In this document: positions 1 to 64,000 of the stretch, piece by piece
How positions within the stretch are numbered: the stretch's first letter is position 1
How the letters are laid out: every line of letters begins with the position of its first letter
Virus genome (UHGV): UHGV-0275551
Strand: one strand, 5' to 3'
DNA length: 64,000 nt
Source: a virus
Notes under the pieces: generated by a model
The model's database searches: none
Seen by the model: the letters and a program-made list of their open reading frames with translations, nothing else
What the model was told of the DNA's origin: nothing
Program-made: the position numbers and the translations under genes

Positions 1-1333
1 AAGTGGCTGGAGAGAACCCTGATACCATTGCTACACCGTTATCCTTAACAGATACTTCGCAAGTACCATTACGGTTTGCTAAGTACCAGAATACCAGTTG
101 TGGCATCTCATATCCAGCTTTTTTGTACTTACTCTGAATTGCTTCAAAGTTTGTACGACCGTTAGCCCCATCAACCTGATTAAACTCCATATCGGAGAAG
201 ATGATAAGCTTACTTGGCATATCTTTCTGAGTCAAGTTGTTTCTTTTGCCTGTCTCAAGAATACGGTCAAAAGCTGCTTGTAAGTTAGTTGAGCCATATT
301 CAACGTGTCGCATCACCTGACGATGACGGTTTCGTAAATCACCACTCAGTTCGATGAAGTGAGGGTTTGTTGAATAAACCATCAACTCATTCTTAAAGCA
401 ACCTGTATTGCGTTCTGCTACATACAAGGCAAGTGATACACCAATATCCAGAGCAGTAATGGAGCCAAAATTCACCCAAGACATTGAACTTGATACATCA
501 GACATACACAAGATGTTTTCACCTTCTGCCATCCAGTTTGGTAGTGCTTTCCACTGCTCATTAGCAACATCTGCATTACCATGCTTGACAGATTTAATCA
601 CATCGTATGGGTAAACAGCACCAGCATTAATCTTAGCCTCACCTTTTGATAAGGACTCAATGTAAGCTTTGTAACGTTCTCCATCCTTACGGTTAAACAG
701 TTTTTGGTAACGTGCAGCAGCAAGTGAGGGAACCTTACTGTAGTCAATCTTGCCAAACTCATTAGCAGAGATTTTTTGCTCAACTGTATCAGATAGTGCA
801 GATAACAGTGTGCGGTACTCTTTCTCGCTCAAGTTGGCAAACTTGCAGAAACGTTTTACAAACTGCTTATGACGTGGTTTGACTCGTGGTAACCACTTAG
901 CCGCCAAACCTGCTGTTGCAGGGTCTAGTAATGCTGCTTCTAAATGTTTGAAGGCATCTGTCTCGAAACAAGTACCCACGAAGATTTTGAAGTCATCAAA
1001 ACGACCAAGTTCTGCAATCTTATCCATAATGCGAAGAACCTGTGTAGGCTCTAAAACTTTATCTTCAATTGCTTGAAGCAAAACAGTTCTGAAGGCTTTA
1101 CGCTCACCCATACCTTCTCGTACATCTCGCATATGAAGCAAAATACGAACTGCAACATCAACATCCTCACGCAAAGCTTTGTAGAACAAGTCTGGTAAGA
1201 TTTCTACATTGCTACGGCTTGAACCAGCAGCTTTGTAAAAGTCTACAAGAGCAGACATTGATGAAGTATGGTTTACAGCACCATTTTCAGTTCGACCTGC
1301 ATGAAGGTGCGCATGTTTAAATAATTCGCTCAT
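1..1333 (-). CDS. vWA/MIDAS-domain protein (DUF2828/TROVE-like), partial; C-terminus lies beyond the window edge
   Basis: Open minus-strand frame from ATG at 1333 to the window edge, absent from the ORF track because no stop is in window; DxSxS MIDAS-like motif (DVSSSMS); SD-like purine run upstream. Confidence 0.55.
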   Translation of the reverse strand, partial: MSELFKHAHLHAGRTENGAVNHTSSMSALVDFYKAAGSSRSNVEILPDLFYKALREDVDVAVRILLHMRDVREGMGERKAFRTVLLQAIEDKVLEPTQVLRIMDKIAELGRFDDFKIFVGTCFETDAFKHLEAALLDPATAGLAAKWLPRVKPRHKQFVKRFCKFANLSEKEYRTLLSALSDTVEQKISANEFGKIDYSKVPSLAAARYQKLFNRKDGERYKAYIESLSKGEAKINAGAVYPYDVIKSVKHGNADVANEQWKALPNWMAEGENILCMSDVSSSMSWVNFGSITALDIGVSLALYVAERNTGCFKNELMVYSTNPHFIELSGDLRNRHRQVMRHVEYGSTNLQAAFDRILETGKRNNLTQKDMPSKLIIFSDMEFNQVDGANGRTNFEAIQSKYKKAGYEMPQLVFWYLANRNGTCEVSVKDNGVAMVSGFSPAT

Positions 1334-1414
1334 ATTTTACTCTCTTCTCTCATTTGTTGTTTGATGTGACAGACTTTAGAGCAACTTTATAGAGTCTGTC
1401 AACACCTTTTAAAA

Positions 1415-1786
1415 TTATTTTTTAAGAGTCGCTACAGCAGAGAACGTTGGTTTGTTATCTGTCTGTTGTTGACCACCATTATCAGGAGTCTTCTTAGTGT
1501 CTGCTGCAAGTGCTTTCATCTCACCTGCTGAGTGAGTAAAGATAGTTTTACCTACCTCAATCATGCTCTTGATGGTTACGTCGTCTGTGTTTAACCCGAA
1601 CTCTGCAAGCTTAGCAGCATCCCTTGTAACAATCGCTTCAAATAACTTTGCAGCAAACTCAGCAGAGTTGTCAATGGTCAGTTGAGCTTTTACAAGTGAG
1701 CTTTTGTTGCGAGAGCCTTTTGGTCTTCCAGATGGGTTTCCAGATTGGCCTTTTTTAAACTGGCCTTTGTTTGTTCTGTTTTTCAT
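1415..1786 (-). CDS. hypothetical basic protein (KGQSGNPSGRPKGSRNK motif)
   Basis: 123-aa ORF from track. Confidence 0.55.
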   Translation of the reverse strand: MKNRTNKGQFKKGQSGNPSGRPKGSRNKSSLVKAQLTIDNSAEFAAKLFEAIVTRDAAKLAEFGLNTDDVTIKSMIEVGKTIFTHSAGEMKALAADTKKTPDNGGQQQTDNKPTFSAVATLKK

Positions 1787-1912
1787 TGGTATGCCTCTTA
1801 TAAGACCTCTTAAAAGGCTTTTAAGATAAAAGATAGATATCCAGAAAGATATCTGTTTAAATAGCCTTTTTAGAGGAACCTTTTAAGTTATCTTCTAAGT
1901 ATTTATAAGCCT

Positions 1913-1937
1913 ACACCTTGTCAAGTACTTTGTCAAC
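1913..1937 (+). promoter_or_regulatory. conserved 25-nt motif ACACCTTGTCAAGTACTTTGTCAAC upstream of the first plus-strand operon
   Basis: Near-identical copy at 47723-47747 upstream of the DNA polymerase operon; two TTGTCAA half-sites 11-12 bp apart. Confidence 0.45.
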
Positions 1938-2035
1938 AACTTTTTTAACTTGCAATAGTTCTTGACTTGTTGTATGGATTACTGTACCATCTTACTTAAA
2001 GCTGTAGGTCTGCCTTGTTCTACAAAGGAGACTTA

Positions 2036-2197
2036 ATGAGAAAATCAAATAAACCGAAGAAAGGTAAGAATACCAATCACTGTAAGGAATCAAAAAGGGT
2101 AGAGTCAATCTACTATTCATCCTCTGAAATTGGTCTGTACCTGTTCTTTCAAAATTACAGAAGACAAGAGGATTATCTATGTGTAGTTCCCAATTAG
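2036..2197 (+). CDS. hypothetical small basic protein
   Basis: Track ORF starts at TTG 2015; first ATG at 2036 is preceded by AAAGGAG. Confidence 0.45.
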   Translation: MRKSNKPKKGKNTNHCKESKRVESIYYSSSEIGLYLFFQNYRRQEDYLCVVPN

Positions 2198-2412
2198 AAA
2201 TCGCAGATATTATAGATTTATATCAAACTGCAAAGAGTCATGGCTATATAACCTCAATTGGAAAGAATAGTCACTATGATGCTTTGACTGGAATGTATTT
2301 CAGGGCAATGGCTCAATCTAGTGAACAACACTTAATGGTTTCTTCCAGTGAGTTTACTTCGTTTCTCTATTGCAGCAAAATTATAAATCGCAGGAGAACT
2401 GAAAAATGTTAA
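2179..2412 (+). CDS. hypothetical protein
   Basis: 77-aa ORF, ATG start, co-oriented in operon. Confidence 0.45.
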   Translation: MCSSQLEIADIIDLYQTAKSHGYITSIGKNSHYDALTGMYFRAMAQSSEQHLMVSSSEFTSFLYCSKIINRRRTEKC

Positions 2413-2996
2413 CAGTAAGTTTTAATTACAATAGTGATGGCTCTGTATCAATTAACTCACCATATGCAAATGACCTATTGAAAGAATTAGTTAATCAGTG
2501 TGATAGAGGTCTTCACTATGTTCCAAATTCTTTTAAACAGAAGACTATTGCTAATAACTTGATGCGTGTAACAGTAACGTCATCGAATCCAAATTATGAC
2601 TTTGATAGTGAAAGCCCGTACTCATTAGTTGCGCTTGGAGAGAGCAGCCAATTCAAACTTGTTTGCCACGACTCAGAAACATTCCTTAAGGTATTTTCCA
2701 ACCTTATCCATAATAATAAGTACAGCTACGTTGATGGTAGTGTAAATTTCTATCCAGCAAACTATACATGTTTGTTGGTTGATAATATGAGAAAAAGTAA
2801 GCAAGAGCCTACAGAAATTTCATTTGATGTGAACTCTAGTCCAGACGCAGAAACAAGTAAGAACTTTGATATGAGTTACGCATTGTCACTCAGTAAGAAA
2901 TCCGAGTTCATTGATTATGTCAATGGATTTGGTTTTAAGTTTGATGAGAGTATGAATCTTAAAAAACTTAAGAACCTACTTAAGACCAAAGCTTAA
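2406..2996 (+). CDS. hypothetical protein
   Basis: 196-aa ORF; hairpin AGGGGC-tgat-GCCCCT just downstream. Confidence 0.55.
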   Translation: MLTVSFNYNSDGSVSINSPYANDLLKELVNQCDRGLHYVPNSFKQKTIANNLMRVTVTSSNPNYDFDSESPYSLVALGESSQFKLVCHDSETFLKVFSNLIHNNKYSYVDGSVNFYPANYTCLLVDNMRKSKQEPTEISFDVNSSPDAETSKNFDMSYALSLSKKSEFIDYVNGFGFKFDESMNLKKLKNLLKTKA

Positions 2997-3005
2997 GTGT
3001 GAATA

Positions 3006-3030
3006 GGGGCTGATGCCCCTTTAACTATTT
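3006..3030 (+). terminator. possible intrinsic terminator or attenuator hairpin
   Basis: AGGGGCtgatGCCCCT followed by a T-rich stretch. Confidence 0.35.
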
Positions 3031-3043
3031 ATAAGGATATTTA

Positions 3044-3415
3044 ATGAAAGCTAAGAGTGCAAAAGACTTTTATTGCTTCCTACAATCCTATATCAATTCC
3101 GTGCAAAATGGTGAAAGGTACAACATTAATGATGTTATCCCAACACCTTTGACATGGAGACTCAGTAAATGGCCTGAAGAAGATATTACACCAACAAGCA
3201 AACAACGCACCTACAAACCTGAAATCAATATTCCAGATTCTGAGAATCTATTATATCCAATGTTCCATATTGTTGGTCTTGGAAGATTCCTTATGGATAT
3301 CCAGTATGTAATTGGTAAAGGTTATAAGGTTAAAGGTATTGTTGTTGGTGATGTATCTCCGCATCACAAAGGTTATTTTAGACTAAACGCACATTTAGAG
3401 GCTAAAAAGAAATGA
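3044..3415 (+). CDS. hypothetical protein, paralog of the N-terminal domain of the next gene
   Basis: 123-aa ORF; shares motifs with 3412-4296 N-terminus (W..PE.DI, YKP, FMD(I/L)QY). Confidence 0.55.
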   Translation: MKAKSAKDFYCFLQSYINSVQNGERYNINDVIPTPLTWRLSKWPEEDITPTSKQRTYKPEINIPDSENLLYPMFHIVGLGRFLMDIQYVIGKGYKVKGIVVGDVSPHHKGYFRLNAHLEAKKK

Positions 3416-4296
3416 TTAAAGCAAAGACTTACCCAGACTTCAAAGAGTTTGTGAAGGGTTTCATTGCAAATGTAAAGGCTGGTAAGAGATATGATTTTAG
3501 AACATATCAAGAGGCTATTTTACCACTTACCTATAGTTCATATTGGCCTGAAGCTGATATTGCAGAAGTTGAGAAGTTTGACTACAAACCAGACTACAAA
3601 GTTCCATTTAGTGATGAATTGCTTTACAGTGTTGGTGCACAGATGAGAACTGCTGATTTCTTCATGGACTTACAATATGCAATTATCAATGGTAAAGACG
3701 TTGATACAGTTTATTGTGAATGGCTGGCAAGAGTTAAACCATTCTCAATGCTGAATGCTAAGTTGAAGGATGCTATCAAGCCACCAGCAATCACTCAGCA
3801 ACCAACCAATCAAACAGTAAATGAAGGTGGCACACTTACTCTAAGCATTCTAGCAACTAACGCCACTGGATATCAGTGGAAGAAGGATGGTGAGGACATC
3901 CCTAGTGCCAATTCTGCAACTTACACAAAACAGTCAGTAGCACCTTCTGACGCTGGTTCATACACTTGTGTTGTATCTGGAGAGGGTGGAACAAGTATTA
4001 CCTCAGATGCGGCAACAGTTACTGTCAACGCACTTCCGGTAATCACTCAACAGCCAACCAATCAAGAAATCACTGAAGGTGAGACTTTAACACTGAATGT
4101 TGTGGCAACAGGTGCAACAGGTTACCAGTGGAAGAAAGGTGAGGAAGACATCCCCGATGCAACTACTGCAACTTACACCAAAGAAGGTGCAACCACTGCT
4201 GATGCAGGAAGCTACACCTGTGTAGTTACTGGTGCAGGTGGCTCTGTAACATCTAATGCAGCAACAGTTACAGTTAACCCAGCAGGGGAGGCATAA
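3412..4296 (+). CDS. protein with two C-terminal Ig-like (I-set-like) tandem domains
   Basis: Two ~95-aa repeats with TQQPTNQ...TLTL...GYQWKK...ATYTK...DAGSYTCVV...ATVTVN. Confidence 0.65.
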   Translation: MIKAKTYPDFKEFVKGFIANVKAGKRYDFRTYQEAILPLTYSSYWPEADIAEVEKFDYKPDYKVPFSDELLYSVGAQMRTADFFMDLQYAIINGKDVDTVYCEWLARVKPFSMLNAKLKDAIKPPAITQQPTNQTVNEGGTLTLSILATNATGYQWKKDGEDIPSANSATYTKQSVAPSDAGSYTCVVSGEGGTSITSDAATVTVNALPVITQQPTNQEITEGETLTLNVVATGATGYQWKKGEEDIPDATTATYTKEGATTADAGSYTCVVTGAGGSVTSNAATVTVNPAGEA

Positions 4297-4760
4297 TGCA
4301 ACTCTCAAGAAAAGGTTTAGAAGCTATTAAGTTCTTTGAAGGTCTTAAGCTTGAGGCTTACGAAGATTCTGCTGGAATCCCCACAATTGGGTATGGGACA
4401 ATTCGTATTGGTGGGAAGCCTGTTAAGATGGGTATGAAGATTACCGCTGAACAAGCTGAACAGTATCTTCTCGCAGATGTTGAAAAGTTCGTTGCAGCAG
4501 TGAACAAAGCCATCAAGGTTCCAACTTCTCAGAATGAGTTTGATGCACTTGTAAGTGAAACATACAACATTGGTATCACAGCTATGCAGGACTCTACATT
4601 TATCAAGCGCCACAACGCTGGTAATAAGGTAGGTTGTGCAGAAGCTATGCAGTGGTGGAACAAGGTAACGGTCAAAGGTGAGAAGGTCACTTCAAACGGT
4701 CTTAAAAACAGACGCAGAATGGAAGCTGATATTTACCTTGACAGTGTATACCCAAAGTAA
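4296..4760 (+). CDS. lysozyme / endolysin (GH24, T4-lysozyme-like)
   Basis: N-terminal EGLKLEAYEDSAGIPTIGYG matches the GH24 catalytic Glu/Asp/Thr region; SD GGGGAGG. Confidence 0.85.
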   Translation: MQLSRKGLEAIKFFEGLKLEAYEDSAGIPTIGYGTIRIGGKPVKMGMKITAEQAEQYLLADVEKFVAAVNKAIKVPTSQNEFDALVSETYNIGITAMQDSTFIKRHNAGNKVGCAEAMQWWNKVTVKGEKVTSNGLKNRRRMEADIYLDSVYPK

Positions 4761-4770
4761 TATCTTCATA

Positions 4771-4796
4771 GGCTCCTTCGGGAGCCTTTTTTATTT
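4771..4796 (+). terminator. rho-independent terminator
   Basis: GGCTCC-ttcg-GGAGCC followed by TTTTTTATTTT. Confidence 0.7.
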
Positions 4797-4811
4797 TCTA
4801 AGGAGAAAGCT

Positions 4812-5210
4812 ATGAAACTTTGGGCTAGTGACTTTGGAACTTTTAAGTACACTCGTAATGGCTCGCTTGTACGCATTGTCGGGAACAATGTAGTTTCAAG
4901 AGGTGATAAGGTGTATACACGGTTTACTGTAGAGCTTGTTGAATTGTCACCTATTGAGTCTGTGAACAATGGTCTGTTCAAGTTTGAGACTTACAATGTC
5001 AATGAGCATGGACAATTCAACCCTCTTGGCGAAAGTGGACTTGATATTATTTCAGAGCACCCATTGACAAAAGAGCAACTTGCAGGTTACTATAAAACTG
5101 TTCTGGAAAGGCAGTTAGCAACACATGAACAAGAAGCTAACTACCATCTACAGCATTGCGAAACTTTAAGAGCAAAAATCGAACAAGCAGAGAGAGGTTT
5201 TTATGAATAA
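4812..5210 (+). CDS. hypothetical protein
   Basis: 132-aa ORF, SD AAGGAG. Confidence 0.55.
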   Translation: MKLWASDFGTFKYTRNGSLVRIVGNNVVSRGDKVYTRFTVELVELSPIESVNNGLFKFETYNVNEHGQFNPLGESGLDIISEHPLTKEQLAGYYKTVLERQLATHEQEANYHLQHCETLRAKIEQAERGFYE

Positions 5211-5610
5211 AGATGTTAGAGATATTCAAGTAAAGGTTGACACATTTGGTCATGATGGTCTAGAAGACATCGGTTTTGCCGACGCAGTAATATTCAAGTG
5301 CAACGGAGATTTATTCCTTCGTTTTACAGGGTCTGGAAGCACCCTTCATCGGGTGCGAGATGATGAAGATGGCTGCCCTGTATTTGGTTGGTTTAACACA
5401 GAGTTCCCTCTCTACGTAATCCACTATCCAGATGGTGGAGAAGACTGGACAACCCAATCAATCTTTGATGAGCTTAATGGTGTTCCAGTTGAGCAAGAAG
5501 AGCAAGAAGAGCAAGAACCTGTTGAACTCACCTTCACTTTTATCAAAGAAGAGAAAGTAGGTGACTTGTCAGTAACTGAAGCAATTCAAGTCTCACAGGT
5601 TATTCGTTAA
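5203..5610 (+). CDS. hypothetical acidic protein (EQEEQEEQE tract)
   Basis: 135-aa ORF. Confidence 0.55.
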   Translation: MNKDVRDIQVKVDTFGHDGLEDIGFADAVIFKCNGDLFLRFTGSGSTLHRVRDDEDGCPVFGWFNTEFPLYVIHYPDGGEDWTTQSIFDELNGVPVEQEEQEEQEPVELTFTFIKEEKVGDLSVTEAIQVSQVIR

Positions 5611-5903
5611 TGAGTAAAGTACAGGTTGTTTTCCCTATTTGTGACTTCTCACTGGAGCGTGAACTTGACCTGTACGAAGAAATTACTGACGAAATTATCT
5701 GGTCTGTTGTAGAAGAGGCTATCAAGAAGCTGTATGGTGGCCTCTTAAATCCATCAAGTAAGAAGTTAAGCACTAAGCAAGTAGCTGACCCATATATTTC
5801 ATACGATGCCTACAACAAACCTTTTGAAAATACCTGCTTTGACCTTATGGTAGGTAATAACAAAGTCAACTATTTCTTCGTCAGAGAGTTTAACGATGAG
5901 TAA
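5610..5903 (+). CDS. hypothetical protein
   Basis: 97-aa ORF, start overlaps previous stop. Confidence 0.5.
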   Translation: MSKVQVVFPICDFSLERELDLYEEITDEIIWSVVEEAIKKLYGGLLNPSSKKLSTKQVADPYISYDAYNKPFENTCFDLMVGNNKVNYFFVREFNDE

Positions 5904-6240
5904 GCTCCATGTCACAGTGTACAAAAACTTCTCAGATATTAAAGAGTCTTTAACAAATAAGCTTGACTTACAACGTAAAAGACTCTTTTTAATGTATGAC
6001 ATAGACAACTACAACCATCCTAAAGAGTTTAACTACAAAGATGGTACAAAGGTTGTTGAGTTTGAAGATTCTGTGACGGTGTATGTAAAATATGACTTAC
6101 CAGCAAAGTATATAGGGATGTTAGAGTACTACATATTCAAACATACTGGTATGCGTGGTGAGTCTGTCAAGATATCTTCTATAGAAGTTTTTGAGAAACC
6201 TAACACACAACTTAAAAAGTATTTAATGAGGAAACTGTAA
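5896..6240 (+). CDS. hypothetical protein
   Basis: 114-aa ORF. Confidence 0.5.
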   Translation: MSKLHVTVYKNFSDIKESLTNKLDLQRKRLFLMYDIDNYNHPKEFNYKDGTKVVEFEDSVTVYVKYDLPAKYIGMLEYYIFKHTGMRGESVKISSIEVFEKPNTQLKKYLMRKL

Positions 6241-6830
6241 TGTCCGAAGAGCAACAGAATATTACCCCACAAGTAACACTAGTCCAACATTTTGGGAACA
6301 TTGAAGGTTGTGTTGCACTTTTTCAACCAAGTATCAATTCTCCTGCAAAAGTCTGTAAGTTGACTATGAATGTCAACAATATCAGTGTTTGCCTTGTTGA
6401 TGAAGTACAATACTTCAAATTCAATGACAGAGAAGTTGATGCTGCACTATTGAAGTATCGAGCAAGCCTCGAAAAAGACATTGACCATAAAGAGCTTGTC
6501 ACACTGTTTGGTGACCTACACAAGCTTCTTGAAAAGGTTATTAAGCGTACATACTACATGAACAATGGTTCAATCATCACAACTTTGATTTCTCCATGTA
6601 TCTCAGAGCCAATTCTGACTGATGAAGGTGGATACTACGTAGTGGCATCAGCAGATTCTGATTGGTGGATGAAAAATACAGCACTTAAGACGGTTATTGA
6701 GGCTATTCGTGAGCATATCCCTTCATTCAGCCCGTGGAAAGGTAAAGGTGATGACTTTATCGCACTATTGAGTGAAGAAAGTAGCAAACGCAGTGCATTA
6801 ATGCCTAAGAAGTACTCTTGCCGAGTATAA
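6240..6830 (+). CDS. hypothetical protein
   Basis: 196-aa ORF. Confidence 0.55.
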   Translation: MSEEQQNITPQVTLVQHFGNIEGCVALFQPSINSPAKVCKLTMNVNNISVCLVDEVQYFKFNDREVDAALLKYRASLEKDIDHKELVTLFGDLHKLLEKVIKRTYYMNNGSIITTLISPCISEPILTDEGGYYVVASADSDWWMKNTALKTVIEAIREHIPSFSPWKGKGDDFIALLSEESSKRSALMPKKYSCRV

Positions 6831-6902
6831 AATATTGACTATAATGGGAGCTATCGAGAGGTAGTTCCCTTTTTAGCTTCTTAAGAAGATGCGTGGTGAA
6901 AA

Positions 6903-7121
6903 ATGAAAAAACTAACTACAGTTGAAGATTACTACAAACTGTCCCTATTAGAACAATATCGTAGGAGTCAGAATATCAGAAAATGCTATGGTAAACACGC
7001 TGAAGGTGACTTTTACCGTTGCTACGATGCAGATTTAAAAGGTGTAACACCTAGAGGGAAAGTCCTGCAAAGACTTGTTGACCTTGAGTGGAACAAACGA
7101 TTGAGAGGGGTTGGGAAATGA
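6903..7121 (+). CDS. hypothetical protein
   Basis: 72-aa ORF. Confidence 0.45.
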   Translation: MKKLTTVEDYYKLSLLEQYRRSQNIRKCYGKHAEGDFYRCYDADLKGVTPRGKVLQRLVDLEWNKRLRGVGK

Positions 7122-7621
7122 TTTACGAAGAAAGATACAAGATAGATTATCAGAAGACTGGTCATCACACTTCACTAAGAGTAACCAAACCAAATGGGGA
7201 TACTGGTATCATAGCACATTTTGGTGGTGATTATTGGTACGGTACAGGTTGCTTTGAAGGCTACACTCAAGAATACTTAAAAGCTTTCTACAGAGACTTT
7301 ACAAATGACTACAACAGGGTTGTTGAAGAGAAGAATAAGTGCATTAAGCATGAATACCATGCCAGAGGTTGTCTGAATATTGTTATGATACTGGTTTTCT
7401 TCTTAGCAACATTACTAGCCGTATCAGCAATCAGCTACATAGCTCAAGACTTGACCATTACACAGATTACTGCAAAGGTACATGATGTTTGGTACTTGTA
7501 TGCTGTTCCTTTAGCTGGTATCATCATCTCACTAATAAGGTTCAGAGTTCATAAGAAACGACTTAAGGACTCTGAGGTTAAACTTGAAGAGGTAAGTAAA
7601 GAATGCAACCTACAATTATAG
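7118..7621 (+). CDS. hypothetical membrane protein (C-terminal TM segments)
   Basis: Track start is GTG 7088; ATG at 7118 overlaps previous stop (ATGA) and has a purine-rich SD; hydrophobic C-terminus. Confidence 0.5.
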   Translation: MIYEERYKIDYQKTGHHTSLRVTKPNGDTGIIAHFGGDYWYGTGCFEGYTQEYLKAFYRDFTNDYNRVVEEKNKCIKHEYHARGCLNIVMILVFFLATLLAVSAISYIAQDLTITQITAKVHDVWYLYAVPLAGIIISLIRFRVHKKRLKDSEVKLEEVSKECNLQL

Positions 7622-7697
7622 CTGTCTGTGTTCGTTTTGCAATCACTGAAATGATTAACAAGGCAATCTTAAAAGATGCCTATGGAGAGACTAAGTA

Positions 7698-7922
7698 ATG
7701 ATTAAGACACCTGTACCAATTTTTGGATTTCCTTCTATAGAAGAGTTTAAAGTTTATCTTGACAAAAACTTCTACAATGAGCAGCCTGTTACTTTGCTGA
7801 AGAGTGACTTATCAGAGCTTCTTGATATGATTATCAAGGCAACTTCTGAGAAGGAACCTGAACAGAAAGCTGAGAAGAAGACTAGTAAGAAATCCGATAA
7901 GAAGACTGAAAAGTCTGAGTAA
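7698..7922 (+). CDS. hypothetical protein (K/E-rich C-terminus)
   Basis: 74-aa ORF. Confidence 0.45.
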   Translation: MIKTPVPIFGFPSIEEFKVYLDKNFYNEQPVTLLKSDLSELLDMIIKATSEKEPEQKAEKKTSKKSDKKTEKSE

Positions 7923-7974
7923 TAACTTAGGGGTTACTTGATAGCCCCTTTGTAGAAACTTAGAAGGTAGCGAA

Positions 7975-8397
7975 ATGAAAGAGCTTATTGGTAAAAGATT
8001 GACAGTTTACTGCTCTAAAACAAAGAAACCACTCACTTCTGTGAAGGTTTTTGATGTTGACACCACTGGTGTAGAGTACCCAATCCAATGCACAATAATT
8101 ACTCCATTCAATGCAGATGATATGGATTTTAAAGAGTGTGAAGTGATATCTTTTAATGCTGATGGGTATTGGAGAGGTAAGTTAAACAAGCAATCAAAAG
8201 ATTTTGATATGCAAATCCTTATCAATGAAGGCTATATCTGTGTAAAAGATATCCTCGTAGAAGCCTATGAAGAAGGTATAATTGATATTGTGCATGATGT
8301 TGAAAAAGCTTTAAAGCTTGTTATGCCGCATTTAGAATCTGGAAAGCTGACTTTAGAGATGCTTAATAGGGTTATTCGGAGAGCTTATGAAAATTAA
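7975..8397 (+). CDS. hypothetical protein
   Basis: 140-aa ORF. Confidence 0.5.
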   Translation: MKELIGKRLTVYCSKTKKPLTSVKVFDVDTTGVEYPIQCTIITPFNADDMDFKECEVISFNADGYWRGKLNKQSKDFDMQILINEGYICVKDILVEAYEEGIIDIVHDVEKALKLVMPHLESGKLTLEMLNRVIRRAYEN

Positions 8398-8851
8398 AGA
8401 AACAGTTCGAAAAGCAATGCTTACCAATTCAACTAAAGATGAAATGTACAAAGAAATCTGTGATGAGTTGAATTGCTCAAGACATGCTGCTAAGGTTCTT
8501 GTACATTGTTTTATCTGGGAATGTTCAGAAGCTTATATGAGATTCAGAGCTTTTGAAAGTTCTAACTTACTAGGTGATGTAGAAGCTAGTGAGAAGCTAA
8601 AAGAACCTGAAGTGAAAACAGTCCCTAAAGTTGGTAATACATACCCTCTTAAAGACTTCAAGACTGGAAAGATTGTTGCAAAAGGTGTAGTAGAATCTGT
8701 TTATCATGATGGTAAATACTTACTTAAAATATTCGAGTATGACAGCCACTATACGCACTTATGTGGGATTACATTCTTAGTAACAGAAGAAGACATTATT
8801 AGGAACAATAGCAACAAGTTTGCAGTACCAGCTTACCAAGTTTTACGATAG
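8387..8851 (+). CDS. hypothetical protein
   Basis: 154-aa ORF. Confidence 0.5.
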   Translation: MKIKETVRKAMLTNSTKDEMYKEICDELNCSRHAAKVLVHCFIWECSEAYMRFRAFESSNLLGDVEASEKLKEPEVKTVPKVGNTYPLKDFKTGKIVAKGVVESVYHDGKYLLKIFEYDSHYTHLCGITFLVTEEDIIRNNSNKFAVPAYQVLR

Positions 8852-8864
8852 TGGTGTGATAGAT

Positions 8865-9413
8865 ATGGAAAAAGATAACTTAAAAGACGTTGAAGGTAAC
8901 TATCTAGTCCTTGACTGGAAGGATGTTCGGGAAGCACTCTCCGAAGAAAATCTTGACTGGTTCGAACAAATTATCTTTGCAGTACGGCATAACCGAGAAG
9001 TTGAAAATGGTAAAGAGCCACTTGAAGGAATCTTTGTAGAAAGGTCTTATCCGTTCTATGAAGACACTTTGCAGAAAGTTAAGATGTACTTTAAACAGAA
9101 GAACCGTAAAGTGGTCACTATGGTGTCTCTTGGTGGACAGAGTATGTCTGTGATGGAAGATATCAACCCTAAGAGACCGAGTAAAGGTGTTTGTATAAAA
9201 ATCACAGGACATGAAGAGTATATCTCAGTGGATGACTTTAGTGCATTCTGTAATGGGTCTTGTGTCTTTAATGGTTTTCACTATGATATCCGAGTATACC
9301 CAATCAAGGGAGATGATATCATGATGCAGATATTCGATAACAACAACGGATTCACTCATTTTTATCAGACAACTAAGTCATCCCTTAAAACAGTTCTGGA
9401 AACACTGATTTAA
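8865..9413 (+). CDS. hypothetical protein
   Basis: Track start TTG 8820; first ATG at 8865 after previous stop. Confidence 0.5.
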   Translation: MEKDNLKDVEGNYLVLDWKDVREALSEENLDWFEQIIFAVRHNREVENGKEPLEGIFVERSYPFYEDTLQKVKMYFKQKNRKVVTMVSLGGQSMSVMEDINPKRPSKGVCIKITGHEEYISVDDFSAFCNGSCVFNGFHYDIRVYPIKGDDIMMQIFDNNNGFTHFYQTTKSSLKTVLETLI

Positions 9414-9423
9414 AATATCTTAA

Positions 9424-9455
9424 GAGCCTCCTTAATCGGGGGCTTTTTAATTTTT
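9424..9455 (+). terminator. rho-independent terminator ending the plus-strand block
   Basis: AGCCUCC-uuaauc-GGGGGCU (one G-U pair) followed by UUUUUAAUUUUU. Confidence 0.6.
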
Positions 9456-10104
9456 ATAAAATTTTATCGGTTGTCCCAACCTCTGGGTCACCATCATATG
9501 TGAATAAAATATCTATCCTTCTTAACAACCTCCTTAGTCTTACTCTCTATATAGTTATATAGTACTATATAGTATCTTAGTAACTATCTAGTGGTCTTAA
9601 TAGCCCCCCTGTATAAGCCTTCTAACTAGCCCTTTAATAAGCCCTCTAAACACTCTTCTAACAAGCCTTCTTAACAACCTATACAATCACCTTAACCATC
9701 TCTCTATACCCTCTTAGAAGCTCCTATACACCTCTTAATCTCTATGTCAGCTATGATACCCTCTATAGATGTTCACTAGGTACTACTAAGCCTCTATATA
9801 GACTGTTTTAACAAACTTAACAGGAATATCTTCACAGACCTTATCTCACAAGGTCTAACACGGTACTAACAAGGTATCTTATAAGCCTGTTTCTACCTGT
9901 ATTTTTAAAAGACTGTATAGGTAATTATTCAGAATTTTAAAATTTTTATAAAATAAGACTATCAAGTCATTTTTTAGGGTCTTTGAAGGAACTCAAAAAT
10001 ATCTGTAGAAGATGTATATCTGCTTGGTAGCCCTTAACAACTCCCTTACAAGTACTTTGCAAAATTTTAAAATATCCTTAACAATCTCTTAACAGTTCTC
10101 ACAA

Positions 10105-10176
10105 GCTCTTAACAACTCTTCAAAGCTCTTAACAACTCTTCAAAGCTCTTAACAACTCTTCAAAGCTCTTAACAGA
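10105..10176. repeat. perfect 20-bp tandem repeat (GCTCTTAACAACTCTTCAAA) x3 plus a partial fourth copy
   Basis: Read directly at 10105-10124, 10125-10144, 10145-10164. Confidence 0.9.
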
Positions 10177-11058
10177 TTCTTAACAGAACTAACAAGGATG
10201 TAACAGTTTCTTAACAGTTGATACATAGGCTTTACAGAATCTTAACAGATGACTAACAAGAGCTAACAAGTTAATTTTTAAGAGTTATTTTGTAGGGATA
10301 ATTAACAAGTTCCTAACAAGTGTTTAATCTTTTTAACAAGCTATTAACATGGTCACTATCTCTTTTCTTATCGTTCCCTTTCCCTCTTAGTGATTCTCTA
10401 AATAGCCCTCTTAAAAGCTCTCTATAGCTCCTTGTAAGCTCTTTTAAGTCTCTTCCTAGTAATTACACCCCAACTATACAGACACCTCTTTATAGGGCTT
10501 TACAGAGGCTTTAAAGGCTATGCTAAAGACTCTTACAAGGCTTTTACGTGGTCTTAACAGAGATTTAACAAGGGGCTAACAAGTCTCTAACAAGTGCCTT
10601 AAAAGCATAACTATGTAGGGATTGTTAAGAAATTGTTAAGAAAATGTTAAGGGGGCTAGCATTTACGTAACTTTATAGCCTCTTTTACGTAACTTTTGAG
10701 TAACTTTATAGCCCCTATAACATACTTTAAAGGAACTACCAAGCCCTTTTTAGTAGTTCACAAGAATACTAACGAGATGATAAAGCTTACACCCTTATAA
10801 GATTCTTCTAAGGCTCTGGGAAGCTCTATAAAGGGCTTTTTAGAGTGGGTTAATATGATTGCTTAAGTTAGGTTGATAAGGCTGTTATAGAGCGTTATAG
10901 AGCGTTTAAGGGGTTGCCCTTCCCTTTCGGGTTATGGGCTTATATTTAAGTTGATTTGATAAAAGGTTATAGAGTAGACTATAGAGTTATTGCTTTTAAG
11001 GTCTGATAAGATTCTGGAAAGGGAAGGGAAAGGGTTGTATAAGGATTTGATAGACGTA

Positions 11059-11105
11059 AAAAAGCCCCATTTAAGGGGCTGTAAAGGTATCTGGGGCTAT
11101 TTAGC
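11059..11105 (-). terminator. terminator hairpins ending the minus-strand small-gene cluster
   Basis: On minus strand AGCCCC-uuaaau-GGGGCU followed by UUUUUU; second hairpin GGGGC-tattta-GCCCC adjacent. Confidence 0.6.
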
Positions 11106-11118
11106 CCCGTTGCGTCGA

Positions 11119-11367
11119 TTAGTTGTAGCCTTGTTTGCTGTAGTATAGAGAGACAATCAAGTCACCCCAATAATGGTAGTGAGATTCCTCGTTTATGGCT
11201 TCTTTTACGGCATCTTTCCAGAAGTCATCAGTAGGGTTATAATCTGGTATCACCTGCTGAATCAGCATTTTGATAAGGTCAAAGGTGTTATCTGTTCCAC
11301 CGATATCGAATTTTGCATCAAGTTTGTGGCAGCCATAAGCATTAACAGTTACGCGGATAGTTGACAT
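11119..11367 (-). CDS. hypothetical protein
   Basis: 82-aa ORF immediately downstream of a type-A cassette. Confidence 0.55.
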   Translation of the reverse strand: MSTIRVTVNAYGCHKLDAKFDIGGTDNTFDLIKMLIQQVIPDYNPTDDFWKDAVKEAINEESHYHYWGDLIVSLYYSKQGYN

Positions 11368-11434
11368 AATTTAGATTCTCCAGTTTAGGACTTTGTTTAG
11401 TGGGAAGGTCATTCCCTCCCCGTTGATTAGTAAT
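11368..11434 (-). promoter_or_regulatory. type-A promoter/leader cassette
   Basis: TTGCAA-N17-TAAATT, leader hairpin (GGGGAGGGAATGACCTTCCCC family), SD, then ATG. Confidence 0.6.
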
Positions 11435-11698
11435 TTACTGCATATTGGCGTAGGTTGCAAGCCTTTTTTCGTTGTATTTTGTCAGAATTTCACAAGATAG
11501 AACATCGTACATTGTAACCGCTTTGCTTTTGTCGAGGTCAAAAAAGCCAAATGCTTTACCATCTTTGAATCCGACAACTTCGTAAGATTCTTTAATGATT
11601 TCACCATTGAACAAATCACTTTCGATACGGTGAAACAACGCTACGTCTTCTTTGTTAGTTGCAATCTGCAATAGTGTGGTTAATTCTACGTGTTCCAT
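11435..11698 (-). CDS. hypothetical protein
   Basis: Track ORF runs in-frame through the cassette; likely start is the ATG right after the conserved SD (MEHVELTT...). Confidence 0.55.
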   Translation of the reverse strand: MEHVELTTLLQIATNKEDVALFHRIESDLFNGEIIKESYEVVGFKDGKAFGFFDLDKSKAVTMYDVLSCEILTKYNEKRLATYANMQ

Positions 11699-11800
11699 TT
11701 TTGAATCTCCTAGTTTAAGGACTTTACTTAGTGGGAAGGTTAATCCCTCCCCGTTGATTGACAATTTACAGACTTTTGATTGTCTCGTCAATATCTTTTT
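11699..11800 (-). promoter_or_regulatory. type-A promoter/leader cassette
   Basis: TTGACG-N17-TAAATT; leader hairpin; SD TAGGAG. Confidence 0.6.
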
Positions 11801-12296
11801 CAATATCTTTTAAAGTTTTTTCTAAGTTCTTGATATTGAAGGATAAGCCTTCACCGAGAGTCTTAGAATAACCGCTAGGACGTAAATCATAAAGGCAAAT
11901 TTGTTCTACATTGGAGAGGTTGACCATTTCACCGCTTACATCATAAGCTATTGATACGGTGTTTTCAGGGGCTTTATAGAACTTGTTAAGATTCTTGATA
12001 GAACGTTCATAAGCCATTTTATAACCATTTAAAAGGTCTTTAACGTGGTTGCGAACGTTTTTACACTCATCTAAGTAAATACCTAAGAATAGCGGTAACA
12101 GTTCTGCTACAGCTTGCATAAAGTGAGATACTACAACAGTAGAAACATTACGACGATGTATATAATAAGCCCCGTTTTCTGATTTAGTGATAGTTGCAAA
12201 GTGTACACCGTTGCAACGAAATTCGAAGGTATCTTTAACGGGTTTAGTCATAACGTTAGATGAGCGAATGTAGTTGATAGCTTGAAACTTGTTCAT
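11766..12296 (-). CDS. hypothetical protein
   Basis: 176-aa ORF starting right after a type-A cassette. Confidence 0.6.
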   Translation of the reverse strand: MNKFQAINYIRSSNVMTKPVKDTFEFRCNGVHFATITKSENGAYYIHRRNVSTVVVSHFMQAVAELLPLFLGIYLDECKNVRNHVKDLLNGYKMAYERSIKNLNKFYKAPENTVSIAYDVSGEMVNLSNVEQICLYDLRPSGYSKTLGEGLSFNIKNLEKTLKDIEKDIDETIKSL

Positions 12297-12400
12297 TTTG
12301 AATCTCCTAGTTTAAGGACTTTACTTAGTGGGGAAGGTCATTCCCTCCCCGTTGATTAGTACTATACTTGTTTTGATTTGCCTTTGCAAGCAATTTTTAA
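12297..12400 (-). promoter_or_regulatory. type-A promoter/leader cassette
   Basis: TTGCAA-N17-TATAGT; leader hairpin; SD. Confidence 0.55.
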
Positions 12401-12516
12401 GTTTATCTATAAAGAATCTATTAAGTGAATCCCTTTTAGATAACCCCCTCGAACAAAGTTACCAATGTCAATGGGTATTGTCAACACTTTTTTAAAAGTT
12501 TTTTGTAAGTTATTGA

Positions 12517-12858
12517 TTAACTTATGAATATTTTTTCAGGCTTTACATAGCTGATACGCTGACTTTTTAGCAGGTCATCCCAGATTAAAGCGGCAATATG
12601 TGCATAACCGGATTCACGTAAAAGCTTCATTGTTTTACTTCTCGTTTCAAAACGGCTTGCGTAGTATTCACTGTTCAAGGTCGTTTTATTCCCTTCGTTA
12701 TCTGTATGGATGATTTGCATCACTTGAAAGGGGCTTACACCCTCGCCTTTGTTCCACTGTTCAAAGTATTTTAGGCACTGCATAGGTGACATCTTATCAC
12801 TTACTTGAGTTGACCAAGATGAGCCAGCTTTATCGGTAATTACGGTTACATAAGCCAT
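12517..12858 (-). CDS. hypothetical protein
   Basis: 113-aa ORF after a type-B cassette. Confidence 0.6.
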   Translation of the reverse strand: MAYVTVITDKAGSSWSTQVSDKMSPMQCLKYFEQWNKGEGVSPFQVMQIIHTDNEGNKTTLNSEYYASRFETRSKTMKLLRESGYAHIAALIWDDLLKSQRISYVKPEKIFIS

Positions 12859-12943
12859 TTTAGAATCTCCAGTTTAGGATTTAGTGGTAAAGCTCTTTAT
12901 CTGGGGCTTACTATACAGACTAATAAGCCCCATGTAAAGTACT
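12859..12943 (-). promoter_or_regulatory. type-B promoter cassette
   Basis: TTTACA-N17-TATAGT with inverted repeat GGGGCTTA/TAAGCCCC flanking the -10; conserved leader; SD GGAG. Confidence 0.6.
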
Positions 12944-13192
12944 TTAAGCGTCTTTATATTCTATCTCTGTGCACTCACCTTTTACTAGCTCAAAGGTCCA
13001 AATAATTCGTTTATACTCAATCACTACTACAGTAACAAGGTCAGTCCTCTTCTCATTGGTTTTAAAGTCTATTGTGTGGGTATACTCATAACTAGTCTTA
13101 TCCTTAATTTCCCCGTAGCGTCTACACTCTTTATAGACTTCATCCATTAAGCCATTGCTAACCATGTTTTTTAGTTGAGTTTTAGTATACAT
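12944..13192 (-). CDS. hypothetical protein
   Basis: 82-aa ORF after a type-A cassette. Confidence 0.55.
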   Translation of the reverse strand: MYTKTQLKNMVSNGLMDEVYKECRRYGEIKDKTSYEYTHTIDFKTNEKRTDLVTVVVIEYKRIIWTFELVKGECTEIEYKDA

Positions 13193-13285
13193 TTTTTGGA
13201 ATCTCCTAGTTTAAGGACTTTACTTAGTGGGGAAGGTCATTCCCTCCCCGTTGATTGATAATTTACAGACTTTTATCAGGCTTGT
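13193..13285 (-). promoter_or_regulatory. type-A promoter/leader cassette
   Basis: TAGACA-N17-TAAATT; leader hairpin; SD. Confidence 0.55.
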
Positions 13286-13519
13286 CTAGTCTTTTTCAAT
13301 GATAATTTCATATTGACCATCGACACTGTCGAAATAGATTCCTTCGTCATCTTCTGTCTTAAAGTAACATTGTATATCATCACTGGCGGGGTAGTCTTGT
13401 CTTGCTATCTGGCAAACTTGAATAGCATTTTCTTTACTTCCTGTAAACTCTTCAAGCCCTTTAAAGTCACATGAATGGCCGTTACAAATGGAAAGGATGA
13501 GATAAATGGTTGTAAGCAT
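13286..13519 (-). CDS. hypothetical protein
   Basis: 77-aa ORF; preceded by hairpin CCCCT-gtaa-AGGGG plus U-run rather than a typed cassette. Confidence 0.5.
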   Translation of the reverse strand: MLTTIYLILSICNGHSCDFKGLEEFTGSKENAIQVCQIARQDYPASDDIQCYFKTEDDEGIYFDSVDGQYEIIIEKD

Positions 13520-13585
13520 GATTTAAGCCCTCTAAAAGCCCCTGTAAGGGGTTAATCAGTGTTTATAAGGTGAATGTATAGGTTT

Positions 13586-14128
13586 TTAGAAAAAGACCTT
13601 TAAATCACTCTCTACAATGTTTTCTGTCAGTGTATCCATGATGTCACAAAAAACCTGAATACTGTCGGATTGTTGGATACTTTTAGCAAGTAGCTCCAAT
13701 GTTTCATCAAGATAATTTAAATTTGGGTTATCCAGTGAAGGGAGACAAAAAGGTGAATACATAGCGTTGAACTCTGTTGTATAGACCTTTTTAATCCAAT
13801 TTACATCAAAGTACTCTGTAAAGCTTGCTATATTTGACACGTTATCACAAGAATAATCATCATTTAGCTCATCCTCTGGAATGTCAAGTTCTAAGATAAC
13901 AATATTTTGAGTTTTCATCTGAAAAGCTGCCGTGATAGTGGCATTTCCTAGAGCTTGCTGGATACCTTCCGATGCTATCTCTTCCTCATCATCACCATAG
14001 AGTTTATTTTCTGGGTACACGTAAAAATTGCCGTCCATATCCGAACAATTCCATACACCTGATGGTTTATCACCGTTATTAATCAGGTTGATAAAGTTTT
14101 CTTGAGTAGTACCGTGAAAGCATTTCAT
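13586..14128 (-). CDS. hypothetical protein
   Basis: 180-aa ORF after a type-B cassette. Confidence 0.6.
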   Translation of the reverse strand: MKCFHGTTQENFINLINNGDKPSGVWNCSDMDGNFYVYPENKLYGDDEEEIASEGIQQALGNATITAAFQMKTQNIVILELDIPEDELNDDYSCDNVSNIASFTEYFDVNWIKKVYTTEFNAMYSPFCLPSLDNPNLNYLDETLELLAKSIQQSDSIQVFCDIMDTLTENIVESDLKVFF

Positions 14129-14221
14129 TTTGAATCTCCTAGTTTAAGGATTTAGTGGTAAAGCTCTTTATCTGGGGCTTACTTTATCGAACTATAAGCC
14201 CCTTGTAAAGTACTTTATCAG
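14129..14221 (-). promoter_or_regulatory. type-B promoter cassette
   Basis: TTTACA-N17-TAAAGT; inverted repeat GGGGCTTA/TAAGCCCC; SD. Confidence 0.6.
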
Positions 14222-14419
14222 TTAATTTTTGACAACTTTTAAAACTGCAAGATAACCTAAGCAATAAGAATCACCGAAGAGAGTTCTACCCATGAAAGAA
14301 TCATCTTTGATATCCTTTGCAGTGACTGTTTTTTCTACGCCGTGGGAAAGAACTACATCACCAACTTTAATGTCTTTGATGTGCGTGGTTTCAATGGTTA
14401 AACCGTTGATAATAGCCAT
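14222..14419 (-). CDS. hypothetical protein
   Basis: 65-aa ORF after a type-A cassette. Confidence 0.5.
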   Translation of the reverse strand: MAIINGLTIETTHIKDIKVGDVVLSHGVEKTVTAKDIKDDSFMGRTLFGDSYCLGYLAVLKVVKN

Positions 14420-14520
14420 TTTGAATCTCCTAGTTTAAGGACTTTACTTAGTGGGGAAGGTCATTCCCTCCCCGTTGATGTGTAATTTAATCTATCTAAA
14501 AATCAGTGTCAATAAAATTT
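14420..14520 (-). promoter_or_regulatory. type-A promoter/leader cassette
   Basis: TTGACA-N17-TAAATT; leader hairpin; SD; about 95 nt near-identical to 15284-15372. Confidence 0.65.
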
Positions 14521-14925
14521 TTAGAGTTCTGCATAAATTGCGTCGCAGATGTCACGAAAGTCATGATTTGCCAAATTACGTTGTAACCAAGTGGCAAAGA
14601 AATCAGCGATTGCAAAATTAGCATCATACTCAACAGATAGCCACACTTTCACGGCAAATCTAAACATTTTCAAGTCTAACTCTTTATTCATTACCTTAGA
14701 TTTGCCTAACATGTCGACCATTTCATATTGTGCACCGTCTAGCGTGATACCTGCTGCAACGTCAGCCAATGAGTTTTTTACGTTTTCAACGTCTAAGATA
14801 ACGCTTTGAATCTTTCCGATAATGTTGTGCAATGTTTCATCCGGTGCTGATGATGTAATAACATTGATTCGATTAACGGTTAAACGTGCTTTTAAGATTG
14901 ACAACTCACGATTATTAATAGCCAT
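14521..14925 (-). CDS. hypothetical protein
   Basis: 134-aa ORF after a type-B cassette. Confidence 0.6.
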   Translation of the reverse strand: MAINNRELSILKARLTVNRINVITSSAPDETLHNIIGKIQSVILDVENVKNSLADVAAGITLDGAQYEMVDMLGKSKVMNKELDLKMFRFAVKVWLSVEYDANFAIADFFATWLQRNLANHDFRDICDAIYAEL

Positions 14926-15010
14926 TTTAGAATCTCCAATTTAGGATTGAGTGGTAAAGCTCTTTATCTGGGGCTTACTGTACAGACTTATAAGCCCCCT
15001 GTAAAGTACT
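14926..15010 (-). promoter_or_regulatory. type-B promoter cassette
   Basis: TTTACA-N17-TACAGT; inverted repeat; SD. Confidence 0.6.
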
Positions 15011-15283
15011 TTATACTAAGTGCAATTTTTTACCTTTTACTATAATGTAACTCGATGTGCTATTGCTGCAAACATCCTGATAAATTCTGCGCAAACGTCC
15101 TTCATAGTATACTTTCCAGCTAGTTGGAATCTTTTTGCCGTATCCGGTAGCAGTTTTTTGGAGTCCTGCGAATTGCCAATCTAAGATATGTTGCTCAGCC
15201 TGTAAATCCTCAAAGTGCATCACACCGTCTACATAGTGACGTAGAGTGACATTTAAAGTGAGACCGTTGTTAGTAGTATACAT
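15011..15283 (-). CDS. hypothetical protein
   Basis: 90-aa ORF after a type-A cassette. Confidence 0.55.
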   Translation of the reverse strand: MYTTNNGLTLNVTLRHYVDGVMHFEDLQAEQHILDWQFAGLQKTATGYGKKIPTSWKVYYEGRLRRIYQDVCSNSTSSYIIVKGKKLHLV

Positions 15284-15372
15284 TTTAGAATCTCCTAGTT
15301 TAAGGACTTTATTTAGTAGGGTGGTTATTGCCTCCCCGTTGATGTGTAATTTAATCTATCTAAAAACCAGTG
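15284..15372 (-). promoter_or_regulatory. type-A promoter/leader cassette
   Basis: TTGACA-N17-TAAATT; variant leader hairpin; SD. Confidence 0.65.
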
Positions 15373-15705
15373 TCAACAGTTTTGTTTTCGTTTGCTCAAC
15401 TCTTGAACAATTACAGTATGATAGTCTTTTAAGTCACTAATATTTAAAGCATTTATCAGAGAATTATAATCATCGACTAATTGAAAATCATCTTTGAAAA
15501 TGTCGCTGATTTGATAAGCTCTCGCCCTGAATCTGAAGCTCATTTCTAACCGCTTTAATTGTTCATCGCTCAACCGCTCTAGAAAGCTCATTACAAGGCT
15601 ATTGCTAACCTGTTGTGTGATTGCCTTATTTGCTAGATTATAGGCTTTATATGCCTTATAGAGCGCGAAAATGGCAATGATTGCAGTGATACCAGTCATT
15701 AACAT
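15373..15705 (-). CDS. hypothetical membrane-anchored protein
   Basis: 110-aa ORF, hydrophobic N-terminus, SD AGGAAG; overlaps upstream gene. Confidence 0.55.
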   Translation of the reverse strand: MLMTGITAIIAIFALYKAYKAYNLANKAITQQVSNSLVMSFLERLSDEQLKRLEMSFRFRARAYQISDIFKDDFQLVDDYNSLINALNISDLKDYHTVIVQELSKRKQNC

Positions 15706-15995
15706 GGTGCTTCCTCTTTACGTGACACTTTGCCATTTACAGTTATCTCATAAGAATCTAGTAAATCGCTTTTAGATTTGACAGGACTTTTAAGAGTATC
15801 ATCATAGATATTGACTTGCAATACAGGTTTTTTATACTCCCTGCAACTATTCCATAAGCAAATCACTACACGACGACCTTTTATTTTGCCGTGTAACCAT
15901 TCCATAACATCATGGCTATTTCTTGATGTTTCAATGAAATCAATTTTGTTGAGTAATTTGCTTAGATTTTCACGAACTTTATTTGATAATTTCAT
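15699..15995 (-). CDS. hypothetical protein
   Basis: 98-aa ORF after a type-B cassette. Confidence 0.55.
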   Translation of the reverse strand: MKLSNKVRENLSKLLNKIDFIETSRNSHDVMEWLHGKIKGRRVVICLWNSCREYKKPVLQVNIYDDTLKSPVKSKSDLLDSYEITVNGKVSRKEEAPC

Positions 15996-16083
15996 TTTTG
16001 AATCTCCAGTTTAGGATTGAGTGGTAAAGCTCTTTATCTGGGGCTTAAGATACCAACTTTTAAGCCCCTTGTAAAGTACTTTA
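15996..16083 (-). promoter_or_regulatory. type-B promoter cassette
   Basis: TTTACA-N17-TATCTT; inverted repeat; SD. Confidence 0.55.
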
Positions 16084-16373
16084 TCAGTTAATTTTCAGCT
16101 TTGCATAACCTCTCATTGTACGAATTGGAGATGTTAAGGCTACGCGTCTAATATATGCCTTTTTTGTGTATACATTTGTCTTTCCGATAGTGTTTACACA
16201 TGTAAAAAGATTTATTGGTGAATTTTTTAACTTCAACTGTTTATCAGCCTTCACACCCCATCTTACAGCAGATTGTTTTCCGTTGTCAACCACTTTCCCG
16301 CCTAACTTTTCGCTATGATGCGAGCGTCATCACGAGTTTTTACAGGAATTACAACGTTTTTGATAGTAGCCAT
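16084..16373 (-). pseudogene. small ORF interrupted by an apparent -1 frameshift in a 4-nt homopolymer (possible sequencing error or pseudogene)
   Basis: ATG at 16373 after the cassette SD opens a 23-codon frame ending at TAG 16302-16304; the 69-aa track ORF 16084-16293 is open in the -1 frame back to 16326; one extra A in the run at 16307-16310 would fuse them. Confidence 0.4.
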
Positions 16374-16461
16374 TTTTGAATCTCCAATTTAGGATTTAGT
16401 GGTAAAGCTCTTTATCTGGGGCTTACTTTATCGAACTATAAGCCCCTTGTAAAGTACTTTA
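16374..16461 (-). promoter_or_regulatory. type-B promoter cassette
   Basis: Identical in its core to the 14129-14221 copy. Confidence 0.6.
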
Positions 16462-16842
16462 TCAGTTAATTTTGAAGATTGTTACATAACCATCACTACC
16501 GATGATTTGAGACACTCCAGCTTTTTCTACTTGATAGCCCATATTTTCAAGATGATAAACAGCATCATCGTAACCATATGCGCCACCCTGATAACGTCTC
16601 TTATCGCATCTTATCAGGTTTTTACCACGTCCAGCAAGTGCATGTAAAATGGCTTTTTCGCTTGAAAGAGTACCATCTAGCATTGTCGCCGTGTAATGGT
16701 TGATTTTATTCCCATTGATATCATACTTAAAATTAAACGAGTGAACAACAATAACGTTACCTTTAAAATTCTCATCAAGTGACTTCTCCAGTGCGTTGCG
16801 AAAGTTGTCTTTGTTGATGAATTTAGGTGCACGGTATGCCAT
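16462..16842 (-). CDS. hypothetical protein
   Basis: 126-aa ORF after a type-A cassette. Confidence 0.6.
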   Translation of the reverse strand: MAYRAPKFINKDNFRNALEKSLDENFKGNVIVVHSFNFKYDINGNKINHYTATMLDGTLSSEKAILHALAGRGKNLIRCDKRRYQGGAYGYDDAVYHLENMGYQVEKAGVSQIIGSDGYVTIFKIN

Positions 16843-16960
16843 TTTGAATCTCCAGTTTAGGACTTTATTTAGTGGGGAAGGTCATTACCTCCCCGTTGAT
16901 GCAAATACTAGATAACCCCGTTCAAAGAGTCAAGAAAAATTTTAAAAATATTTTTGGAAA
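16843..16960 (-). promoter_or_regulatory. type-A promoter/leader cassette (first of the cluster)
   Basis: TTGACT-N17-TAGTAT; leader hairpin; SD. Confidence 0.55.
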
Positions 16961-17049
16961 AACTGTAATGAAACGTGCGCACACGACTACCACAAAACAG
17001 AACACAAATCAAGAATTATTTTTCAACCCGCTACAAATTTTTCTCTTGA

Positions 17050-17085
17050 CTTTTGGGGAGAGGTGGAGTAAGAGGGGGAGAGGGG
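17050..17085. repeat. purine-rich GA tract
   Basis: GGGGAGAGGTGGAGTAAGAGGGGGAGAGGGGTTGG. Confidence 0.8.
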
Positions 17086-17104
17086 TTGGTCTGGCTCTCT
17101 ATAA

Positions 17105-17295
17105 AAACCTACCTGCACGATTCTAAAATGATTTTTCTTGCCCGACCTGAGCGGGGTCTGCACGTTTTGAAAATGAAAAAGCTCTTTGGAGATTACCTGC
17201 ACAGTTTGAAAATGAATTTTCTCTTTGGAGTTCAAAATTCTCTCTACAGATTTCTCTACAGAACTCTACCTGCACAATCCTGAAATGAAAAAGCC
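17105..17295. repeat. array of four ~25-bp direct repeats (CCTGCAC-N5-TTTGAAAATGA family) plus duplicated CTCTTTGGAG
   Basis: Copies at about 17109, 17157, 17193 and 17267; lies upstream of the small-gene cluster on the minus strand. Confidence 0.7.
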
Positions 17296-17340
17296 CTCCT
17301 TACCTGAAAAATTTACCAGATAAGGAAGGCTTAGTCTATT
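17283..17340 (-). terminator. rho-independent terminator after the macro-domain gene
   Basis: Minus-strand imperfect hairpin GCCTTCCTTATCTGG / CAGGTAAGGAGGGC followed by CTTTTTCATTTC. Confidence 0.55.
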
Positions 17341-17361
17341 GTAAATATTATACAGAGTTTC

Positions 17362-18147
17362 TTAGTTCTTTGCGTCTAAGAAGGTAACTTCTGGTGAAGA
17401 GAAGACCGTCTCGATATCCTCATCAGTTCTTGCATAAATATATGTATCTGCATCACTGCCAAATGTTACGGCTATCCTGTGATTGCTCTTCGACAGGTGG
17501 GTAACTAGAGCGTTACTTAGAGACATCTTCTCAACCGGAGGGTTACTTTGATGTATCTTACCTTTTCTTCGTCTGAAGAGGGTAACTGTATCATCTTTGA
17601 ACGTTACTACACCTGCAAAGTATTCTGGTTCACAGTAGTTATTCCAACCTGAGCGTAACTTGTGGTACATCTCTCCTTCGTAGACATACAGATAAACATC
17701 TACACTCTTCATCACCTGATTAATGATAACTGTGACGGCTTGAGGGTCAAGTCCACCGATACCTGCACCAATCATAGGTAAACCAACCTTCTTCAACTGA
17801 TTAACTTCACAGTATCTGTTAAGCTGTTTCAAAGATGACTCTAAAGCACTGTATCGGGCATCTTTACCAGTCTTAAGCTGAGTGTAAAGGTTAGCTATAC
17901 GACCTTGTTTTAAACGTGCTACAGAGAAATTACCCAGTAAATTTTCACAAGGTTTGTGTCCTATACCACCTGCATATAGATAAACTTCTGTATCGGTCTC
18001 ATATGCTTTTGGGTAAAGTTTAGAAATCTTGTCAGCGATACCTGCACCCATTAAGTTCATACAGTTGCAACCGTGACCGATGATGTCAAACTTACCTTTA
18101 TCAAATGCGGCAAAGATATCACCATTAATTATTTTTACAATACCCAT
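17362..18147 (-). CDS. macro-domain protein (TARG1/DarG-like fold) with C-terminal extension
   Basis: N-terminus GDIF...GHGCNCMNLMGAGIA and later LPMIGAGIGGLDP match macro-domain signature positions; SD GGGAGAG. Confidence 0.55.
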   Translation of the reverse strand: MGIVKIINGDIFAAFDKGKFDIIGHGCNCMNLMGAGIADKISKLYPKAYETDTEVYLYAGGIGHKPCENLLGNFSVARLKQGRIANLYTQLKTGKDARYSALESSLKQLNRYCEVNQLKKVGLPMIGAGIGGLDPQAVTVIINQVMKSVDVYLYVYEGEMYHKLRSGWNNYCEPEYFAGVVTFKDDTVTLFRRRKGKIHQSNPPVEKMSLSNALVTHLSKSNHRIAVTFGSDADTYIYARTDEDIETVFSSPEVTFLDAKN

Positions 18148-18348
18148 TTAACATCTCTCCCAAGATTCTTTGTCTTCTGAAGGTTTTACACGTTGTCCTT
18201 CGTGGTCTACCCAGATGCACCCACAACCTTCACAGATTACTGGCATTGCATAACCAGCTTTAAAGTCATCTTCAGTGATAAGACCTTTTAAGTCACCTGT
18301 ATCACGTCCGAACATTTCAATAGAACAGTCTTTGCAGAAGTCAGCCAT
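18148..18348 (-). CDS. small Cys-rich zinc-ribbon-like protein
   Basis: 66 aa with CxxC...CxxC. Confidence 0.5.
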   Translation of the reverse strand: MADFCKDCSIEMFGRDTGDLKGLITEDDFKAGYAMPVICEGCGCIWVDHEGQRVKPSEDKESWERC

Positions 18349-18360
18349 ATAACATACACC

Positions 18361-18588
18361 TTATAGTTCAGTTTCTCGTAATTCTTTACCTTCATCATAG
18401 AAGCATTTATAGAATGTATCTATAGAAATTCTGGCAAAGGTAAGGTCTTCAAAGTATTCTTCTGGAGTTATACCTGTAAAACTAAAACCATCAAGATTGT
18501 AAAACGGTATTACTGTGTCATCGCTCATGAAAACACATGCAGATACGACTTCTCCAGTATCTTTGTCAATTATTTCTAGAGCTTTCAT
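18361..18588 (-). CDS. hypothetical protein
   Basis: 75-aa ORF. Confidence 0.5.
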   Translation of the reverse strand: MKALEIIDKDTGEVVSACVFMSDDTVIPFYNLDGFSFTGITPEEYFEDLTFARISIDTFYKCFYDEGKELRETEL

Positions 18589-18700
18589 AGTTTACCTTCT
18601 CAGTTAGCTCATATAAATCAACATGCTCAATACTATCAATGTTGATATCAATCTTTTTGAAGCGTTCTATCACTTCGTTGTCAGTCATCCATATCAGACA

Positions 18701-18889
18701 CTAATGATTCTGAATGGATTCTTCAAGAAGGTCAACACAATCTTTAAAAGTTTTTGTATCACTTCTTGTTCCTATCATTGCGATTGTTCCATATAGCCAC
18801 TTACCATTGCCATAAGATACTTGTGCTACGCCAACTTCTTTGCCTTTCTCGTAGTAAACAGCTACAAAGTCTCTTCCGTTAATCTGCAT
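18701..18889 (-). CDS. hypothetical protein
   Basis: 62-aa ORF. Confidence 0.4.
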   Translation of the reverse strand: MQINGRDFVAVYYEKGKEVGVAQVSYGNGKWLYGTIAMIGTRSDTKTFKDCVDLLEESIQNH

Positions 18890-18891
18890 AG

Positions 18892-19164
18892 TTACTTCCT
18901 CGTTTTGAGAACTGCTAAGATTTCTTTAGAGTCTGGTAAGAACCATGTGTAGTGATTCTCTTTGATTTCTGGATGAGTGTCAACCTTTATTTTGCACTCT
19001 TTACCAACATGCTTAAGCTGTGCTGTGATACCTTGCATAAAGATGTGACACATTACATTATCCATAATCGTAGGTAAGAAATCAATCCTCATGTAAGTAT
19101 CTTTCGGTCTCGGTAGAAGTAAGTAACCTTCTGTGTAGAAAGTTTCATCATTACTTTGTGTCAT
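18892..19164 (-). CDS. hypothetical protein
   Basis: 90-aa ORF. Confidence 0.5.
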   Translation of the reverse strand: MTQSNDETFYTEGYLLLPRPKDTYMRIDFLPTIMDNVMCHIFMQGITAQLKHVGKECKIKVDTHPEIKENHYTWFLPDSKEILAVLKTRK

Positions 19165-19430
19165 TACTGCTTATTCCCTAATAAAATCATATCAATAAGG
19201 TTATTAGCTTTGATTGTGCACTGGTAAAATCCATCACGATAGAACTCAAGGGCTGCTGCCACATCGCTGCCAGTATTACCTTTGACAGTGAATCTTGACT
19301 CTTCTTGAGTGTACTTGTCACCCTCACTTACTTGGGAGTTTTTGAATGTACTGTTCACTTTGTTCGTTGAACACCCTGACATAATTATCAGTAACACAAA
19401 CATTATAAAACTCTGGCTTAGTTTTTTCAT
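19164..19430 (-). CDS. putative o-spanin (outer-membrane lipoprotein)
   Basis: Signal peptide with lipobox (IIMSGC); starts inside the previous gene in another frame. Confidence 0.5.
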   Translation of the reverse strand: MKKLSQSFIMFVLLIIMSGCSTNKVNSTFKNSQVSEGDKYTQEESRFTVKGNTGSDVAAALEFYRDGFYQCTIKANNLIDMILLGNKQ

Positions 19431-19671
19431 ATGTTAGTACCTCTTTTGTATGCTTATTCTTAGCAAGCACATCTTTCAAATCATTTTTGTAATTGGTGCT
19501 GAGTGTGGCTAAACCTTCCTGATAAGCATCTTTGGCAACACTTATTAGTTTCTCGTTATTTAGCTCAGTTTCAGCAACTTGGTAGTCTCTGTAAGAGTAT
19601 CCTCCCCAGACACCTGTCCCAACTAAGAAAACAATTATGAAAGTAGCTTGACAGAACTCTTTAAATGTCAT
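19324..19671 (-). CDS. putative i-spanin (N-terminal TM, periplasmic helical domain)
   Basis: N-terminal TM segment; overlapped by the lipoprotein ORF in the manner of overlapped spanin pairs. Confidence 0.5.
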   Translation of the reverse strand: MTFKEFCQATFIIVFLVGTGVWGGYSYRDYQVAETELNNEKLISVAKDAYQEGLATLSTNYKNDLKDVLAKNKHTKEVLTYEKTKPEFYNVCVTDNYVRVFNEQSEQYIQKLPSK

Positions 19672-19685
19672 TTAACAATCTCCTG

Positions 19686-19713
19686 AAATGAAAAAGGCTC
19701 CCGAAGGAGCCTG
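19686..19713 (-). terminator. rho-independent terminator
   Basis: Minus-strand GGCTCC-uucg-GGAGCC followed by UUUUUCAUUU. Confidence 0.65.
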
Positions 19714-19723
19714 TATCTTAACC

Positions 19724-20188
19724 TTAACCGAGGACTTTAGCAAGGATATTTGCAGCCATCGAAGAAGCTTTTGCAGCAGCAACTACGCCAGCTTTGACAG
19801 TGCTATCCTTAATAGCAGATACCGTTGCAGCATCAGTAAAGAGATAAGTGATTGTTTTGGAACCACTTGTAAAGGAAAGCATAAGAGTAGTTTCCAGATT
19901 GAAAGAGCGATACGGAGCACCTTCTTTAACGATACCTTCAGCACCTAACTCTGAAGCCTTACCCATATCATAGATAGTCATCAGGTTTTCTTTGTGTGCA
20001 GTCGTTGAACCAACACCTTTTACGTGCTTCTTAACGTTCAACAATGCACGATATTCACGAATGCTACCATCAGCTTTTACATTAACAGCACGGAAAATTT
20101 TACCTTCAAAGTTACCTTGAATCATTTTACGAACTACTTCAGATTTGTTTGCCGTATCGTCCAGTGCTACCGTAATGATATTGTTCAT
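19724..20188 (-). CDS. hypothetical protein
   Basis: Track start is TTG 20203; ATG at 20188 has SD GAGAGAAG. Confidence 0.5.
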   Translation of the reverse strand: MNNIITVALDDTANKSEVVRKMIQGNFEGKIFRAVNVKADGSIREYRALLNVKKHVKGVGSTTAHKENLMTIYDMGKASELGAEGIVKEGAPYRSFNLETTLMLSFTSGSKTITYLFTDAATVSAIKDSTVKAGVVAAAKASSMAANILAKVLG

Positions 20189-20199
20189 AAGTTCTTCTC

Positions 20200-20895
20200 T
20201 CAATGTTTAACTAACATGGTTTTAATGTGTGGAAGGATTCTGTTTACCTTCTGAACATTCTTCTCTGTATCTTCTATAAAACATACTATATCAAAGTAAG
20301 GCAGAATGCAAGACTGAATCATCCTCACTTTCAAACTTTCTGCACTTATAGAGTTAGTCCCAAAACCACGCATAAAAAGCATGTAATCATGCTCTATGTA
20401 ATGCCTTAAAAACATCTCAGTAGGTATTCTCTGAGATTCACCTCTTGCTGTCAATAGTCCAATGGCAGCGTGATTAGAAATTGCATCAATAATATTGAAA
20501 ACATACGTTGGTTTTGCACTTACAGAGTCAAGCAAATTGGTGTACTGTGAAAATGACCCATCAATCAGTTCCGTTGAGCAATCTTCGTGATTAAAATTTG
20601 TCAGAACACCATCAATATCTGCTAAGATGAGGTTACCTTTTTCTACAAGGTCTTTATTGACTATGACTAAACTGTCACGTCTTACACCTATAGTTTGTCC
20701 GGTCTCTTTGTCCACAACGTTCACAATTGGTTCTGATGTGTGGAACTCTTCAAGTGAACATACAACTTCTCTTGCAGTATCTTCAAAATCCCTGCACTGT
20801 TCTGGAGTCCATACACAGGAATCAAGACCTAACTCATGAGGATGCAAGTCATAAGCGTGGCACAGGACTTCATCAGACTTTCTTAATTTTTTCAT
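20200..20895 (-). CDS. hypothetical protein with HAD-like phosphatase motif (DIDGV)
   Basis: 231-aa ORF; C-terminal half has ILADIDGVLTNF; function tentative. Confidence 0.35.
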   Translation of the reverse strand: MKKLRKSDEVLCHAYDLHPHELGLDSCVWTPEQCRDFEDTAREVVCSLEEFHTSEPIVNVVDKETGQTIGVRRDSLVIVNKDLVEKGNLILADIDGVLTNFNHEDCSTELIDGSFSQYTNLLDSVSAKPTYVFNIIDAISNHAAIGLLTARGESQRIPTEMFLRHYIEHDYMLFMRGFGTNSISAESLKVRMIQSCILPYFDIVCFIEDTEKNVQKVNRILPHIKTMLVKH

Positions 20896-21421
20896 GATTT
20901 ACCTTAGAAAGGTTTGTTGCAAATTCACATTGAGCGATAACTTTCATATTGTTATAGACATCTTGAGAGTATTTCTTAGCTTTAGGGATTTTGTACGAAT
21001 ACCCAGCATTATATGATGCTAAAACTTTTTGTAAAGTCTTCTTTGACTTTGGCTGACCATGCACCTTTGTCCAAAACTCAAGCTCTTTGTGCGTTTCCTT
21101 CGCAGCATAGTCAAAATCTTTTAAGAGTTTCTTTTTAGCCACACTAGGACTAATTTTGTTACGCTTTACAACAGTCTTCAAGTGATTCTGGAAGATACCA
21201 TAGTCATGGGTCTTTTTATTTTCTACCTTCAGACCTAACTCTGACTCTTGTAAGGCTATAGCTGCTAGAGTGATACCCCAACCTTTACCCATGTTATTCT
21301 CACCATACTGGTAAGCTTTTAACATGTTCACTTTTTGACTAATTGATAGCTCTGGGCAGTCAACTGCATAAGATAAGTGTGCTGTAAACATTAAGCACAA
21401 ACCTAGAATCAATTTCTTCAT
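20873..21421 (-). CDS. secreted lytic-transglycosylase-like protein (SLT-like motifs)
   Basis: Signal peptide; QESELG, DYGIFQNH and SYNAGYSY resemble SLT motifs; SD AGGAG. Confidence 0.45.
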   Translation of the reverse strand: MKKLILGLCLMFTAHLSYAVDCPELSISQKVNMLKAYQYGENNMGKGWGITLAAIALQESELGLKVENKKTHDYGIFQNHLKTVVKRNKISPSVAKKKLLKDFDYAAKETHKELEFWTKVHGQPKSKKTLQKVLASYNAGYSYKIPKAKKYSQDVYNNMKVIAQCEFATNLSKVNHEKIKKV

Positions 21422-21478
21422 TGGTTCTCCTGTTTAGTTTATCGTGACAACAATTATACAGCACTCTGCACAAAATAC

Positions 21479-21510
21479 AAATAAAAAAGGCCGCCGAAGC
21501 AGCCTTTTAA
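21479..21510 (-). terminator. rho-independent terminator
   Basis: Minus-strand AAGGCUGC-uucg-GCGGCCUU followed by UUUUUUAUUUG. Confidence 0.65.
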
Positions 21511-21521
21511 GAAATTACTTA

Positions 21522-22631
21522 TTAGATTTCACGTTTACGTTGAGAGATGAGTTCACCAGCAGTGCCAACGATGACATGCAAAGCTTCAGTCTTACCGTCC
21601 CATGCTTCCAGCACTTTACGTTGATTATCAACGATTGCTGCAACTTCATAACGAGAGGAACGCATCTTCATATCATTGTAATCAGTTGGAACAGATACAA
21701 CATCTCGTGGATGTACGCGAACCTTCAGGATTGTATCACCTGAGAAGCAACGAACATAATCCCAAGCACCAACATGAAGACCTTGAGAGCAAGTTACGTT
21801 ACGGTTATTATCAACCATCCAACGTGGCATTTCTACAATGTTACCCAAATCATTAGGCACTTTGTAGGTGTGAGAGTCAACCAACTTGCCTTCACGAGTA
21901 GAGACTTTCTTCCAACCAATGATGTAGCCTTCTTCATCAATTTCAACATCAAGGTGAGATACAAATCCCCAAAGTTGTTCTACAGAATCTTTAGATGGGT
22001 TTTCCATCAGTTTTTCGAAGAACATTACAAGTCGTTCAAAACCTTTATCGCCAGTTTTCATCATGTGAAGAATACGGTCAACCAGAGTAGAACGCATCTC
22101 AACAGCACCGTAGAATAGCTTGTCGCCTTTGATTGTGATAGCACCCTGAGTGAAGTTTTCGATAGACTTACGAATGTTCATCAGTTCAAATGCTTTCTTG
22201 AACTCACCTTTCACAACATGAACTACAATCTCTTGATAGTTCGGATGAGTAGACTCAACAATTTCAGATTCTGAACCATAAGTCATAATTACAGAATCAC
22301 CAGTAATCATGTACTCAATCTTGTCATCTTTCTGCATAGCTTCGTGCAGTTTATTTACTGGAGCTTTCTGTACAGTGTCTTTAACGACCTTTTCAACTGG
22401 TTTGCCAGCTTTCTTTTTAAAAGTCTTAGCAACTTGTTTCAAAGTCTTCGTAGCTGGTGTAGAAGTTGCCTTCTTCTTGCCTTTTAAGGTTGCTTCATGA
22501 CGCTCTACAGCACGACCAACTGAACGGGTTGAAGTATTGAACTTCTGTGCAATAGCTGTTTTAGTCAGCTTACCTTCTTTAACCAGTTTGTAAATTTCTG
22601 CGTCAATCTGTGCTTTAGTTTTAGTAGTCAT
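21522..22631 (-). CDS. rIIB: rIIB-like protein (N-terminal HTH, Lys-rich linker)
   Basis: Immediately downstream of the rIIA-like gene; size and adjacency fit rIIA-rIIB pairs; HTH-like segment near N-terminus. Confidence 0.35.
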   Translation of the reverse strand: MTTKTKAQIDAEIYKLVKEGKLTKTAIAQKFNTSTRSVGRAVERHEATLKGKKKATSTPATKTLKQVAKTFKKKAGKPVEKVVKDTVQKAPVNKLHEAMQKDDKIEYMITGDSVIMTYGSESEIVESTHPNYQEIVVHVVKGEFKKAFELMNIRKSIENFTQGAITIKGDKLFYGAVEMRSTLVDRILHMMKTGDKGFERLVMFFEKLMENPSKDSVEQLWGFVSHLDVEIDEEGYIIGWKKVSTREGKLVDSHTYKVPNDLGNIVEMPRWMVDNNRNVTCSQGLHVGAWDYVRCFSGDTILKVRVHPRDVVSVPTDYNDMKMRSSRYEVAAIVDNQRKVLEAWDGKTEALHVIVGTAGELISQRKREI

Positions 22632-22675
22632 CTTATTACTCTCTCTTGTTAGTTAATCAATCAATTTGTGAGGCT

Positions 22676-22705
22676 ATTCTAAGGGGCTTCAAAGCCCCTT
22701 GTCAA
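22676..22705 (-). promoter_or_regulatory. near-consensus sigma70-type promoter with a GC hairpin as spacer
   Basis: Minus strand TTGACA-N18-TAGAAT; spacer AGGGGCTTTGAAGCCCC is a perfect inverted repeat. Confidence 0.5.
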
Positions 22706-22710
22706 ACACT

Positions 22711-25077
22711 TTAATCGTAAATTGTTGTACCTTCTGGAACACATTTCACATTAAAGCCTAAAAACTTACTCACTTCGATAGGTGATACTTTATTCCAATC
22801 TAAGTGTGAAAGCAAGAAGTTTTCTTGTTTTCTTTTTGAAAGATAGTTTGTCAGCTTGATAACCATGCGGTCACCTGCTTTTTTAATCTTTTTGTACAGT
22901 TTTGTGTCATTATCAAGGCATGACTTCAAATCCTGAAGAACACTGATAGTGTAAGTGTATGCAAACGGTGCAGCCACATACTGAATCTTACCGAACATTG
23001 CCTCAACAGCATCTTCATTCCCTTCTAAGAAGATTGTCTTAATAGTATCCCTTGAATAACAATACCCGCGAGAAATCTTCCTGTTATTGAACGTAAAGTT
23101 TCTGGCAATAATCCAACTGCTTGTAAGGTCGAGGACACCATCCATGTAGATGCGTGTCATATACCTGTTATGGTTAATCCAATGAACATCAGTTAAGCTG
23201 TCGTTCAAGAGCTTCTCATCTACTTCAATCCAGTCTTCTGGTATCTTTTTCCAATTTGCTTTTCGGAAAACATAGACTGTCTTGCCTGTAACATTAGCAA
23301 CTGACTTAGCTACATCCTCTGGAGATGAGCAAAAACATCTACCATCAACTGTGTCACCTACTGCCTTAATATAAAGCTGAGGTTCTTCAATTGTGTCTAA
23401 GTCTTCTGACACCTCTTTGTATGAAGCTTTAGTTTCTGCTGGAACAGCTTTCCAGAGTTTTACAACACCCCTTACAGCTTCTTTACGCTGATAGTGGTGT
23501 TCCTTATCAGACATCTTCACAATCTTTAACAAGCTTTTATCAAGTTTGTGTAGATTGATTAAATCATCTAACTCTTTTTCAGTCGAGAATACAAACACAA
23601 TGCCATTGTATCTGTGGAACAGGCCTGACTCGTTAGCGTAGTCTCGACATGCACCACGCAAAATTTGATTGCGTCCTACAGTCTTCTCAGTACCGTTTTT
23701 ATTGCGACGGTCATTAATCACGAACAAAAACTGTTCAATTTGGCTTTTACGCATTGCACCAAAGATATTGAACATGCTTGCCTCTTGAGTGTAGGAAAGT
23801 GCTGTTGCACGAATCTTACTCTCTAAAGAGTTGAACTTGACATAAGCAACTGGGTCATAAAGATAATCTACTTTAGGGATATTGTTCCCGTTCCTATCAA
23901 CCTTAATATTGCCTTTACCGTCACGTTCATAAATGACTGAGCCGTCTTCTGCGTAGATAATTCCACGACGAATGTTTAACAATTCTTCTTCCAGAGAATC
24001 AAGCTTAATGCCTCCCCACTCTAGCTTTGGACACACAGCATTAAACATCTCTCGTGAGTTCAAACGTAGCTCTGCATAAGCCTGTGCAGCATCCATGAGT
24101 GTAGGTTGGCTATTAACTTTCTTGATAACATCCTTTGTAATTGCTTCAGTTATCTTTTTGGTAGCCTCGATGATAACATTTTTTGTCGTATCATTCATCT
24201 GCAATGCTTCACGAGAAGCTGCTATAGCAACTGAACCAATAGGCATGTAGATGTTTACAAGGTCTACGCTCCTACGGAAAAACTCTGGCAAGACTTTGAA
24301 GAAATCATCACCAAGTAATGCTTCCATGTTCACTGGATAGGCAATATTACCCATCACCACATTAAACTCTGTCCTGTTACCACTAGAACGCCAGCTTTGC
24401 TTATGAATCATGGCATCGTAAACACCTTCTTCACGGGCAATGACGTTCATATCTGCTAATACATCGTCGTACTCAATATTACTTTCTGGTTTTACAGTGA
24501 AGTATGAGTACACATTTCCAGCTTCTTCAAAGAACTTTGAGATACGGTGGTCAGCAACTGCCACACGTACAGCTAAACCATTAGGTTCTTTTGTTGGGTT
24601 AGTGGTCAGTTTAGTTACTTGAGGGATACCATTCTCAAGATAAACAGAGTACTTATTAACAACACCATCAACATAGCTAGATACTGTGAATGACTGAGCA
24701 ATTGCAAATGGGGATTTTGAGCCGACACCCATTGCACCAATGTAGTCATTAGAGTCATTCTTCGTAGAAGCCCCGTAGTTTAGGTACAAACTCATAACTT
24801 TATCATGAGTCAATCCAGTTCCAAAATCACGAACTTCAAAGTAAGGCTCAAAACGAGTAGGTAAATGCACATGGAACGGGATGTTCTCTTTTCCAGCTTC
24901 TTTCTGAGCATCTACTGCGTTACATGACAGTTCACGAATCACTGCCCTTTCTTTAAAGGTATATACACCAGAACTCAAAAGGCTGAACATCTCAGGTGTC
25001 ATTGTAATCTGTGCTTGAGACGTCTCTAAAGAAGTTGAACTCTTAATCACTTCTGCGTGGTCATTTACCATGCGCAT
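22711..25077 (-). CDS. rIIA: rIIA-like protein with N-terminal GHKL (Hsp90-like Bergerat-fold) ATPase domain
   Basis: N-box IRELSCNAVDA, G1 box RDFGTGLT, G2 box IGAMGVGSKS; 788 aa; followed by rIIB-like gene. Confidence 0.5.
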   Translation of the reverse strand: MRMVNDHAEVIKSSTSLETSQAQITMTPEMFSLLSSGVYTFKERAVIRELSCNAVDAQKEAGKENIPFHVHLPTRFEPYFEVRDFGTGLTHDKVMSLYLNYGASTKNDSNDYIGAMGVGSKSPFAIAQSFTVSSYVDGVVNKYSVYLENGIPQVTKLTTNPTKEPNGLAVRVAVADHRISKFFEEAGNVYSYFTVKPESNIEYDDVLADMNVIAREEGVYDAMIHKQSWRSSGNRTEFNVVMGNIAYPVNMEALLGDDFFKVLPEFFRRSVDLVNIYMPIGSVAIAASREALQMNDTTKNVIIEATKKITEAITKDVIKKVNSQPTLMDAAQAYAELRLNSREMFNAVCPKLEWGGIKLDSLEEELLNIRRGIIYAEDGSVIYERDGKGNIKVDRNGNNIPKVDYLYDPVAYVKFNSLESKIRATALSYTQEASMFNIFGAMRKSQIEQFLFVINDRRNKNGTEKTVGRNQILRGACRDYANESGLFHRYNGIVFVFSTEKELDDLINLHKLDKSLLKIVKMSDKEHHYQRKEAVRGVVKLWKAVPAETKASYKEVSEDLDTIEEPQLYIKAVGDTVDGRCFCSSPEDVAKSVANVTGKTVYVFRKANWKKIPEDWIEVDEKLLNDSLTDVHWINHNRYMTRIYMDGVLDLTSSWIIARNFTFNNRKISRGYCYSRDTIKTIFLEGNEDAVEAMFGKIQYVAAPFAYTYTISVLQDLKSCLDNDTKLYKKIKKAGDRMVIKLTNYLSKRKQENFLLSHLDWNKVSPIEVSKFLGFNVKCVPEGTTIYD

Positions 25078-25105
25078 AATACTTTCCTCTTAGTTTACTG
25101 TTAAA

Positions 25106-25282
25106 TTACTTATTAAACATTTTACCAGAACCACCACACATAGGGCAACAACCTGCTCTTGTATACCCTTCCCCATTGCAGTAATCACACTTCTTGTACT
25201 CTGCATAGTACTTGCAAAGAAGGTAAACAAATACTGCTACGCTGCCAAGTGACAGTAAAATTTCTATCCAATATGCTTGCAT
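25106..25282 (-). CDS. small membrane/zinc-ribbon protein (58 aa, below the track cutoff)
   Basis: N-terminal hydrophobic helix then CDYC...CCPMCGGSG. Confidence 0.35.
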   Translation of the reverse strand: MQAYWIEILLSLGSVAVFVYLLCKYYAEYKKCDYCNGEGYTRAGCCPMCGGSGKMFNK

Positions 25283-25599
25283 GACTCACCTCTCATATTT
25301 TTGTAAAGGATAAAGCTTCTGTCATGGACGATACTTGTAGATACTGCAAAGTTACTTTCAAGCATCTGTTTGTTTGGATTGTAGAAGCTTTTTTTAAACT
25401 CGTCAAGCGCAAATTGGTGGTTGTCTGGAAGACCTTTTACACAAACTTTTATTGTGACTGCTGCTGCAATCTTACCATTCAGTTCTTCTTTAGCTGCTAC
25501 TAAAATTTTGTTAAGGAACTTTTTACCATCTTCAGGTTTCTTAATATTCTCCCAACGTTCTTCTAAGACAATGTTGATGTTCATCTCTTTGATTTTCAT
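25264..25599 (-). CDS. hypothetical protein
   Basis: 111-aa ORF. Confidence 0.5.
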   Translation of the reverse strand: MKIKEMNINIVLEERWENIKKPEDGKKFLNKILVAAKEELNGKIAAAVTIKVCVKGLPDNHQFALDEFKKSFYNPNKQMLESNFAVSTSIVHDRSFILYKNMRGESCKHIG

Positions 25600-25600
25600 A

Positions 25601-25628
25601 ATCTTCTCCAGAAATTAAAAAGGCTCCC
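25601..25628 (-). terminator. rho-independent terminator after the NAMPT-like gene
   Basis: Minus-strand GGCTCC-uacg-GGAGCC followed by UUUUUAAUUUC. Confidence 0.65.
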
Positions 25629-25652
25629 GTAGGAGCCTCTTATCATATACTT

Positions 25653-27434
25653 TTAAAGCTGCTTGTCAATATTATTTCGAATATCACCAAGAGTTGTGTA
25701 ACCGTACTGCTCAGAGTCGCTAAAGACTAAACGTAAAGCACAAGCTGGATGTTCAAGTGCATCTGCAAAGCTCTGGAATCCATAGCCATCTACAGCTTTC
25801 AAATTCTCACCATCCCACATAGGTGCTACACCACCAAAGGCAGATTTCTTAACACCACTATCTGTTTTAGGGTCTTTTGCAAGCATAATCTCTTTGCCAC
25901 CAATGCTTGCAAGAGTTGCTTTGACAGCAAATGCAAAGGTGTCACGAGTCATGTACTGGTAAGTGTAAGAGCCTACACCAAACACTACGTTAGAGCTTGC
26001 AAAACCCATTTCATACAGACGCTTCAGGATTTCGTTTGCACGTTCCAACGTGATAGAGTCACCATAGATAAGTCCAATGTGCTCATCCAGTACCTTAAAA
26101 CCTTTAGAGTTGATAGTTCCTCCAAAGATGTTATACAAGGTCTTAATAGCTCCATCAATCTCTGCTACAGGGCGTGTTACAACGTTTGCAGAACCAACCA
26201 TATAAGCGTTCTTCAACATCACTGTATCAGCAACTTCAAAGTCTTCTCTGTCAACAACCATTTCGTAGCCTTCTGACAGTAGCCATCCAGCAATACCATA
26301 GCTGATGTTTTCAAGCTTCATGTTCAGAACAGCATTCAGCATTGTGTCACTGGCTTCCAGATTGCTTAGGTGCTCATAATAAGCCTTTTTAGCACACTCT
26401 AAGTGGATTGCTTTATAACCTGTGACAATGTGTACAGGGTCTCCAGAGTCAGGACGAATTACCAGTTTGCCATCACGTTCCATAATTTCTTTACGGAGTG
26501 CTGGTAAGATTTCTGACACAGTTCTCCAGAAGTTATAAGTGTCTGAAACAACACTTGCAATACCAGTTGGATAAGTTTCTGTTAAGAAGCGACGGAAGGT
26601 TTGCAACTCACCTTTAAAGCGTCTTTCTTCTTCAACCAACTCATTACCACCTTCCCAAGCAATGTTTGCACACATTACAGAGTGTTCAGTGGCTGGTACA
26701 GAACCACCAATATCAGAGACTGGGTAAGACTGTCCGTAGATGCGTTTAGCTGTATATACAGCAGGGAAGCTATCAGTCCCTTTAAAGCTGGTTAAGTGGC
26801 CTACAGCGTTAAATGCGTCATCAGTAAAGCCGGACATACCACGCATAGCAAAGTCATGGCACTGATAAGGTAAATGTAAGTCATTGTCGCAAGTAAGGTC
26901 AGCCCACTTCTTACAGATGCGTTTATAATGCAATGCAATAGTTGCAATGGTACAAGCCTTCCAAATCTCAGCAGAGAAAGCATCTTCCAGATATCCCGCT
27001 ACCCAATGGAAACCTGAAACAGTGTTCTGGAAGACAATCATTGGTACACGCATAGGAACAACTGTACCTTCTTCTACAGCGTATACTTCAACTGGTAGAT
27101 AACCTAAGTCGTGAAGTGCTTCCCAATGCTCTCGACCGATAGCATCTTTACCCAGAACACCATTCATGACTTCTAAGATTTCATCAATGGCTTCTTTTTT
27201 ATCACGTTCAAAGAAAGTGGCGTTCCAGTGGTCTATCAAGTAATCTTTAACGAAACGTTGAATACCAAAAGCTACTACACCATCAATTGCTAAGGGGCTG
27301 TTAAACCACTTATCACTACGTGGTGTCAGGTTCAACATAAGATATTGCGTAGCATCTGGATACTGATATATATGTGATGCCTTGTAAGCATCTGCATTAA
27401 GACCTGCTGGTACTGCGTAAAGTGACTTACTCAT
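25653..27434 (-). CDS. nicotinamide phosphoribosyltransferase family protein (NAMPT-like; possible Namat-type)
   Basis: N-terminal DAYKASHIYQYP (TDSYK-like) and C-terminal GDSIT...VVFGVGSYTYQY match NAMPT family motifs. Confidence 0.8.
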   Translation of the reverse strand: MSKSLYAVPAGLNADAYKASHIYQYPDATQYLMLNLTPRSDKWFNSPLAIDGVVAFGIQRFVKDYLIDHWNATFFERDKKEAIDEILEVMNGVLGKDAIGREHWEALHDLGYLPVEVYAVEEGTVVPMRVPMIVFQNTVSGFHWVAGYLEDAFSAEIWKACTIATIALHYKRICKKWADLTCDNDLHLPYQCHDFAMRGMSGFTDDAFNAVGHLTSFKGTDSFPAVYTAKRIYGQSYPVSDIGGSVPATEHSVMCANIAWEGGNELVEEERRFKGELQTFRRFLTETYPTGIASVVSDTYNFWRTVSEILPALRKEIMERDGKLVIRPDSGDPVHIVTGYKAIHLECAKKAYYEHLSNLEASDTMLNAVLNMKLENISYGIAGWLLSEGYEMVVDREDFEVADTVMLKNAYMVGSANVVTRPVAEIDGAIKTLYNIFGGTINSKGFKVLDEHIGLIYGDSITLERANEILKRLYEMGFASSNVVFGVGSYTYQYMTRDTFAFAVKATLASIGGKEIMLAKDPKTDSGVKKSAFGGVAPMWDGENLKAVDGYGFQSFADALEHPACALRLVFSDSEQYGYTTLGDIRNNIDKQL

Positions 27435-27450
27435 ATTTTATCTCTCTCTC

Positions 27451-27942
27451 TTAGTTATGTCTTGCAAACTCACCATGAAGTTCTATTCGCTTTTTAATTA
27501 CAGCTTCTTTTGCTTCTTCTACCGTTTTAAATCTTCCACAAAAGTATTCTTTATGGTAAAGCATGACTCTTGCTTTGTAAAGACCTGTTTGTTTACAAAA
27601 ACTTACACCCTTCACACCAGTTTTATTATTCTTGTATATACCCCTATTCCTCTGATTTTGTGACTTTGTGCTAAGTCTTAAATTATCCAACTTATTATTA
27701 GATTTATCAAGGTCTATGTGGTCTATCTCATATCCACTTGGTATCTCACCTCCAGACATAATCCATGCAATATTATGTGCATAGTACCTCTTCTTATTTA
27801 TCTGGACTTGGATATAACCCTTCTTAGACCTTGTGCCAGCCACATTACCAGCAATAGCGGTACTGCAAAGGGTTACTCTCCAAATTAATAAACCTGTATC
27901 TGGTTCATATATTAGGTATCTTTCAAAATAACCCTTATTCAT
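27451..27942 (-). CDS. HNH homing endonuclease with C-terminal AP2-like DNA-binding domain
   Basis: EIDHIDLDKSNNKLDNLRL...QNQRN HNH motif; C-terminal GV..RV...GK..FKTVEEA; paralog at 50517-51029. Confidence 0.7.
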   Translation of the reverse strand: MNKGYFERYLIYEPDTGLLIWRVTLCSTAIAGNVAGTRSKKGYIQVQINKKRYYAHNIAWIMSGGEIPSGYEIDHIDLDKSNNKLDNLRLSTKSQNQRNRGIYKNNKTGVKGVSFCKQTGLYKARVMLYHKEYFCGRFKTVEEAKEAVIKKRIELHGEFARHN

Positions 27943-27950
27943 ACTGTTAC

Positions 27951-28832
27951 CTAATCAATGGTTGCTACAGTAACTTGACCATAATGTGTTAAGCCACGGT
28001 CTTTAGCTTCCCCTAAAGAGTTTGTAGTGTAGATGTGGTCAATGCCATTGTCAAGAAGGTTTTCAACATCTTTAGAGAAGATACCGTGTGTTACATAGAG
28101 TTCCACACGTTTTGCACCTGCTTCACGAAGATGTTTAGCTGCTTCTATGAAGGTTCGACCACCATCACAGATATCATCCAGAATCATGACGGTTTTATCT
28201 GTCAAATCAACATCATCAAGGATTCGCATACCAGTAATTTCACCAGTCTTAAGGTTGCGTACTTTAGACATTGTGATATATGGTTTATCCACCTCTTTAG
28301 CAGTCTCTGCAATCTTCTTAGCAGCACCTGCATCTGGGGCTACTAAGTAATCAATCAGTGGGTCATTTGCATAGTGGACTGCAATTTCCTTTTGAGGAAT
28401 ACTCTGGAAGCAGTTAAACAGGTTATCTGGTACATAGCTGTGAGGGTCAACTGCACAGACTGCACCAAATCTCATTGCATTTACCTGTTTAGCAAAAACC
28501 TTTAAAGCTGCTGCGTCGCCTTTAAACATGTGACGGTCATAACGTGCATTTGGTAAGTAGTAAAAGATGACAGTCTTTAAAGCATAATCATGAGGAATTA
28601 AATCATCAATTGCTTCTTTAGCAAGTGCCACAGCAAACAATGTATCCTTATCATAACCTTTTACAATCATAATCACATTGTTGATGGATGATGCTGCATA
28701 AGCAGTGAAATCAACAAACTCTGGCGAAAAGTGTCCACCAATCTCACCAGAAGGAAATTGGATGATGTTAAACTCTTCTTCATGAGTTCCTTTAGTTGGT
28801 GAATGAACTGTAACACGGATAGATGTTTTCAT
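27951..28832 (-). CDS. ribose-phosphate pyrophosphokinase family protein (PRS-like; possible Adps-type)
   Basis: PRPP-binding loop VMILDDICDGGRTF; track start is TTG 28847, ATG 28832 has SD GAGAGAGA. Confidence 0.8.
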   Translation of the reverse strand: MKTSIRVTVHSPTKGTHEEEFNIIQFPSGEIGGHFSPEFVDFTAYAASSINNVIMIVKGYDKDTLFAVALAKEAIDDLIPHDYALKTVIFYYLPNARYDRHMFKGDAAALKVFAKQVNAMRFGAVCAVDPHSYVPDNLFNCFQSIPQKEIAVHYANDPLIDYLVAPDAGAAKKIAETAKEVDKPYITMSKVRNLKTGEITGMRILDDVDLTDKTVMILDDICDGGRTFIEAAKHLREAGAKRVELYVTHGIFSKDVENLLDNGIDHIYTTNSLGEAKDRGLTHYGQVTVATID

Positions 28833-28843
28833 AGTTTTCTCTC

Positions 28844-29122
28844 TCAATCAAAAGTTACGTTTGTTACTGCCATTGCAGATTTGCATTTTGCAGGGTCTAC
28901 AACGTGATAAAGTACACTACAGTTACCTGTACTGTCTGGTACAGGTTTAACCCATTGTTGCTTGACAGTTGGTTCGCCTAAGTCTTTGTAAGAACCATCT
29001 GTAAAATTGTTTACCATCTCAAGTGCAATTGGTTCTGGAACATGACCACGTATCATGTACATCTCACAACCATTACCACCTTCACTCACTAATGGTAAAA
29101 TTTCCCACTTCTCTTTAGCCAT
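28844..29122 (-). CDS. hypothetical protein
   Basis: 92-aa ORF. Confidence 0.5.
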   Translation of the reverse strand: MAKEKWEILPLVSEGGNGCEMYMIRGHVPEPIALEMVNNFTDGSYKDLGEPTVKQQWVKPVPDSTGNCSVLYHVVDPAKCKSAMAVTNVTFD

Positions 29123-29630
29123 TGTAAGTTGCCCTATAAACTGTCTCGAACTTCAACAGGAGAGATATTGCCAAATCTGTATAGTTGTTGTCAAGCACCT
29201 CTGGCATATTATTTTTGATATATTTCTCTTGCTCTTCATAGGTCATCTTAGGTGTGCTTAGAAGGTTATCCCCTTGCTTCTGGTTATCAGCTTTAGTTTG
29301 GATAAACCAGTTCGCACAGTGATGTTCACCACCTTTTGTAACAGGTTTGTGGTGGCCTAGTGTAAATGTTTGCTTACCCGTATACCTGCAAAGATTGTTC
29401 AGTGTTGCAATGGTGTTCTTCACAACACACCATTCATACAGGTTATCTATTGTGTAGTGTGGGTAATAACGGACAAGTGCTCTTTCACGGAAGTTATCAC
29501 GATTCCAAAGAACCATGTGATTCGAGTTAGAAGGGTCGTATTGGTGGGAGTCAATGAACTCTTGACGTTCCTCAAAGCTGAGTCTTAGAACTGACATTGC
29601 AGCAGAACGTTTCAGATTTGACAGGTACAT
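29115..29630 (-). CDS. putative HNH-family nuclease
   Basis: LGHHKPVTKGGEHHCANWFIQTKADNQ resembles an HNH core. Confidence 0.4.
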   Translation of the reverse strand: MYLSNLKRSAAMSVLRLSFEERQEFIDSHQYDPSNSNHMVLWNRDNFRERALVRYYPHYTIDNLYEWCVVKNTIATLNNLCRYTGKQTFTLGHHKPVTKGGEHHCANWFIQTKADNQKQGDNLLSTPKMTYEEQEKYIKNNMPEVLDNNYTDLAISLLLKFETVYRATYNG

Positions 29631-29640
29631 ACTATCTCCA

Positions 29641-29670
29641 AAATAAAAAGGGAACCTTTACAGTTCCCTT
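29641..29670 (-). terminator. rho-independent terminator
   Basis: Minus-strand AGGGAAC-uguaaag-GUUCCCU followed by UUUUUAUUUU. Confidence 0.65.
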
Positions 29671-29681
29671 ATAGTATCTGC

Positions 29682-30002
29682 TTACTGAGCTACTTTCAAG
29701 ATTCTTGTGAATGGAATTTCACTTTCTTCCATTAACTCTTTAGTTTCTTTGGTAACTTTCACAAAGTTATCTAGGCAGATAATCTTCTTATCTTTCTTAC
29801 TATAGGTTAATTTAACCTTTTCAATATCTTTCTCAGAGCTTTTCTCTTCATTGAAGAGTTTTACAGCCTCTTTGAATGGGAGATATGAGCCATCATTATC
29901 ACTAATGAATCCTGTACCACAATAGTAGGAGTTATGCTATCTAGCCATAAACTGGCACAGTAAGAAAATCTGTAATTTACGAGTGTTATAAACTTTGCTC
30001 AT
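29682..30002 (-). pseudogene. small ORF (about 106 codons) interrupted by an in-frame TAG at 29937-29939
   Basis: ATG at 30002, 2 nt after the upstream stop, SD AGAAGG; 21 codons, TAG, then 85 stop-free codons in the same frame ending at 29682 just before a terminator. Confidence 0.3.
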
Positions 30003-30004
30003 GA

Positions 30005-30271
30005 CTATTTAGCCTTCTTATTACGTTTACGGTTACGAGCTTTCTTAGCTGCTCGTTTAATAGCTGCTGCACCAGACGGACGGTGGGCTTGTTTCTTACC
30101 ACCTTTGCCACGGCCTACATAGATGTAAGGCTGCTGTTCAATTTGGCTTGTAAGAACCTGTGCAACCGCTGAAGCATCTACACCGACCTGCTTTCCAGTC
30201 ATAGAAACAATTGCTGCTGCTTTTGCCAGTGCCTTCAAGAATCCAGCTTTCATATTACCTAAAATTCCCAT
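30005..30271 (-). CDS. small basic protein (Lys/Arg-rich C-terminus)
   Basis: 88-aa ORF, SD GAGAGAGA. Confidence 0.45.
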   Translation of the reverse strand: MGILGNMKAGFLKALAKAAAIVSMTGKQVGVDASAVAQVLTSQIEQQPYIYVGRGKGGKKQAHRPSGAAAIKRAAKKARNRKRNKKAK

Positions 30272-30367
30272 TTTTAGTCTCTCTCATTAAAGTTTAATAC
30301 AGAACTTATGAAGTTCTTCTTCAGTGATACCAATTGGAGTTATACCTTAGTCCATTTGCCAGAATAA

Positions 30368-30853
30368 TCACTCTGCTCTCCACTGACAATCACCTTGCCA
30401 CCCATACTCTTTTCTCCAGAGGTTTTGGTTATCAGAACCACGATATGGTTTAACTGTTGGTTTAGATGAATCATACTTACCATCAATCACCACGTCAACA
30501 TATTTCATCACATCAAGGTGAATTTTTTCATGTAACTGAAAACCTGTCCAGAGCCAGATAGATTTTTCTGGGTAAACGGTTTTAATACGTTTGCATATGT
30601 TGGTAACCTCTTGAATGTTTCTATCATCCAGAGGTTCTCCACCAAGTATTGACAGCCCACTGATGGCATTATCATCCATTAACTTAATGATGCCATAAAG
30701 GTTTGCATAAGTGAACTCTTTACCAGCATTAAACTTCCAAGATTCCTTATTAAAGCAACCTTCACAGTGATGCTTACAACCAGCTACGAAGAGGCTTACA
30801 CGAACCCCTTCACCATTAGCTGTGTCAAATGGTCGAATCTCCATGTAATTCAT
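30368..30853 (-). CDS. nrdG: anaerobic ribonucleotide reductase activating protein (radical SAM)
   Basis: CKHHCEGC (CxxxCxxC) radical-SAM motif; size about 160 aa; near nrdD. Confidence 0.85.
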   Translation of the reverse strand: MNYMEIRPFDTANGEGVRVSLFVAGCKHHCEGCFNKESWKFNAGKEFTYANLYGIIKLMDDNAISGLSILGGEPLDDRNIQEVTNICKRIKTVYPEKSIWLWTGFQLHEKIHLDVMKYVDVVIDGKYDSSKPTVKPYRGSDNQNLWRKEYGWQGDCQWRAE

Positions 30854-30862
30854 CTAGTTACC

Positions 30863-31162
30863 TCACCAATACATATAAGTGTTCTTAGCGGCTTTCTTTG
30901 GAGACTTGCTATCAATATCAAAATCTTCATCTAAGAAGGATGTCTTAGAAAGCTGCCTTATTTGTGTTCTTGTAAGACGTTTAGTGGCCTTCTTAATCTC
31001 TCTACAAGGCTGGCTTGTGAAGTCGTAAGAGCCACCTTTTCTGGACATCATATCAGAATGGAAGTAGACATCTGAAGCATTTTCTCTGTTACGTACCTCA
31101 TTTCTCCACTCATAGAGTCCATGAACGTTCTTTAAACCTTTTCTTCGAATTGTTTTACTCAT
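30863..31162 (-). CDS. hypothetical protein
   Basis: 99-aa ORF. Confidence 0.5.
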   Translation of the reverse strand: MSKTIRRKGLKNVHGLYEWRNEVRNRENASDVYFHSDMMSRKGGSYDFTSQPCREIKKATKRLTRTQIRQLSKTSFLDEDFDIDSKSPKKAAKNTYMYW

Positions 31163-31554
31163 TCAAACACCACCTGACAAGGAACCTGTTTAGTAATAAA
31201 TTCTTCACAGTGTTCTTTAATGAAGTTTTGTAATGGCACACAGTCTTGTGCGCAAGTCATTAGCATAATGTACTCTGGATTCATGATATTTTCAAGACTG
31301 TAGAAGACAACATCACCAGATAGTTCGTGACCATCTTCTTCAGACCAAGTTCCAGTGACTACAGCTAATTTGTCAAGCAATTCATTAGGCAATGCTACAC
31401 CATCTTCTACAGAATCACTTAGAACATTGTCGCCGATATACAATGTGAAGACCGTGTGGAATGTTGAGTATCTTACATGATTCTTTTCACAAGAGCCACA
31501 CTCTGAGGCATAATCTTTAATCCACTCTAACTGTTTTTGGCTCAACTTAATCAT
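31159..31554 (-). CDS. hypothetical protein
   Basis: 131-aa ORF. Confidence 0.5.
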   Translation of the reverse strand: MIKLSQKQLEWIKDYASECGSCEKNHVRYSTFHTVFTLYIGDNVLSDSVEDGVALPNELLDKLAVVTGTWSEEDGHELSGDVVFYSLENIMNPEYIMLMTCAQDCVPLQNFIKEHCEEFITKQVPCQVVFE

Positions 31555-31751
31555 AATTTCACCTTAGTTGGTAATGCACTGAATGCTATGACTAAACCTA
31601 AAAATGGTTTGAAGCATGACCATAAATCCATCTGACCATGATATGAGAAACTCCATTGTGGGTCTGAAAAACCCCATACCATAACACTAACCCCAAAGAA
31701 GAAGACTAGAATATGGAGTATGTATATCAACGCTTTTGATATCTTAAACAT
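31551..31751 (-). CDS. small membrane protein
   Basis: 66 aa, hydrophobic. Confidence 0.4.
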   Translation of the reverse strand: MFKISKALIYILHILVFFFGVSVMVWGFSDPQWSFSYHGQMDLWSCFKPFLGLVIAFSALPTKVKL

Positions 31752-31915
31752 TTTAACTTACCTTTCAATTCACAATAAGAAAGTCCTAAAAAGAACCCTA
31801 GTAAGACAGAACCTATGAACAACCCAATAATACTCTCTGCCATATCTAACATCCAAATAAAAAGGTGATGTAAGTCTATCAAGACTCACACCACCATGTC
31901 AAGTTTTACATAAGG

Positions 31916-32473
31916 TTATTTTTTCTTACAATTGTCAAAATGATATCGAGTCATGTTACCAGCACCACCAGTCATACCACAATGAGGGCAAGTTTTCTTT
32001 TTCTTTGGCTTTTTTCCGGCTTCTGACATCTTCTTCCTTGTTTCTATAGACCTTTTACAACCTTTTGATTTTGTATTGCCTATTTGAGATTCTCCTAATC
32101 GTCTTCGATGTTCTTCAGTGAAAACCCTACCTTTATTCACAATAGATAAAGCTTTCGAGTTCAAAGCTCTTACCTTTTCATAGTCTCTGGATGATATTTT
32201 CCTATCTAGGCCATCATGAGCTAACCTGTTCCATGCAAACCATAACTTATGATTGTTTGGATACATCTTAACCAGTAATTTATGAGCTATATAATGCTCT
32301 CTAGGTGTAAGCAAAGCAATATTATCTCCACTAATTTTATCGCCACCTAGACATACCGGTATGATATGGTGTCTTTCATAACCCTTACCTTGACATTTGT
32401 AGTATGTAAGAGGCACACCCCTTTCAGAATGTGCCTTCTTAATAATTGCATTATATATTAGTTCGTAATTCAT
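31916..32473 (-). CDS. HNH homing endonuclease with NUMOD-like basic repeats
   Basis: HHIIPVCLGGDKISGDNIALLTPREH HNH core; track start 32524 overlaps nrdD, ATG at 32473 lies just after the nrdD stop. Confidence 0.7.
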   Translation of the reverse strand: MNYELIYNAIIKKAHSERGVPLTYYKCQGKGYERHHIIPVCLGGDKISGDNIALLTPREHYIAHKLLVKMYPNNHKLWFAWNRLAHDGLDRKISSRDYEKVRALNSKALSIVNKGRVFTEEHRRRLGESQIGNTKSKGCKRSIETRKKMSEAGKKPKKKKTCPHCGMTGGAGNMTRYHFDNCKKK

Positions 32474-32480
32474 TTGTATG

Positions 32481-34625
32481 CTACATAGAAACCCTATCCT
32501 TAATTTCTGCCATCTTAGCGTCATTCATTCGAGACTGACCTTTAATTTTTGTGAATGACAAGTACCCGCACACCCTGTTAATCACAGAGATATCATGTGA
32601 GTGACAAACTTCACATTCTTCAACATCAGCCTTTGGCCTGTTACCACAATGTTCACAGATTGCTAAGTCAAAGTTAAGTCCCTGATAGAAACCTTTCAAC
32701 ATACCTCTTGTAATACAACTTTTAAGTGCTGTTAAGTTTTCTGGGTTAGCTACTCTTACATACTGGATTCTACCGCCTCTACAGATATGGAAGAATGGCT
32801 CTTCTAAGTCCTGCTTCTCAAATGGTGAGATGTCTGCTGCAACATTCATATGGAAACTATTTGTAAAGTATTCCTTATCGGAAACACCTTTGATAACCCC
32901 AAACATATCTCTGAACTGTTTTAGCTGAGTCCCACATAGTGATTCTGCTGGAGTACCATAGACGGCATATAAGAAGCCATCTTCATTTTTAAACTCTTCG
33001 GTTTTCATGTTAATGTATGCCAGAACATCATATGCAAAACTATAGCTTCCAACTTCATGAAGTCGTTTACCTTCAGCAAGAACAGACAACTCATCAAGCG
33101 CAGTAACACCAAAAGAAGCTGTGAAGGACTTCACAATATCCCAACCAACCTTGTCAGTAGGTTTCTTAGTTCCTTTGTACAGACCACCTTGTGTGAACGC
33201 AAGAGGGTTAGAACTTGCTGGCATATTAGCAATCATTTCGTAGCGTTTCTTGTGGAAGCTGCGAATCATCTCTAGGTACTTATCAAGCTCTTTCCAGAAA
33301 TCTAAACCATTCTCTTTAGAATACTGGTAAATCATTGGTAAGTTCAAAGATACAGCACCAATGTTAGCACGACCAACGTAGAACTCTTCCCCATCCTCGT
33401 TAAGATATGGAGATAAGAAGGCTCTACAACCCATCGGCGAGATTACCTTGCCAGAACGCTCAAAAGCTTCTGCTACAGCACCATGACCAGATACACTTAA
33501 GAAATCTGGATACATCGCTTTAGAGCAACACTCTATAGCTTTACTGTACAGGTGGCCTTGACAGATATTCTCATTATGTCTCTTCTGGTCATAAATATAA
33601 ACCAGTTTAGGAAATACAACAGGTTTCTTGCTCTTACCTTGTCCATTCATACGAACATCTAGGAGAGTACTTGCAATCATATATTGCAGTCGGTTATCTT
33701 CATTAGACATATCTGAGTCAAGTAACCCGAATGTCAAAGTTGTAAATGCAAAATCCCCACGGCTACAAGGTACGGTATTTAGTTTCATTTCAAGTGACTG
33801 GAAACCTTGAGTTAGTTCAATCTGTAGCTGCTCCATGACATAATTATGGTAATGTTCTTTAGGAATACCATAAGATGCTGCTTTCTCAGCATGATAGCGT
33901 AGAGACTTCTTAGCATACGGTACAAGTACCTTATCAATCTCTGCTAAAGTAAAGCCACCAAATTGCTGTGCAGTTGCTGAAAGAACTACGTCACCAATAA
34001 CCTGTAAGGCCGACAGCACAGACTTTGGTTCACAATATTCGATGCCAGACATTTCAAAGCCACCTTTCAGGACTTTACCAATGTCAAACAGGCAACAGTT
34101 GATACCACCAAAGATTAGGTCTCTTAAATCATGGATATAGATAAACCCTTTTTCAATGGCTTCAAGTTCCTCTGGTGTTAAATGGTACTGTTTAAAGATT
34201 TCTTTAGTCAGATAACCACGAATAATTGAACCTTTTGTAGAAATTAAACTGCTGTCAAAGTTAGCATTCTCTCTGTCACCTAAGAAGAGTGTATCTTTGG
34301 TCTTCTGGTAGAGTTCATCCCAATTTTGAGCAACTTCTTTACGGTAATTTCTATATGTTGAGTAAGACTCATAAATCTCGTGATTAACTTCTGCCAAAGC
34401 ACCTTCAACAATACTGTGAATATCATTTACCGAGATAAGCAAATTATTCTGCTTAGCGGACTTTACCAGAATCCTCATAAATGCTGACTCAAGAGCTTGA
34501 GTAACATCTGGTGGAAGCTCTTTATAACCAACCCTATTAGCTGACTTTGTGACTGCTGCTAAAACTTTTTTGATATCAGGTTCTTCGAGTGAGCCATTCT
34601 TTTTAATAATCTGTACTTTGTTCAT
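32481..34625 (-). CDS. nrdD: anaerobic ribonucleoside-triphosphate reductase
   Basis: 714 aa; C-terminal Cys cluster and glycyl-radical motif RVCGYL; adjacent nrdG. Confidence 0.85.
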   Translation of the reverse strand: MNKVQIIKKNGSLEEPDIKKVLAAVTKSANRVGYKELPPDVTQALESAFMRILVKSAKQNNLLISVNDIHSIVEGALAEVNHEIYESYSTYRNYRKEVAQNWDELYQKTKDTLFLGDRENANFDSSLISTKGSIIRGYLTKEIFKQYHLTPEELEAIEKGFIYIHDLRDLIFGGINCCLFDIGKVLKGGFEMSGIEYCEPKSVLSALQVIGDVVLSATAQQFGGFTLAEIDKVLVPYAKKSLRYHAEKAASYGIPKEHYHNYVMEQLQIELTQGFQSLEMKLNTVPCSRGDFAFTTLTFGLLDSDMSNEDNRLQYMIASTLLDVRMNGQGKSKKPVVFPKLVYIYDQKRHNENICQGHLYSKAIECCSKAMYPDFLSVSGHGAVAEAFERSGKVISPMGCRAFLSPYLNEDGEEFYVGRANIGAVSLNLPMIYQYSKENGLDFWKELDKYLEMIRSFHKKRYEMIANMPASSNPLAFTQGGLYKGTKKPTDKVGWDIVKSFTASFGVTALDELSVLAEGKRLHEVGSYSFAYDVLAYINMKTEEFKNEDGFLYAVYGTPAESLCGTQLKQFRDMFGVIKGVSDKEYFTNSFHMNVAADISPFEKQDLEEPFFHICRGGRIQYVRVANPENLTALKSCITRGMLKGFYQGLNFDLAICEHCGNRPKADVEECEVCHSHDISVINRVCGYLSFTKIKGQSRMNDAKMAEIKDRVSM

Positions 34626-34641
34626 TATTGCCCCTTTACAT

Positions 34642-34672
34642 GCTAAAAAGGTCTCCGAAGAGACCCTTTCAT
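34642..34672. terminator. bidirectional-type intrinsic terminator hairpin
   Basis: AAAGGTCTC-cgaa-GAGACCCTTT, T-run on the minus side. Confidence 0.6.
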
Positions 34673-34673
34673 T

Positions 34674-34880
34674 TTAAATCTTTTTAGAAAACTTAGAAAC
34701 GAGTTTTCTCAGTTTTTCAGTGATGCCTAACTGTATCTCTAATATTTCAAAGATAACCCATAGTAACATGGCTCCAAACAATGAACCTTGTTCAAAATCA
34801 GTAAATAGGTTAACAACAAGCATACCAATCACAATGGCTGGTGCATCAACAACCAGACCTTCCCAAAGGCGTTTAAGCAT
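34674..34880 (-). CDS. small two-TM membrane protein
   Basis: 68 aa, two hydrophobic helices. Confidence 0.45.
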   Translation of the reverse strand: MLKRLWEGLVVDAPAIVIGMLVVNLFTDFEQGSLFGAMLLWVIFEILEIQLGITEKLRKLVSKFSKKI

Positions 34881-35115
34881 TATTCACCTCTGCCATAAAA
34901 TTCTGTAGCGTTCCAACAGGTTTTGGGTTTTGTCCATCAGTTTTCATGATGAATGGCATCTGACGAACTGGCATCTGTGCAATATCCATCAGGTCTGATA
35001 GTTCATAGTCCTGCCCTAACATTCTCACAACATGGTCAATACCACGAGCTTTTGCAAAATTCTTTGCAGTCTCACACTGAGGGCATCCAGTTTTGGAGTA
35101 AATTACATAAGTCAT
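34873..35115 (-). CDS. glutaredoxin / NrdH-like redoxin
   Basis: CPQC active-site motif near N-terminus; about 80 aa; adjacent to nrdB. Confidence 0.7.
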   Translation of the reverse strand: MTYVIYSKTGCPQCETAKNFAKARGIDHVVRMLGQDYELSDLMDIAQMPVRQMPFIMKTDGQNPKPVGTLQNFMAEVNNA

Positions 35116-36188
35116 TAAGGAACCTCTAAAAATCCACTATTCAAATCATCTACAACAGTATTCAACAGGTACGCACCGTTCTGTTGCTCCTGATTAGCAT
35201 TCTGCTCTTTATCAATTTCCATCTTCTTAATCATGTACTTCAAAGGTGGTTCTTTAGGAGCTACAAAATCTCTGGGAATGCCAAACATATCATACAGTGG
35301 GGCAGCATTATAGTAAACCCACTCATGAAGAAGCTTTGTATTTAAGCCAACTACAGCACGTCCTTCGGAGAAGATATAATACGACCATTTCTCTTCACTT
35401 TCAACTACTTCATCTAAGATTACTTTAATCTCTGGAAGAATTTGTTGAAAAGCTTTCTGCCACTCATCATCTCTTAAAGTTTCTTTTAAAACTTCAATAT
35501 CAATTTTAGTGTGAAGGATTTCATCAAGCATAATCTTCTGCACAGCTTGAGCAATACCCTGAAATTTATCTTGAGCATCAAGTGCAAAAGTACATGCAAA
35601 GGATGCCATAAAAGATATACCTTCCAGTGCAGTCACTGCAAATAGACCTTTTAGAATCACTTTATGGAAGTGTAAAGGGTCTTTGTCCAGAAGCGAATCA
35701 CGCACATAACTCAGGCGATAGTTTATACCTTCATCCAGTAATTCTTCAAGAACACGATTCACAGTTTTTAATCGGTCTTGCACAGCAACATTCTGGTTAA
35801 TCTCATCTAAGATTGTTTCAGGGTTTTTAATACATTGCCTTACAATCTCTGAGTAAGTAAGAGCATGTAGGTTTTCAATCTCAGACTGCTTCATAATTGC
35901 AGTTGCATAGATGTCATCAGAGATAAAGGGTGCAAAGGCAAATGCCAAGCTCTTAGCAACTTGAGTGTCTGCTTCCCATTGCCACTTAAGAATCTCAAGC
36001 ATTACACCTGACATTGATGCTGGAACACTCTCAAAATCAAGACGTGATTGTTCAAAAGGGAACTCATCTTCTGACCAGTCTTGTGCTTTTTGTTGTTTAT
36101 AAAGTTCAAAGATTTTTGGGTAGTGCTTATTAAGTGAGTCAAAAGTTTTTCTCTCACCACCTAAAAAGATTGGGTGCTGGTTAATCAT
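35115..36188 (-). CDS. nrdB: ribonucleotide reductase class Ia small subunit
   Basis: About 357 aa; ATG at 36188 has SD AAGGAG; adjacent nrdA. Confidence 0.8.
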   Translation of the reverse strand: MINQHPIFLGGERKTFDSLNKHYPKIFELYKQQKAQDWSEDEFPFEQSRLDFESVPASMSGVMLEILKWQWEADTQVAKSLAFAFAPFISDDIYATAIMKQSEIENLHALTYSEIVRQCIKNPETILDEINQNVAVQDRLKTVNRVLEELLDEGINYRLSYVRDSLLDKDPLHFHKVILKGLFAVTALEGISFMASFACTFALDAQDKFQGIAQAVQKIMLDEILHTKIDIEVLKETLRDDEWQKAFQQILPEIKVILDEVVESEEKWSYYIFSEGRAVVGLNTKLLHEWVYYNAAPLYDMFGIPRDFVAPKEPPLKYMIKKMEIDKEQNANQEQQNGAYLLNTVVDDLNSGFLEVP

Positions 36189-36526
36189 AGTGTGATTTCT
36201 CCTTTCTTTATCATTTCTAAGGCTTGTTTTCTGTCTAAAACTTCCCAATTTTCTTTGTTAAACATCTCATAAGGTCTTGCGTAGATTTTACCATCTGCTG
36301 TAGAGATATAAGAGGCTCCAGTGACCCATAAGTCATCATTCTGCTTTATCATGATACCTGTACTGCTCACATAGTACAATGTTTTGCGGGGTTTGTAGAG
36401 CAAGTATATTGGTCGCTCATGTTTTTCTATTAAATCTTTCACGGTCTCTCCAAAGTTATTTTTAGAGGGTCTTTTACGACCCTCATAATTGTTAAAACTA
36501 AACACCACAACCCTCGCAATAAGCAT
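36185..36526 (-). CDS. hypothetical protein between nrdA and nrdB
   Basis: 113-aa ORF overlapping both neighbours. Confidence 0.4.
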   Translation of the reverse strand: MLIARVVVFSFNNYEGRKRPSKNNFGETVKDLIEKHERPIYLLYKPRKTLYYVSSTGIMIKQNDDLWVTGASYISTADGKIYARPYEMFNKENWEVLDRKQALEMIKKGEITL

Positions 36527-38732
36527 CTTGCAGTGCAGATTTACCTACACCAATGCGACTGTTAAGGTAGTACATGGTTTTCATACCTACCGAGTTGGCA
36601 TAAATCATGTACTTCAAAGCTTGAGCCAATGATACCTTCTTAGCTTTTGCGTAGTCAACATAGAAATCTGAAGAGATAGCTTGACCAGTGAACTTTTGAA
36701 CAATTGCATAACAATCAATCAGGTCAAAGGTGTCAATACCCCAAGCAATTTCATATACATACTTCAACTCTTCATAATCTGGAACAATAAACAGTACGTT
36801 ACCAGTTGCAGACTTTTTAGTTAAAATAAAGTCACGAATTGGATACAAGCCATTTGTCGTATTGGTTGCCAGTGAAGAACTCTCATTAGGCATGTAAGCT
36901 TCTAATACAGAGTTTCGGATTCCACCATTTTCTTTGATACGTTGTGCTAAGTCATCCCAATCATATCGTAGTTTTGCATCATGCTTTTCATCAATCTTCT
37001 TGTTAGCTGTCTTTGGAGGAACCCAGCCTTCAGGATACTTAGTGAACTTCATGTACTCTGGCACGCCACGTTCTTTAGCAAGTCTCAGAGAGGCTTCATG
37101 CAGATAGTAAGAGTGCATCTCTGCCAGTTCATGAAGTTTCGTTTTACCTGCTCGTGAAGAGTAGTTCACGTAGTTCTTCGCAAGGTAATGAGCCACATTT
37201 GTAAGGCCAATCCCAACAGAACGACGCTTCTGAACGTGGTTACGCATCGACGGATACGGATAATCCATAAGGTCAATAATGGAGTCAACCATTGCAAGAG
37301 CATAATAAGCAACGTCAGCGTATTCATCTTCTGAAATTCTCCCTGCAACCAAACTAGCTAGGAAGCAAAGAGCCACCTCACCATCCTCTTTCACAGCATC
37401 GTCTCTGTAAAGGTCTGTCTCTTTCTCAAAACCATACACTGGCAACACAATTTCCATACAAAGATTTGACATCTTCAATGGTTCTTTAAATGGTGTATGT
37501 GTGTTCGCATTGTTAGTGAAGAATGGATACACACGACCTGTAGCATAACGCTGTTGAATAAACAGCTTAGCAATTTCACGAGCCTTTACTCGTCTGTGCT
37601 TAACTCCTGAATGTACTGCGTGACCAACTGCCATAGCAAACTCGTCAGCAGATGCTGTGTAGAACATGTCATAGAGTTTTGGTGCATCTTTGTAAGAGAA
37701 TAGCAACCAATCCGTATCATACTGAACACACTGCCAGAAATAATCGTTTGTGCCGAATGAGTAGTCCATCTCATTAATACGTTTAGAAGGAACCGTTGTA
37801 GGGTGCTTCAAACGCAGTAAGTCCTCAATCTGTGGGTCTAGAGCAGTGTAGAAGTTATTAGCTGAACCACCACGGCTCTTCTGTTTATTTGCCTCTACAG
37901 ATGAACGTACAAGCTTGTAATAAGGTAGCTTACCCATGTGCTCAATCGTGTTTTGACGGATACCATCGCCAATAGTGCGAGTCTCCATCAGCATCCCGAT
38001 ACCAGCTTGCTTTGTAGTCATGTCATAAGCAACCTTTGCAGCAATACCGAGAGATTCGGCAGTATCATTTGCCTTAATCAAACAGCATGACGCATAGCCC
38101 GATTTAGTTGCTCTTAACCCGTTTAAATAGGGCGTAGGAGCGTTAATCTTCAGGTCAGATAGGTAAGTGTACAGCTTGATAACATCTTGCAGTCTACGGT
38201 GCTTTGGTTGCTTCTCAAAGGCTTTCATAGCCATACCCATGAACATAAATTGTGGTGACTCAAACAGTCTTCCCGTTTTAATATCACGGATACCGTACTT
38301 GTCTCTGAACTGTTTCAAGACTGCATAACCGTAAGAGATATCTTTTGAGTGCACGATGTAACCTTGCAGGTATTCAAGCTCTTCCTGTGAATAATCCATC
38401 TTCTCCCAAAGTCCTGCTCTCTCCATATTTTTAACGAAGGTAATCAGCGTAGGAACCTTAGTAAAGCCTCCAAAGGCTTCTTTGTAGATAATACCCAAAA
38501 GCAGTCGTCCAGCCATATCTGAGTACTCTTGAGTTTGTTTATCAACACAAACATCAATCATGGCTTGGTGCATCTCTTTTGTAGTGCAACCCTCATAGAC
38601 ACGTTTCATAGCTTCCATAGTGACTTCTGACCAGATAATTCCACGTTTATCTGCCCATGATGCCCACTTATTCAGTCTTTCTGGGTCAAAGCTTACTACT
38701 GTACCATTTGATTTTTTAATTGTCTTAATCAT
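36498..38732 (-). CDS. nrdA: ribonucleotide reductase class Ia large subunit
   Basis: 744 aa; N-terminal ATP-cone-like start; C-terminal CEGCGV tail. Confidence 0.85.
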   Translation of the reverse strand: MIKTIKKSNGTVVSFDPERLNKWASWADKRGIIWSEVTMEAMKRVYEGCTTKEMHQAMIDVCVDKQTQEYSDMAGRLLLGIIYKEAFGGFTKVPTLITFVKNMERAGLWEKMDYSQEELEYLQGYIVHSKDISYGYAVLKQFRDKYGIRDIKTGRLFESPQFMFMGMAMKAFEKQPKHRRLQDVIKLYTYLSDLKINAPTPYLNGLRATKSGYASCCLIKANDTAESLGIAAKVAYDMTTKQAGIGMLMETRTIGDGIRQNTIEHMGKLPYYKLVRSSVEANKQKSRGGSANNFYTALDPQIEDLLRLKHPTTVPSKRINEMDYSFGTNDYFWQCVQYDTDWLLFSYKDAPKLYDMFYTASADEFAMAVGHAVHSGVKHRRVKAREIAKLFIQQRYATGRVYPFFTNNANTHTPFKEPLKMSNLCMEIVLPVYGFEKETDLYRDDAVKEDGEVALCFLASLVAGRISEDEYADVAYYALAMVDSIIDLMDYPYPSMRNHVQKRRSVGIGLTNVAHYLAKNYVNYSSRAGKTKLHELAEMHSYYLHEASLRLAKERGVPEYMKFTKYPEGWVPPKTANKKIDEKHDAKLRYDWDDLAQRIKENGGIRNSVLEAYMPNESSSLATNTTNGLYPIRDFILTKKSATGNVLFIVPDYEELKYVYEIAWGIDTFDLIDCYAIVQKFTGQAISSDFYVDYAKAKKVSLAQALKYMIYANSVGMKTMYYLNSRIGVGKSALQDAYCEGCGV

Positions 38733-38750
38733 TTTCGAATCCTACAGATG

Positions 38751-38775
38751 AAAAGAGCCTCCGAAGAGGCTCCCT
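38751..38775 (-). terminator. rho-independent terminator
   Basis: Minus-strand GAGCCUC-uucg-GAGGCUC followed by UUUUCAUCUG. Confidence 0.6.
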
Positions 38776-38778
38776 AGT

Positions 38779-39114
38779 TTAAATCTTGAAAATTTGCTCA
38801 TTCTGCCACATATCGTAAAACTTATCACTTACTTTTGTGATAGACGAAGCGTGCATACAATTTAAGAGCCATGATGGAGTCTTGCTATCCATGATTATTT
38901 TGAGCTTTTGTGCGACGTTGCCATCCATATCTGAAACAACATAATTACCGCGTATTTTACATACAACTTTTCCAAACAAGATTGCACTTCTTCCTCTTCG
39001 GTCATCACAGTACATAACTGTGTCTCCGTGTTTAACGTCCCGTCCGAGACTGTCAACACCTAATTTAGCACCAGAGATAATGGCATCGTAATCTAACTTC
39101 TTTGCTTTAAACAC
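38779..39114 (-). CDS. hypothetical protein (apparent GTG start)
   Basis: 111-aa ORF; GTG with SD GGAG 8 nt upstream; no in-frame ATG near. Confidence 0.45.
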   Translation of the reverse strand: MFKAKKLDYDAIISGAKLGVDSLGRDVKHGDTVMYCDDRRGRSAILFGKVVCKIRGNYVVSDMDGNVAQKLKIIMDSKTPSWLLNCMHASSITKVSDKFYDMWQNEQIFKI

Positions 39115-39430
39115 GGTATTTCTCCAAGTTTCTTTTTAGATATAACCAACCGTAGTCAGTCCTTTCTACACCCATAAAAAGTGGAGCCATCACAACTTTA
39201 CCAAAAGTATTCCTGTGTTGGCAGATTTCAAAAGAATACTCTTTCTCAATGTCAATCCCGTATTTGTACAGGACTGCTTTTAAAACTTGTTCGTTATCCA
39301 GAAGTGTATCTGGAGTCTCACCATACTTTTCAAGTAACGGGTCATTCATAAACACCGTCATAGAAATATTGTAGTTTGAGAAGTGGCTCTTCTGAGCCAC
39401 ACCCTCTTTATTAATGTTCTGTGAATCCAT
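39107..39430 (-). CDS. hypothetical protein
   Basis: Track start TTG 39439; ATG at 39430. Confidence 0.5.
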   Translation of the reverse strand: MDSQNINKEGVAQKSHFSNYNISMTVFMNDPLLEKYGETPDTLLDNEQVLKAVLYKYGIDIEKEYSFEICQHRNTFGKVVMAPLFMGVERTDYGWLYLKRNLEKYRV

Positions 39431-40166
39431 TATAACCAACCCCTTTTAACCAGCACTTCAGGTTATTAGCATCATAATTCAGTTTCGGGTATGAGGTTAC
39501 ATGGAACTGCTCACCATCATAGTAGACAATATCTGCAATCCATAGTCCATTCTCTTTACAGAAGTCTTTATCTGCTTTAGAGGTAATTGGATTAACTTCT
39601 ACAAAACCATCTACACCCAAATCCTTTAAGCTACATACAATACCTTTGCAGATAACGCATGTCTCAGATACTACCACAAAAAGTTCTTGGCTTTCAAGCT
39701 CTACAATGTATTCACCAAGCTGTACTTTAGGGAGATTTGATTGCTTCATAATCTTCCCATCGGCTGCACGGACAATCGCATACCACTCTTTACCATCAAC
39801 CACTGACATTCGAATAATACACTCTTGACCAGTACGCTTTTCAATGTCTGCAAGACGTTTTAAAGCTTCTTCATAGTCATCTGTGTACTTCAGGTCATTA
39901 TTATGGCAAACAGCTTCCATAGCACCGTTGTGGTCATGTTGTGACAGGTAAATCAAACCGTCAAGAACATATTGCAAATCTGCCTGAGCATCCAATGTCT
40001 CAATGGGGTCTTTCTCTTCAATTGCTTTTACAAGCTCTTTTGCTTCTTCAAGCATACACAGAGATTGAGGTTTTAAAGATTCCCAATACTCATTACTGTA
40101 AGGTTGCTTTTGAGTGTTTCCACAACGAAGGTTCCAGTTTTTTACTGATTCTCTTGAGTTAAACAT
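39411..40166 (-). CDS. hypothetical protein; N-terminal region resembles MazG-type NTP pyrophosphohydrolase
   Basis: 251-aa ORF; LEEAKELVKAIEEKD...ADLQYVLDGL pattern; function tentative. Confidence 0.45.
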   Translation of the reverse strand: MFNSRESVKNWNLRCGNTQKQPYSNEYWESLKPQSLCMLEEAKELVKAIEEKDPIETLDAQADLQYVLDGLIYLSQHDHNGAMEAVCHNNDLKYTDDYEEALKRLADIEKRTGQECIIRMSVVDGKEWYAIVRAADGKIMKQSNLPKVQLGEYIVELESQELFVVVSETCVICKGIVCSLKDLGVDGFVEVNPITSKADKDFCKENGLWIADIVYYDGEQFHVTSYPKLNYDANNLKCWLKGVGYNGFTEH

Positions 40167-40390
40167 TCGGACTCCTTAAAATATCTGTTAACTTTTAGCT
40201 CTCGTGTTTCAATATATTCTAGATGCTCACGTAGCTCTTGGCGTTTAAGCATTAGGTGCTGCATTTGTGATTCAACAGCTTCAACTTCTTTAATTATTGA
40301 TTCTCTAGCATTTGCAAGAATGCGCTCAAGTTCTTCAATCTTACTGTCAACTTTTGCTACATGATTCACAGCTTTGCTTTTGTTAAACAT
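40142..40390 (-). CDS. hypothetical coiled-coil protein
   Basis: Track start TTG 40405; ATG 40390 with SD GAGAGGG. Confidence 0.45.
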   Translation of the reverse strand: MFNKSKAVNHVAKVDSKIEELERILANARESIIKEVEAVESQMQHLMLKRQELREHLEYIETRELKVNRYFKESECLTQENQ

Positions 40391-40411
40391 TTTATTCCCT
40401 CTCAATAGTTA

Positions 40412-40909
40412 TCAAGCACAATTTGCTTTCATTACCTTATGGATTCTTTTTTCAGCATCTTCATAAGTTTCTTTAGTAATAAACTTAATTGCTGCAATAT
40501 TGGCATTGTAGAAGAGTCTGAGCTTCGAGTCAATCCTTTTTGTCATTACATCGAATTTATGTTGAAGGTTTGCTTCACCATAGACTAGGCCACCTTTTGT
40601 GTAGTAGGTCTGAATGATGTAAAAGTCAAAAAATTCTTTTCCAAAGCTCTCAATATCTTTTTTAATATACTCAGAAGAAGTCTCGTAAGTCATCCAATCA
40701 CTCTCCTTAGTGACTACCTTCTTCCGAGTCTTCCCAGCAACTTTTCTTTTTGTCACACTGTTAAGCTGTTTCTTTCCGATATAATATTGTCCAGTCTTCT
40801 TACAGTGCACTAAATAGACAAAGCCAAAATGTTTAGTGGGGTCAACTTCCCCACATAAAGATACCCAATGACCGTAGGTGGGGCAATTGCCAAATCCTTT
40901 AATCTTCAT
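40412..40909 (-). CDS. GIY-YIG domain endonuclease-like protein
   Basis: GFVYLVHCKKTGQYYIGKK matches GIY-(10 aa)-YIG. Confidence 0.55.
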   Translation of the reverse strand: MKIKGFGNCPTYGHWVSLCGEVDPTKHFGFVYLVHCKKTGQYYIGKKQLNSVTKRKVAGKTRKKVVTKESDWMTYETSSEYIKKDIESFGKEFFDFYIIQTYYTKGGLVYGEANLQHKFDVMTKRIDSKLRLFYNANIAAIKFITKETYEDAEKRIHKVMKANCA

Positions 40910-41939
40910 TCATACACGGCTCCCAATTATATTTCTTGAAAGAGAAATTGTCTTTTGGATTTCTCTCTTGATATGCTATCCAGAAATGCTGTTCCATTAA
41001 CTCTAATGGTGTTTTGGTAACAGTCTGTCCATCCCATGATACATAGGTATAAGAATCTTTTTTAGCATAAAGTTCATAGATAGCGTCAAGACACTCTTTG
41101 TAGGTCTCTTTACCCTCTAAAGCATTCATCACAGCTACTTTACCAGCACCTTTTAGGCCGAAGTAGTTGTCTGCATTATCTCCAGCAACAGCCTGATAAC
41201 ACAAGAATTTAAAACCTACGCCAACTGTTTTTGCAGCTTTTGGTTTTGATTTGATAGGGCAATCCCAGATATCACCAACATTATTGTCAGCAATAAAAAT
41301 TAGTGGTGACTTTTCATAAGTCATATCAATACAATAAGTTCCTTCAGCTTGTCGAAGGTCTTTGTCAATACTCATAAGAGCAGCTTTCTTACCCATCTTT
41401 TCAGCTTTAGCGATTACGATTGAATCGGCTTCGAAGCCCCCCTTTAAGAGCTTAAACTCTGGTCTTGACAGAAGGTATTCACGACAAGCAACTAAGTGTG
41501 TTGGTGTGACAGCATCTTTACGGTTGCCTTGATATTGGTGCTCAAGACCTTTAACGTCTTTATGTTTATGCACACCTTTCTCTGTTAAATAGCCTACCCA
41601 AGTTCTCTCTTTCCCAACAACCTTAAGCCATTCCTGAAGCACCTGTTGAGTAGCCATGATAGCTTCTTTTTCACTCTTAGCTTCTTTCCAAGTCTGTCTT
41701 TCCCATTCATCTTCATCAAATGTCAGGCCAAGCTCTTCCACAAGGATTCTCTGGTCTGCTAACCATCTTGCAGCATCTTTCGCATTATCAAATGGTTCAG
41801 ATTCTTCTGCTGTGAGTTTATTAACGTATTTATACTTTGCTTTCTCAACTACACAAGCACCTTTATAGGCAATGCTGTCAGAGTCAATAAAGACATGTGT
41901 AACTGAATCGGGAAGCTTTGTTAATGTGTACTTCTCCAT
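40899..41939 (-). CDS. 5'-3' exonuclease / flap endonuclease
   Basis: N-terminal FIDSDSIAYKGA and H3TH-like GVGFKF...AGDNADNYFGLKGAG. Confidence 0.7.
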   Translation of the reverse strand: MEKYTLTKLPDSVTHVFIDSDSIAYKGACVVEKAKYKYVNKLTAEESEPFDNAKDAARWLADQRILVEELGLTFDEDEWERQTWKEAKSEKEAIMATQQVLQEWLKVVGKERTWVGYLTEKGVHKHKDVKGLEHQYQGNRKDAVTPTHLVACREYLLSRPEFKLLKGGFEADSIVIAKAEKMGKKAALMSIDKDLRQAEGTYCIDMTYEKSPLIFIADNNVGDIWDCPIKSKPKAAKTVGVGFKFLCYQAVAGDNADNYFGLKGAGKVAVMNALEGKETYKECLDAIYELYAKKDSYTYVSWDGQTVTKTPLELMEQHFWIAYQERNPKDNFSFKKYNWEPCMNED

Positions 41940-41944
41940 TATGG

Positions 41945-41990
41945 CTCTCCATATGAAAAAGCCCCATACTAAGTACAGGGCTTTAAAGTA
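41945..41990 (-). terminator. intrinsic terminator after the SSB-like gene
   Basis: Minus-strand AGCCC-uguacuuaguaug-GGGCU followed by UUUUCAUAUGG. Confidence 0.5.
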
Positions 41991-42001
41991 ACTTTTAGAG
42001 A

Positions 42002-42859
42002 TTAGTCTTCTGTATCGAAGTCTTCATCTTCTTCGTCATCTGGGTCTGGCAAGTCTTCATCGTCACCATCATCAGAATCATTCGAAGATTTATGGTCTGT
42101 TGCGTCTTCTTCAGTGATTTCACCGTTATCTTCGACACCATCAAGACCAAGCATAGCCAGTTCATCTTCATCCAGTTCAGGTTCACCGTTAGCACCGTTA
42201 CCACCAGTGTAAGGTACAAGAGTATCAATGATAAACTGTTCCTGAATAGGCTTTGTCAAGACATTGTTCTCAAAAGTGTAGAAGTGAGTAGAAAGAATCA
42301 CACTACCAAAAGAACCGTTACCAACTGCAATATCTGGATGAATTACATCATAGTTCTTATCATCTTCATGTTTGTCAGATGCTTGAGCTTTGATTTTCTT
42401 CATCGGCTGCTTAACAGCTACACGCTTACCATTTACTTCTTCAATCAGCATTACAGGGAATGACTGTTTAGCTGTCCATACAGCACCATCTTTATAAGCT
42501 GCTGCACGACTTACTTTCAAGATGTAGTAAGTGTCTGCTTCAAATGGTGGTTTACAACCAAACTTCTCTTCGAAGTCGTCTGCATCAACCGCTTCAGTAG
42601 TAACTTTATCCCAACCTTCTGGGTTTTTCTTAGACTTAGTAAACTCTTTAAACAGCTTGTTACCATCTTCTGCCAGAATTGATACGCTATAGTTACAGTC
42701 TTTTCCTGGGAATTTCTTATCAATAGATTTACCTTTTCCCGGACGTGGTGAAGTGTTCAGGTAATAAAACCAGACATCTTTCAGCAGGTAACGCAGAGTT
42801 TGGCGTTCAGTACCGTTGTACTTCTCTACCGGAGCTTTCATTTTAACAACTTTAGACAT
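42002..42859 (-). CDS. putative single-stranded DNA-binding protein with acidic C-terminal tail
   Basis: 285 aa; long Asp/Glu-rich C-terminus ending DFDTED; sits in the replication module. Confidence 0.55.
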   Translation of the reverse strand: MSKVVKMKAPVEKYNGTERQTLRYLLKDVWFYYLNTSPRPGKGKSIDKKFPGKDCNYSVSILAEDGNKLFKEFTKSKKNPEGWDKVTTEAVDADDFEEKFGCKPPFEADTYYILKVSRAAAYKDGAVWTAKQSFPVMLIEEVNGKRVAVKQPMKKIKAQASDKHEDDKNYDVIHPDIAVGNGSFGSVILSTHFYTFENNVLTKPIQEQFIIDTLVPYTGGNGANGEPELDEDELAMLGLDGVEDNGEITEEDATDHKSSNDSDDGDDEDLPDPDDEEDEDFDTED

Positions 42860-42931
42860 TATTTAAACCTCTATCTCAATTTATGAAGAGTACCAATTCT
42901 AGTTTGTTGATACTCTATTGTCAAATACTAA

Positions 42932-43081
42932 TTACTGGAAGTTGTGCTTATCTTTAGAAGCTGCTTTACGTGCAGTTTTTCCAGTTCTTACACGTTTTTC
43001 TTCATAGTATTTTGCTGGTTTTCCAGCAGTGGCTTTTAAGGAATCCCCAAAAACTTTTTCAAATGCTTTAGAGTGTTTCAT
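42932..43081 (-). CDS. small Lys-rich protein (49 aa, below the track cutoff)
   Basis: ATG overlaps the upstream stop (ATGA); SD GGAG. Confidence 0.3.
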   Translation of the reverse strand: MKHSKAFEKVFGDSLKATAGKPAKYYEEKRVRTGKTARKAASKDKHNFQ

Positions 43082-43371
43082 GATATTCTCCGATATACTT
43101 GATATTCAAACACATTTTCTTTCATTATAAACAGCCAACCAATATTATGCTGAGGTATAGTAATAGTGACTGTAATAATACTGTGATGGAAGTTTTCTTC
43201 TACCTCAACGCCTCCATCACATTTCATGTAGAGCATTCTATAGAACCTATCAATCTTTGTCAAACACTCTTCCTGAAATTTATTTAAACTTTTTTCTTCA
43301 AAGAAGGGTGTGAACCCCTCTCTTTTATAACTATCACTCAGTTTCGAACGGGCAGTCATCTGCATCCTCAC
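43078..43371 (-). CDS. hypothetical protein
   Basis: 97-aa ORF overlapping the 3' end of the primase-helicase gene. Confidence 0.35.
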   Translation of the reverse strand: MRMQMTARSKLSDSYKREGFTPFFEEKSLNKFQEECLTKIDRFYRMLYMKCDGGVEVEENFHHSIITVTITIPQHNIGWLFIMKENVFEYQVYRRIS

Positions 43372-45319
43372 TTAATACAGGTGGAATCGTTGAGCTTTGA
43401 CGCTGCTCTTCAGTATAGACTTCACCAGTCTCACGGTCAAACACTTCATCCTCATAATGTGGCAAAGAGTCATCGTAATGGTCTTCAGCTTCACCAATAC
43501 CAAACTGCTGGCGAATGTTTTCTGCTGCACCATCAATGTCAACTCCACAACCAGATGCTTTGATGAGACGTCCTGTATCTGGATTGTACCAAGTATGACC
43601 AGCAATACCAGTTGACTTACCATGCCGACGGCACTTAGTTAACTTGATTTTTGTCAAGTTTTTCTTAACAGGGTCTGGGTCAACCTTGTTACGCATTAAC
43701 AGAATGTTGTTCATAGAAATCTGGAAATACGCACCAGAGCCTTTGATATCCTCTTCAGAGATATCTCCACCTTCAGAGTTGGCTTTCTGACCCCCTGCGC
43801 TCTTACGAACGTGACAGACGTTCACCTGTGCATACTGGTAGCGTTTGCAACGGCGCAATAGTTCAGACAAAACTTCCTCTTCATCCGTATCTGAACGTGA
43901 CAGAGCCAACGTAATAGGGTCAAGAATAATAATCTTACAGTCTAAACTGTTAACAAGATAGTCAACAAATTCCAGCAGGTTGTCTTGGTCAATCGCCCCT
44001 TGATGGTCTACGATGTGGATACGACGACCTTTAGATAGTTCTGCGTGTGCTTCCTTTAATTCATCCCAATCACGTTCGTCATAAGGAATCTCAGAAATCT
44101 GTTTGCTCAGGTGAATTGCACAGAGCATCTCCATCAACTCTTCATAGGTATCTTCTACCGGAATTACACCAATATTGTAATCGGTTTCCTTCCAAGCTGA
44201 ATAAATCATCTCACGAGTGTAAGCTGATTTACCTACTGAAGATGGTGCTGCCAGAGTTGTAATCTCTCCTAAACCATAACCACCGTAAGTTAGTCTGTTC
44301 AAATCCCCGAAAGATTCTGGGAAAGGAATCAAAGGAATCTGACCACGATTCTTCATTGCCTCAAAACCATCTGCAAAGTTCTTGATACCAGCAGGGCAAT
44401 AACGAGGTGCGTTGTAGATACGCTGCTTAAATCCTTCCAGAACTGTATCTTTCTCTTTATAGAACTTTGTCCACCATTCGTTAAGGTCTTTTACACCTTC
44501 TGGATACTGGAATAAACGAACCTTCTCAATAGGTAGGATACCAGCAGCCTCTTTGGTAGCTTTAGCACCTGCTTCATCGTTATCAAAGCACAAGTAAATT
44601 TCATCAAATGATGTAATGTACTGATAGTTATCTTTGATAGACTTAATGTTTGCACCTGACGGAACAGATACGTGACAGTAATTCTTACGACGAGACTTAT
44701 CTTTAATCGCCAAAGAAGTCATGTAGATTGCTGTCGCACATTCCATCTCACCTTCCCAGATGAATAGACGGTTACCACCTTCTGGAGCAATCCATGAGCC
44801 GAACATTGCCAGTTCACCTTTAATGTCTCCAACACCACCAGAAAAGTCTTTTAGCTTACCACGTAGGTGCTCTTTTGGATGGTCTTCTGGGTAACGGTGA
44901 CGAACACGGTAGCCAACATGTTCTAGCTTACCATCTTCATTACGTTTGTAAGTTGGATAGAAGTGCGCATCAATTTCACCGTCACTGTCAATGTCAACCT
45001 TGATACCTAAGCGTTCAAGGACTTTTGCAGGAATCTTCCTGTCTTTCAAGTCCATTGCTTCTAGGTTTTCTTTTACATCGTCTAAATCCATTCCACGGAA
45101 AGTACGGTTTTTATTGTCTGAACCAGTAGAATAAGTGCTCACGATTTGTCCTTTATCAAAATCCCACTCTGGGAAACCTTTGTTACAACTAAAGCAAGTC
45201 ATCGAATAAGAATCATCGTCATGATGATAGATTGAACCAGCATCTGATGAACCACAACGTGGACATGCACAATGACCAATAAACTGACCAACCTCTTTCA
45301 ATTTACGACCTTTAGACAT
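43334..45319 (-). CDS. DNA primase/helicase (T7 gp4-like)
   Basis: N-terminal zinc ribbon CPRCGSSDAG...CFSCNKGF; C-terminal Walker A PSSVGKS; ATG 45319 with SD AAGAGG. Confidence 0.85.
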   Translation of the reverse strand: MSKGRKLKEVGQFIGHCACPRCGSSDAGSIYHHDDDSYSMTCFSCNKGFPEWDFDKGQIVSTYSTGSDNKNRTFRGMDLDDVKENLEAMDLKDRKIPAKVLERLGIKVDIDSDGEIDAHFYPTYKRNEDGKLEHVGYRVRHRYPEDHPKEHLRGKLKDFSGGVGDIKGELAMFGSWIAPEGGNRLFIWEGEMECATAIYMTSLAIKDKSRRKNYCHVSVPSGANIKSIKDNYQYITSFDEIYLCFDNDEAGAKATKEAAGILPIEKVRLFQYPEGVKDLNEWWTKFYKEKDTVLEGFKQRIYNAPRYCPAGIKNFADGFEAMKNRGQIPLIPFPESFGDLNRLTYGGYGLGEITTLAAPSSVGKSAYTREMIYSAWKETDYNIGVIPVEDTYEELMEMLCAIHLSKQISEIPYDERDWDELKEAHAELSKGRRIHIVDHQGAIDQDNLLEFVDYLVNSLDCKIIILDPITLALSRSDTDEEEVLSELLRRCKRYQYAQVNVCHVRKSAGGQKANSEGGDISEEDIKGSGAYFQISMNNILLMRNKVDPDPVKKNLTKIKLTKCRRHGKSTGIAGHTWYNPDTGRLIKASGCGVDIDGAAENIRQQFGIGEAEDHYDDSLPHYEDEVFDRETGEVYTEEQRQSSTIPPVLSEDADDCPFETE

Positions 45320-45512
45320 TAGCACCTCTTCGTTGTAGTTCTGCCTTCAATCCATTTTCAATCTTGTCCAGTTCATGAATTTCATCTGCAATCTCTTTCC
45401 TTCGTGATTCAACTCTCTTAAGACGTTCAATCATTACCTCATTGGAAAGAGATGAGAGTTCCACTAAACGATGGTCAATAACTTTAAAATTGTCTTTTAC
45501 TCTCATCTTCAT
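45312..45512 (-). CDS. hypothetical coiled-coil protein
   Basis: 66-aa ORF. Confidence 0.45.
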   Translation of the reverse strand: MKMRVKDNFKVIDHRLVELSSLSNEVMIERLKRVESRRKEIADEIHELDKIENGLKAELQRRGANV

Positions 45513-45520
45513 TCTCTCTT

Positions 45521-46264
45521 TTAAACTTTAATGATAGCTCTTAGCTTGTTCTCAAGGTCTGCAAGAGTACCATTATTATGAATAATGTCACGCTCATATT
45601 TTGTAGAAATCCCATTTTCTGAAACATGTGATGAAACTTTGTCCACATTGTCTCTTTTTACTTCAATAGTTTGGTGTGCAAATCTACTCAGCCATTCAGC
45701 TTCAGAGTCAAATCTTAAATCACTGATTAAGACAAAACCATATTGATTTCTAAGTGAGCACATTTCATGGAATCTAACCATTCTTTTTTCAAGGTCTTTA
45801 GACCAGAACTTGTCGCCCATTACTTTACGGACAACTTCAGTACCCCAAATCTGTTGAATTTGTCTTGATGAGAATTTATACTTTTTACTAAATCCCAGAC
45901 GTGTTAATAGGGTAGGTTTAGCAACCTTCTTAAGCTCCATGATTAATCGTCCGGTTAACTCTGACATAAGCTTGAAGTCCATATGGTAACGTTCATCTCT
46001 GAAGGTGAACTCCATAGCTTCCGTAACTTTAAACATCAGTTCAGGATATGATAAGTCAAAAACCTGTGGAGTCTCTTTAGTTTCACCGTACAGGTCATTC
46101 CAAGTCAAGTCAAATATCTTTGATGCAGATAGTTTAAGGTTGTCTGCAAAGGCCATTACTTCAACATTGTAGCCATACTCATCCTCTAAAATGTTCTTCA
46201 CAATAGAACATGAGGTGTCTTTTCCAGAACGTGCCTTTCCAGTAAAGGCGATAATATTACTCAT
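45521..46264 (-). CDS. deoxynucleoside monophosphate kinase-like P-loop protein
   Basis: N-terminal IIAFTGKARSGKDT resembles the T4 gp1 dNMP kinase P-loop. Confidence 0.6.
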   Translation of the reverse strand: MSNIIAFTGKARSGKDTSCSIVKNILEDEYGYNVEVMAFADNLKLSASKIFDLTWNDLYGETKETPQVFDLSYPELMFKVTEAMEFTFRDERYHMDFKLMSELTGRLIMELKKVAKPTLLTRLGFSKKYKFSSRQIQQIWGTEVVRKVMGDKFWSKDLEKRMVRFHEMCSLRNQYGFVLISDLRFDSEAEWLSRFAHQTIEVKRDNVDKVSSHVSENGISTKYERDIIHNNGTLADLENKLRAIIKV

Positions 46265-46281
46265 TTTATCTCCATTAATTA

Positions 46282-46310
46282 CTAAAAAGCCCCCAACTAA
46301 GGAGGCTTGT
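46282..46310 (-). terminator. rho-independent terminator
   Basis: Minus-strand AAGCCUCC-uuaguu-GGGGGCUU followed by UUUUAG. Confidence 0.5.
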
Positions 46311-46325
46311 AAGATTTATAAAGAC

Positions 46326-47126
46326 TTAGTGTAGTTGCTCAGCAGACTCTTTTTCAGCCATAGCTGAAAGTTGCTTCACAAAAGCATCACCGAAGTTAAT
46401 GCGTAGTTTCTCTTCAATGATGGAAGCACCAATGTTCACCAAAACATCATTGATTGCTTGCATACTGACTCCGCCAGTCATCTCTTCAATGAACTCAATA
46501 CTCACACCCATCATCTGTGAAAGTTGGATTAGTGCAACGATATTCATCATCGTAGATATAGCTGGAATCATCAGTGCAACTTTCACCTGAAGTGGTTCTA
46601 TATCAGCTACAGAGTCATTTTCAACAGCTTCTTCCAAAGAATCTTTAGTTTGCTGGATAATCTCTTTGATTCGTGGGTTTAATTCTTCGACGCCCCAATC
46701 AAGTTTTTCATATCGTGAAAGTTTCTCTTCCATGCGCTTCTCAAGAACAGCCATAACAGCACTCGTTGATGAGATAAGCGTATCAATAATGAAATCAGTG
46801 TCCTTAGTCAGCAACAGTTCCTTATCTTCATCTGACATTCTGATATAGTCATTCTTTTGCATTTCATAAAAAATGAACTCAGCAAGTGCATCAACACCAA
46901 CTGCAATAGATGCCAGAGCAAGTGTAGTGTCTGTCAACATCATATTAACCTGTTCTGCAAAAGCACCGTTATCAGACTTGTCTTTAGGTAGGTTATAGCT
47001 TGCAGGCATAAACTGTTCTGTGTAGTTATTACCACGAAGAATCATAGCCATGCTTTCTACGGCATTGATTAAAAATGCTTCGTCAATACCTTTTTCTTCA
47101 AGCATCTTTTCTACATCGATATTCAT
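46326..47126 (-). CDS. hypothetical protein
   Basis: 266-aa ORF. Confidence 0.6.
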   Translation of the reverse strand: MNIDVEKMLEEKGIDEAFLINAVESMAMILRGNNYTEQFMPASYNLPKDKSDNGAFAEQVNMMLTDTTLALASIAVGVDALAEFIFYEMQKNDYIRMSDEDKELLLTKDTDFIIDTLISSTSAVMAVLEKRMEEKLSRYEKLDWGVEELNPRIKEIIQQTKDSLEEAVENDSVADIEPLQVKVALMIPAISTMMNIVALIQLSQMMGVSIEFIEEMTGGVSMQAINDVLVNIGASIIEEKLRINFGDAFVKQLSAMAEKESAEQLH

Positions 47127-47127
47127 A

Positions 47128-47550
47128 TTATTTCTCTCTCAGTTGGTTAAGTTTCTTTCTAGAACATTTTAAGTTTTCGGATGAAGAAAAGTCAAGTGTC
47201 TTTTCAGAACGTGGATAATAGTGCCTATCCCAAGAAGTTTCAACATCGTTAATCAGTGACGCTAGATTACACAGGTCTGTACCACTTTGCAACCTCTTTT
47301 TAAGAGAATCTAGTAAAGCAACTGTGTCTTTAGCTTTACGTCTAGCTATAGCAACGTCTTTCATATGCTCGAACACAGAGCATTTTAAGTCATCTTCATA
47401 GTCTTCTGATAACTCTATTTCATGTTGTATATCAACCATTCTCCTGTGATGGTGAGCATATTCCCGTTGAGCAGCAATGTCAAGTTCTTCCAACTTCTGC
47501 AAAGCTCTAACAAAGTCAGCTATGTCTGGGTGAACAAACATTTTCTGCAT
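47128..47550 (-). CDS. hypothetical protein (first gene of the minus-strand block)
   Basis: 140-aa ORF. Confidence 0.55.
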   Translation of the reverse strand: MQKMFVHPDIADFVRALQKLEELDIAAQREYAHHHRRMVDIQHEIELSEDYEDDLKCSVFEHMKDVAIARRKAKDTVALLDSLKKRLQSGTDLCNLASLINDVETSWDRHYYPRSEKTLDFSSSENLKCSRKKLNQLREK

Positions 47551-47722
47551 GTAAGCCTCTTTTAAGTAACTATTAAGTTTTAATCTTTTATCTTAACGTA
47601 TTCTATACGTTATACTTTAAAGCTTTTTAAAAGCTATTAAATAATCTTTTAAGAGTTTTAAAGTATCTGTATAGTTAAACTGTTAAGTAACCTTTTAAGT
47701 AAAACCCACTTCGCAAAGATTA

Positions 47723-47747
47723 ACACCTTGTCAAGTACATTGTCAAC
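47723..47747 (+). promoter_or_regulatory. conserved motif ACACCTTGTCAAGTACATTGTCAAC in the divergent promoter region; TATAAT at 47756-47761
   Basis: 24/25 identical to 1913-1937; precedes the first plus-strand gene by about 60 nt. Confidence 0.45.
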
Positions 47748-47806
47748 TTGCTTTTTATAATTTTTTGCAGTAATGTATGAGGTTAATGATTTTAGAGGGA
47801 GTAAAA

Positions 47807-50506
47807 ATGGAAAACGTAGATTTTAAAAACTTACATTTAGTTGGTGATACAGAAACTGATGGTTTACTCCTTGAGTTCACTAAAGTTCACGTAATGGCTT
47901 TCGCAGATTATAAATCTGACGATGAAGAGCCACCTGTATGGGTCTTTACAGATGAGCCTATCCTCGGTCACAAGTACACTAAGTACATTAAGGGTGGTTT
48001 ACGTGAAGGTGTTGAGTTTGCGTTAAAGGCAAAACGACTTTGTATCCATAACGGCCTCGGTTATGACTGGTGGGTCTTCAATCACATTGCACCGGATTTA
48101 TGGAACTTTGATAATCCAAAATGTAAGCCGTGGAGTAATTTCTTTCAGGATTCTCTTATCCAGTCTCGTGTTCAGTGGATGGATAGACCAACTCCAAAGG
48201 GTTATAAAGGTGCTCATGGTTTGGCTGCATGGGGTGCTCGTGTCGGTGTTCGTAAGCCAGAGATTGAGCATTGGGGTGTGTGGAATGCAGAAATCTTCAC
48301 TCGTGTTGTGGAAGATATCCGTATTAACGCCAAAACTAAACGCGCACTGGATAATGAGTATCTCAAGCTAAAGAAGTGTGGCATAGACACTTATGAAACC
48401 TATATGCGAGCTAAAGAAACATCTTTCTGGATGAGTCAACAAGCTATCAATGGTTGGAAAGCTGATAAAGAGCTTATGGAGTTCCATGTAAAGGAACTTG
48501 ACAAGTTGACTAATGAGCTTGCTTCAGAAGTTGAACCACATCTTCCTCCAACTATTAAGACCAAAGGTAAAGTCACTGGAGAAGAGTTTGCAAAAGCTTG
48601 GAATGAGTATGTTGAAGCATTTGGTCACGCAGATGGACTGAAGAGAATTACCAAGTACCCTAAGACAAAGTATCGTCAGCAGGTACGTAACGGTGAGATG
48701 CAGACATATGAAATCAAGCCATTTGGTAAGCCAACTACAAAGATTTTTAACATTGAAAAGAGAAATTGCTATACACCAACCAACTCTGTAACTGGTGAAG
48801 AGTACAAGGAGGGTTTTGTAGCAATGAAGGATGCTCGTGCAATTTGCAATGAGTTGAATGCAAAGATTGGTAAGAAATGCAAAGACTGGAAGCCAGTAAA
48901 AACAGTTAAAACTGTGAAGTACTATAACAGTCATGTTGTTAACCACTTTGAGCTTGAGTCAAGTCGCTACACAGGATTGATTGATGCACCATATACACCA
49001 ATTGAGTTTGAAGTTTCTCGTATGACTCAGGTAGCAGTTGTTAAAGACTACTTGAAATCAGTTGGTTGGATTCCAGATGACTGGAACTACAAGAAAGATT
49101 CAGACGGTCGCCCTGTCAAAGTTTGTCGTTTCAAAGACAACAAAAAGATGATTACAAAGCATCCTAAGTGGCAGGAGATGGTTGAACGGTGTGGGTTGAG
49201 TTATGTTGAACACGAAGGTGTCCAGTACATCGAACATAACTGGTCTGTGAAGAAGTACACGGATTTGCTTGAACCTTGCTTAATCCGTACTTCACCAAAA
49301 CTTACTGAATCTTCTTATGATACGATTGAAGGTGAGCTTGGACAGAAGATTGCTAAGTACTACACTTTGATGCACAGACGAAGAACTATTGAGAATTCAA
49401 AGGATGATGAAAAAGGTTGGTTGAACCAGATTCGTCCAGATGGTCGCCTTAGTGCTGGTGCAATGGTATTTGGTACTTCAACTGGACGTATGACACAATA
49501 TGGTATTGTAAACGTACCGTCTGGTGCTGCTGTCTATGGGGAACCAATGAGGGCAGTGTGGATTTGTGAAGAAGGTACTAATGTTGTCTCTGTAGACATG
49601 AACTCAGCCCAGCTAGTTCTCCTTTGTAACTTTATGGGTGACAAAGACTTCACCAAAGCGGTAACGCAAGGTAAAGAAGAGATTGAGTTTATTCGTCAAG
49701 AAGATGGACGCTATTACTGCAAACATTTTGATGAGTACCTAAACCCAGAGATTGATAAGTACCTTCGCTATGACTCTGAGAATGACCTGTACGTTGTCTA
49801 TTCAGGGACTGATGCACATACACTGAACAGTATTTACTTTAGCTTGAATGATGAGCAGGATATCTTGACTTGTCGAGCTACTCAGGATGAGAATCTTCTT
49901 CATGAGATTAGCAAAGGTCGTAAGAAAGCTAAGAATGGTATCTATGCACTGCTGTTCGGTGCAGGTGATGAGAAGTTTGCTAAGACAATTAAAGCTGCAA
50001 CTACTCAGGAAGGTGCACTGACTAAACAGACTTACTTTATTCGTTTGCCTAAAATTAAGAAGTTGCTAGATGACTTGGAAGCTGACTACAAAGCGACTAA
50101 AAAGGCACTTGAAGAGGTTTTTGGTAAGACCGCTGCAATCTCTAAAGGGGGATTTGTAAAGGTTGCTGGAGCTTGGTTGTGGTGTAAATCTCCACATAAG
50201 TTATTGAATTATTTGCTTATGGGTTCGGAGGCTCAGATTCAAAATGAGGCAATTAACCTTGCTTGTAGAAGAGCATGTGAAGAAGGGTTGACAAAATTAA
50301 ATGGACGAAAACCAGCAATCGGTGCTAGGCTTTTGCTGGCATACCACGATGAAAACAGTTGGGAATGCCCAGAGAGTATGACTCAAGAAGTTAAAACCAT
50401 AACTGACTGGATGTATGGTCAGGCATCTAAGAATTTAGGTTTGAAGAGTGAGACGCTTGTAACTGGCACAGGTAAGGTTGGTAAGAGCTGGTTGGAAGTG
50501 CATTGA
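47807..50506 (+). CDS. DNA polymerase, family A, with 3'-5' exonuclease domain
   Basis: Exo I motif VGDTETDGL; polymerase motifs KNGIYALLFGAG and LAYHDENSWECP; ATG 47807 with SD GAGGGAG. Confidence 0.9.
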   Translation: MENVDFKNLHLVGDTETDGLLLEFTKVHVMAFADYKSDDEEPPVWVFTDEPILGHKYTKYIKGGLREGVEFALKAKRLCIHNGLGYDWWVFNHIAPDLWNFDNPKCKPWSNFFQDSLIQSRVQWMDRPTPKGYKGAHGLAAWGARVGVRKPEIEHWGVWNAEIFTRVVEDIRINAKTKRALDNEYLKLKKCGIDTYETYMRAKETSFWMSQQAINGWKADKELMEFHVKELDKLTNELASEVEPHLPPTIKTKGKVTGEEFAKAWNEYVEAFGHADGLKRITKYPKTKYRQQVRNGEMQTYEIKPFGKPTTKIFNIEKRNCYTPTNSVTGEEYKEGFVAMKDARAICNELNAKIGKKCKDWKPVKTVKTVKYYNSHVVNHFELESSRYTGLIDAPYTPIEFEVSRMTQVAVVKDYLKSVGWIPDDWNYKKDSDGRPVKVCRFKDNKKMITKHPKWQEMVERCGLSYVEHEGVQYIEHNWSVKKYTDLLEPCLIRTSPKLTESSYDTIEGELGQKIAKYYTLMHRRRTIENSKDDEKGWLNQIRPDGRLSAGAMVFGTSTGRMTQYGIVNVPSGAAVYGEPMRAVWICEEGTNVVSVDMNSAQLVLLCNFMGDKDFTKAVTQGKEEIEFIRQEDGRYYCKHFDEYLNPEIDKYLRYDSENDLYVVYSGTDAHTLNSIYFSLNDEQDILTCRATQDENLLHEISKGRKKAKNGIYALLFGAGDEKFAKTIKAATTQEGALTKQTYFIRLPKIKKLLDDLEADYKATKKALEEVFGKTAAISKGGFVKVAGAWLWCKSPHKLLNYLLMGSEAQIQNEAINLACRRACEEGLTKLNGRKPAIGARLLLAYHDENSWECPESMTQEVKTITDWMYGQASKNLGLKSETLVTGTGKVGKSWLEVH

Positions 50507-50516
50507 TGGTATTGAA

Positions 50517-51029
50517 ATGATTACAGAAATTCGCTTAAAGGAGCTTTTAGAGTATGACCCCGATGCAGGGGTCTTTACTTGGAAGTTTAGAGAAGGTAAT
50601 GCAAACTTTAACTCTAGATTTGGAGGTAAGAGGGCTGGAAACTACAGAACAAATACTGATGGACACAAGTCAGTTCAGTTGTTGATTGATGGAAGGAGTT
50701 ACCAAGCAAATCGTTTAGTTATCTTGTATGTGGATGGATATCTGCCTGATAAAACCTTACAGGTTGACCATAAGAATGGGGACGGTTGGGACAATAGGTA
50801 CTTGAATTTAAGGGTTTGTACAGCTTCACAAAACGCTTGCAATCGGTCAAGAAAGTCCCCATCTGGGTTGCCAAAAGGTGTACAGAAGATAAATAAAAGG
50901 TTTCGAGCAATGATACGTTTACAAGGCAAAAACTATCATCTTGGTATGTTTGACACGCCTGAAGAAGCCCATAAAGCTTACTGTGAAGCTGCTGTGAAAC
51001 TCCACGGAGAGTTTGCAAAACTAAGTTGA
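50517..51029 (+). CDS. HNH homing endonuclease with AP2-like domain
   Basis: VDHKNGDGWDNRYLNLR...SQN HNH core; C-terminus parallels 27451-27942. Confidence 0.65.
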   Translation: MITEIRLKELLEYDPDAGVFTWKFREGNANFNSRFGGKRAGNYRTNTDGHKSVQLLIDGRSYQANRLVILYVDGYLPDKTLQVDHKNGDGWDNRYLNLRVCTASQNACNRSRKSPSGLPKGVQKINKRFRAMIRLQGKNYHLGMFDTPEEAHKAYCEAAVKLHGEFAKLS

Positions 51030-51074
51030 CAAGGTGCTCATGGAAGAGTACCTTATACAATATCTTATATAGGA

Positions 51075-51290
51075 GTGATTATGAGTCACCGTGGAAGAAC
51101 CCATGCAGCAATGATGAAAGGTGCTTCAAAGGAAACTATCAAGAACCGTAAGCAGAAGTTGTTTGAGAAAATGAATAGACTCATTGATAACACTTCCCTG
51201 TCTGGTGGTGAGAAAGTTTTCCTTAAAAGTAACCTTAAAAGCATTGCACAAGAACTTGTAGATATTGAATATTGGAGACATCAAAAATGA
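51075..51290 (+). CDS. hypothetical protein
   Basis: 71-aa ORF. Confidence 0.5.
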   Translation: MIMSHRGRTHAAMMKGASKETIKNRKQKLFEKMNRLIDNTSLSGGEKVFLKSNLKSIAQELVDIEYWRHQK

Positions 51291-51499
51291 CACTTGCAGA
51301 CGTTATTCAGCAACTTCATGATAACTGCTATACTCCAGAGTTGATTCAGGAGATGCTTATTGTGGTAATGCCTAGTAAGTTCGTAAAAGGTTTTAATAGT
51401 GAATCTTTAAGGTCTGCACATATCCTTATTGTTGACGGTAAGATTGCAAGGGACCGTACAGGAGTCCTTAAGGGTGAACGTATTAGCATTGACCTCTGA
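51287..51499 (+). CDS. hypothetical protein
   Basis: Track start TTG 51272; ATG 51287 overlaps the previous stop. Confidence 0.45.
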   Translation: MTLADVIQQLHDNCYTPELIQEMLIVVMPSKFVKGFNSESLRSAHILIVDGKIARDRTGVLKGERISIDL

Positions 51500-51516
51500 G
51501 TATTGGGGATACCAAA

Positions 51517-51672
51517 ATGAAACGCAAAGTAAAATTATTTAGTTTATATGGAAGAGTCGGTAAAGGTTTTGATTGGCAACTGCTACGTTCAGATGTTAAA
51601 AGCAACGAGTTAGCACAGCTTATCATAAACTACCGACGCACATACAGAGAAGTAGAACATCGTGAACAGTAA
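51517..51672 (+). CDS. small hypothetical protein (51 aa, below the track cutoff)
   Basis: ATG with upstream GGGGA. Confidence 0.3.
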   Translation: MKRKVKLFSLYGRVGKGFDWQLLRSDVKSNELAQLIINYRRTYREVEHREQ

Positions 51673-51685
51673 TAGGAGAAGTGTT

Positions 51686-51922
51686 ATGTGGAAAGCAGTA
51701 ATTGCGCTTGGTGTTATTTTTCTATCTGGCTGCAACCCTTCTTATGAAGATAAAAATGCTTCTTACAGCCTCCCACCAGAGATGCAAGATTGTAGAGTAT
51801 ACAAGTTACATGGTGATGCTATAAGTAGGGATATTGTTGTTGTCAGATGTCCAAACTCTCAAACAACAACATCTTATAGCTATGGCAAAAATGGTCAATC
51901 ACATACCACGGTTATTGAGTGA
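51686..51922 (+). CDS. putative lipoprotein
   Basis: Signal peptide with lipobox (FLSGC); ATG 51686 with SD AGGAGAAG. Confidence 0.45.
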   Translation: MWKAVIALGVIFLSGCNPSYEDKNASYSLPPEMQDCRVYKLHGDAISRDIVVVRCPNSQTTTSYSYGKNGQSHTTVIE

Positions 51923-51932
51923 GGTTTTCACG

Positions 51933-52139
51933 ATGGAAGTATTAGTAAACTATATCTATCGTTATGATGTTGTTCACTCCACTACAACCGTAGCTCAACG
52001 TAATCCAATCGTCCCACGAGAAGGTGAGTTGGTTCGCATTGAGGGTTGGACTTACACTGTGGAAAGCATCATTCATAAGTTTGATGTTGCTGGCGATGTT
52101 CAAGTTATCGACGTAGAGATTGGTGGTAAGAGAAAATGA
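51933..52139 (+). CDS. hypothetical protein
   Basis: Track ORF starts earlier in overlap; ATG 51933 follows the lipoprotein stop. Confidence 0.4.
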   Translation: MEVLVNYIYRYDVVHSTTTVAQRNPIVPREGELVRIEGWTYTVESIIHKFDVAGDVQVIDVEIGGKRK

Positions 52140-52354
52140 CTGTAGAAGATAAATTTAAGAACGCCGTCCTTACAGAAGAGGGCGAGCTTGAAACATTCAT
52201 TCTTCGTGTTGATGGTAAGTTATTCCGGTGTCGTTGTGGGTCAAACTGTTTCCATAAACCAGATAAAAACGACTTAGAGCTTTACGCATGTAATGCTTGT
52301 GACACTTGGTATCACTCAGAGGTTAAAAATGACAATTCTGTACAAACAAAATAA
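52136..52354 (+). CDS. small zinc-ribbon protein
   Basis: CRCGSNC...CNACDTWYH. Confidence 0.5.
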   Translation: MTVEDKFKNAVLTEEGELETFILRVDGKLFRCRCGSNCFHKPDKNDLELYACNACDTWYHSEVKNDNSVQTK

Positions 52355-53432
52355 AGATGGTTCCTTCAACGTCTGGTCATGTGTTGCTGTAGGTGACAAA
52401 GTTATCACAACCTATGGTAAAGAAAATGGCAAGATGATGTTTGAAGAGTACACAGCAGAGCCTAAGAACATCGGTAAAAAGAATGAGCGTAACGCTGAAC
52501 AGCAAGCTCTCTTTGAAGTTTCTGCTAAGTATAAGAAACAAGTAGACCGTAAAGGTTACGCTTACACAAAAGAGTCTGCACAGAATACTGAGAAGGTAGG
52601 TGTACAGCTTGCTCATGATGCTGCAAAGGTTAGTCATGCAAAGTATCTGAAGTTCCCTGCTGATGCTCAACCGAAACTGGATGGTGTACGTTGTAGAATT
52701 TCAAGACACTTAAGTATTGGCAGTGTATTTACAGCATATTCTCGTGAGAACACTATTTATAAAATTCCTACTGAGCTAATACCTGACATTATGGCAATGT
52801 TGAGGCTCCATAAAGATGTTGATGAATTTGATGGTGAAATCTATGCTCATGGGTTGGACTTAGAGGATATTGTCTCCATGATTAAAAATGAAGACAATCC
52901 TGACCGACATCTACTCAAGTTTTACTGGTATGATATCTGTGACAGTACTAAGACGTGGCCTGAGCGTAGAGATATTATTGAGACTTCACCATTGAATGAC
53001 TTTAGAGACGGCTGTAAAGTTGTTCCTGTTAAGTCTCGTCGTGTGAACTCTTGGGAAGAGTTTGATGAAGCTCATGATAAGTGGGTTGAAGCTAAGTTTG
53101 AAGGTGCAATGTACCGTTCAATCTCTGAAGAATCTTTCTATGAGTGTGGTCACCGTTCATACTTCTTGATTAAGCACAAGAAGATGCACACTGAAGAGTT
53201 TAAAGTGACTGGTGTAAAGACTGATAAACGTGGTCATGGTAAGTTCGTTGTAGAGACTCTTCCTAACGTCTTTGTAGATGTTTCATGGAAAACTACACAC
53301 GAGAAGAAACAGTATCTTGCTGAGCATCCTGATGAGTTTATCGGGAAACCTTTAACGGTTCAGTTCCAGAAGATGACTCGTAAGGGGTCTTTACAGTTCC
53401 CTGTTGGGCTAGTTATTAGGGATTATGAGTAA
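52329..53432 (+). CDS. ATP-dependent DNA ligase
   Basis: Motif I KLDGVR (KxDGxR); later EGAMYRS and LIKHKK motifs. Confidence 0.7.
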   Translation: MTILYKQNKDGSFNVWSCVAVGDKVITTYGKENGKMMFEEYTAEPKNIGKKNERNAEQQALFEVSAKYKKQVDRKGYAYTKESAQNTEKVGVQLAHDAAKVSHAKYLKFPADAQPKLDGVRCRISRHLSIGSVFTAYSRENTIYKIPTELIPDIMAMLRLHKDVDEFDGEIYAHGLDLEDIVSMIKNEDNPDRHLLKFYWYDICDSTKTWPERRDIIETSPLNDFRDGCKVVPVKSRRVNSWEEFDEAHDKWVEAKFEGAMYRSISEESFYECGHRSYFLIKHKKMHTEEFKVTGVKTDKRGHGKFVVETLPNVFVDVSWKTTHEKKQYLAEHPDEFIGKPLTVQFQKMTRKGSLQFPVGLVIRDYE

Positions 53433-53435
53433 ACT

Positions 53436-53582
53436 ATGTTCAGTACAGTCATTTTGTTTATACTGGTTGTCTTTGTATTGTCATACGTTGCAAGTAAGCT
53501 TTTGGACACATCTTTTGCAATGGGTGTCTTGTTTACAATCTTTTGTTTCGTGACGCATATAGCTATCAGAACTTTTTTATAA
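53436..53582 (+). CDS. small hydrophobic membrane protein (48 aa, below the track cutoff)
   Basis: ATG 4 nt after the ligase stop; two hydrophobic stretches. Confidence 0.3.
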   Translation: MFSTVILFILVVFVLSYVASKLLDTSFAMGVLFTIFCFVTHIAIRTFL

Positions 53583-53588
53583 AAGTTG

Positions 53589-53616
53589 TTGACATAGAAA
53601 ATTTGGTGAGTATACT
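53589..53616 (+). promoter_or_regulatory. sigma70-type promoter (TTGACA-N16-TATACT)
   Basis: Read directly; overlapped by inverted repeat GGTGAGTA...TACTCACC. Confidence 0.6.
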
Positions 53617-53646
53617 GAGCATCATAAACCAACAGGTACTCACCAG

Positions 53647-53952
53647 CATCACTTAAGAGTCTTCTAAGAGGGTTTTTAAGTGATGTCCGGTAGGGTAAGG
53701 TCGGGTTAAGTATTGTTCGGTACGGTAGGGTAAAGTACGGTACGGTAAGGTAAAGCAGGGTATGGGTAGTTAGTCTCAGCTACATTAAAATGAGACTTAC
53801 ATCACTTAAGAGTCTTTAAATTACACTCGATAAAGTATCTCATAGGGTTTTTAAGTGATGTTTGGCAAGGCAAGGTGCGGCCCGGTCGGGTAAGGTGCGG
53901 TGATGTATGGTAAAGTATGGGTGGATGGTAGTAGCCACGTTAAAAATCTACC
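53647..53952 (+). other. composite structured G/T-rich repeat element, copy 1 (two sub-units)
   Basis: 10-bp inverted repeats CATCACTTAA/TTAAGTGATG, GGT-rich tracts, terminal hairpins AGTCTCA...TGAGACT and GGTAG...CTACC. Confidence 0.7.
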
Positions 53953-54010
53953 AAGTTTCTAAAGAGTCTTCTGTTGAGGGTTCTTTACAAACAACTTAAC
54001 AATCAACTAA

Positions 54011-54616
<606 letters not shown>

Positions 54617-54618
54617 TT

Positions 54619-55059
54619 ATGAATACAAAAGCATTAGCAGCAAAGTTTAGTTACGGTGACACTGTATCACACTCTGAGATGGATACCTTCTTAGGTATTG
54701 TGAAGCCAACTTATCAAGGTGACATTGTTAAGTACGAAGATGAAATGAAGGCTTATGCACTTACACGTCTAAACCGACTTGAGAAGTTTATTGAGAAGCT
54801 TCTTAAAGAAGAGAAGATTTATCTGGTTGCTTCAATGGGTGTTGGTTATCGTGTGGTTGAACCTAAGCATCAAGCAACTATTGCAAAACGCAAAATGTCT
54901 GGTAAGATTGGTCGAGCTTTAAAGCAAGCCACTCAAGCAATTGAGAATGTGAATACTATGGCACTTAGCCACCAAGAACGTTCACGACTAATTGAACAGC
55001 AAAACCATTTAGCTGCTATGAAAGCTAACATTAACAAGCAACGCAGAAAACCTTTCTAA
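54619..55059 (+). CDS. hypothetical protein
   Basis: 146-aa ORF. Confidence 0.55.
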   Translation: MNTKALAAKFSYGDTVSHSEMDTFLGIVKPTYQGDIVKYEDEMKAYALTRLNRLEKFIEKLLKEEKIYLVASMGVGYRVVEPKHQATIAKRKMSGKIGRALKQATQAIENVNTMALSHQERSRLIEQQNHLAAMKANINKQRRKPF

Positions 55060-55070
55060 GTTGACTAGGT

Positions 55071-55086
55071 AGCCTCTTCGGAGGCT
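55071..55086 (+). other. stem-loop AGCCTC-ttcg-GAGGCT without a U-tract
   Basis: Perfect 6-bp stem with UUCG loop immediately after the 54619-55059 stop. Confidence 0.5.
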
Positions 55087-55087
55087 C

Positions 55088-55354
55088 CTCATTAAAAGGT
55101 CTTTAAACAAGGTCTTTTAATGAGGTAGTATACGGTATGGTGGGGTAGGGTGAGGTCTGGTTTGGTAAGGTAGGGTCTGGTATGGGTAGTTAGTCTCAGC
55201 TACATTAAAATGAGACTTACCTTTTTAAAAGGTCTTTAAGAGGGTCTTTTAATGAGGTAGGGTAGAGTTCTGTTGAGTACAGCGATGTGTGGTTGGGTCT
55301 TGTAAGGTTTGGTTTGGTATGGAAGGATGGCAGTAGCCTTATAAAAAATCTGCC
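55088..55354 (+). other. composite structured G/T-rich repeat element, copy 2 (two sub-units)
   Basis: Inverted repeat CTCATTAAAAG/CTTTTAATGAG, GGT-rich tracts, identical 37-mer with copy 1, terminal hairpin GGCAG...CTGCC. Confidence 0.7.
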
Positions 55355-55373
55355 AAATAAGCTATAAAATCTG

Positions 55374-55402
55374 TTGACAAGTCAGGTGTTATAGCTTATT
55401 TT
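55374..55402 (+). promoter_or_regulatory. possible sigma70-type promoter (TTGACA-N17-TATTTT)
   Basis: Consensus -35, weak -10, about 45 nt upstream of 55447. Confidence 0.35.
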
Positions 55403-55446
55403 TATACTCAATATAATACAAAATTTAATATAACTTTGAGGTCATT

Positions 55447-55830
55447 ATGAAAAAGATTTTATTAACTGCTGCAATGGTTATGGCAATAAATTTACCAGTC
55501 AATGCAACAGAACTTCCCAATGTGGACTTATCAGGTGTTCCAGAAGACACTTGTCAGATTGTTAAAGGTGTTGCTTTGACTAATGGTGAGTTACTTAAAC
55601 CAATCTCTGAAGAGTCTTTAACAGAGATGACTGATAAGGTAACTGACTATCAGTATCGTGTTCTTGCAGAGTATTTCCTGCAATCTGCAAACATTAAAGA
55701 GAAGCACCCTGATGATATTGATGTACAGGCTATGCTCAATCATCGTATTCAGTTTAAAGAAGATTTGATGCAAAAAGCCATGTATGGTGTTGAGTATTTC
55801 TTAGAAAACAGAAGCTGCACAGGTATTTGA
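55447..55830 (+). CDS. secreted/periplasmic hypothetical protein
   Basis: N-terminal signal peptide; SD GAGG. Confidence 0.55.
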   Translation: MKKILLTAAMVMAINLPVNATELPNVDLSGVPEDTCQIVKGVALTNGELLKPISEESLTEMTDKVTDYQYRVLAEYFLQSANIKEKHPDDIDVQAMLNHRIQFKEDLMQKAMYGVEYFLENRSCTGI

Positions 55831-55831
55831 T

Positions 55832-56044
55832 ATGGCTCTTAAAAAGTTACATCCCAGAAGCGGTTATGGTAAGATAATTGATGATACAGACGGCTTTACA
55901 GTCTTTACAGTTATCTGTCAAGATGATTCACAGATTGAAAAGATTCTTGACGATTATCTTAACGATGAACGTGAAAAGGTTAGGGCTACAAACATAGATT
56001 CATTGATTGACACTTCACGAAAACGGAAGAAGAAAGATGAATGA
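55832..56044 (+). CDS. hypothetical protein
   Basis: 70-aa ORF. Confidence 0.45.
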   Translation: MALKKLHPRSGYGKIIDDTDGFTVFTVICQDDSQIEKILDDYLNDEREKVRATNIDSLIDTSRKRKKKDE

Positions 56045-56336
56045 GGTTTTTGACCCTTATGCTCCACAAGATGATTGGGAGGCTGACAGAGAGGCTGAAA
56101 TGGAGAGTTATATTTGTCCAATGGATGTAGACGAAATGAGAGACTTCGTTGCACATCGTTTTAAGAGAGAGATTAAGTCCAGAGGTCTTTCTCAAGAGCA
56201 AGTTGCTAAAATTTGTGGTATCTCTCAGGCTCGTGTATCCAACATAATCCACCTCACTGGTAATGTCTCCCTTGAGTATATGTTGGAAGTATGCGAAAAA
56301 TTCGGTGTTAATTTTAATTTAAGGATGGCAGATTAA
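56037..56336 (+). CDS. XRE-family helix-turn-helix DNA-binding protein
   Basis: C-terminal LSQEQVAKICGISQARVSNI HTH; ATG 56037 overlaps the previous stop. Confidence 0.5.
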   Translation: MNEVFDPYAPQDDWEADREAEMESYICPMDVDEMRDFVAHRFKREIKSRGLSQEQVAKICGISQARVSNIIHLTGNVSLEYMLEVCEKFGVNFNLRMAD

Positions 56337-56337
56337 T

Positions 56338-56697
56338 ATGAAACGTGAAAACATTATCCACTCTGAAAACTTCGCATTAGGCTTTTATGGTGTACCGACT
56401 CACCTTGAAAAGTATTATGGTGTGAAGATTCTTTCCAATCTCATTATGGCTTACAAAGATGGTAAGATTAAGCATACTGAGAAGAAACGTGTCATGGGTT
56501 ATATGGCTGTAGGTTCAGCAATCTCAAACATTAAGCTGGAAACAACTAGCAGCCAGATTGTGAAAGACCACTTCATCAAAGAGCTTTACCACAATCTTGA
56601 TGGTGTAGATGTTCAGGCAGTTTGGCTGGATGTTGATGGTCACAACTACACAAGTTTCGTTTTCAAAAATGATGACATTAAGTGTCTATTCCCATAA
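56338..56697 (+). CDS. hypothetical protein
   Basis: 119-aa ORF. Confidence 0.5.
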   Translation: MKRENIIHSENFALGFYGVPTHLEKYYGVKILSNLIMAYKDGKIKHTEKKRVMGYMAVGSAISNIKLETTSSQIVKDHFIKELYHNLDGVDVQAVWLDVDGHNYTSFVFKNDDIKCLFP

Positions 56698-56710
56698 TAG
56701 GTGATTAGCT

Positions 56711-57226
56711 ATGATTGATATCTACTTACAAGATGCTCATGCAGATTTCCTTAAGGAAATGCTTAAAAAGTTTATGGCTTCACAGTATGAGAATGAAGCA
56801 TCTTTTAAAATAGTTACATGTGGCGACGAAGCTGGTTTTGTTGAGATTGAGCATGAAGGTACTGGAAAGACTGTTTGTAAGTTACCTGATAGCATGTTCT
56901 CTAGCACGTTCTTAACAAAGACCAGTATAAATGTTAAGCTTGTACCTCAGATTGAAACATACTCTGGTACAGATTACCCTAAAGGCTTTAAGTCACTGAT
57001 GAAGTACTTCTTAGATGACTTTGTGAGTAATCTTCTGAGAGAGGTAAAAGAAAGCCGTACAGTGTTGACTGTAGAGAATATGGGAGGCACTATTAGGGTT
57101 ACTTCTGACTGCTTTGTTATGAGCCTCTTCGACTTCGTTCCTAAGAACTTTGATGGTATTCTGGATGAAGAAGATGACTGTGTAGACTTTATATTGGTTC
57201 TTGAGCCAGTTTTTGAGGTTAAATAA
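56711..57226 (+). CDS. hypothetical protein
   Basis: 171-aa ORF. Confidence 0.5.
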   Translation: MIDIYLQDAHADFLKEMLKKFMASQYENEASFKIVTCGDEAGFVEIEHEGTGKTVCKLPDSMFSSTFLTKTSINVKLVPQIETYSGTDYPKGFKSLMKYFLDDFVSNLLREVKESRTVLTVENMGGTIRVTSDCFVMSLFDFVPKNFDGILDEEDDCVDFILVLEPVFEVK

Positions 57227-57487
57227 ATGAAAATTGAACACTGCTATGAGTCTGACGGAACACCTATACGTTGTCCACATTGTGGGTGTACAGACTTGCA
57301 AGGTGAAGTTCATGTGATTGTTAATGGTCATATAGCTGAAGAAAGTACTACATGTGTTGGTTGCGGTGAGCATCTATCATTCTGGGGCTATGGTTCATAC
57401 CAGCCTGCACCACACTTAATCTATCATAGCAATAAAGTTGTGAAGAATGTTATCAACTGGTTCATTAAGAAAGGATTTACAAAATGA
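57227..57487 (+). CDS. small zinc-ribbon protein
   Basis: CPHCGC...CVGCG. Confidence 0.5.
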   Translation: MKIEHCYESDGTPIRCPHCGCTDLQGEVHVIVNGHIAEESTTCVGCGEHLSFWGYGSYQPAPHLIYHSNKVVKNVINWFIKKGFTK

Positions 57488-58029
57488 TTAAATTAATCTT
57501 CGCAAGTGGTGAAAATGGTGAGTTTGGTACTCCAACTGGTATGCCGTGGCCTCGACATAAACAGGATATGCAAGAGTTTAAGAGACTCACTAAAAACAAC
57601 TTAGTAGTGATGGGTAACGAGACTTTCAAGACTCTGGGGAGTAAACCTTTACCAGAACGTGCAAACCTAATCTTAACAAATTCTGTACCATACTTAGGCA
57701 TAGACTTTGGCAAAGATGAGGTAATGTATGCTAAGGCCAGCAAAGAATCCTTTGGAGCATTTTTGAAGTATCTTGATAACTCTATTGATGAAGATGTCTT
57801 TGTAATTGGTGGTGCAGGTGTCCTTGTCAATGCTTTACCATATGCTAGTGTAGTTTTCCATACAGTTTTCCATAAAGTTACTGAAGAGGCCACTGTGCAT
57901 TTACCTTTTGAAAACTTTTTTGAGAAGCTGTATGATAACCGTGTATTTACAAAGGTACAGTCAAAACCATCAGAGGATGGTAAAGCAACCTTTGAAATTT
58001 ATGTTCCACAAGTAAAAGGACACTTTTGA
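57484..58029 (+). CDS. frd: dihydrofolate reductase
   Basis: GMPWP...VVMGNETFKTLG...PLPER.NLILT matches DHFR signature positions. Confidence 0.85.
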   Translation: MIKLIFASGENGEFGTPTGMPWPRHKQDMQEFKRLTKNNLVVMGNETFKTLGSKPLPERANLILTNSVPYLGIDFGKDEVMYAKASKESFGAFLKYLDNSIDEDVFVIGGAGVLVNALPYASVVFHTVFHKVTEEATVHLPFENFFEKLYDNRVFTKVQSKPSEDGKATFEIYVPQVKGHF

Positions 58030-58030
58030 T

Positions 58031-58930
58031 ATGTCACAAGCAGATACAAGTTACAAAAATATCCTGAACCATGTTTTATCCGTTGGTGAACTGCGTACTA
58101 CACGAACTGGGGATGTTATCTCTGCATTTGCTCCACCTCAGTTTCGTTTTGATATGCGAACTGGTTTCCCGCTCTTAACATCTAAACAGGTGTTTACACG
58201 GCAAGTTATTGGGGAAGCTCTATGGTTCCTGAACGGTGAGAATAAGCTGGGTGAACTTCGTTACCGTACTTGGGGTGAAAATGATGGAGAACGCTGGACT
58301 ATCTGGTCAGATGATTTTAAACGCTGGTTAAGCTCTAATTATTCCTCTGAACAAGATTGGTTAGAGGATGCAGGTGGAAGAATCTATGGGGTTCAGTGGA
58401 GAAACTTTGAAGGTCATAACGGTTGTGTTGTAGACCAATTAGAGACCTTAGTAACGAAGATGAAGGGCGATATCACAGACCGTTACATGCTTGTTAATGC
58501 TTGGAATGCAGCAGATATTGCAGCAAACTCAATGGCTTTAGCACCTTGTCATGTTCTGTTTCAGATTTATATCACTAATGAGGGTGAAGTTGACTTACAA
58601 TGGTATCAGCGTTCAGTAGACACCTTTTTAGGACTTCCGTTTAATATTGCATCTTACGGTTTTATTCTGGAAGTTCTTTGTAAGATGACTGGATACACTC
58701 CACGGTACTTGATAGGTGTCTTTGGAGATACTCAGATTTATCAGAACCATATGAAGCAGGTTTATGAACTGATGAACAATGAAGAGTTCCATGCACCAAC
58801 TTTTGAGATTGGTATCCCACTTAACACTTTAAGTGACTTAAAACATCTTACAGCAAGTGATTTTATTGGTGGGATTAATAACTACCAACATGCAGGTAAG
58901 ATTGAAGCACCTCTGTCAGTAGGCAAGTAA
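58031..58930 (+). CDS. thyA: thymidylate synthase
   Basis: Catalytic-Cys region LAPCH and LQWYQRSVDTFLGLPFNIASY..GDTQIYQNH. Confidence 0.9.
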   Translation: MSQADTSYKNILNHVLSVGELRTTRTGDVISAFAPPQFRFDMRTGFPLLTSKQVFTRQVIGEALWFLNGENKLGELRYRTWGENDGERWTIWSDDFKRWLSSNYSSEQDWLEDAGGRIYGVQWRNFEGHNGCVVDQLETLVTKMKGDITDRYMLVNAWNAADIAANSMALAPCHVLFQIYITNEGEVDLQWYQRSVDTFLGLPFNIASYGFILEVLCKMTGYTPRYLIGVFGDTQIYQNHMKQVYELMNNEEFHAPTFEIGIPLNTLSDLKHLTASDFIGGINNYQHAGKIEAPLSVGK

Positions 58931-58935
58931 AACAA

Positions 58936-58975
58936 AAAAGGCTCCCGTAAAAAGGAGCCTTAAATTTTATTTTTC
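58936..58975. terminator. bidirectional intrinsic terminator between convergent units
   Basis: GGCTCC-cgtaaaaa-GGAGCC flanked by A-run upstream and T-run downstream. Confidence 0.65.
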
Positions 58976-59338
58976 AGTATTCTTTGTGTTCTTTTCAGTA
59001 ATAGCTTGCAAGGCTGATACTGATTGAGCCAGATTGTTCACACTGTCAGAGAATTTATCAAGAGTCTTAGTAAGTTTTGCATTCTCACCCTTAACATTCT
59101 CTAACTGAACTTTCTGGTTCTCCATCCCTAGCTGAACCAGTCTCATGTCAGACTGTAAATCACGAATAGCTGAGTAATTAGATTTGCTATAATTATCTAG
59201 CTGCTGTAACTTTGTTGTGACAGACACTTCTTGCTTACCATCCGAGACTTGCATGGTGGTATACATCCCAATAACACTAAAAATACCAACTACAATTGCA
59301 CCAATATTATTTTTAAAAGCTTCCTCTAGCCACTTCAT
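58967..59338 (-). CDS. membrane-anchored coiled-coil protein
   Basis: 123 aa, N-terminal TM then heptad-like region; SD GGGGGAG. Confidence 0.5.
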   Translation of the reverse strand: MKWLEEAFKNNIGAIVVGIFSVIGMYTTMQVSDGKQEVSVTTKLQQLDNYSKSNYSAIRDLQSDMRLVQLGMENQKVQLENVKGENAKLTKTLDKFSDSVNNLAQSVSALQAITEKNTKNTEK

Positions 59339-59532
59339 TTATTCTCCCCCTTAAAAGCTTTTTCTAAGTTATCTACGAACTCATCATCAATAGGTGTGTC
59401 TGTTTTACTCGCAAGATATCTTGCAAGCTTAAAGAACACTTTCTCAATCATGTATTCACTTAGAAGGGATAAAATGAGTTTCCAGAAGAAGCTACCTAGA
59501 TTTTTTAGAAGAATTGCTAGGATTGTAGGCAT
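59335..59532 (-). CDS. small membrane protein
   Basis: 65 aa, hydrophobic N-terminal half. Confidence 0.45.
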   Translation of the reverse strand: MPTILAILLKNLGSFFWKLILSLLSEYMIEKVFFKLARYLASKTDTPIDDEFVDNLEKAFKGENK

Positions 59533-59611
59533 TTAATCACCTCATCAGCCAAGATGGTGAGAATACCCATAAAGAATATTAACACCATCTTAACAATCAG
59601 TCAACAAGGGA

Positions 59612-62152
59612 TTAAGCAGTTCTTACCCAAGCCATTAACTTGTAGAACTGGTTAGTAACACTAAATGCTGAACCAGAACCAGTACCACCTGTGTTACCAC
59701 TAACTGTGTGACTGTGAGCACCAATATCAACAGTGTGGCTGTGGTCACCAGTTGTGTTAGTTACACCAGACCAATTTCTTGATGCGTTGAAGTTGACAGG
59801 GATACCATTAGTAAAGTTATCACCAGTATACCCTTTAGAACCTACACTACTGCCGAGGTGGAATGCACCACTTGCTGTGTAGAAGCTGCTAGAGTCACTT
59901 CTAAAGTAACCAAACGAACCAGTAATCTCCATAGTACCTCTGTCATGGTTATGGTTACCAGTTGTGCTAGAAGTCTTAGTACCATAATCAAATGATGAAG
60001 TGGTAGCAGAGAAACTATGCGTGTGTGAAGGTAAGTTACCAACAGATAACGTTACAGAGTCTGAACCACCAGTTGTAGCAACATCTGAGCCATTTGCTGC
60101 TGCAATTCTAATAGTTCTGCCAACACCATTATTCAGGTACGTCCAAGTTAGACCAGGAAGTGCTGTATTAGGGTTAACATTACTGTTAAACCATGTCACA
60201 ATACCCACTGGGTAGATTTTATTCAGGTCTGTAGAGTCACTAATTGCTTCTGCAATTTTCTGGTCAGTTTCTGCTTTAGTGTATGCACCAATATCTGAAG
60301 GGGTTGGTTTTTGCAAACTTGTGTAGTATTTTGCAATTGTACCCTTCACAATACCTTGTGGAGCATCATCAAATGTTTGCGGGACTTCAAACAACTGTAC
60401 ACTTGCATTACTAGAAGATTGAACCCTAGATACCGTAGAATTTTGGTAGCCACCAACCTTACAGTAAATATCATAAGTGTCACCAGAAGTGTTAATGTAA
60501 CCAATATCAGTGATGAGAGCATTATCTGCTGTTCTCCAAGCTACAGCATTTAAATCCTTTGGATTATTATTTGATGTTCGTAAAACAATTTCACACTTAC
60601 CTGCTTGGTATGGGTTATTCGCATTAAAACCCGCACCCCCAAAAACCTCAATAACTGCCGTAGATGTTGATTGTGGCATTACAACAGTCGCAATTTTAGC
60701 CCACTTTTCATCGTTTCCTAAATTAAAGCTAGTACTTCTGATTCTCAGGTATCTACTATCACTAGCACTTTGAGTAAAATATCTAGCATCTAAGTTAGAG
60801 AAATCCGAAGGTTGAACTTGACCAGTGATTGCTAAAGTTGCATTCATTTCAAATACTGAACCAATGTTAAGCCCTTTACCTGTCTTGTAGTTATACAGGT
60901 TTAAGATATCACTGGCATCACCATTACCGATATACCACTTGCTGGTTCCATCAACAGCCTTCCCTCTAATAAATAATGACGATGCAGTTTTTGCTTTTAA
61001 CGCAAGAGCTTCACCATCAGAGTTGATAACCTGTTGTGCAGAGAATGTGTTAGCAGCATTGGTTCTTGCAATTGTACTTAATGTGGCTGCCGGAATATAT
61101 CTAGAATCAATATTAGTCCAATCCGAAGGTTGAACCTGACCAGTGATTCTGAAGTTCTGGTTGACTGAGATATAGCCATTATCAAGCCTGATATTTGAAC
61201 CGTGTACATAGTTGTGTAGCAGCACAGAGGCTGTGTTATCCCCGTTCCCTACATACCACCTGTTAGTGTTCTGAGAGTCAACACCCTGAATGAATAGTGA
61301 GCTAGCTGTTGCATTTTTCAACCTTAAAGCAGCACTGTCACTAATGATGGTTAGATTTCTACTAAACGTGTTAGTGCCCGTGAAATTATTATTAGCAGCT
61401 AACTGTGCAAATCTCTGATTAGCAACTGTCTGAGTAAAATATCTAGCATCTAAGTTAGAGAAATCTGAAGGTTGAACTTGACCAGTAATTGCTAAAGACT
61501 TATTAACAGAGACATTACTTGCAACAGTCAAGGCTGAGTTGTATTTGTTATTGTACAGCTTTACTTCGTCAGAGTCATTACTACCAATACCAACCCACCA
61601 TCTAGCCGAACCATCTAGGTTTACACCTTCGATATATTGTGCATTATTTGCATTTTGGTTTCTAAGGCGAAGTAAGTTAGCATCACCTTGAATATTTTGA
61701 GTTCCAGAGAATGTGTTTGTGATAGCAAGTCTTGCGTATCTTGCATCATTCTCTTCATTAGTTCTCATACCAAGCTCATTAGGACTTGGCTTATTCAGAG
61801 TATGATAAACAGTTGCTGACCTTGAAGCATCTGCAATAGTTAGTTTAAGACCATTTGCGTTAATTTTAAAAGTCTTTAAAATATCCCCAATAGTAATCTC
61901 AGAAGAGCCTGTAGGGTCAAATACAGCCTTACCACCATAAAGTAACTTGACAATACCTAAATCCCCCGTCATAGTGCTCCCAGCAATCTGAACAAACCTT
62001 TCTAGTTTGAAGGAAGCTAAGAAGTCTTGATAGGTCATTCTGCGGTCTTCATCACCCAACATTTCAGGTCTTTTCTTAACTCTGATGTGCAATAGGTCTT
62101 CTGAACGAATTGTGTCGATTGAGTTTAATTGACTCAATTTGTAATCTGCCAT
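59612..62152 (-). CDS. tail fibre protein with three tandem ~115-aa modules and His-rich (HxH) distal domain
   Basis: Repeated ITGQVQPSD(F/W)(S/T)N(L/I)D(A/S)RY; C-terminal HTHSF, GNHNH, GDHSHTVDIGAHSHTV; ATG 62152 with SD AAGAGG. Confidence 0.8.
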   Translation of the reverse strand: MADYKLSQLNSIDTIRSEDLLHIRVKKRPEMLGDEDRRMTYQDFLASFKLERFVQIAGSTMTGDLGIVKLLYGGKAVFDPTGSSEITIGDILKTFKINANGLKLTIADASRSATVYHTLNKPSPNELGMRTNEENDARYARLAITNTFSGTQNIQGDANLLRLRNQNANNAQYIEGVNLDGSARWWVGIGSNDSDEVKLYNNKYNSALTVASNVSVNKSLAITGQVQPSDFSNLDARYFTQTVANQRFAQLAANNNFTGTNTFSRNLTIISDSAALRLKNATASSLFIQGVDSQNTNRWYVGNGDNTASVLLHNYVHGSNIRLDNGYISVNQNFRITGQVQPSDWTNIDSRYIPAATLSTIARTNAANTFSAQQVINSDGEALALKAKTASSLFIRGKAVDGTSKWYIGNGDASDILNLYNYKTGKGLNIGSVFEMNATLAITGQVQPSDFSNLDARYFTQSASDSRYLRIRSTSFNLGNDEKWAKIATVVMPQSTSTAVIEVFGGAGFNANNPYQAGKCEIVLRTSNNNPKDLNAVAWRTADNALITDIGYINTSGDTYDIYCKVGGYQNSTVSRVQSSSNASVQLFEVPQTFDDAPQGIVKGTIAKYYTSLQKPTPSDIGAYTKAETDQKIAEAISDSTDLNKIYPVGIVTWFNSNVNPNTALPGLTWTYLNNGVGRTIRIAAANGSDVATTGGSDSVTLSVGNLPSHTHSFSATTSSFDYGTKTSSTTGNHNHDRGTMEITGSFGYFRSDSSSFYTASGAFHLGSSVGSKGYTGDNFTNGIPVNFNASRNWSGVTNTTGDHSHTVDIGAHSHTVSGNTGGTGSGSAFSVTNQFYKLMAWVRTA
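60771..60837. repeat. 67-bp intragenic direct repeat in the tail-fibre gene
   Basis: Identical to 61431-61497 except 2 mismatches. Confidence 0.85.
61431..61497. repeat. 67-bp intragenic direct repeat in the tail-fibre gene (second copy)
   Basis: Pairs with 60771-60837. Confidence 0.85.
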
Positions 62153-62161
62153 TATAAATTT

Positions 62162-62190
62162 TCCTCTTAAAAGGGGCTTTATAGCCCCTG
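62162..62190 (-). other. intergenic hairpin AGGGGCT-ataa-AGCCCCT between the two tail-fibre genes
   Basis: Perfect 7-bp stem; only a short U-run follows on the minus strand. Confidence 0.5.
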
Positions 62191-62198
62191 TAAAGAAA

Positions 62199-63374
62199 TT
62201 AAGCTGTTCTCTGCCATACATATACTACAAAAGATGGCTGCTCAACACTGAAAGCTTGACCACCACCAACAGAACCAGTTGTCCCTGAGTGTGTATGCTC
62301 AGAGCTAGAAACAGTAACAGTGCCTGTATGACTGTGCGAACCAATATTAACAGTGTGGCTGTGAGCACCAATTGCGACAGTATGGCTATGAGCACCAGAT
62401 GATGCAGTTGTACCTGAGAAGTTATGGGTGTGAGCACCAGCTAAATCAGTATACATAGCATTACCAACACCAGCATCAGCAGATGCAGTAATAGCATTTG
62501 TGCCACCCCTATCATTACCCCTCATAGGAACTCTATGGTTGTGGTTACCATCATTACTTGTTGTGCCGCTAAACGTGTGAGTGTGAGCATCAGCACTATT
62601 AGTCGTTTTTGTACCGTAATCAAAAGTTGATGTACTTTTTGAACCATAATCAAAACTAGAGATAGATACACTTGCAGAGTGTGTATGACCACCACCTGTT
62701 AGATAGATAGAGTGAGTATGTGCTGGTAAGTTATTATTTGTTAATGCTACAGTCTGAGAACCAAACGTTGAACCAACAGGTCTAGAATCTGTATCATAAC
62801 CAACTAGTGCTCTACCTTTAGAAACTAACTCCCAAGTACCTCCACAAAGCAAGTAAGTGGATGGGTTAGCAGAGTTAACAGATAAATGAATAGTCCCTAC
62901 TGGATATGACGCTTGGATAGCTTTGTATAAATTATTAACTGCTTTCGCGGTAGCATATTTATCAGCATCTTCATTGTACAGATTGGATGTTGTCCAGTTC
63001 TGGACATTACTTAAACCGACCTGTGCTTTCGTTGTGTTATGTGGGTTACTTTTGTCGTCAATATGTTGCTGAATTAAGTTATTCACTTCCTCTGACGACA
63101 TAATTTGTAGATTTGCTCTTGCCTCAGCAACACTTACAACATCTGACAAGTTATTAGCTGCAACTAATTGAAGAGAGTTAATAACATTATCAAGACCTAC
63201 TTGCGATTTAGTTACACCATGAGGGTTATTCCTCAAAGATGCGTGAGGTGCTAACAACTGTTCAAGCGTACATCTTTTATCCTCAACACCTTGCTTAAGA
63301 TGGAAGATATCACTCAAATCAATTGGTAAGGCCGCTTGTGGCAAGGCACTAATTTGAATTTCACCTACTGCCAT
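62199..63374 (-). CDS. tail fibre protein with NPH.(V/T)TK.QVGL repeats and His-rich (HxH) C-terminal domain
   Basis: Two NPHGVTKSQVGLDNV-type repeats; C-terminus AHTHS, GNHNH, GAHSHTVAIGAHSHTV, ending VWQRTA, paralogous to the larger fibre. Confidence 0.8.
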   Translation of the reverse strand: MAVGEIQISALPQAALPIDLSDIFHLKQGVEDKRCTLEQLLAPHASLRNNPHGVTKSQVGLDNVINSLQLVAANNLSDVVSVAEARANLQIMSSEEVNNLIQQHIDDKSNPHNTTKAQVGLSNVQNWTTSNLYNEDADKYATAKAVNNLYKAIQASYPVGTIHLSVNSANPSTYLLCGGTWELVSKGRALVGYDTDSRPVGSTFGSQTVALTNNNLPAHTHSIYLTGGGHTHSASVSISSFDYGSKSTSTFDYGTKTTNSADAHTHTFSGTTSNDGNHNHRVPMRGNDRGGTNAITASADAGVGNAMYTDLAGAHTHNFSGTTASSGAHSHTVAIGAHSHTVNIGSHSHTGTVTVSSSEHTHSGTTGSVGGGQAFSVEQPSFVVYVWQRTA

Positions 63375-63376
63375 TA

Positions 63377-63679
63377 TTAAGCTCCTACATATTCATATGT
63401 GTAAAGGTTTCTTGTGCTTGTTGATGCAGTCCCTGTCTCAGACTTAATGAGGTTCCAGCCATTAGCCACTAAATCTGGTTGCTCAGTTGCATATGAACGA
63501 ACTTCACCAACAGTGCCATTTACTTTATTCAGCAGGTAGTTGATAATATAGTTGAACCACTGTCTACCCATAGGCTCACCCTTTAAAAGACCTGTCTCTT
63601 GAACTTCCGGTGGTGGTAAAACTTTTAACTGATTACCATCAGTATCCACTTCATTTGTAGACCAATTTAGAACTGCCAT
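63377..63679 (-). CDS. hypothetical tail-fibre-associated protein
   Basis: 100-aa ORF immediately upstream of the fibre genes. Confidence 0.5.
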
Positions 63680-64000
63680 TAAGAATTTCCTTCTTGTTGT
63701 GATTTATCTTTTCTGCCTTTGACAATTTGTGCAACCTCAGCCATGATTCCGTATGCACCACCTGCAATAGCTTCTTTACCAACGATGAAATAACCACTCT
63801 TATTAGACCTATCTACAGTCATATAATCATCGCTCTGTGAGTTTGCTGTTCTGTCAACCTTAAAGTAACCATCAATAACACTAGCATCTGCAAGACTCCC
63901 TACTAGGTTGGACTCCAGAGAGCCACCAGTGTTATTTGTGACCAGACCTCTGTTAGCATCAGTTACAAACCAGTTCTCTTTATCATCAACAATAGCAAGT
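63679..64000 (-). CDS. hypothetical structural protein, partial; N-terminus lies beyond the window edge
   Basis: Open minus-strand frame from the window edge to a stop at 63679-63681 that overlaps the next ATG by 1 nt. Confidence 0.5.

Follow-up and report, generated by a model that had tools for sequence, protein, structure and literature searches.

Two adjacent genes that share an N-terminal domain, here called ORF A and ORF B, lie immediately ahead of the endolysin gene in a Felixounavirus genome; over this region its nucleotide identity to other Felixounavirus genomes is 95-96%. The window, that is, the whole stretch of DNA analysed, comprises 64,000 nucleotides of the virus genome UHGV-0275551, and the features of interest are collected in Table 1. 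ORF A and ORF B overlap by the tetranucleotide ATGA at 3412-3415, and the start of the lysozyme gene overlaps the stop of ORF B by a single nucleotide. An earlier note on this DNA, in placing ORF B directly upstream of the lysozyme, was correct, and all three genes lie at the stated positions. The same note described the two genes as tandem paralogs with a common N-terminal domain, a view upheld by BLASTP (37% identity over 101 aa between ORF A and the N-terminus of ORF B, E 2e-15) and by reciprocal cross-matches to the PHROG families: ORF A matches phrog_3995, the family of ORF B, at 8e-15, and ORF B matches phrog_4463, the family of ORF A, at 9.5e-17. Judged by sequence comparison, the paralogy of the two genes is far above chance.

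Table 1. Genes, domains and candidate signals in and around the ORF A-ORF B-endolysin locus
Feature	Position	Strand	Description
GC-rich hairpin	3005..3020	+	AGGGGC-TGAT-GCCCCT then TTT; between the upstream 196-aa gene and ORF A
ORF A Shine-Dalgarno sequence	3033..3037	+	AAGGA; six nt upstream of ATG 3044
ORF A	3044-3415	+	123 aa; Hex-Dec CapBD paralog standing alone, without Ig domains; phrog_4463; Felix O1 ORF37 orthologue
ORF B Shine-Dalgarno sequence	3398..3401	+	GAGG; inside the last codons of ORF A
ORF B	3412-4296	+	294 aa; CapBD plus two Ig-like domains
ORF B CapBD	3412..3777	+	Residues 1-122; Arg79 and Arg107 kept; homologous to 9NCF/9C2D chain S
ORF B Ig-like domain 1	3778..4032	+	aa 123-207; I-set/Ig_3 type; single Cys
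ORF B Ig-like domain 2, short C-terminal tail and stop codon	4033..4296	+	aa 208-290
Endolysin	4296-4760	+	154 aa; Phage_lysozyme (PF00959, Pfam E 1.2e-40); phrog_7 endolysin
Intrinsic-terminator-like hairpin	4770..4797	+	AGGCTCC-TTCG-GGAGCCT and T-run; 7-bp stem, 5 GC pairs, then TTTTTATTTT

Gene order, expression and translation signals

The order 196-aa gene, decoration gene, endolysin is conserved across the Ounavirinae and is ancient among them. With ORF A included, the order A-B-lysin is kept by three genera and also by a more distant metagenomic phage of 87 kb, whose ORF A is only 46% identical. Kolesnikvirus phage Omen and a Hafnia phage possess a 196-aa-like gene, one CapBD gene and the endolysin, with no A paralog; because these two phages carry a single CapBD gene, the ORF A duplication is a derived state. 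The event can now be dated to the ancestor that Felixounavirus, Mooglevirus and Suspvirus share. A homologue of Gad1, which is present downstream in the distant phage L010, gave no Pfam match among the ten window ORFs that were scanned (1415-9413).

The earlier note had regarded it as a puzzle that a gene for a virion-decorating protein should sit in a block of early-type genes. The puzzle did not survive comparison with Felix O1, in which RT-PCR shows ORF36 and ORF37, the counterparts of ORF B and ORF A, to be maximally transcribed late, together with the morphogenesis genes, ORF37 peaking at 60 min (PMC3185647). ORF B lies outside the structural module and immediately upstream of the endolysin, as do its orthologues. 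Such a displaced decoration gene was noted for Felix O1 in 2010 (PMC3185647) and for Bas63 in 2025, where the distance from the structural module exceeds 10 kb (PMC12609058).

Both paralogs are preceded by recognizable ribosome binding sites. The AAGG core of the ORF A Shine-Dalgarno sequence is kept in the 7 aligned phages that retain ORF A. The GAGG ahead of ORF B, in conjunction with the ATGA overlap, suggests that translation of ORF B may be coupled to that of ORF A; the combination of TTAGAGG with the ATGA overlap is kept in nine of ten loci, including that of the distant metagenomic phage, and in EcSzw-2 the overlap is 8 nt.

The hairpin between the 196-aa gene and ORF A may act as a leaky terminator or in RNA stability. 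Its stem is kept in 8 phages of 3 genera, with a variable loop (TGAT, TAAT, GAAA), and PK6 carries one compensatory change in the stem, from C-G to U-A. The centroid fold consists of the hairpin alone (-11.9 kcal/mol), the z-score of -2.1 belonging to the minimum-free-energy fold, and a terminator scan did not call it. At the other end of the locus, the hairpin following the endolysin would close the A-B-lysin unit. A candidate late-promoter motif, CTATTTATAAGG, in the spacer upstream of ORF A was rejected, as its 17 matches (up to 2 mismatches, 8.3 expected) follow no upstream-of-gene pattern; the conserved part of this spacer motif is only the Shine-Dalgarno AAGGA. A sigma-70 scan returned no enrichment (9 sites versus 11.2 expected).

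ORF B as a Hex-Dec head-decoration protein

ORF B is the orthologue of Bas63 Hex-Dec (9NCF chain S), Sf14 gp20 (9C2D chain S) and Felix O1 gp36. Among PDB sequences searched with phmmer, ORF B matches 9ncf_S at E 5e-251 and 9c2d_S/9c3a at E 3e-166, with R79 and R107 aligned, and R79 is invariant among B-type sequences. The AF2 model and Foldseek agree on a CapBD followed by two Ig domains, the CapBD matching 9ncf_S with a TMt of 0.77 (98% identity over 122 modelled residues) and 9c2d_S with a TMt of 0.76 (89%). Since the N-terminal domain common to the two paralogs is the CapBD solved in these chains, ORF B is the known Hex-Dec/gp20 protein, and no evidence speaks against this identity.

Hex-Dec and gp20 are monomeric, Hoc-like decoration proteins that occupy the centre of the 60 pentamer-proximal hexamers of a T=9 capsid (PMC12609058, PMC11821841). 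In Sf14 gp20, which was detected by mass spectrometry and modelled in the capsid map, the CapBD comprises the N-terminal 118 aa, and R79 and R107 bond to Asp221 of the MCP (PMC11821841). Felix O1 gp36, the 294-aa, 31.6-kDa product of ORF36, was found by mass spectrometry in CsCl-purified virions in 2010, with 14 peptides and 44% coverage (PMC3185647). The expectation that Ig domains of this kind decorate virions is thus borne out for the orthologues, by cryo-EM of Bas63 and Sf14 and by mass spectrometry of Felix O1 and Sf14, and it is from these orthologues that the hexamer-centre location is taken. Of the two observations that the earlier note said would refute its reading, absence from virions is answered for orthologues by gp36 and gp20, and lack of an Ig fold by the fold predicted here for ORF B.

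By extension from the orthologues, each of the 60 pentamer-proximal hexamers would have its central depression plugged by one monomer via the CapBD of ~120 aa, Arg79 and Arg107 would form salt bridges with Asp221 in three of the six major capsid protein subunits, and the Ig domains would extend outward as a flexible fibre of the type that is left unresolved in the orthologue maps. The fibre in the present phage would consist of two acidic I-set-type Ig domains without disulfides and, by analogy with T4 Hoc, may serve in weak surface or glycan adhesion or in the control of particle aggregation.

Both Ig-like domains are recognized by Pfam, with the gathering thresholds as cutoffs and two stretches matched by each model: Ig_3 scores 80.9 bits (cutoff 30), Ig_2 67.8 (27) and I-set 61.8 (23.7). 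The AF2 model of these domains has a pLDDT of ~96, and Foldseek matches them to the tandem Ig pairs of Robo, MuSK, titin and MALT1, the first three at E 1e-14 to 1e-11. Where the earlier note described two I-set-like repeats with conserved Trp and Cys positions, the Ig folds, the C-strand Trp (W156, W240) and one Cys in the F-strand Y-x-C motif (C186, C270) are present in each domain; the Cys pair is not, no second Cys being found in either. With only one Cys each, the domains cannot form the canonical intradomain disulfide between the B-strand and the F-strand. A single Cys is typical of phage Ig-like domains and is compatible with the Ig fold.

The two Ig domains of ORF B are 70% identical to one another. 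The first has its nearest counterpart in Ig1 of the Bas63 protein, which has four Ig domains, and the second is nearly identical to Ig4 of Bas63 Hex-Dec, so that the present allele resembles the four-Ig form minus two internal units. Among relatives of ORF B the number of Ig domains varies from one to four, giving alleles of 210, 294, 377 and 461 aa and record spans that differ by ~250 nt. The repeats are detectable at the protein level only: TRF reported no tandem repeat in the DNA, which has merely short conserved stretches at a spacing of 249 nt.

ORF A, a stand-alone CapBD paralog

What is new at this locus is the small upstream gene, an undescribed Ig-less copy of the CapBD that neither the Bas63 nor the Sf14 cryo-EM paper mentions, ORF B itself being already known. 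The only PDB sequences matched by ORF A in phmmer are 9ncf_S (1.6e-11) and 9c2d_S (7.6e-11), and its AF2 model, which is moderately confident (pLDDT 67.7), reaches E < 0.001 in Foldseek only with the same two chains (TM 0.59-0.60). The protein ends 5 residues past the CapBD, without Ig domains, and has no Pfam match. At the column of R79 it has an invariant Gly, and at that of R107 it has Gln or His, Arg occurring in one sequence alone (P0041) within that alignment. Because both anchor arginines are replaced, ORF A is a paralog of the domain and not a demonstrated member of the Hex-Dec functional class.

ORF A is under purifying selection and is a real, selected gene, its dN/dS of 0.06-0.22 comparing with 0.02-0.09 for the CapBD of ORF B. 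It is full-length in 233 of 253 phage records, and an intact copy is missing in ~19 of the 253 related genomes (about 8%), from which it follows that its function is dispensable in culture.

Two other properties were considered. Net charge and pI vary widely among the orthologues of both ORF A and the ORF B CapBD and are uninformative as discriminators between them. A defence or anti-defence role for ORF A, ORF B or the upstream gene was rejected, PADLOC returning no matches for them and Pfam none for ORF A.

We hold with high confidence that ORF B is the Hex-Dec of this phage, seated on hexamer centres with an Ig fibre, and that ORF A is a tandem duplicate of the CapBD alone. As a best guess, we infer for ORF A the role of an accessory to head decoration that is non-structural or only transient; it might compete weakly for hexamer centres or serve there as a placeholder, or it might partner the Hex-Dec CapBD before loading. 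We do not think that it is a stable decoration protein.

A more specific role is offered tentatively, and we regard it as rather doubtful: ORF A may be an unrecognised regulator or partner of decoration, either a transient occupant of hexamer centres (in procapsids, or at the 20 three-fold hexamers) or a binder of the Hex-Dec CapBD that sets the placement or timing of the Ig fibres. We know of no described precedent for a paralog-derived assembly or placement factor dedicated to a phage decoration protein. If ORF A did control the loading of Hex-Dec or mark the remaining class of hexamers, the restriction of decoration to 60 of 80 hexamers would be easier to explain, and ORF A would also be useful for capsid-display engineering of Felix O1-like phages for therapy and diagnostics.

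Lower still do we rate the prospect that ORF A is a second, Ig-less decoration protein on the 20 icosahedral 3-fold hexamers left empty by Hex-Dec, an unlikely reading. The gene belongs to the same fold family as the CapBD, is transcribed late alongside morphogenesis genes and overlaps the start codon of ORF B. The exclusion of Hex-Dec from the 3-fold hexamers is ascribed by the Sf14 authors to a displaced Asp221 facing R79 and R107 (PMC11821841), and exactly these two residues are replaced in ORF A, a change that might mark an adaptation to the geometry of the other hexamers. Icosahedral averaging would blur a monomer placed on a strict 3-fold axis and would therefore hide ORF A on these 20 hexamers. 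However, the capsid maps of both Bas63 and Sf14 are without density at the other hexamers (PMC12609058, PMC11821841). The Felix O1 virion protein list, with a threshold of at least 25% coverage, does not include the ORF A orthologue, although it does include gp23, a protein of 9.7 kDa, and the portal candidate gp53 (PMC3185647); nor does the main text of the VpaE1 study place an ORF A orthologue among the extra virion proteins detected only in that phage. Virion proteomics here amounts to negative evidence from thresholded lists, and 20 copies of a 14-kDa protein on the 3-fold hexamers could escape both such lists and icosahedrally averaged maps. The loss of ORF A in ~8% of relatives likewise counts against a structural role of this kind.

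That ORF A is a decaying remnant of the duplication, devoid of a function of its own, is more improbable again. Lost or truncated in ~19 of 253 relatives, it has been recombined into ORF B in one phage and is damaged in vB_SflM_004; its capsid-anchor residues are gone and it matches no Pfam or defence family. Decay is nevertheless hard to reconcile with a dN/dS of 0.06-0.22 at near-saturated synonymous distances (dS up to 1.4), with a length held at 122-124 aa across three genera and a lineage at 46% identity, with a conserved Shine-Dalgarno sequence of its own and with a transcript detected in Felix O1 (PMC3185647).

Two last alternatives have next to no standing. Most GenBank records and phrog_3995 would make ORF B a tail protein, many records labelling it 'tail protein' or 'major tail protein' and ORF B matching PHROG families of major tail proteins, but the best-matching stretches of phrog_158, phrog_853 and phrog_3575 lie in the Ig region, from ~aa 96-123 on, PHROG and PDB matches place N-terminal to it a CapBD and no tail-tube domain, that CapBD is 98% identical to a chain modelled at capsid hexamer centres, and the Bas63 authors call the annotation wrong (PMC12609058). 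Equally hard to credit, and rejected, is a fusion of ORF A and ORF B into a double-CapBD protein through a -1 ribosomal frameshift at T_AAA_AAG at the end of ORF A: the window does read GCT AAA AAG AAA TGA, with the ATG of ORF B in the -1 frame and no stop codon met after the slip, but the heptamer begins with T and not with A, the motif occurs in Felixounavirus alone and is missing from Moogle (GCTAAGAAATGA), Henu11 (GCTAATAAATGA), EcSzw-2 and the distant metagenomic phage, whereas the Shine-Dalgarno sequence and ATGA overlap are conserved, and Felix O1 gp36 is a protein of 31.6 kDa, not ~46 kDa (PMC3185647).

Overall, the locus is a known system to which a small, undescribed accessory paralog has been added. 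The first reading of the sequence was right about the tandem paralogs, the Ig folds and the decoration of virions, whereas it missed the identity of the CapBD and took for early-type a block in which the Felix O1 counterparts of both genes are transcribed late. ORF B re-identifies a decoration protein whose structure has been solved twice and confirms that its common annotation as a tail protein is wrong, and it becomes possible to annotate the hitherto uncharacterised family phrog_4463 (Felix O1 ORF37) as a Hex-Dec CapBD homologue that stands alone. Phages naturally lacking A, among them mio, REP7, REP8, REP10 and vB_CECAV_041, exist, as does an A(1-48)::B chimera in SP3_SHan-2021, and they are usable directly as genetic controls.

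Comparison with known decoration proteins

Bas63 Hex-Dec, Sf14 gp20 and Felix O1 gp36 resemble ORF B in their CapBD, in R79 and R107, in the type of Ig domain and in the position of the gene upstream of the endolysin; Bas63 Hex-Dec has four Ig domains and Sf14 gp20 three, as against two in ORF B. Between ORF A and Hex-Dec the resemblance is limited to the CapBD fold (35% identity), ORF A having no Ig domains and neither of the anchor arginines.

A word-indexed homologue search with the ORF B CapBD gave almost only one-Ig alleles, and the more distant relatives came from an HMMER profile search and tblastn. These proteins (P0101-P0105; 'tail proteins' of Erwinia Kolesnikvirus and a Hafnia phage) belong to the same CapBD family, with profile E-values of 1e-8 to 8e-5, but the module fused to their CapBD consists of Big_2-type Ig domains or of a Lys/Ser-rich tail in place of the I-set repeats of ORF B. 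Three distant loci were examined, those of Erwinia phage Omen, the Hafnia phage and contig L012. In each of them the CapBD gene is single-copy, without an A-type paralog, and comes after a 196-aa-like neighbour; in the first two the endolysin is next.

T5 pb10 (PDB 5LXK, 8ZVI) has an Ig domain that aligns to ORF B at E 2.5e-12 and 1.7e-12, but it differs in having an unrelated capsid-binding domain and a single Ig domain. We know of no tandem paralog for pb10.

T4 Hoc is a parallel in architecture: like proteins of the ORF B type, it is a monomer at the hexamer centre with a small capsid-binding domain, from which acidic Ig-like domains extend outward in a string. The two differ in domain order, Hoc binding the capsid by its C-terminus and ORF B by its N-terminus, and the match of ORF B to the Hoc-like family phrog_2973 covers only aa 120-292, the Ig region. 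The CapBD of Bas63 is, moreover, topologically distinct from that of Hoc, with minimal sequence conservation (PMC12609058). ORF B is an analogue of Hoc and not a member of the Hoc family. T4 Hoc is non-essential, and so, probably, is the ORF B protein.

The hexamer decoration protein encoded by ORF B

The downstream Ig-domain gene, ORF B, encodes an already known decoration protein. The region is 95-96% identical in nucleotide sequence to Felixounavirus genomes, and the ORF B product matches chain S of cryo-EM structures of Bas63 ('Hex-Dec'; 9NCF, E 5e-251) and of Shigella phage Sf14 (gp20; 9C2D/9C3A, E 3e-166), with 98% identity to the modelled Bas63 domain. Hex-Dec and gp20 are monomeric, Hoc-like decoration proteins whose N-terminal 118-122 residues, the capsid-binding domain (CapBD), plug the centre of pentamer-proximal hexamers of a T=9 head and whose outward-pointing Ig domains are unresolved in the structures (PMC12609058, PMC11821841). 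Sf14 gp20 is anchored by Arg79 and Arg107 to Asp221 of three capsid subunits (PMC11821841); both arginines are kept in ORF B. The Hex-Dec gene lies >10 kb outside the structural module in Bas63, is misannotated as 'tail protein' in most genomes and encodes one to four Ig domains across species of the genus (PMC12609058). Lengths in the ORF B family accordingly form a series of 210, 294, 377 and 461 aa; of the four Ig units in Bas63, the allele in the window has the first and the last. The CapBD is kept at no less than 60% identity in essentially all of 253 related phage records.

The two Ig domains of ORF B (residues 123-290; 70% identical to each other) score far over the Pfam thresholds for Ig_3, Ig_2 and I-set, are modelled by AF2 with pLDDT around 96 in both, and resemble in Foldseek the tandem Ig pairs of Robo, MuSK, titin and MALT1, bearing out the fold proposed in an earlier note. 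Its description of conserved Trp and Cys positions holds with one amendment: in each domain the Trp is accompanied by the F-strand Cys, but a second Cys is missing, so that no Ig disulfide is possible. The note was right that ORF A, the small upstream gene, and ORF B are tandem paralogs with a shared N-terminal domain (37% identity over 101 residues, E 2e-15; reciprocal PHROG family matches of 8e-15 and 9.5e-17). Virion proteomics and a test of the fold, both of which it had proposed, have in effect been done for orthologues; that of Felix O1, ORF36 (294 aa, 31.6 kDa), was found in purified virions in 2010 (14 peptides, 44% coverage) and is maximally expressed late by RT-PCR (PMC3185647). The puzzle that it saw in a virion protein gene within a block of early-type genes beside the lysozyme is therefore void. 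The observation thus stands, and the interpretation was partly right and overtaken by the literature. ORF B is already described; the less trivial component of the locus is ORF A.

ORF A, a predicted stand-alone capsid-binding domain

The only PDB sequence matches of ORF A are to chains S of 9NCF and 9C2D (E 1.6e-11 and 7.6e-11). Its AF2 model, of moderate confidence (pLDDT 67.7, pTM 0.69), retrieves below E 0.001 in Foldseek only the Bas63 and Sf14 chains (TM 0.59-0.60). Because both searches lead to these chains alone, ORF A is, as judged from sequence and predicted structure, a copy of the CapBD that stands alone, with five further residues after the domain. Neither cryo-EM paper mentions this neighbouring gene or uses the word 'paralog' (PMC12609058, PMC11821841), and its family, phrog_4463, has no assigned function in PHROG. 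ORF A adds to the CapBD family a member that lacks Ig domains and had not been described.

Several lines of evidence establish ORF A as a real gene. Its pairwise dN/dS is 0.06-0.22 at dS 0.4-1.4, with tighter values for the capsid-bound CapBD (0.02-0.09) and the lysozyme (0.02-0.11). It is full-length in 233 of the 253 records, and the order A-B-lysozyme is common to Felixounavirus, Mooglevirus and Suspvirus and recurs in an 87-kb metagenomic phage, where ORF A is 46% identical. The Felix O1 orthologue, ORF37, is transcribed late (PMC3185647). Finally, a conserved GAGG and the ATGA overlap between ORF A and ORF B are maintained, which also suggests that the two are translationally coupled; the ORF B stop and the lysozyme start in turn share one base.

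Gene order and origin of the pair

Features of the locus and of related loci (window coordinates unless a locus is named)
Feature	Position	Strand	Remarks
196-aa gene	2406-2996	+	phrog_4034; Felix O1 ORF38; adjoins ORF A upstream
GGGGC-N4-GCCCC hairpin and T-run	3005-3020	+	conserved; between 196-aa gene and ORF A
ORF A	3044-3415	+	123 aa
T_AAA_AAG slippery-like heptamer	3403-3409	+	end of ORF A; ORF B in -1 frame
ORF B	3412-4296	+	294 aa
Lysozyme	4296-4760	+	154 aa; PF00959, E 1.2e-40
Strong terminator-like hairpin	4770-4797		3' of lysozyme
196-aa-like gene in relatives	L012 248-865; L013 1820-2437; L014 1867-2490		upstream of CapBD gene
ORF A remnant, Salmonella phage vB_CECAV_041	L004 1613-1797		185 nt; 3' end of A only
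Chimeric gene, Salmonella phage SP3_SHan-2021 (MW296865)	L003 1801-2679		single gene in place of A + B pair

Even in very distant relatives the 196-aa gene lies directly 5' of the CapBD gene; its counterpart in the metagenomic contig L012 is 28% identical (E 1e-22), and Erwinia phage Omen and a Hafnia phage have a gene of similar size in the corresponding position. The 196-aa gene has no PDB sequence match and no significant Pfam match; that it stays linked to the CapBD gene hints at a functional connection with head decoration. The hairpin preceding ORF A has a variable loop and, in PK6, a compensatory C-G to U-A change. As Felix O1 expression peaks at 25 min for ORF38 and at 60 min for ORF37 and ORF36 (PMC3185647), this hairpin may keep apart genes of different timing; a promoter 3' of it was looked for and not found.

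A CapBD profile search across 1.8 billion representative proteins returned only 13 clusters, the distant ones carrying the same N-terminal CapBD with Big_2-type domains, one Ig domain or a Lys/Ser-rich tail. In Omen (a Kolesnikvirus) and the Hafnia phage, the 196-aa-like gene is followed by a single CapBD gene and the endolysin, an ORF A copy being absent at both loci. From this order it follows that a decoration gene beside the endolysin is ancestral in Ounavirinae and that ORF A originated by later tandem duplication of the CapBD.

ARAGORN detected no tRNA genes in the whole window (1-64000), as against about 22 in Felix O1-like genomes. The tRNA cluster of phage Mushroom is found just beyond the counterpart of the gene cut by the window's left end, and the window therefore probably begins immediately after this cluster. 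The metagenomic 87-kb Ounavirinae-like phage, a distant relative, encodes a homologue of the anti-Gabija protein Gad1 (PF25705; L010 11510-12369) about 5 kb 3' of its A-B-lysin trio; in the window, a Pfam scan of 10 ORFs between 1415 and 9413 yielded no Gad1 match.

Possible roles of the two proteins

Several findings speak against a reading of ORF A as simply another decoration protein. Every A-type sequence in the family alignment has Gly in place of Arg79, and all but one have Gln or His in place of Arg107. Among the Felix O1 virion proteins gp37 is not listed, though the 9.7-kDa gp23 is (PMC3185647); the VpaE1 virion proteome, according to the main text of its paper, contains beyond the Felix O1 proteins only gp54, gp58 and gp68; and neither structure has density on other hexamers (PMC12609058, PMC11821841). 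About 19 of the 253 records have no intact ORF A yet retain ORF B, and in SP3_SHan-2021 the chimera joins A(1-48) to B(51-end) at the WPE-DI motif common to both, at which 10 bases are identical between the genes. A natural domain swap, or possibly an assembly artefact, this chimera would bear on the interchangeability of the N-terminal lobes.

As a late-transcribed CapBD copy, ORF A might decorate the 20 three-fold hexamers at low copy, which the lost anchors, the virion lists and the lack of density on other hexamers make unlikely. That it is a functionless remnant, as its occasional loss might suggest, is less probable still given its dN/dS and conservation. We tentatively favour a non-structural or transient accessory in head decoration: at hexamer centres ORF A would serve as competitor or placeholder; alternatively, it would partner the Hex-Dec CapBD.

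Among individual records, natural ORF A deletions with intact Hex-Dec also occur in mio, REP7, REP8, REP10 and Shigella phage Tf. Both genes are seemingly damaged in Shigella phage vB_SflM_004 (proteins P0048 and P0096), ORF A being a 114-aa copy with an internal rearrangement and Hex-Dec an 82-aa frameshifted fragment only, a state that points either to head decoration being dispensable in culture or to sequencing errors in the record. 'Staphylococcus phage SA1' (GU169904.1, 147 kb) has an ORF A copy at 143190-143558 (97.6% identical) and a Hex-Dec gene; this entry most likely holds contaminating or chimeric Felix O1-like sequence. Frameshift fusion of ORF A to ORF B was rejected, as the slippery-like heptamer, found in the examined Felixounavirus loci, is absent from Mooglevirus and Suspvirus loci and the distant phage; it is probably incidental.

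The CapBD of ORF B would plug 60 hexamer centres via the two arginine-aspartate contacts shown in orthologues, with two flexible Ig domains, acidic in composition (net charge -10), displayed outward. By analogy with T4 Hoc, we infer a role for this Ig fibre in adhesion or aggregation sensing. ORF B is nevertheless not a member of the Hoc family, since its domain order and capsid-binding fold differ from those of Hoc.

Follow-up and report, generated by a model that had tools for sequence, protein, structure and literature searches.

The chromosome ends of Felix O1-like myophages have been studied in several isolates. In UAB_Phi87, a direct terminal repeat (DTR) of 608 bp was found by Bal31 digestion and run-off sequencing, with two discrete Bal31-sensitive fragments and a negative heat test for cos ends, and the terminases of UAB_Phi87 and Felix O1 form a DTR cluster of their own (PMC4837284). 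DTRs of 613 bp in Ro111lw (PMC6454146) and 581 bp in Pr103Blw (PMC8303462) were determined by PhageTerm, and short terminal repeats have been inferred for Felix O1 itself (PMC3185647). According to the accepted textbook model, DTRs are made by 3′ extension at staggered nicks (PMC5557969). The genome-end function of the region analyzed here is already known for the genus, including from experiments, and a read-start test has in effect been done by others, who placed the termini of relatives in this region with PhageTerm. The PhageMaP study of the Felixounavirus Bas63 targeted genes only, and therefore holds no fitness data for it. Descriptions of box arrays or of an inverted boundary motif, such as those presented below, were not found in the open-access literature searched, and both features appear to be undescribed, which makes them a modest but testable addition.

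Results

The DNA analyzed here (the window) is a stretch of 64,000 nucleotides of the virus genome UHGV-0275551, which BLAST assigns to Felixounavirus, the Felix O1-like myophages. A T5-like terminal-repeat/injection-stop region, the first guess from the sequence, was dropped on this result. At 9414-11118, the window contains 1705 bp of non-coding DNA between two converging gene blocks, whose final ORFs are 8820-9413 on the plus strand and 11119-11367 on the minus strand, in agreement with the coordinates and the convergent position given in a preliminary description. Each block is closed by an intrinsic terminator that points into the gene-free region:

9422-9447, plus strand: intrinsic terminator of the plus-strand block, a 10-bp stem followed by a T run; a homologous terminator is annotated in ASO1A and Moogle.
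11063-11080, minus strand: intrinsic terminator of the minus-strand block, a 6-bp GC stem followed by a T run; a terminator is annotated in ASO1A and Moogle.

The earlier claim that no credible ORF lies here holds, with 42-56 stops in each of the six frames, a longest open stretch of 54 codons, and a longest ATG ORF of just 26 aa (start at about 10012) among those starting within the region. The top strand had also been described as G-poor and pyrimidine-skewed, which is right for about 9414-10550 but not for 10657-11118, which is G-rich: the GC skew is -0.30 in 9414-10025, -0.19 in 10026-10656 and +0.23 in 10657-11118, and amounts to just -0.107 for the entire region. An Rfam scan of 9200-11400 gave no significant family (best E value 0.29, far under its gathering score), and the search for tRNA and tmRNA genes was negative over the whole 64-kb window. 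Apart from the two terminators and a long-range complement of modest strength, the promoter, Rfam, tRNA and DNA-fold scans yielded nothing. Searches of PHROGs and Pfam with the six neighbouring genes returned only families of unknown function, and in a listing by length alone of the window's ORFs of at least 300 aa, none was identified as a terminase.

A match to the region was obtained in 257 phage records, with 80-92% identity; in 203 records it extends over 80% or more of the region. The records belong to Felix O1-like myophages whose hosts are Escherichia, Salmonella, Shigella and Citrobacter, and they leave the region without annotation, give it 'repeat_region' features or place it between predicted terminators. 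In an alignment of 12 genomes from three genera (Felixounavirus, Mooglevirus and Suspvirus), the conservation of the non-coding region is about 0.9-0.98 within the genus and about 0.5-0.9 against Mooglevirus and Suspvirus, with the exception, within the genus, of 10100-10149, where the window has extra 20-bp units. When measured by chunk-wise BLAST, the matched fraction within the genus is 0.89-0.91 for the region versus 0.58-0.78 for the flanking coding DNA, and across genera 0.70-0.74 versus 0.21-0.33, the last coding values being somewhat underestimated because the outermost chunks exceed the fetched flanks of the other-genus loci. The non-coding region is an island of conservation, better kept than the neighbouring genes. 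The genes beside the junction are mosaic, in contrast with this conserved island: at 7900-8350 and 11400-11650, several chunks of 150 nt lack a counterpart in close relatives, among them allfine, Felix O1 and UAB_Phi87.

The block of small minus-strand genes next to the junction harbours repeats of its own. A cassette of 46-105 nt is repeated six to seven times within 11365-16901, in the gaps between these genes (11365-11437, 11696-11768, 12293-12365, 13192-13264, 14416-14488, 15281-15353 and 16856-16901). On the coding strand, it shows a GC hairpin (GGGGAGGGAATGACCTTCCCC), then AGGAG and then the ATG of the next gene, an order which makes it look like a repeated leader with a ribosome-binding site, and a relation to the direct repeats that Whichard et al. 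listed between genes 15-21 of Felix O1 is probable. A second family, of 103-nt direct repeats with 79-90% identity, occupies the same block over 12856-16473 (copies at 12856, 14127, 14923, 15993 and 16371).

Physical ends could be transferred to the window from its relatives. Four linear records deposited independently by different laboratories carry exact direct repeats at both record ends, as detected by local BLAST: 580 bp in E9, 613 bp in Ro111lw, 613 bp in SeKF_63 and 579 bp in CRP22. All four repeats start with GCCCCCTTAACAT and end with GTTAAGGGCTACC, which correspond on the minus strand to positions 10656 and 10026 of the window, and the first 60 nt of SeKF_63 are identical to the window sequence at that boundary. 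At least seven further records open at the same base, the records that begin there number at least ten and come from several laboratories, and 27 extra copies of the DTR occur among 254 records. In phage SPT-1, two contigs break at the 10656 boundary, and positions 1-581 of Pr103Blw, annotated as a short direct terminal repeat, match the entire 10026-10656. The two boundary motifs alone reproduce the recorded repeat lengths in all four genomes and predict 631 bp for the window, which would therefore hold one collapsed copy of the repeat at 10026-10656. The DTR is thus placed by homology, from mapped relatives sharing 84-92% identity with the region, and would be single in the window because the assembly collapsed two copies. 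The features involved are as follows:

10026-10656, minus strand: equivalent of the direct terminal repeat, 631 bp, one copy, by homology to E9, Ro111lw, SeKF_63, CRP22, Pr103Blw and UAB_Phi87.
10012-10040, plus strand: right virion-end cut site, with GATGTATATCTGCTT before and GGTAGCCCTTAACA after the cut; 5′ end of the plus strand at 10026.
10621-10656, minus strand: left virion-end cut site, with TGTTAAGGGGGC before and TAGCATTTACG after the cut; 5′ end of the minus strand at 10656.
9460-10025, no strand: flank at the virion's left-end repeat, with a C-rich top strand.
10657-11060, no strand: flank at the virion's right-end repeat, with a G-rich top strand.

The virion orientation corresponds to the minus strand, with the chromosome start at 10656 and its end at 10026. 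A packaging site or physical genome terminus, one of the functions put forward in the preliminary description, is strongly supported by these data, as the ends of four relatives fall at 10656 and 10026 and the 608-bp repeat of UAB_Phi87 is homologous. E9, Ro111lw, SeKF_63 and CRP22 have the same sequence at both virion ends, as in the T7-type DTR class, and the fixed, non-permuted termini of this class are seen in the shared first base, the two Bal31-sensitive fragments of UAB_Phi87 and the conserved boundaries.

The published repeat of UAB_Phi87, AACATTTTCTTAACAA...GTTAAGGGCTACCAA, is homologous and lies 8 nt and 2 nt off the boundaries used here. This base-level comparison was taken from supplementary Figure S1; the GenBank record of UAB_Phi87 is not directly usable because it is not opened at the physical ends. 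The Bal31-sensitive SpeI fragments of this phage were reported as 2819 and 4322 bp versus 2751 and 4431 bp predicted from the present ends, an agreement only within about 70-110 bp, the length of the GenBank record differing from that of the paper. In the record of PC79-13 (OR687644.2, marked circular), a 127-bp 'repeat_region' at both ends misses the mapped DTR boundaries and is a probable assembly overlap.

Both boundaries are strongly conserved. The 29 nt around the right-end cut are identical in 12 genomes of three genera save for two single-base differences, and the left-end boundary, with AATGTTAAGGGGGC and TAGCATTTACGTAAC on its two sides, is near-invariant across three genera; GGTAGCCC and GCCCTTAACA at the right end, and TGTTAAGGGGGC at the left end, are each unique in the 64 kb. 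When read inward 5′ to 3′ from either virion end, the sequence is G(C/G)...CCC-TTAACA-N5-TTAACA, with TGCT(T/A) just outside each cut, so that the two cut sites would carry one motif in inverted copies, one on each strand. The boundary motif can be written as TGCTW^G followed by CCCTTAACA 6-8 nt inside. Next to either cut lie two or three boxes, oriented alike with respect to the end, and at the left end three inverted boxes (TGTTAAG) with a spacing of 11 bp run up to the boundary. The symmetry of the boundaries rests on short matches in a box-rich context, and the nick-site motif is provisional, since the cut positions obtained by run-off sequencing and those of PhageTerm-based records differ by 2-8 nt.

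The same layout is present in Kolesnikvirus (phages of Erwinia and Salmonella), where about 1.45 kb are gene-free and contain TCTTAACA arrays and inverted TGTTAA arrays. Similarity to the window region is only about 70%, over about 130 nt, and the right flank carries a different box (TTAGAAG). The boundaries homologous to those of the window coincide with record ends and enclose a repeat of about 440 bp.

The dozens of TAACA(A/G) motifs mentioned in the preliminary description amount to 27 on the plus strand (15.8 per kb versus 0.69 per kb in the remaining window), whereas the minus strand of the region has only 3; in 500 dinucleotide shuffles, the mean was 1.8 and the maximum 7. The tandem repeats named there were all recovered by TRF, and the region is the most repeat-dense part of the 64 kb, with 5 of the 8 TRF rows of score 60 or more. 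The repeats and boxes are the following:

9547-9574: tandem repeat, 10 bp x3 (TRF), TATATAGT three times.
10621-10651: tandem repeat, 11 bp x2.8 (TRF).
10662-10707: tandem repeat, 22 bp x2.1 (TRF), repeats of TTTACGTAAC(TTTATAGCC).
10884-10906: tandem repeat, 10 bp x2.3 (TRF), GTTATAGAGC twice.
10086-10174: largest tandem array, 20 bp x4.4 with 94% matches (TRF), not listed separately in the preliminary description.
10052-10075, no strand: two palindromes read from the sequence, TTTGCAAA and ATTTTAAAAT, which lie within the terminal repeat close to its edge.
10076-10340, plus strand: main array of 17 (C)TTAACA(A/G) boxes in a single orientation and in helical phase, containing the 20-bp array.
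10552-10594, plus strand: second group of four TAACA boxes with 11-bp spacing, three of the four kept across genera.

Most of the motifs (21 of 27) lie inside the terminal repeat and the other six in the flank 9460-10025. The boxes of the main array have a best period of 10.2 bp with a resultant length R = 0.91, and all 21 TAACA(A/G) of the DTR show the same period with R = 0.72, a value reached by none of 2000 random placements; this phasing puts the boxes on one face of the helix. Most boxes of the main array are kept in 8 of 8 Felixounavirus sequences and in two to three of the three sequences from other genera, and conservation is higher in the TAACA cores than elsewhere (0.986 versus 0.898 within the genus, 0.835 versus 0.736 across genera). 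The 20-bp unit CTCTTAACAACTCTTCAAAG is present in three near-perfect copies at 10086-10174 (4.4 by TRF) versus 0-1 in eleven relatives, and due to this expansion the predicted DTR is the longest among those compared (631 bp versus 569-614 bp). Regarding the palindromes at 10052-10075, they are conserved with a few substitutions in all 12 aligned genomes, and CTTTGCAAAAT is also found in the Erwinia phage Rouille.

The two flanks outside the repeat are conserved as well. The flank 9460-10025 contains TATATAGT x3, an array of 12/24-bp CCTTCTAAC units (9613-9680), CTCTATA boxes, six TAACA boxes and, at 9900-9999, an AT-rich block of 21% GC with palindromes, and its conservation is 0.9-0.98 among genomes of the genus and 0.5-0.9 in the comparison with Mooglevirus and Suspvirus. 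The flank 10657-11060 (0.8-0.95 within the genus, 0.65-0.9 across genera) contains the TTTACGTAAC(TTTATAGCC) repeats, GTTATAGAGC x2 and TATAGAG boxes, which run in the opposite orientation to the CTCTATA boxes of the first flank. It also holds the 12-bp long-range complement, between GCCCTTCCCTTT (10916-10928) and AAAGGGAAGGG (11017-11031), with a DNA fold z of -2.5. A third related copy of this complement lies at 10367-10385, inside the terminal repeat.

Discussion

The most likely interpretation, with a probability of about 0.85, is that the region is the concatemer junction, or genome end, of a Felixounavirus, and that 10026-10656 corresponds to a short, exact and non-permuted DTR, formed through staggered nicks and accompanied by a putative array of protein-binding boxes. 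The packaged chromosome would start at 10656, run down through 9414 and round the remaining genome, and end at 10026, so that the DTR would stand at both virion ends and only once in the assembly. The terminal gene blocks are transcribed outward and stop at their terminators, leaving about 570 and 400 bp of conserved non-coding DNA beside the DTR. Replicating concatemers would carry one DTR per junction, where the packaging enzyme would nick the plus strand before G10026 and the minus strand before the base at 10656. Both 3′ ends would then be extended with strand displacement, duplicating the DTR and giving a full copy to each daughter chromosome. The inverted motifs of the predicted cut sites, on opposite strands, fit the geometry of staggered nicks followed by 3′ extension.

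The helical phasing of the boxes suggests a protein-binding array, perhaps for the terminase. The approximately 24 phased TTAACA boxes of the DTR would be bound by a protein with sequence specificity, the likeliest being the recognition subunit of the terminase, and would serve to mark phage DNA and to position the nicks. A binding array for a phage protein, another of the functions first put forward, is plausible in this sense, as judged from the phasing, the conserved box cores and the presence of boxes at both cut sites. The nick-and-extend step by itself does not account for the strong conservation of both DTR flanks. A tentative extension, which we regard as possible rather than probable, is that the approximately 30 phased TTAACA boxes and the mirror arrays of CTCTATA and TATAGAG form an end-organising nucleoprotein structure common to the Ounavirinae, in which a phage protein, possibly the small terminase, would bridge cuts about 630 bp apart and set symmetric nicks. 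If true, it would be a recognition architecture undescribed for any DTR-packaging phage.

The same boxes could be read as an array for a protein unrelated to packaging, such as one that protects the ends or condenses the DNA, a nucleoid protein of the host attracted to phased AT-rich DNA, or the region 4 of sigma-70, for which they would act as a decoy. The phasing and the conservation of the boxes show selection on them and leave the binder unspecified, and for the decoy it counts that TTAACA is one base from the -35 hexamer TTGACA and that several boxes score as -35-like in the promoter scan. However, promoter-like sites are not significantly enriched (11 versus 6.5 ± 2.5) and none has a good -10. 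Moreover, boxes stand at a fixed distance of 6-8 nt from both cuts in mirror orientation, which ties them to the formation of the ends and makes such a role unlikely.

A replication origin, either instead of or besides the terminus, with the 20-bp units and TAACA boxes as iterons and 9900-9999 as the unwinding element, seems quite improbable. Direct repeats in helical phase, a block of 21% GC at 30-130 bp from the array and the strong conservation of the region all agree with it, and the phased repeats beside an AT-rich block have the form of an iteron origin, but an array for packaging recognition would be expected to show them just as well. The virion DNA ends map inside the array, which already explains the conservation and non-coding status of the region, and the number of 20-bp units varies freely (0-1 in relatives versus 3 here). 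There is a single DnaA-box-like site with one mismatch and no enrichment, and no initiator-like gene is adjacent, the neighbours being proteins without known domains. The GC skew, checked over the window, has a local cumulative maximum here instead of an origin-like minimum, which is found near 47.6 kb, but it follows gene orientation. The iteron origin proposed in the preliminary description was thus left without positive support. The cumulative minimum coincides with a 226-bp divergent junction at 47551-47776, between the long minus-strand block and an ORF of 909 aa (47777-50506), presumably a putative polymerase, and this skew minimum makes it a more conventional origin candidate than 9414-11118. 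An ORF of 663 aa near 47.6 kb corresponds by synteny to the primase/helicase of the UAB_Phi87 annotation.

Small proteins or a non-coding RNA as products of the region are very improbable. Some records annotate 'hypothetical proteins' of 30-50 aa here, and the 26-aa ATG ORF at about 10012 recurs in most Felixounavirus relatives, but it straddles the chromosome end, is absent from SeKF_63 and Sf13, and has no copy at the homologous position in Moogle, while every frame is saturated with stops because the boxes contain TAA. An RNA finds no Rfam match and no convincing internal promoter, the terminators point in from both sides, and DNA folding at both DTR boundaries is not better than that of shuffles. 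Finally, a headful pac or cos site, at which packaging would start and leave permuted or cohesive ends, is hardly conceivable in spite of the multiple short boxes that also surround the cleavage sites of P1 pac and lambda cosB, given that independent isolates have a common first and last base with exact repeats, and that UAB_Phi87 gave two discrete Bal31-sensitive fragments and a negative cos heat test; permuted or cohesive ends were not found in the relatives.

Reading the region as the genome end has practical consequences. The genome can be opened at its true ends, starting at 10656 on the minus strand and ending at 10026 with the repeat added, and the spurious calls of small ORFs in the region can be removed. 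The junction of the Felix O1 group is unusually legible, with near-invariant boundaries, inverted nick-site motifs and a long phased box array, and the poorly understood recognition step of DTR packaging could become testable in phages in wide use for the biocontrol of Salmonella and E. coli.

A last point is how this junction compares with known systems. Iteron origins, such as lambda ori or the RepA iterons of plasmids, share with it phased tandem direct repeats beside an AT-rich block, whereas here there is neither an initiator gene nor a cluster of DnaA boxes, the virion ends lie inside the array and the skew gives no mark of an origin. In P1 pac, seven TGATCA/G hexamers flank the cut, and lambda cosB combines R sites with IHF. 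The architecture is alike, with boxes of 6-7 bp that occur in many copies at intervals of about a helical turn and to either side of the cut, but those sites have 3-7 boxes and give headful-permuted or cohesive ends, whereas here there are about 30 putative binding sites and two cuts about 630 bp apart that would leave an exact repeat.

The junction of T7 and T3, with an exact DTR of 160 and 231 bp, cleavage sites and a terminase recognition element, also has a short, exact, non-permuted and non-coding DTR. Arrays of short repeats beside the DTR reportedly surround that junction, a further likeness to the region described here. Each junction likewise carries one copy, which staggered nicks with 3′ extension turn into two (PMC5557969). 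On the other hand, no sequence similarity was seen, the DTR here is about four times longer and belongs to a myovirus, no replication or transcription element was identified in this region, and the T7 promoters near the left end point inward whereas the terminal genes here point outward. The closest counterparts are the DTRs of other Felix O1-like phages (608 bp in UAB_Phi87, 613 bp in Ro111lw, 581 bp in Pr103Blw, and inferred in Felix O1), which are homologous at 84-92% identity and differ in length (569-614 bp versus the 631 bp predicted here), but have identical boundary motifs, share the box arrays and lie between the same pair of converging gene blocks.

Follow-up and report, generated by a model that had tools for sequence, protein, structure and literature searches.

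What does a perfect tandem repeat do in a stretch of phage DNA that encodes no protein, and is it the repeat itself that matters or the sequence element from which it has been built? The question is raised by positions 10105-10176 (+ strand) of the window, which is the whole 64-kb stretch of DNA analysed here. The 20-bp unit GCTCTTAACAACTCTTCAAA is found there three times without mismatches, with starts at 10105, 10125 and 10145, as was registered by direct reading and string search. A partial fourth copy of 10 nt, GCTCTTAACA, follows at 10165-10174, and then the sequence diverges. Three exact copies with a partial fourth are what the initial annotation had described, and direct reading bore this out except for the last two bases of its span (GA, 10175-10176), which mismatch the repeat unit and fall outside it. 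An exact string search revealed no further copies of GCTCTTAACAACTCTTCAAA on either strand of the 64-kb window. Tandem Repeats Finder delineated the locus as 10086-10174 with period 20, 4.4 copies and 94% matches, and its score of 148 is the maximum for the entire 64 kb, where the remaining loci reach at most 81; the opinion that it is the sharpest repeat signal of the window was therefore correct. With odds of about 4^-40 per position, the expectation for 64,000 positions is approximately 5e-20, and three exact adjacent 20-mers cannot be of chance origin. Each 20-bp unit combines one good site (CTCTTAACAA) with one degenerate half-site (CTCTTCAAAG), and for this reason the period of 20 bp noticed initially corresponds to two steps of the real lattice, which is considered below.

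The window represents a Felix O1-like myovirus (Felixounavirus). E. coli O157 typing phage 12 shares 95.9% identity with its first 25 kb, and matches were obtained in about 276 Felixounavirus-type records. The repeat lies between two convergent gene blocks, where + strand genes stop at 9413 and − strand genes at 11119, each block being closed by an intrinsic-terminator-like hairpin (Table 1). Between 9413 and 10990 there are no open reading frames of 40 or more amino acids, which is in line with the assignment of the locus to a non-coding junction in the initial annotation, and the flanking open reading frames have no Pfam domain and belong to PHROGs of unknown function. The Rfam scan of positions 9300-11300 at E<=1 gave only a sub-threshold match to Phe_leader on the terminator hairpin, hence no known RNA was found in the junction. 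More than 200 Felixounavirus records contain the whole junction of about 1.75 kb with a conservation of 88-90%. In the record of phage allfine the same junction carries several "repeat_region" features, which are unexplained automatic annotations.

The perfect triplication turned out to be a property of the present sequence alone. Seven relatives read directly have one copy of the unit each within the segment ...CAAGCTCTTAACAACTCTTCAAAGGTCTTAACAG..., and in the alignment of 27 distinct sequences of the direct terminal repeat (DTR, see below), which were collected from GenBank and IMG/VR with Mooglevirus, Suspvirus and Kolesnikvirus included, the extra 40 bp is present only in the window, while 26 others have a single copy of the 20-mer. 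Megablast with the 241-bp query 10020-10260 returned 192 matches, and all 40 matches listed span 200-201 bp. The megablast probe made of the triple yielded a single-copy match alone in 50,697 phage records, and no copy-copy junction was found either in IMG/VR contigs or in JGI metagenome contigs. The number of copies among relatives is thus invariant and equal to one, with the present genome as the sole outlier, and the perfect 20-bp triplet emphasized in the initial annotation does not hold as a conserved feature. Since the relatives examined are single-copy and copy-copy junctions are missing from these collections, the triple should be considered as a lineage-specific slippage product of +40 bp. 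In wV8-type phages the megablast alignment breaks at 10126-10128; this break was tried as a record end or a terminus and rejected, since the alignment is interrupted there by the 40-bp insertion and has lower identity leftward.

An imperfect period of 20 bp was already present in the ancestral state, where TCTTAACA sites flanked the unit on either side at 20-bp intervals. Because these sites pre-existed, the expansion is likely to have resulted from slipped-strand mispairing or unequal exchange between adjacent TCTTAACA sites, during which one 20-bp module, placed in every relative between two similar modules, would have been converted into three perfect copies. The perfect triple is thus a young and probably nearly neutral polymorphism, which adds two sites but implies no required copy number. 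Taken alone it is a strain-specific polymorphism in DTR length, whose use is limited to marking the isolate and to showing that additional modules are tolerated by the array.

The array in question consists of short TAACA cores. They occur in the junction 30 times in + orientation versus 4 times in the inverted one, i.e. with a density of 17.6 per kb compared to 1.36 per kb elsewhere. Approximately 22 cores belong to the DTR, where about 50 bp separate the left terminus from the beginning of the array, and all but three of them have the same orientation. They are mostly 11 or 20 bp apart and therefore lie on one face of the helix. Sites are most densely packed where the triple repeat is located. 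Within the 27 aligned sequences neighbouring sites are separated by exactly 11 bp in 269 of 554 cases and by exactly 20 bp in 79 more. The ancestral main cluster is phase-coherent at periods of 10.2-10.5 bp (R from 0.96 to 0.85, with the 99th percentile of random sets at 0.63), and the complete set of 22 sites is coherent at 10.2-10.4 bp (R about 0.7). Insertion of 40 bp keeps this phase on the lattice of 10.0-10.2 bp, while at 10.5 bp R drops from 0.85 to 0.57. In the fourth cluster one 11-bp module is present in some relatives and absent from others, and some other indels in the array also comprise whole 11-bp modules. TAACA pairs were registered in the unique flank to the left of the DTR as well (9523-9867), where a pure cut-site model does not require them. 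Outside the junction only one phased pair was found in 62 kb, which is the chance level, and the idea that TAACA is a genome-wide regulator motif was rejected on this ground.

Selection appears to act on the cores rather than on the DNA between them. Over the whole DTR conservation is 0.917 for core positions versus 0.803 for others, and within the array it is 0.909 for cores versus 0.741 for spacers (Mann-Whitney p=6e-13). Thus, the initial suggestion of a protein-binding array with sites on the same face is supported by the excess of conservation in cores over spacers and by the phase coherence of the cluster, but not in the part concerning its period: the functional lattice has a step of about 10-11 bp and a TTAACA core. 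In phages Moogle, phiSUSP1 and phiEa104 the same ORF-free junction (1.4-1.7 kb) bears 21-23 TAACA sites in the same layout, and altogether the array is kept in four classified genera of Ounavirinae that were examined, as well as in Pectobacterium phage Wc4-1, where it has the form TTAACA. With Erwinia phages blastn still finds a single part of the DTR, window 10013-10216, which comprises the boundary box and the main cluster. Hafnia phage SarahDanielle retains the AT-rich box TTTGCAAAATTTTAAAATATCC and one CCCCGTTAACA beside it, and at the corresponding place its array consists of TCTTTACA where the others have TCTTAACA; there are 19 copies, most of them separated by 10-13 bp. Such a one-base switch of the entire array from TTAACA to TTTACA is what would be expected of sites co-evolving with a sequence-specific binder.

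Table 1. Location of the repeat, of the surrounding elements and of the gene for the candidate binder (window coordinates)
Feature	Position	Strand	Basis
DUF5681 protein, 123 aa, candidate small terminase subunit / array binder	1415..1786	−	Pfam, gene neighbourhood
ORF-free junction, about 1.7 kb, collapsed terminal repeat with unique flanks	9414..11118	.	ORF list, conservation
Intrinsic-terminator-like hairpin closing the + strand block	9422..9447	+	Hairpin scan
Conserved box GTATATCTGCTTGGTAGCC across the left DTR boundary, putative terminus at about 10026-10028	10014..10032	+	27-sequence comparison
DTR equivalent, 631 bp (591 bp without the expansion), single collapsed copy	10026..10656	.	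Homology to record ends of relatives
AT-rich box TTTGCAAAATTTTAAAATATCC, the most conserved element of the DTR	10056..10077	+	Conservation of 0.95 in the bin
Main cluster of ten direct TAACA (mostly CTTAACA), spacing 11/20/20/20/20/11/9/11/11 bp	10079..10216	+	Site map
Triple repeat with 10-nt partial copy	10105..10176	+	Sequence reading, string search, Tandem Repeats Finder
Two extra units, 40 bp, register arbitrary	10125..10164	+	27-sequence alignment, pairwise alignment with Pr103Blw
Second cluster, three TAACA, 11 and 10 bp apart	10243..10268	+	Site map
Third cluster, four TAACA, spacing 11, 20 and 11 bp	10303..10349	+	Site map
Fourth cluster, four TAACA, exactly 11 bp apart	10555..10592	+	Site map, alignments
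Three inverted sites (ATTGTTAAGAA x3, 11-bp period) abutting the right DTR boundary	10621..10651	−	Repeat finder, site map
Intrinsic-terminator-like hairpin closing the − strand block	11063..11080	−	Hairpin scan

The position of the array relative to the ends of related genomes gives the main clue to its possible function. The annotated DTR of phage Pr103Blw (1-581) aligns as a reverse complement to window 10656..10026; it was called as a short direct terminal repeat of 581 bp by PhageTerm (PMC8303462). Identical ends are present in the records of ZX4221 (591 bp, 100%), NBEco004 (628 bp, 100%) and GE_vB_7A (about 581 bp, 99.5%), and they map to 10026/10028 and 10656/10650 of the window, so that all four Felixounavirus records terminate at the same fixed boundaries, without circular permutation. 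Erwinia phage vEam_W_25 has a terminal duplication of 401 bp, the left end of which (GTGGCC...) corresponds to window 10027, and together with it the number of records with a segment homologous to the DTR duplicated at both ends is five. The last nine bases of the vEam_W_25 record are the first nine of the Illumina adapter. Experimental evidence is available for UAB_Phi87, where Bal31 digestion together with run-off sequencing revealed a DTR of 608 bp (PMC4837284), and Kolesnikviruses were classified by PhageTerm as short-DTR phages (PMC11984208). The only dissent found is the SEP1 paper (Felixounavirus), where headful packaging deduced from PhageTerm conflicts with the DTR reports. Felix O1-like phages have linear virion DNA with an exact short DTR of about 0.6 kb. 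In the window the DTR is present once, because assembly collapses both ends. Judging from this homology, the physical boundaries of the DTR in the present genome should be at about 10026-10656, and the triple repeat is 80-150 bp away from the left of them. If so, GGTAGCC... and the complement of ...AAGGGGGC would be the expected terminal sequences.

The ends themselves have a recognizable architecture. The box GTATATCTGCTTGGTAGCC that crosses the left boundary shows no or almost no variation in 27 sequences, among them those of Erwinia phages, where it reads GTATATCTGCTTAGTGGCC. The box TTTGCAAAATTTTAAAATATCC, situated 30 bp inside the left terminus and directly upstream of the array, remains recognizable in Erwinia, Pectobacterium and Hafnia phages. 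Three records have ends 5'-GGTAGCCCTTAACA... and ...TGTTAAGGGGGC-3'. Being read inward from the right end, the latter gives GCCCCCTTAACA, a mirror of the left GGTAGCCCTTAACA. In these three records both termini therefore read inward as CCCTTAACA, located 6-8 nt from the end with a 2-nt offset between the two ends, and TAGC directly follows both cuts. Given the small sample and the offset of 2 nt, the mirrored CCCTTAACA is suggestive of a motif taking part in end recognition. The DTR of Felix O1-like phages is already known, while no description of the TTAACA array inside it was found in the literature searched: the genome papers on Felix O1 and wV8 do not discuss the junction (the former only infers "short terminal repeats"), and searching of the Bas63 essentiality preprint gave no result for it.

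Based on the location, phasing and conservation of the sites one can assume that the array serves as a multivalent, helically phased platform for terminase at the concatemer junction, and that the triple is a recent expansion of modules within it; on balance, this is the reading to which we incline. Two properties of pac/cos-type sites were found here: TAACA lies 6-8 nt inside each boundary, and short motifs are reiterated at helical spacing. In DTR phages such as T7 each concatemer junction contains one copy of the DTR, and the same is assumed here. The oligomeric small terminase subunit would be wrapped or aligned by the lattice along one face of about 600 bp. In the bound state it would mark the junction and position the large subunit at two boundary boxes for cutting, and the DTR would be duplicated during maturation. 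Two extra modules would then add sites, leave the boundaries undisturbed and have probably little effect on fitness.

A candidate for the small subunit is encoded near the beginning of the window. The product of the gene 1415-1786 matches Pfam PF18932 (DUF5681) with E=2.3e-14, and its homologues are present in 297 phage records, essentially all from Ounavirinae; in all 60 records listed the homologue is annotated as hypothetical, as DUF5681 or not at all. On the late-operon strand the gene comes first, and a Ro60-like gene, a tRNA island and the gene of the large terminase subunit lie downstream of it. In unrelated phage contigs L046 and L050/L051 the DUF5681 gene directly precedes the large terminase gene and overlaps it, in L055 it is 2.4 kb upstream, in L048 it is followed by a TerL-sized protein that matches Terminase_6N weakly, and in L056 the TerL-sized protein downstream of it has no Pfam match; in one of six homologue contexts examined there was no terminase nearby. 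A basic arm, FKKGQSGNPxGRPKGSxN, is invariant in the family, and its GRP core, in our reading, resembles an AT-hook. The AlphaFold2 model of the protein is of low confidence (pLDDT 67, pTM 0.35), Foldseek against PDB returned only noise, phmmer against PDB sequences gave no match, and neither an NCBIfam name nor a functional PHROG name is available. Identity of the DUF5681 protein is 49% for the Pectobacterium phage, which keeps TTAACA, versus 55% for the Hafnia phage, and since the more divergent protein is accompanied by the unchanged motif, divergence of the two does not track in a simple way. Gene neighbourhood makes the DUF5681 protein a plausible candidate for the role of small terminase subunit, and no more than that. 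We infer from genomic data both the identity of the array binder and the packaging role itself.

There is a tentative possibility, to which we give distinctly less credit than to the terminase platform as such, that Ounavirinae recognize their DNA for packaging by a system hitherto undescribed. A ring of DUF5681 subunits would read about 20 TTAACA sites, spaced by approximately 10.3 bp over the whole DTR, with the AT-hook-like arm GNPxGRPKG, the mirrored CCCTTAACA would define the cuts, and the sites would co-evolve with the lineage. If this is true, the +40 bp expansion is a natural example of lattice growth by whole modules.

The location of the sites does not by itself specify the protein that uses them. 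Another phage or host protein acting at the ends might protect them from RecBCD, assemble a nucleoprotein complex that organizes the DNA entering or leaving the capsid first or last, or promote DTR-DTR recombination into concatemers; p6 arrays at the genome ends of phi29 and injection-stop repeats of T5 are analogues of such end-acting arrays. Position, phasing and conservation fit this possibility equally well, the spread of sites into the unique flank outside the DTR speaks in its favour, and the motif switch in the Hafnia phage testifies to a sequence-specific partner without naming it. However, no candidate protein was found, scanning of the junction for DnaA boxes, IHF sites, Chi and GATC was essentially negative, with no Chi site and no clusters of IHF or DnaA sites, and the presence of inward CCCTTAACA at both cut sites links the motif with cleavage. 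We therefore consider a different end-acting protein rather unlikely.

The repeat was initially described as iteron-like, and direct, phased and conserved sites do suit a replication origin, at which a phage initiator would bind the repeats and melt AT-rich DNA (9905-9975 or 10056-10077); the number of copies would set its loading. Stretches of 80-88% A+T adjoin the array (9904-9975 and the box 10056-10077), and the terminators insulate the region from transcription. Yet no Rep- or initiator-like gene flanks the array: among eight proteins checked, Pfam recognized only DUF5681 and HTH_3, both encoded elsewhere. One relaxed DnaA box and one IHF-like match were found in 1.7 kb, and they form no cluster. 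GC skew changes at the junction from + to −, which is typical of a terminus, while the origin-like transition from − to + is near 47-48 kb, although this indication is confounded by gene orientation. Moreover, the array is placed precisely inside the DTR and mirrored at both termini, and the unit of 20 bp is single-copy in relatives, where the conserved element is the 6-bp core on the lattice of 10-11 bp. Lacking an adjoining initiator gene and a DnaA-box cluster and being enclosed in a short direct terminal repeat, the array fits a classical iteron origin less well, and we regard this interpretation as improbable and less likely than the packaging platform.

The assumption that the array is an operator for a transcription regulator, which would act on a promoter or a non-coding RNA of the junction, deserves very little confidence. 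The XRE-like protein encoded at 56037-56336, named in the initial annotation as an example of a candidate binder, is a genuine member of HTH_3 (E=5e-10), and weak sigma-70-like matches (9/12) overlap the array. Nevertheless, the protein is generic in type and nothing connects it with the array, no gene starts in the array or beside it, both flanking blocks end there, no Rfam family is present, and none of the real divergent promoter regions in the window contains phased TAACA pairs. The promoter-like matches number 11 versus 6.5 +/- 2.5 in shuffled sequences; being only modestly above the expectation, they were rejected as evidence for a transcript. Just as improbable is the view that the locus is slippage-prone, low-complexity filler without function and its triple an artefact of assembly or sequencing: the triple is indeed unique to the present sequence and Tandem Repeats Finder detects abundant other short repeats in the junction, but the cores are selectively conserved across genera with otherwise unalignable junctions, and misassembly seems unlikely because the exact structure of 72 bp is shorter than typical reads.

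Of greater practical value than the triple is its setting. Felix O1-like phages are widely used for typing of Salmonella and E. coli, in biocontrol and in therapy. Together, the lattice, the mirrored ends and the candidate small terminase offer a concrete and testable model of end formation for the subfamily. They would also delimit the cis element to be preserved when genomes are engineered or rebooted, and mapping of the DTR allows annotators to place the true genome start (GGTAGCCCTTAACA...) in arbitrarily opened Felixounavirus records.

Comparison with known systems begins with the closest ones. Short DTRs of Felix O1-like phages (608 bp in UAB_Phi87, 581 bp in Pr103Blw, and those of Kolesnikvirus) are the same homologous DNA, with coinciding boundaries, size and flanking genes. 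The present DTR is lengthened by 40 bp, and the papers found on these DTRs report only their existence and length, while the TTAACA array, the mirrored CCCTTAACA ends and the copy-number variants are absent from them.

Among plasmid elements, partition centromeres such as parC of R1, parC of pSK41 and stbDR of R388 consist of tandem repeats of 10-11 or 20 bp. Their geometry is nearly identical to that of the array (tandem units of 11 or 20 bp), cooperative binding to the same face being a property of the plasmid systems, but neither ParM/ParR nor StbA-type genes are located beside the array, and a virulent phage has no obvious need for partition. The feature of KhF1-3 annotated as "direct repeat / possible binding site of StbAB" was considered in this connection and rejected: it is an 11-bp element in a gene about 7 kb away, at an unrelated locus. 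Iterons of replication origins, known from lambda ori, P1 oriR and P4 ori/crr, have units of 17-22 bp. They share with the array direct, phased and conserved repeats beside AT-rich DNA, but the array lacks a neighbouring initiator gene and a cluster of DnaA boxes, and its core of 6 bp is arranged on a lattice of 10-11 bp inside the DTR.

Phage packaging sites offer further parallels. In T7 (Dunn and Studier in 1983, Chung and Hinkle in 1990) the concatemer junction reportedly includes a terminal repeat of 160 bp, adjacent SRL/SRR arrays of short repeats and pac elements. Similarity to T7 comprises an exact short DTR, one copy of it per concatemer junction, the non-coding setting and arrays of short motifs at the repeat. 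The lineages are unrelated, the present one being a myovirus with a Mu-like portal, and so are the motifs; besides, the arrays of T7 flank the repeat, whereas here they are mostly inside it. The R sites of lambda cosB, the pacL/pacR boxes of SPP1 and P1 pac with its 4+3 hexamers TGATCA/G are terminase sites composed of phased short repeats. They resemble the present array in the repetition of a short motif, its helical spacing, flanking cleavage, bipartite organization and opposite orientation on two sides. In contrast to the cos or headful mode of lambda, SPP1 and P1 with a single cut region, here there are two boundaries about 600 bp apart and duplication of the repeat; about 22 sites are distributed over the whole of it, which is many more than in these phages, and binding of the small subunit is here only proposed. 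In view of these systems, phased arrays of short motifs at packaging or end sites of phages are a known kind of element.

The nearest relatives of the phage differ on the two sides of position ~10126. To the right (10128-25000) identity reaches 97.5-97.9% with wV8, SP22 and typing phages 8 and 11, whereas to the left typing phages 1, 12 and 15 are closest (95-96%). This difference suggests that a mosaic exchange may have taken place at or near the direct terminal repeat (DTR). A terminal repeat, of 401 bp, is also present in Erwinia phage vEam_W_25 (PP079183), where it is directly followed by AGATCGGAA, the last bases of the deposited record. These correspond to the Illumina adapter over its first nine bases; the adapter was left untrimmed in the public record and incidentally flags a genuine physical end of the DNA.

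Further short-repeat families were registered in the unique flanks of the DTR (9545-9592, 9613-9680, 10662-10707 and 10884-10906), with C/T-rich versions on the left and G/A-rich versions on the right. They are listed below together with two G/T-rich tandem arrays found elsewhere in the window. Outside the junction only one phased TTAACA pair was detected (59579-59595, TTAACACCATCTTAACA), lying in a short gap between genes of the minus strand. About two such pairs are expected there by chance.

Short repeats in the flanks of the DTR and elsewhere in the window
Repeat	Location	Coordinates	Period	Source
CTATATAGTA-type	unique flank of DTR		10/18	
AAGCCTTCTAAC	unique flank of DTR		12/24	
TTTACGTAACT	unique flank, first base 6 bp beyond right DTR boundary		11/22	
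GTTATAGAGC x2.3	unique flank of DTR			
CGGTACGGTAAGGTA..., G/T-rich tandem array		53688-53769	5/10/20/25	tandem-repeat table
GGTATGGTGG, G/T-rich tandem array		55134-55181	10/20	tandem-repeat table

Dam and restriction sites are avoided in the window to an extreme degree. GATC is absent, given about 224 occurrences expected from base composition, CGCG was counted 8 times in positions 1-64000 versus 88 expected, and more than 20 six-base palindromes, for instance AGATCT, TGATCA, ATGCAT, CTGCAG and GGATCC, do not occur at all.

The putative terminase gene pair is split in an unusual way. Between the gene of the candidate small subunit (DUF5681, 1415-1786, minus strand) and that of the large subunit lie a gene for a Ro60-like “RNA-binding protein” and a tRNA island, which in the relative TP1 comprises about 26 tRNA genes. 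A distant DUF5681 gene, found in bacterial contig JBGGHF010000009 and in a JGI contig (L048/L049), adjoins a ParB_N/N6_N4 methyltransferase gene and has JetD/SbcC-like (Wadjet-type) genes beside it as well; these surroundings look like a prophage or a defence island.

The homologous junction of Hafnia phage SarahDanielle (MW749010, 8566-10637 of its comparison locus L053) retains the conserved TTTGCAAAATCTTAAAATATC box, and its phased array carries 19 copies of TCTTTACA where TCTTAACA would stand. The array of this phage shows a one-base switch of the repeated motif, and the switch is lineage-wide.
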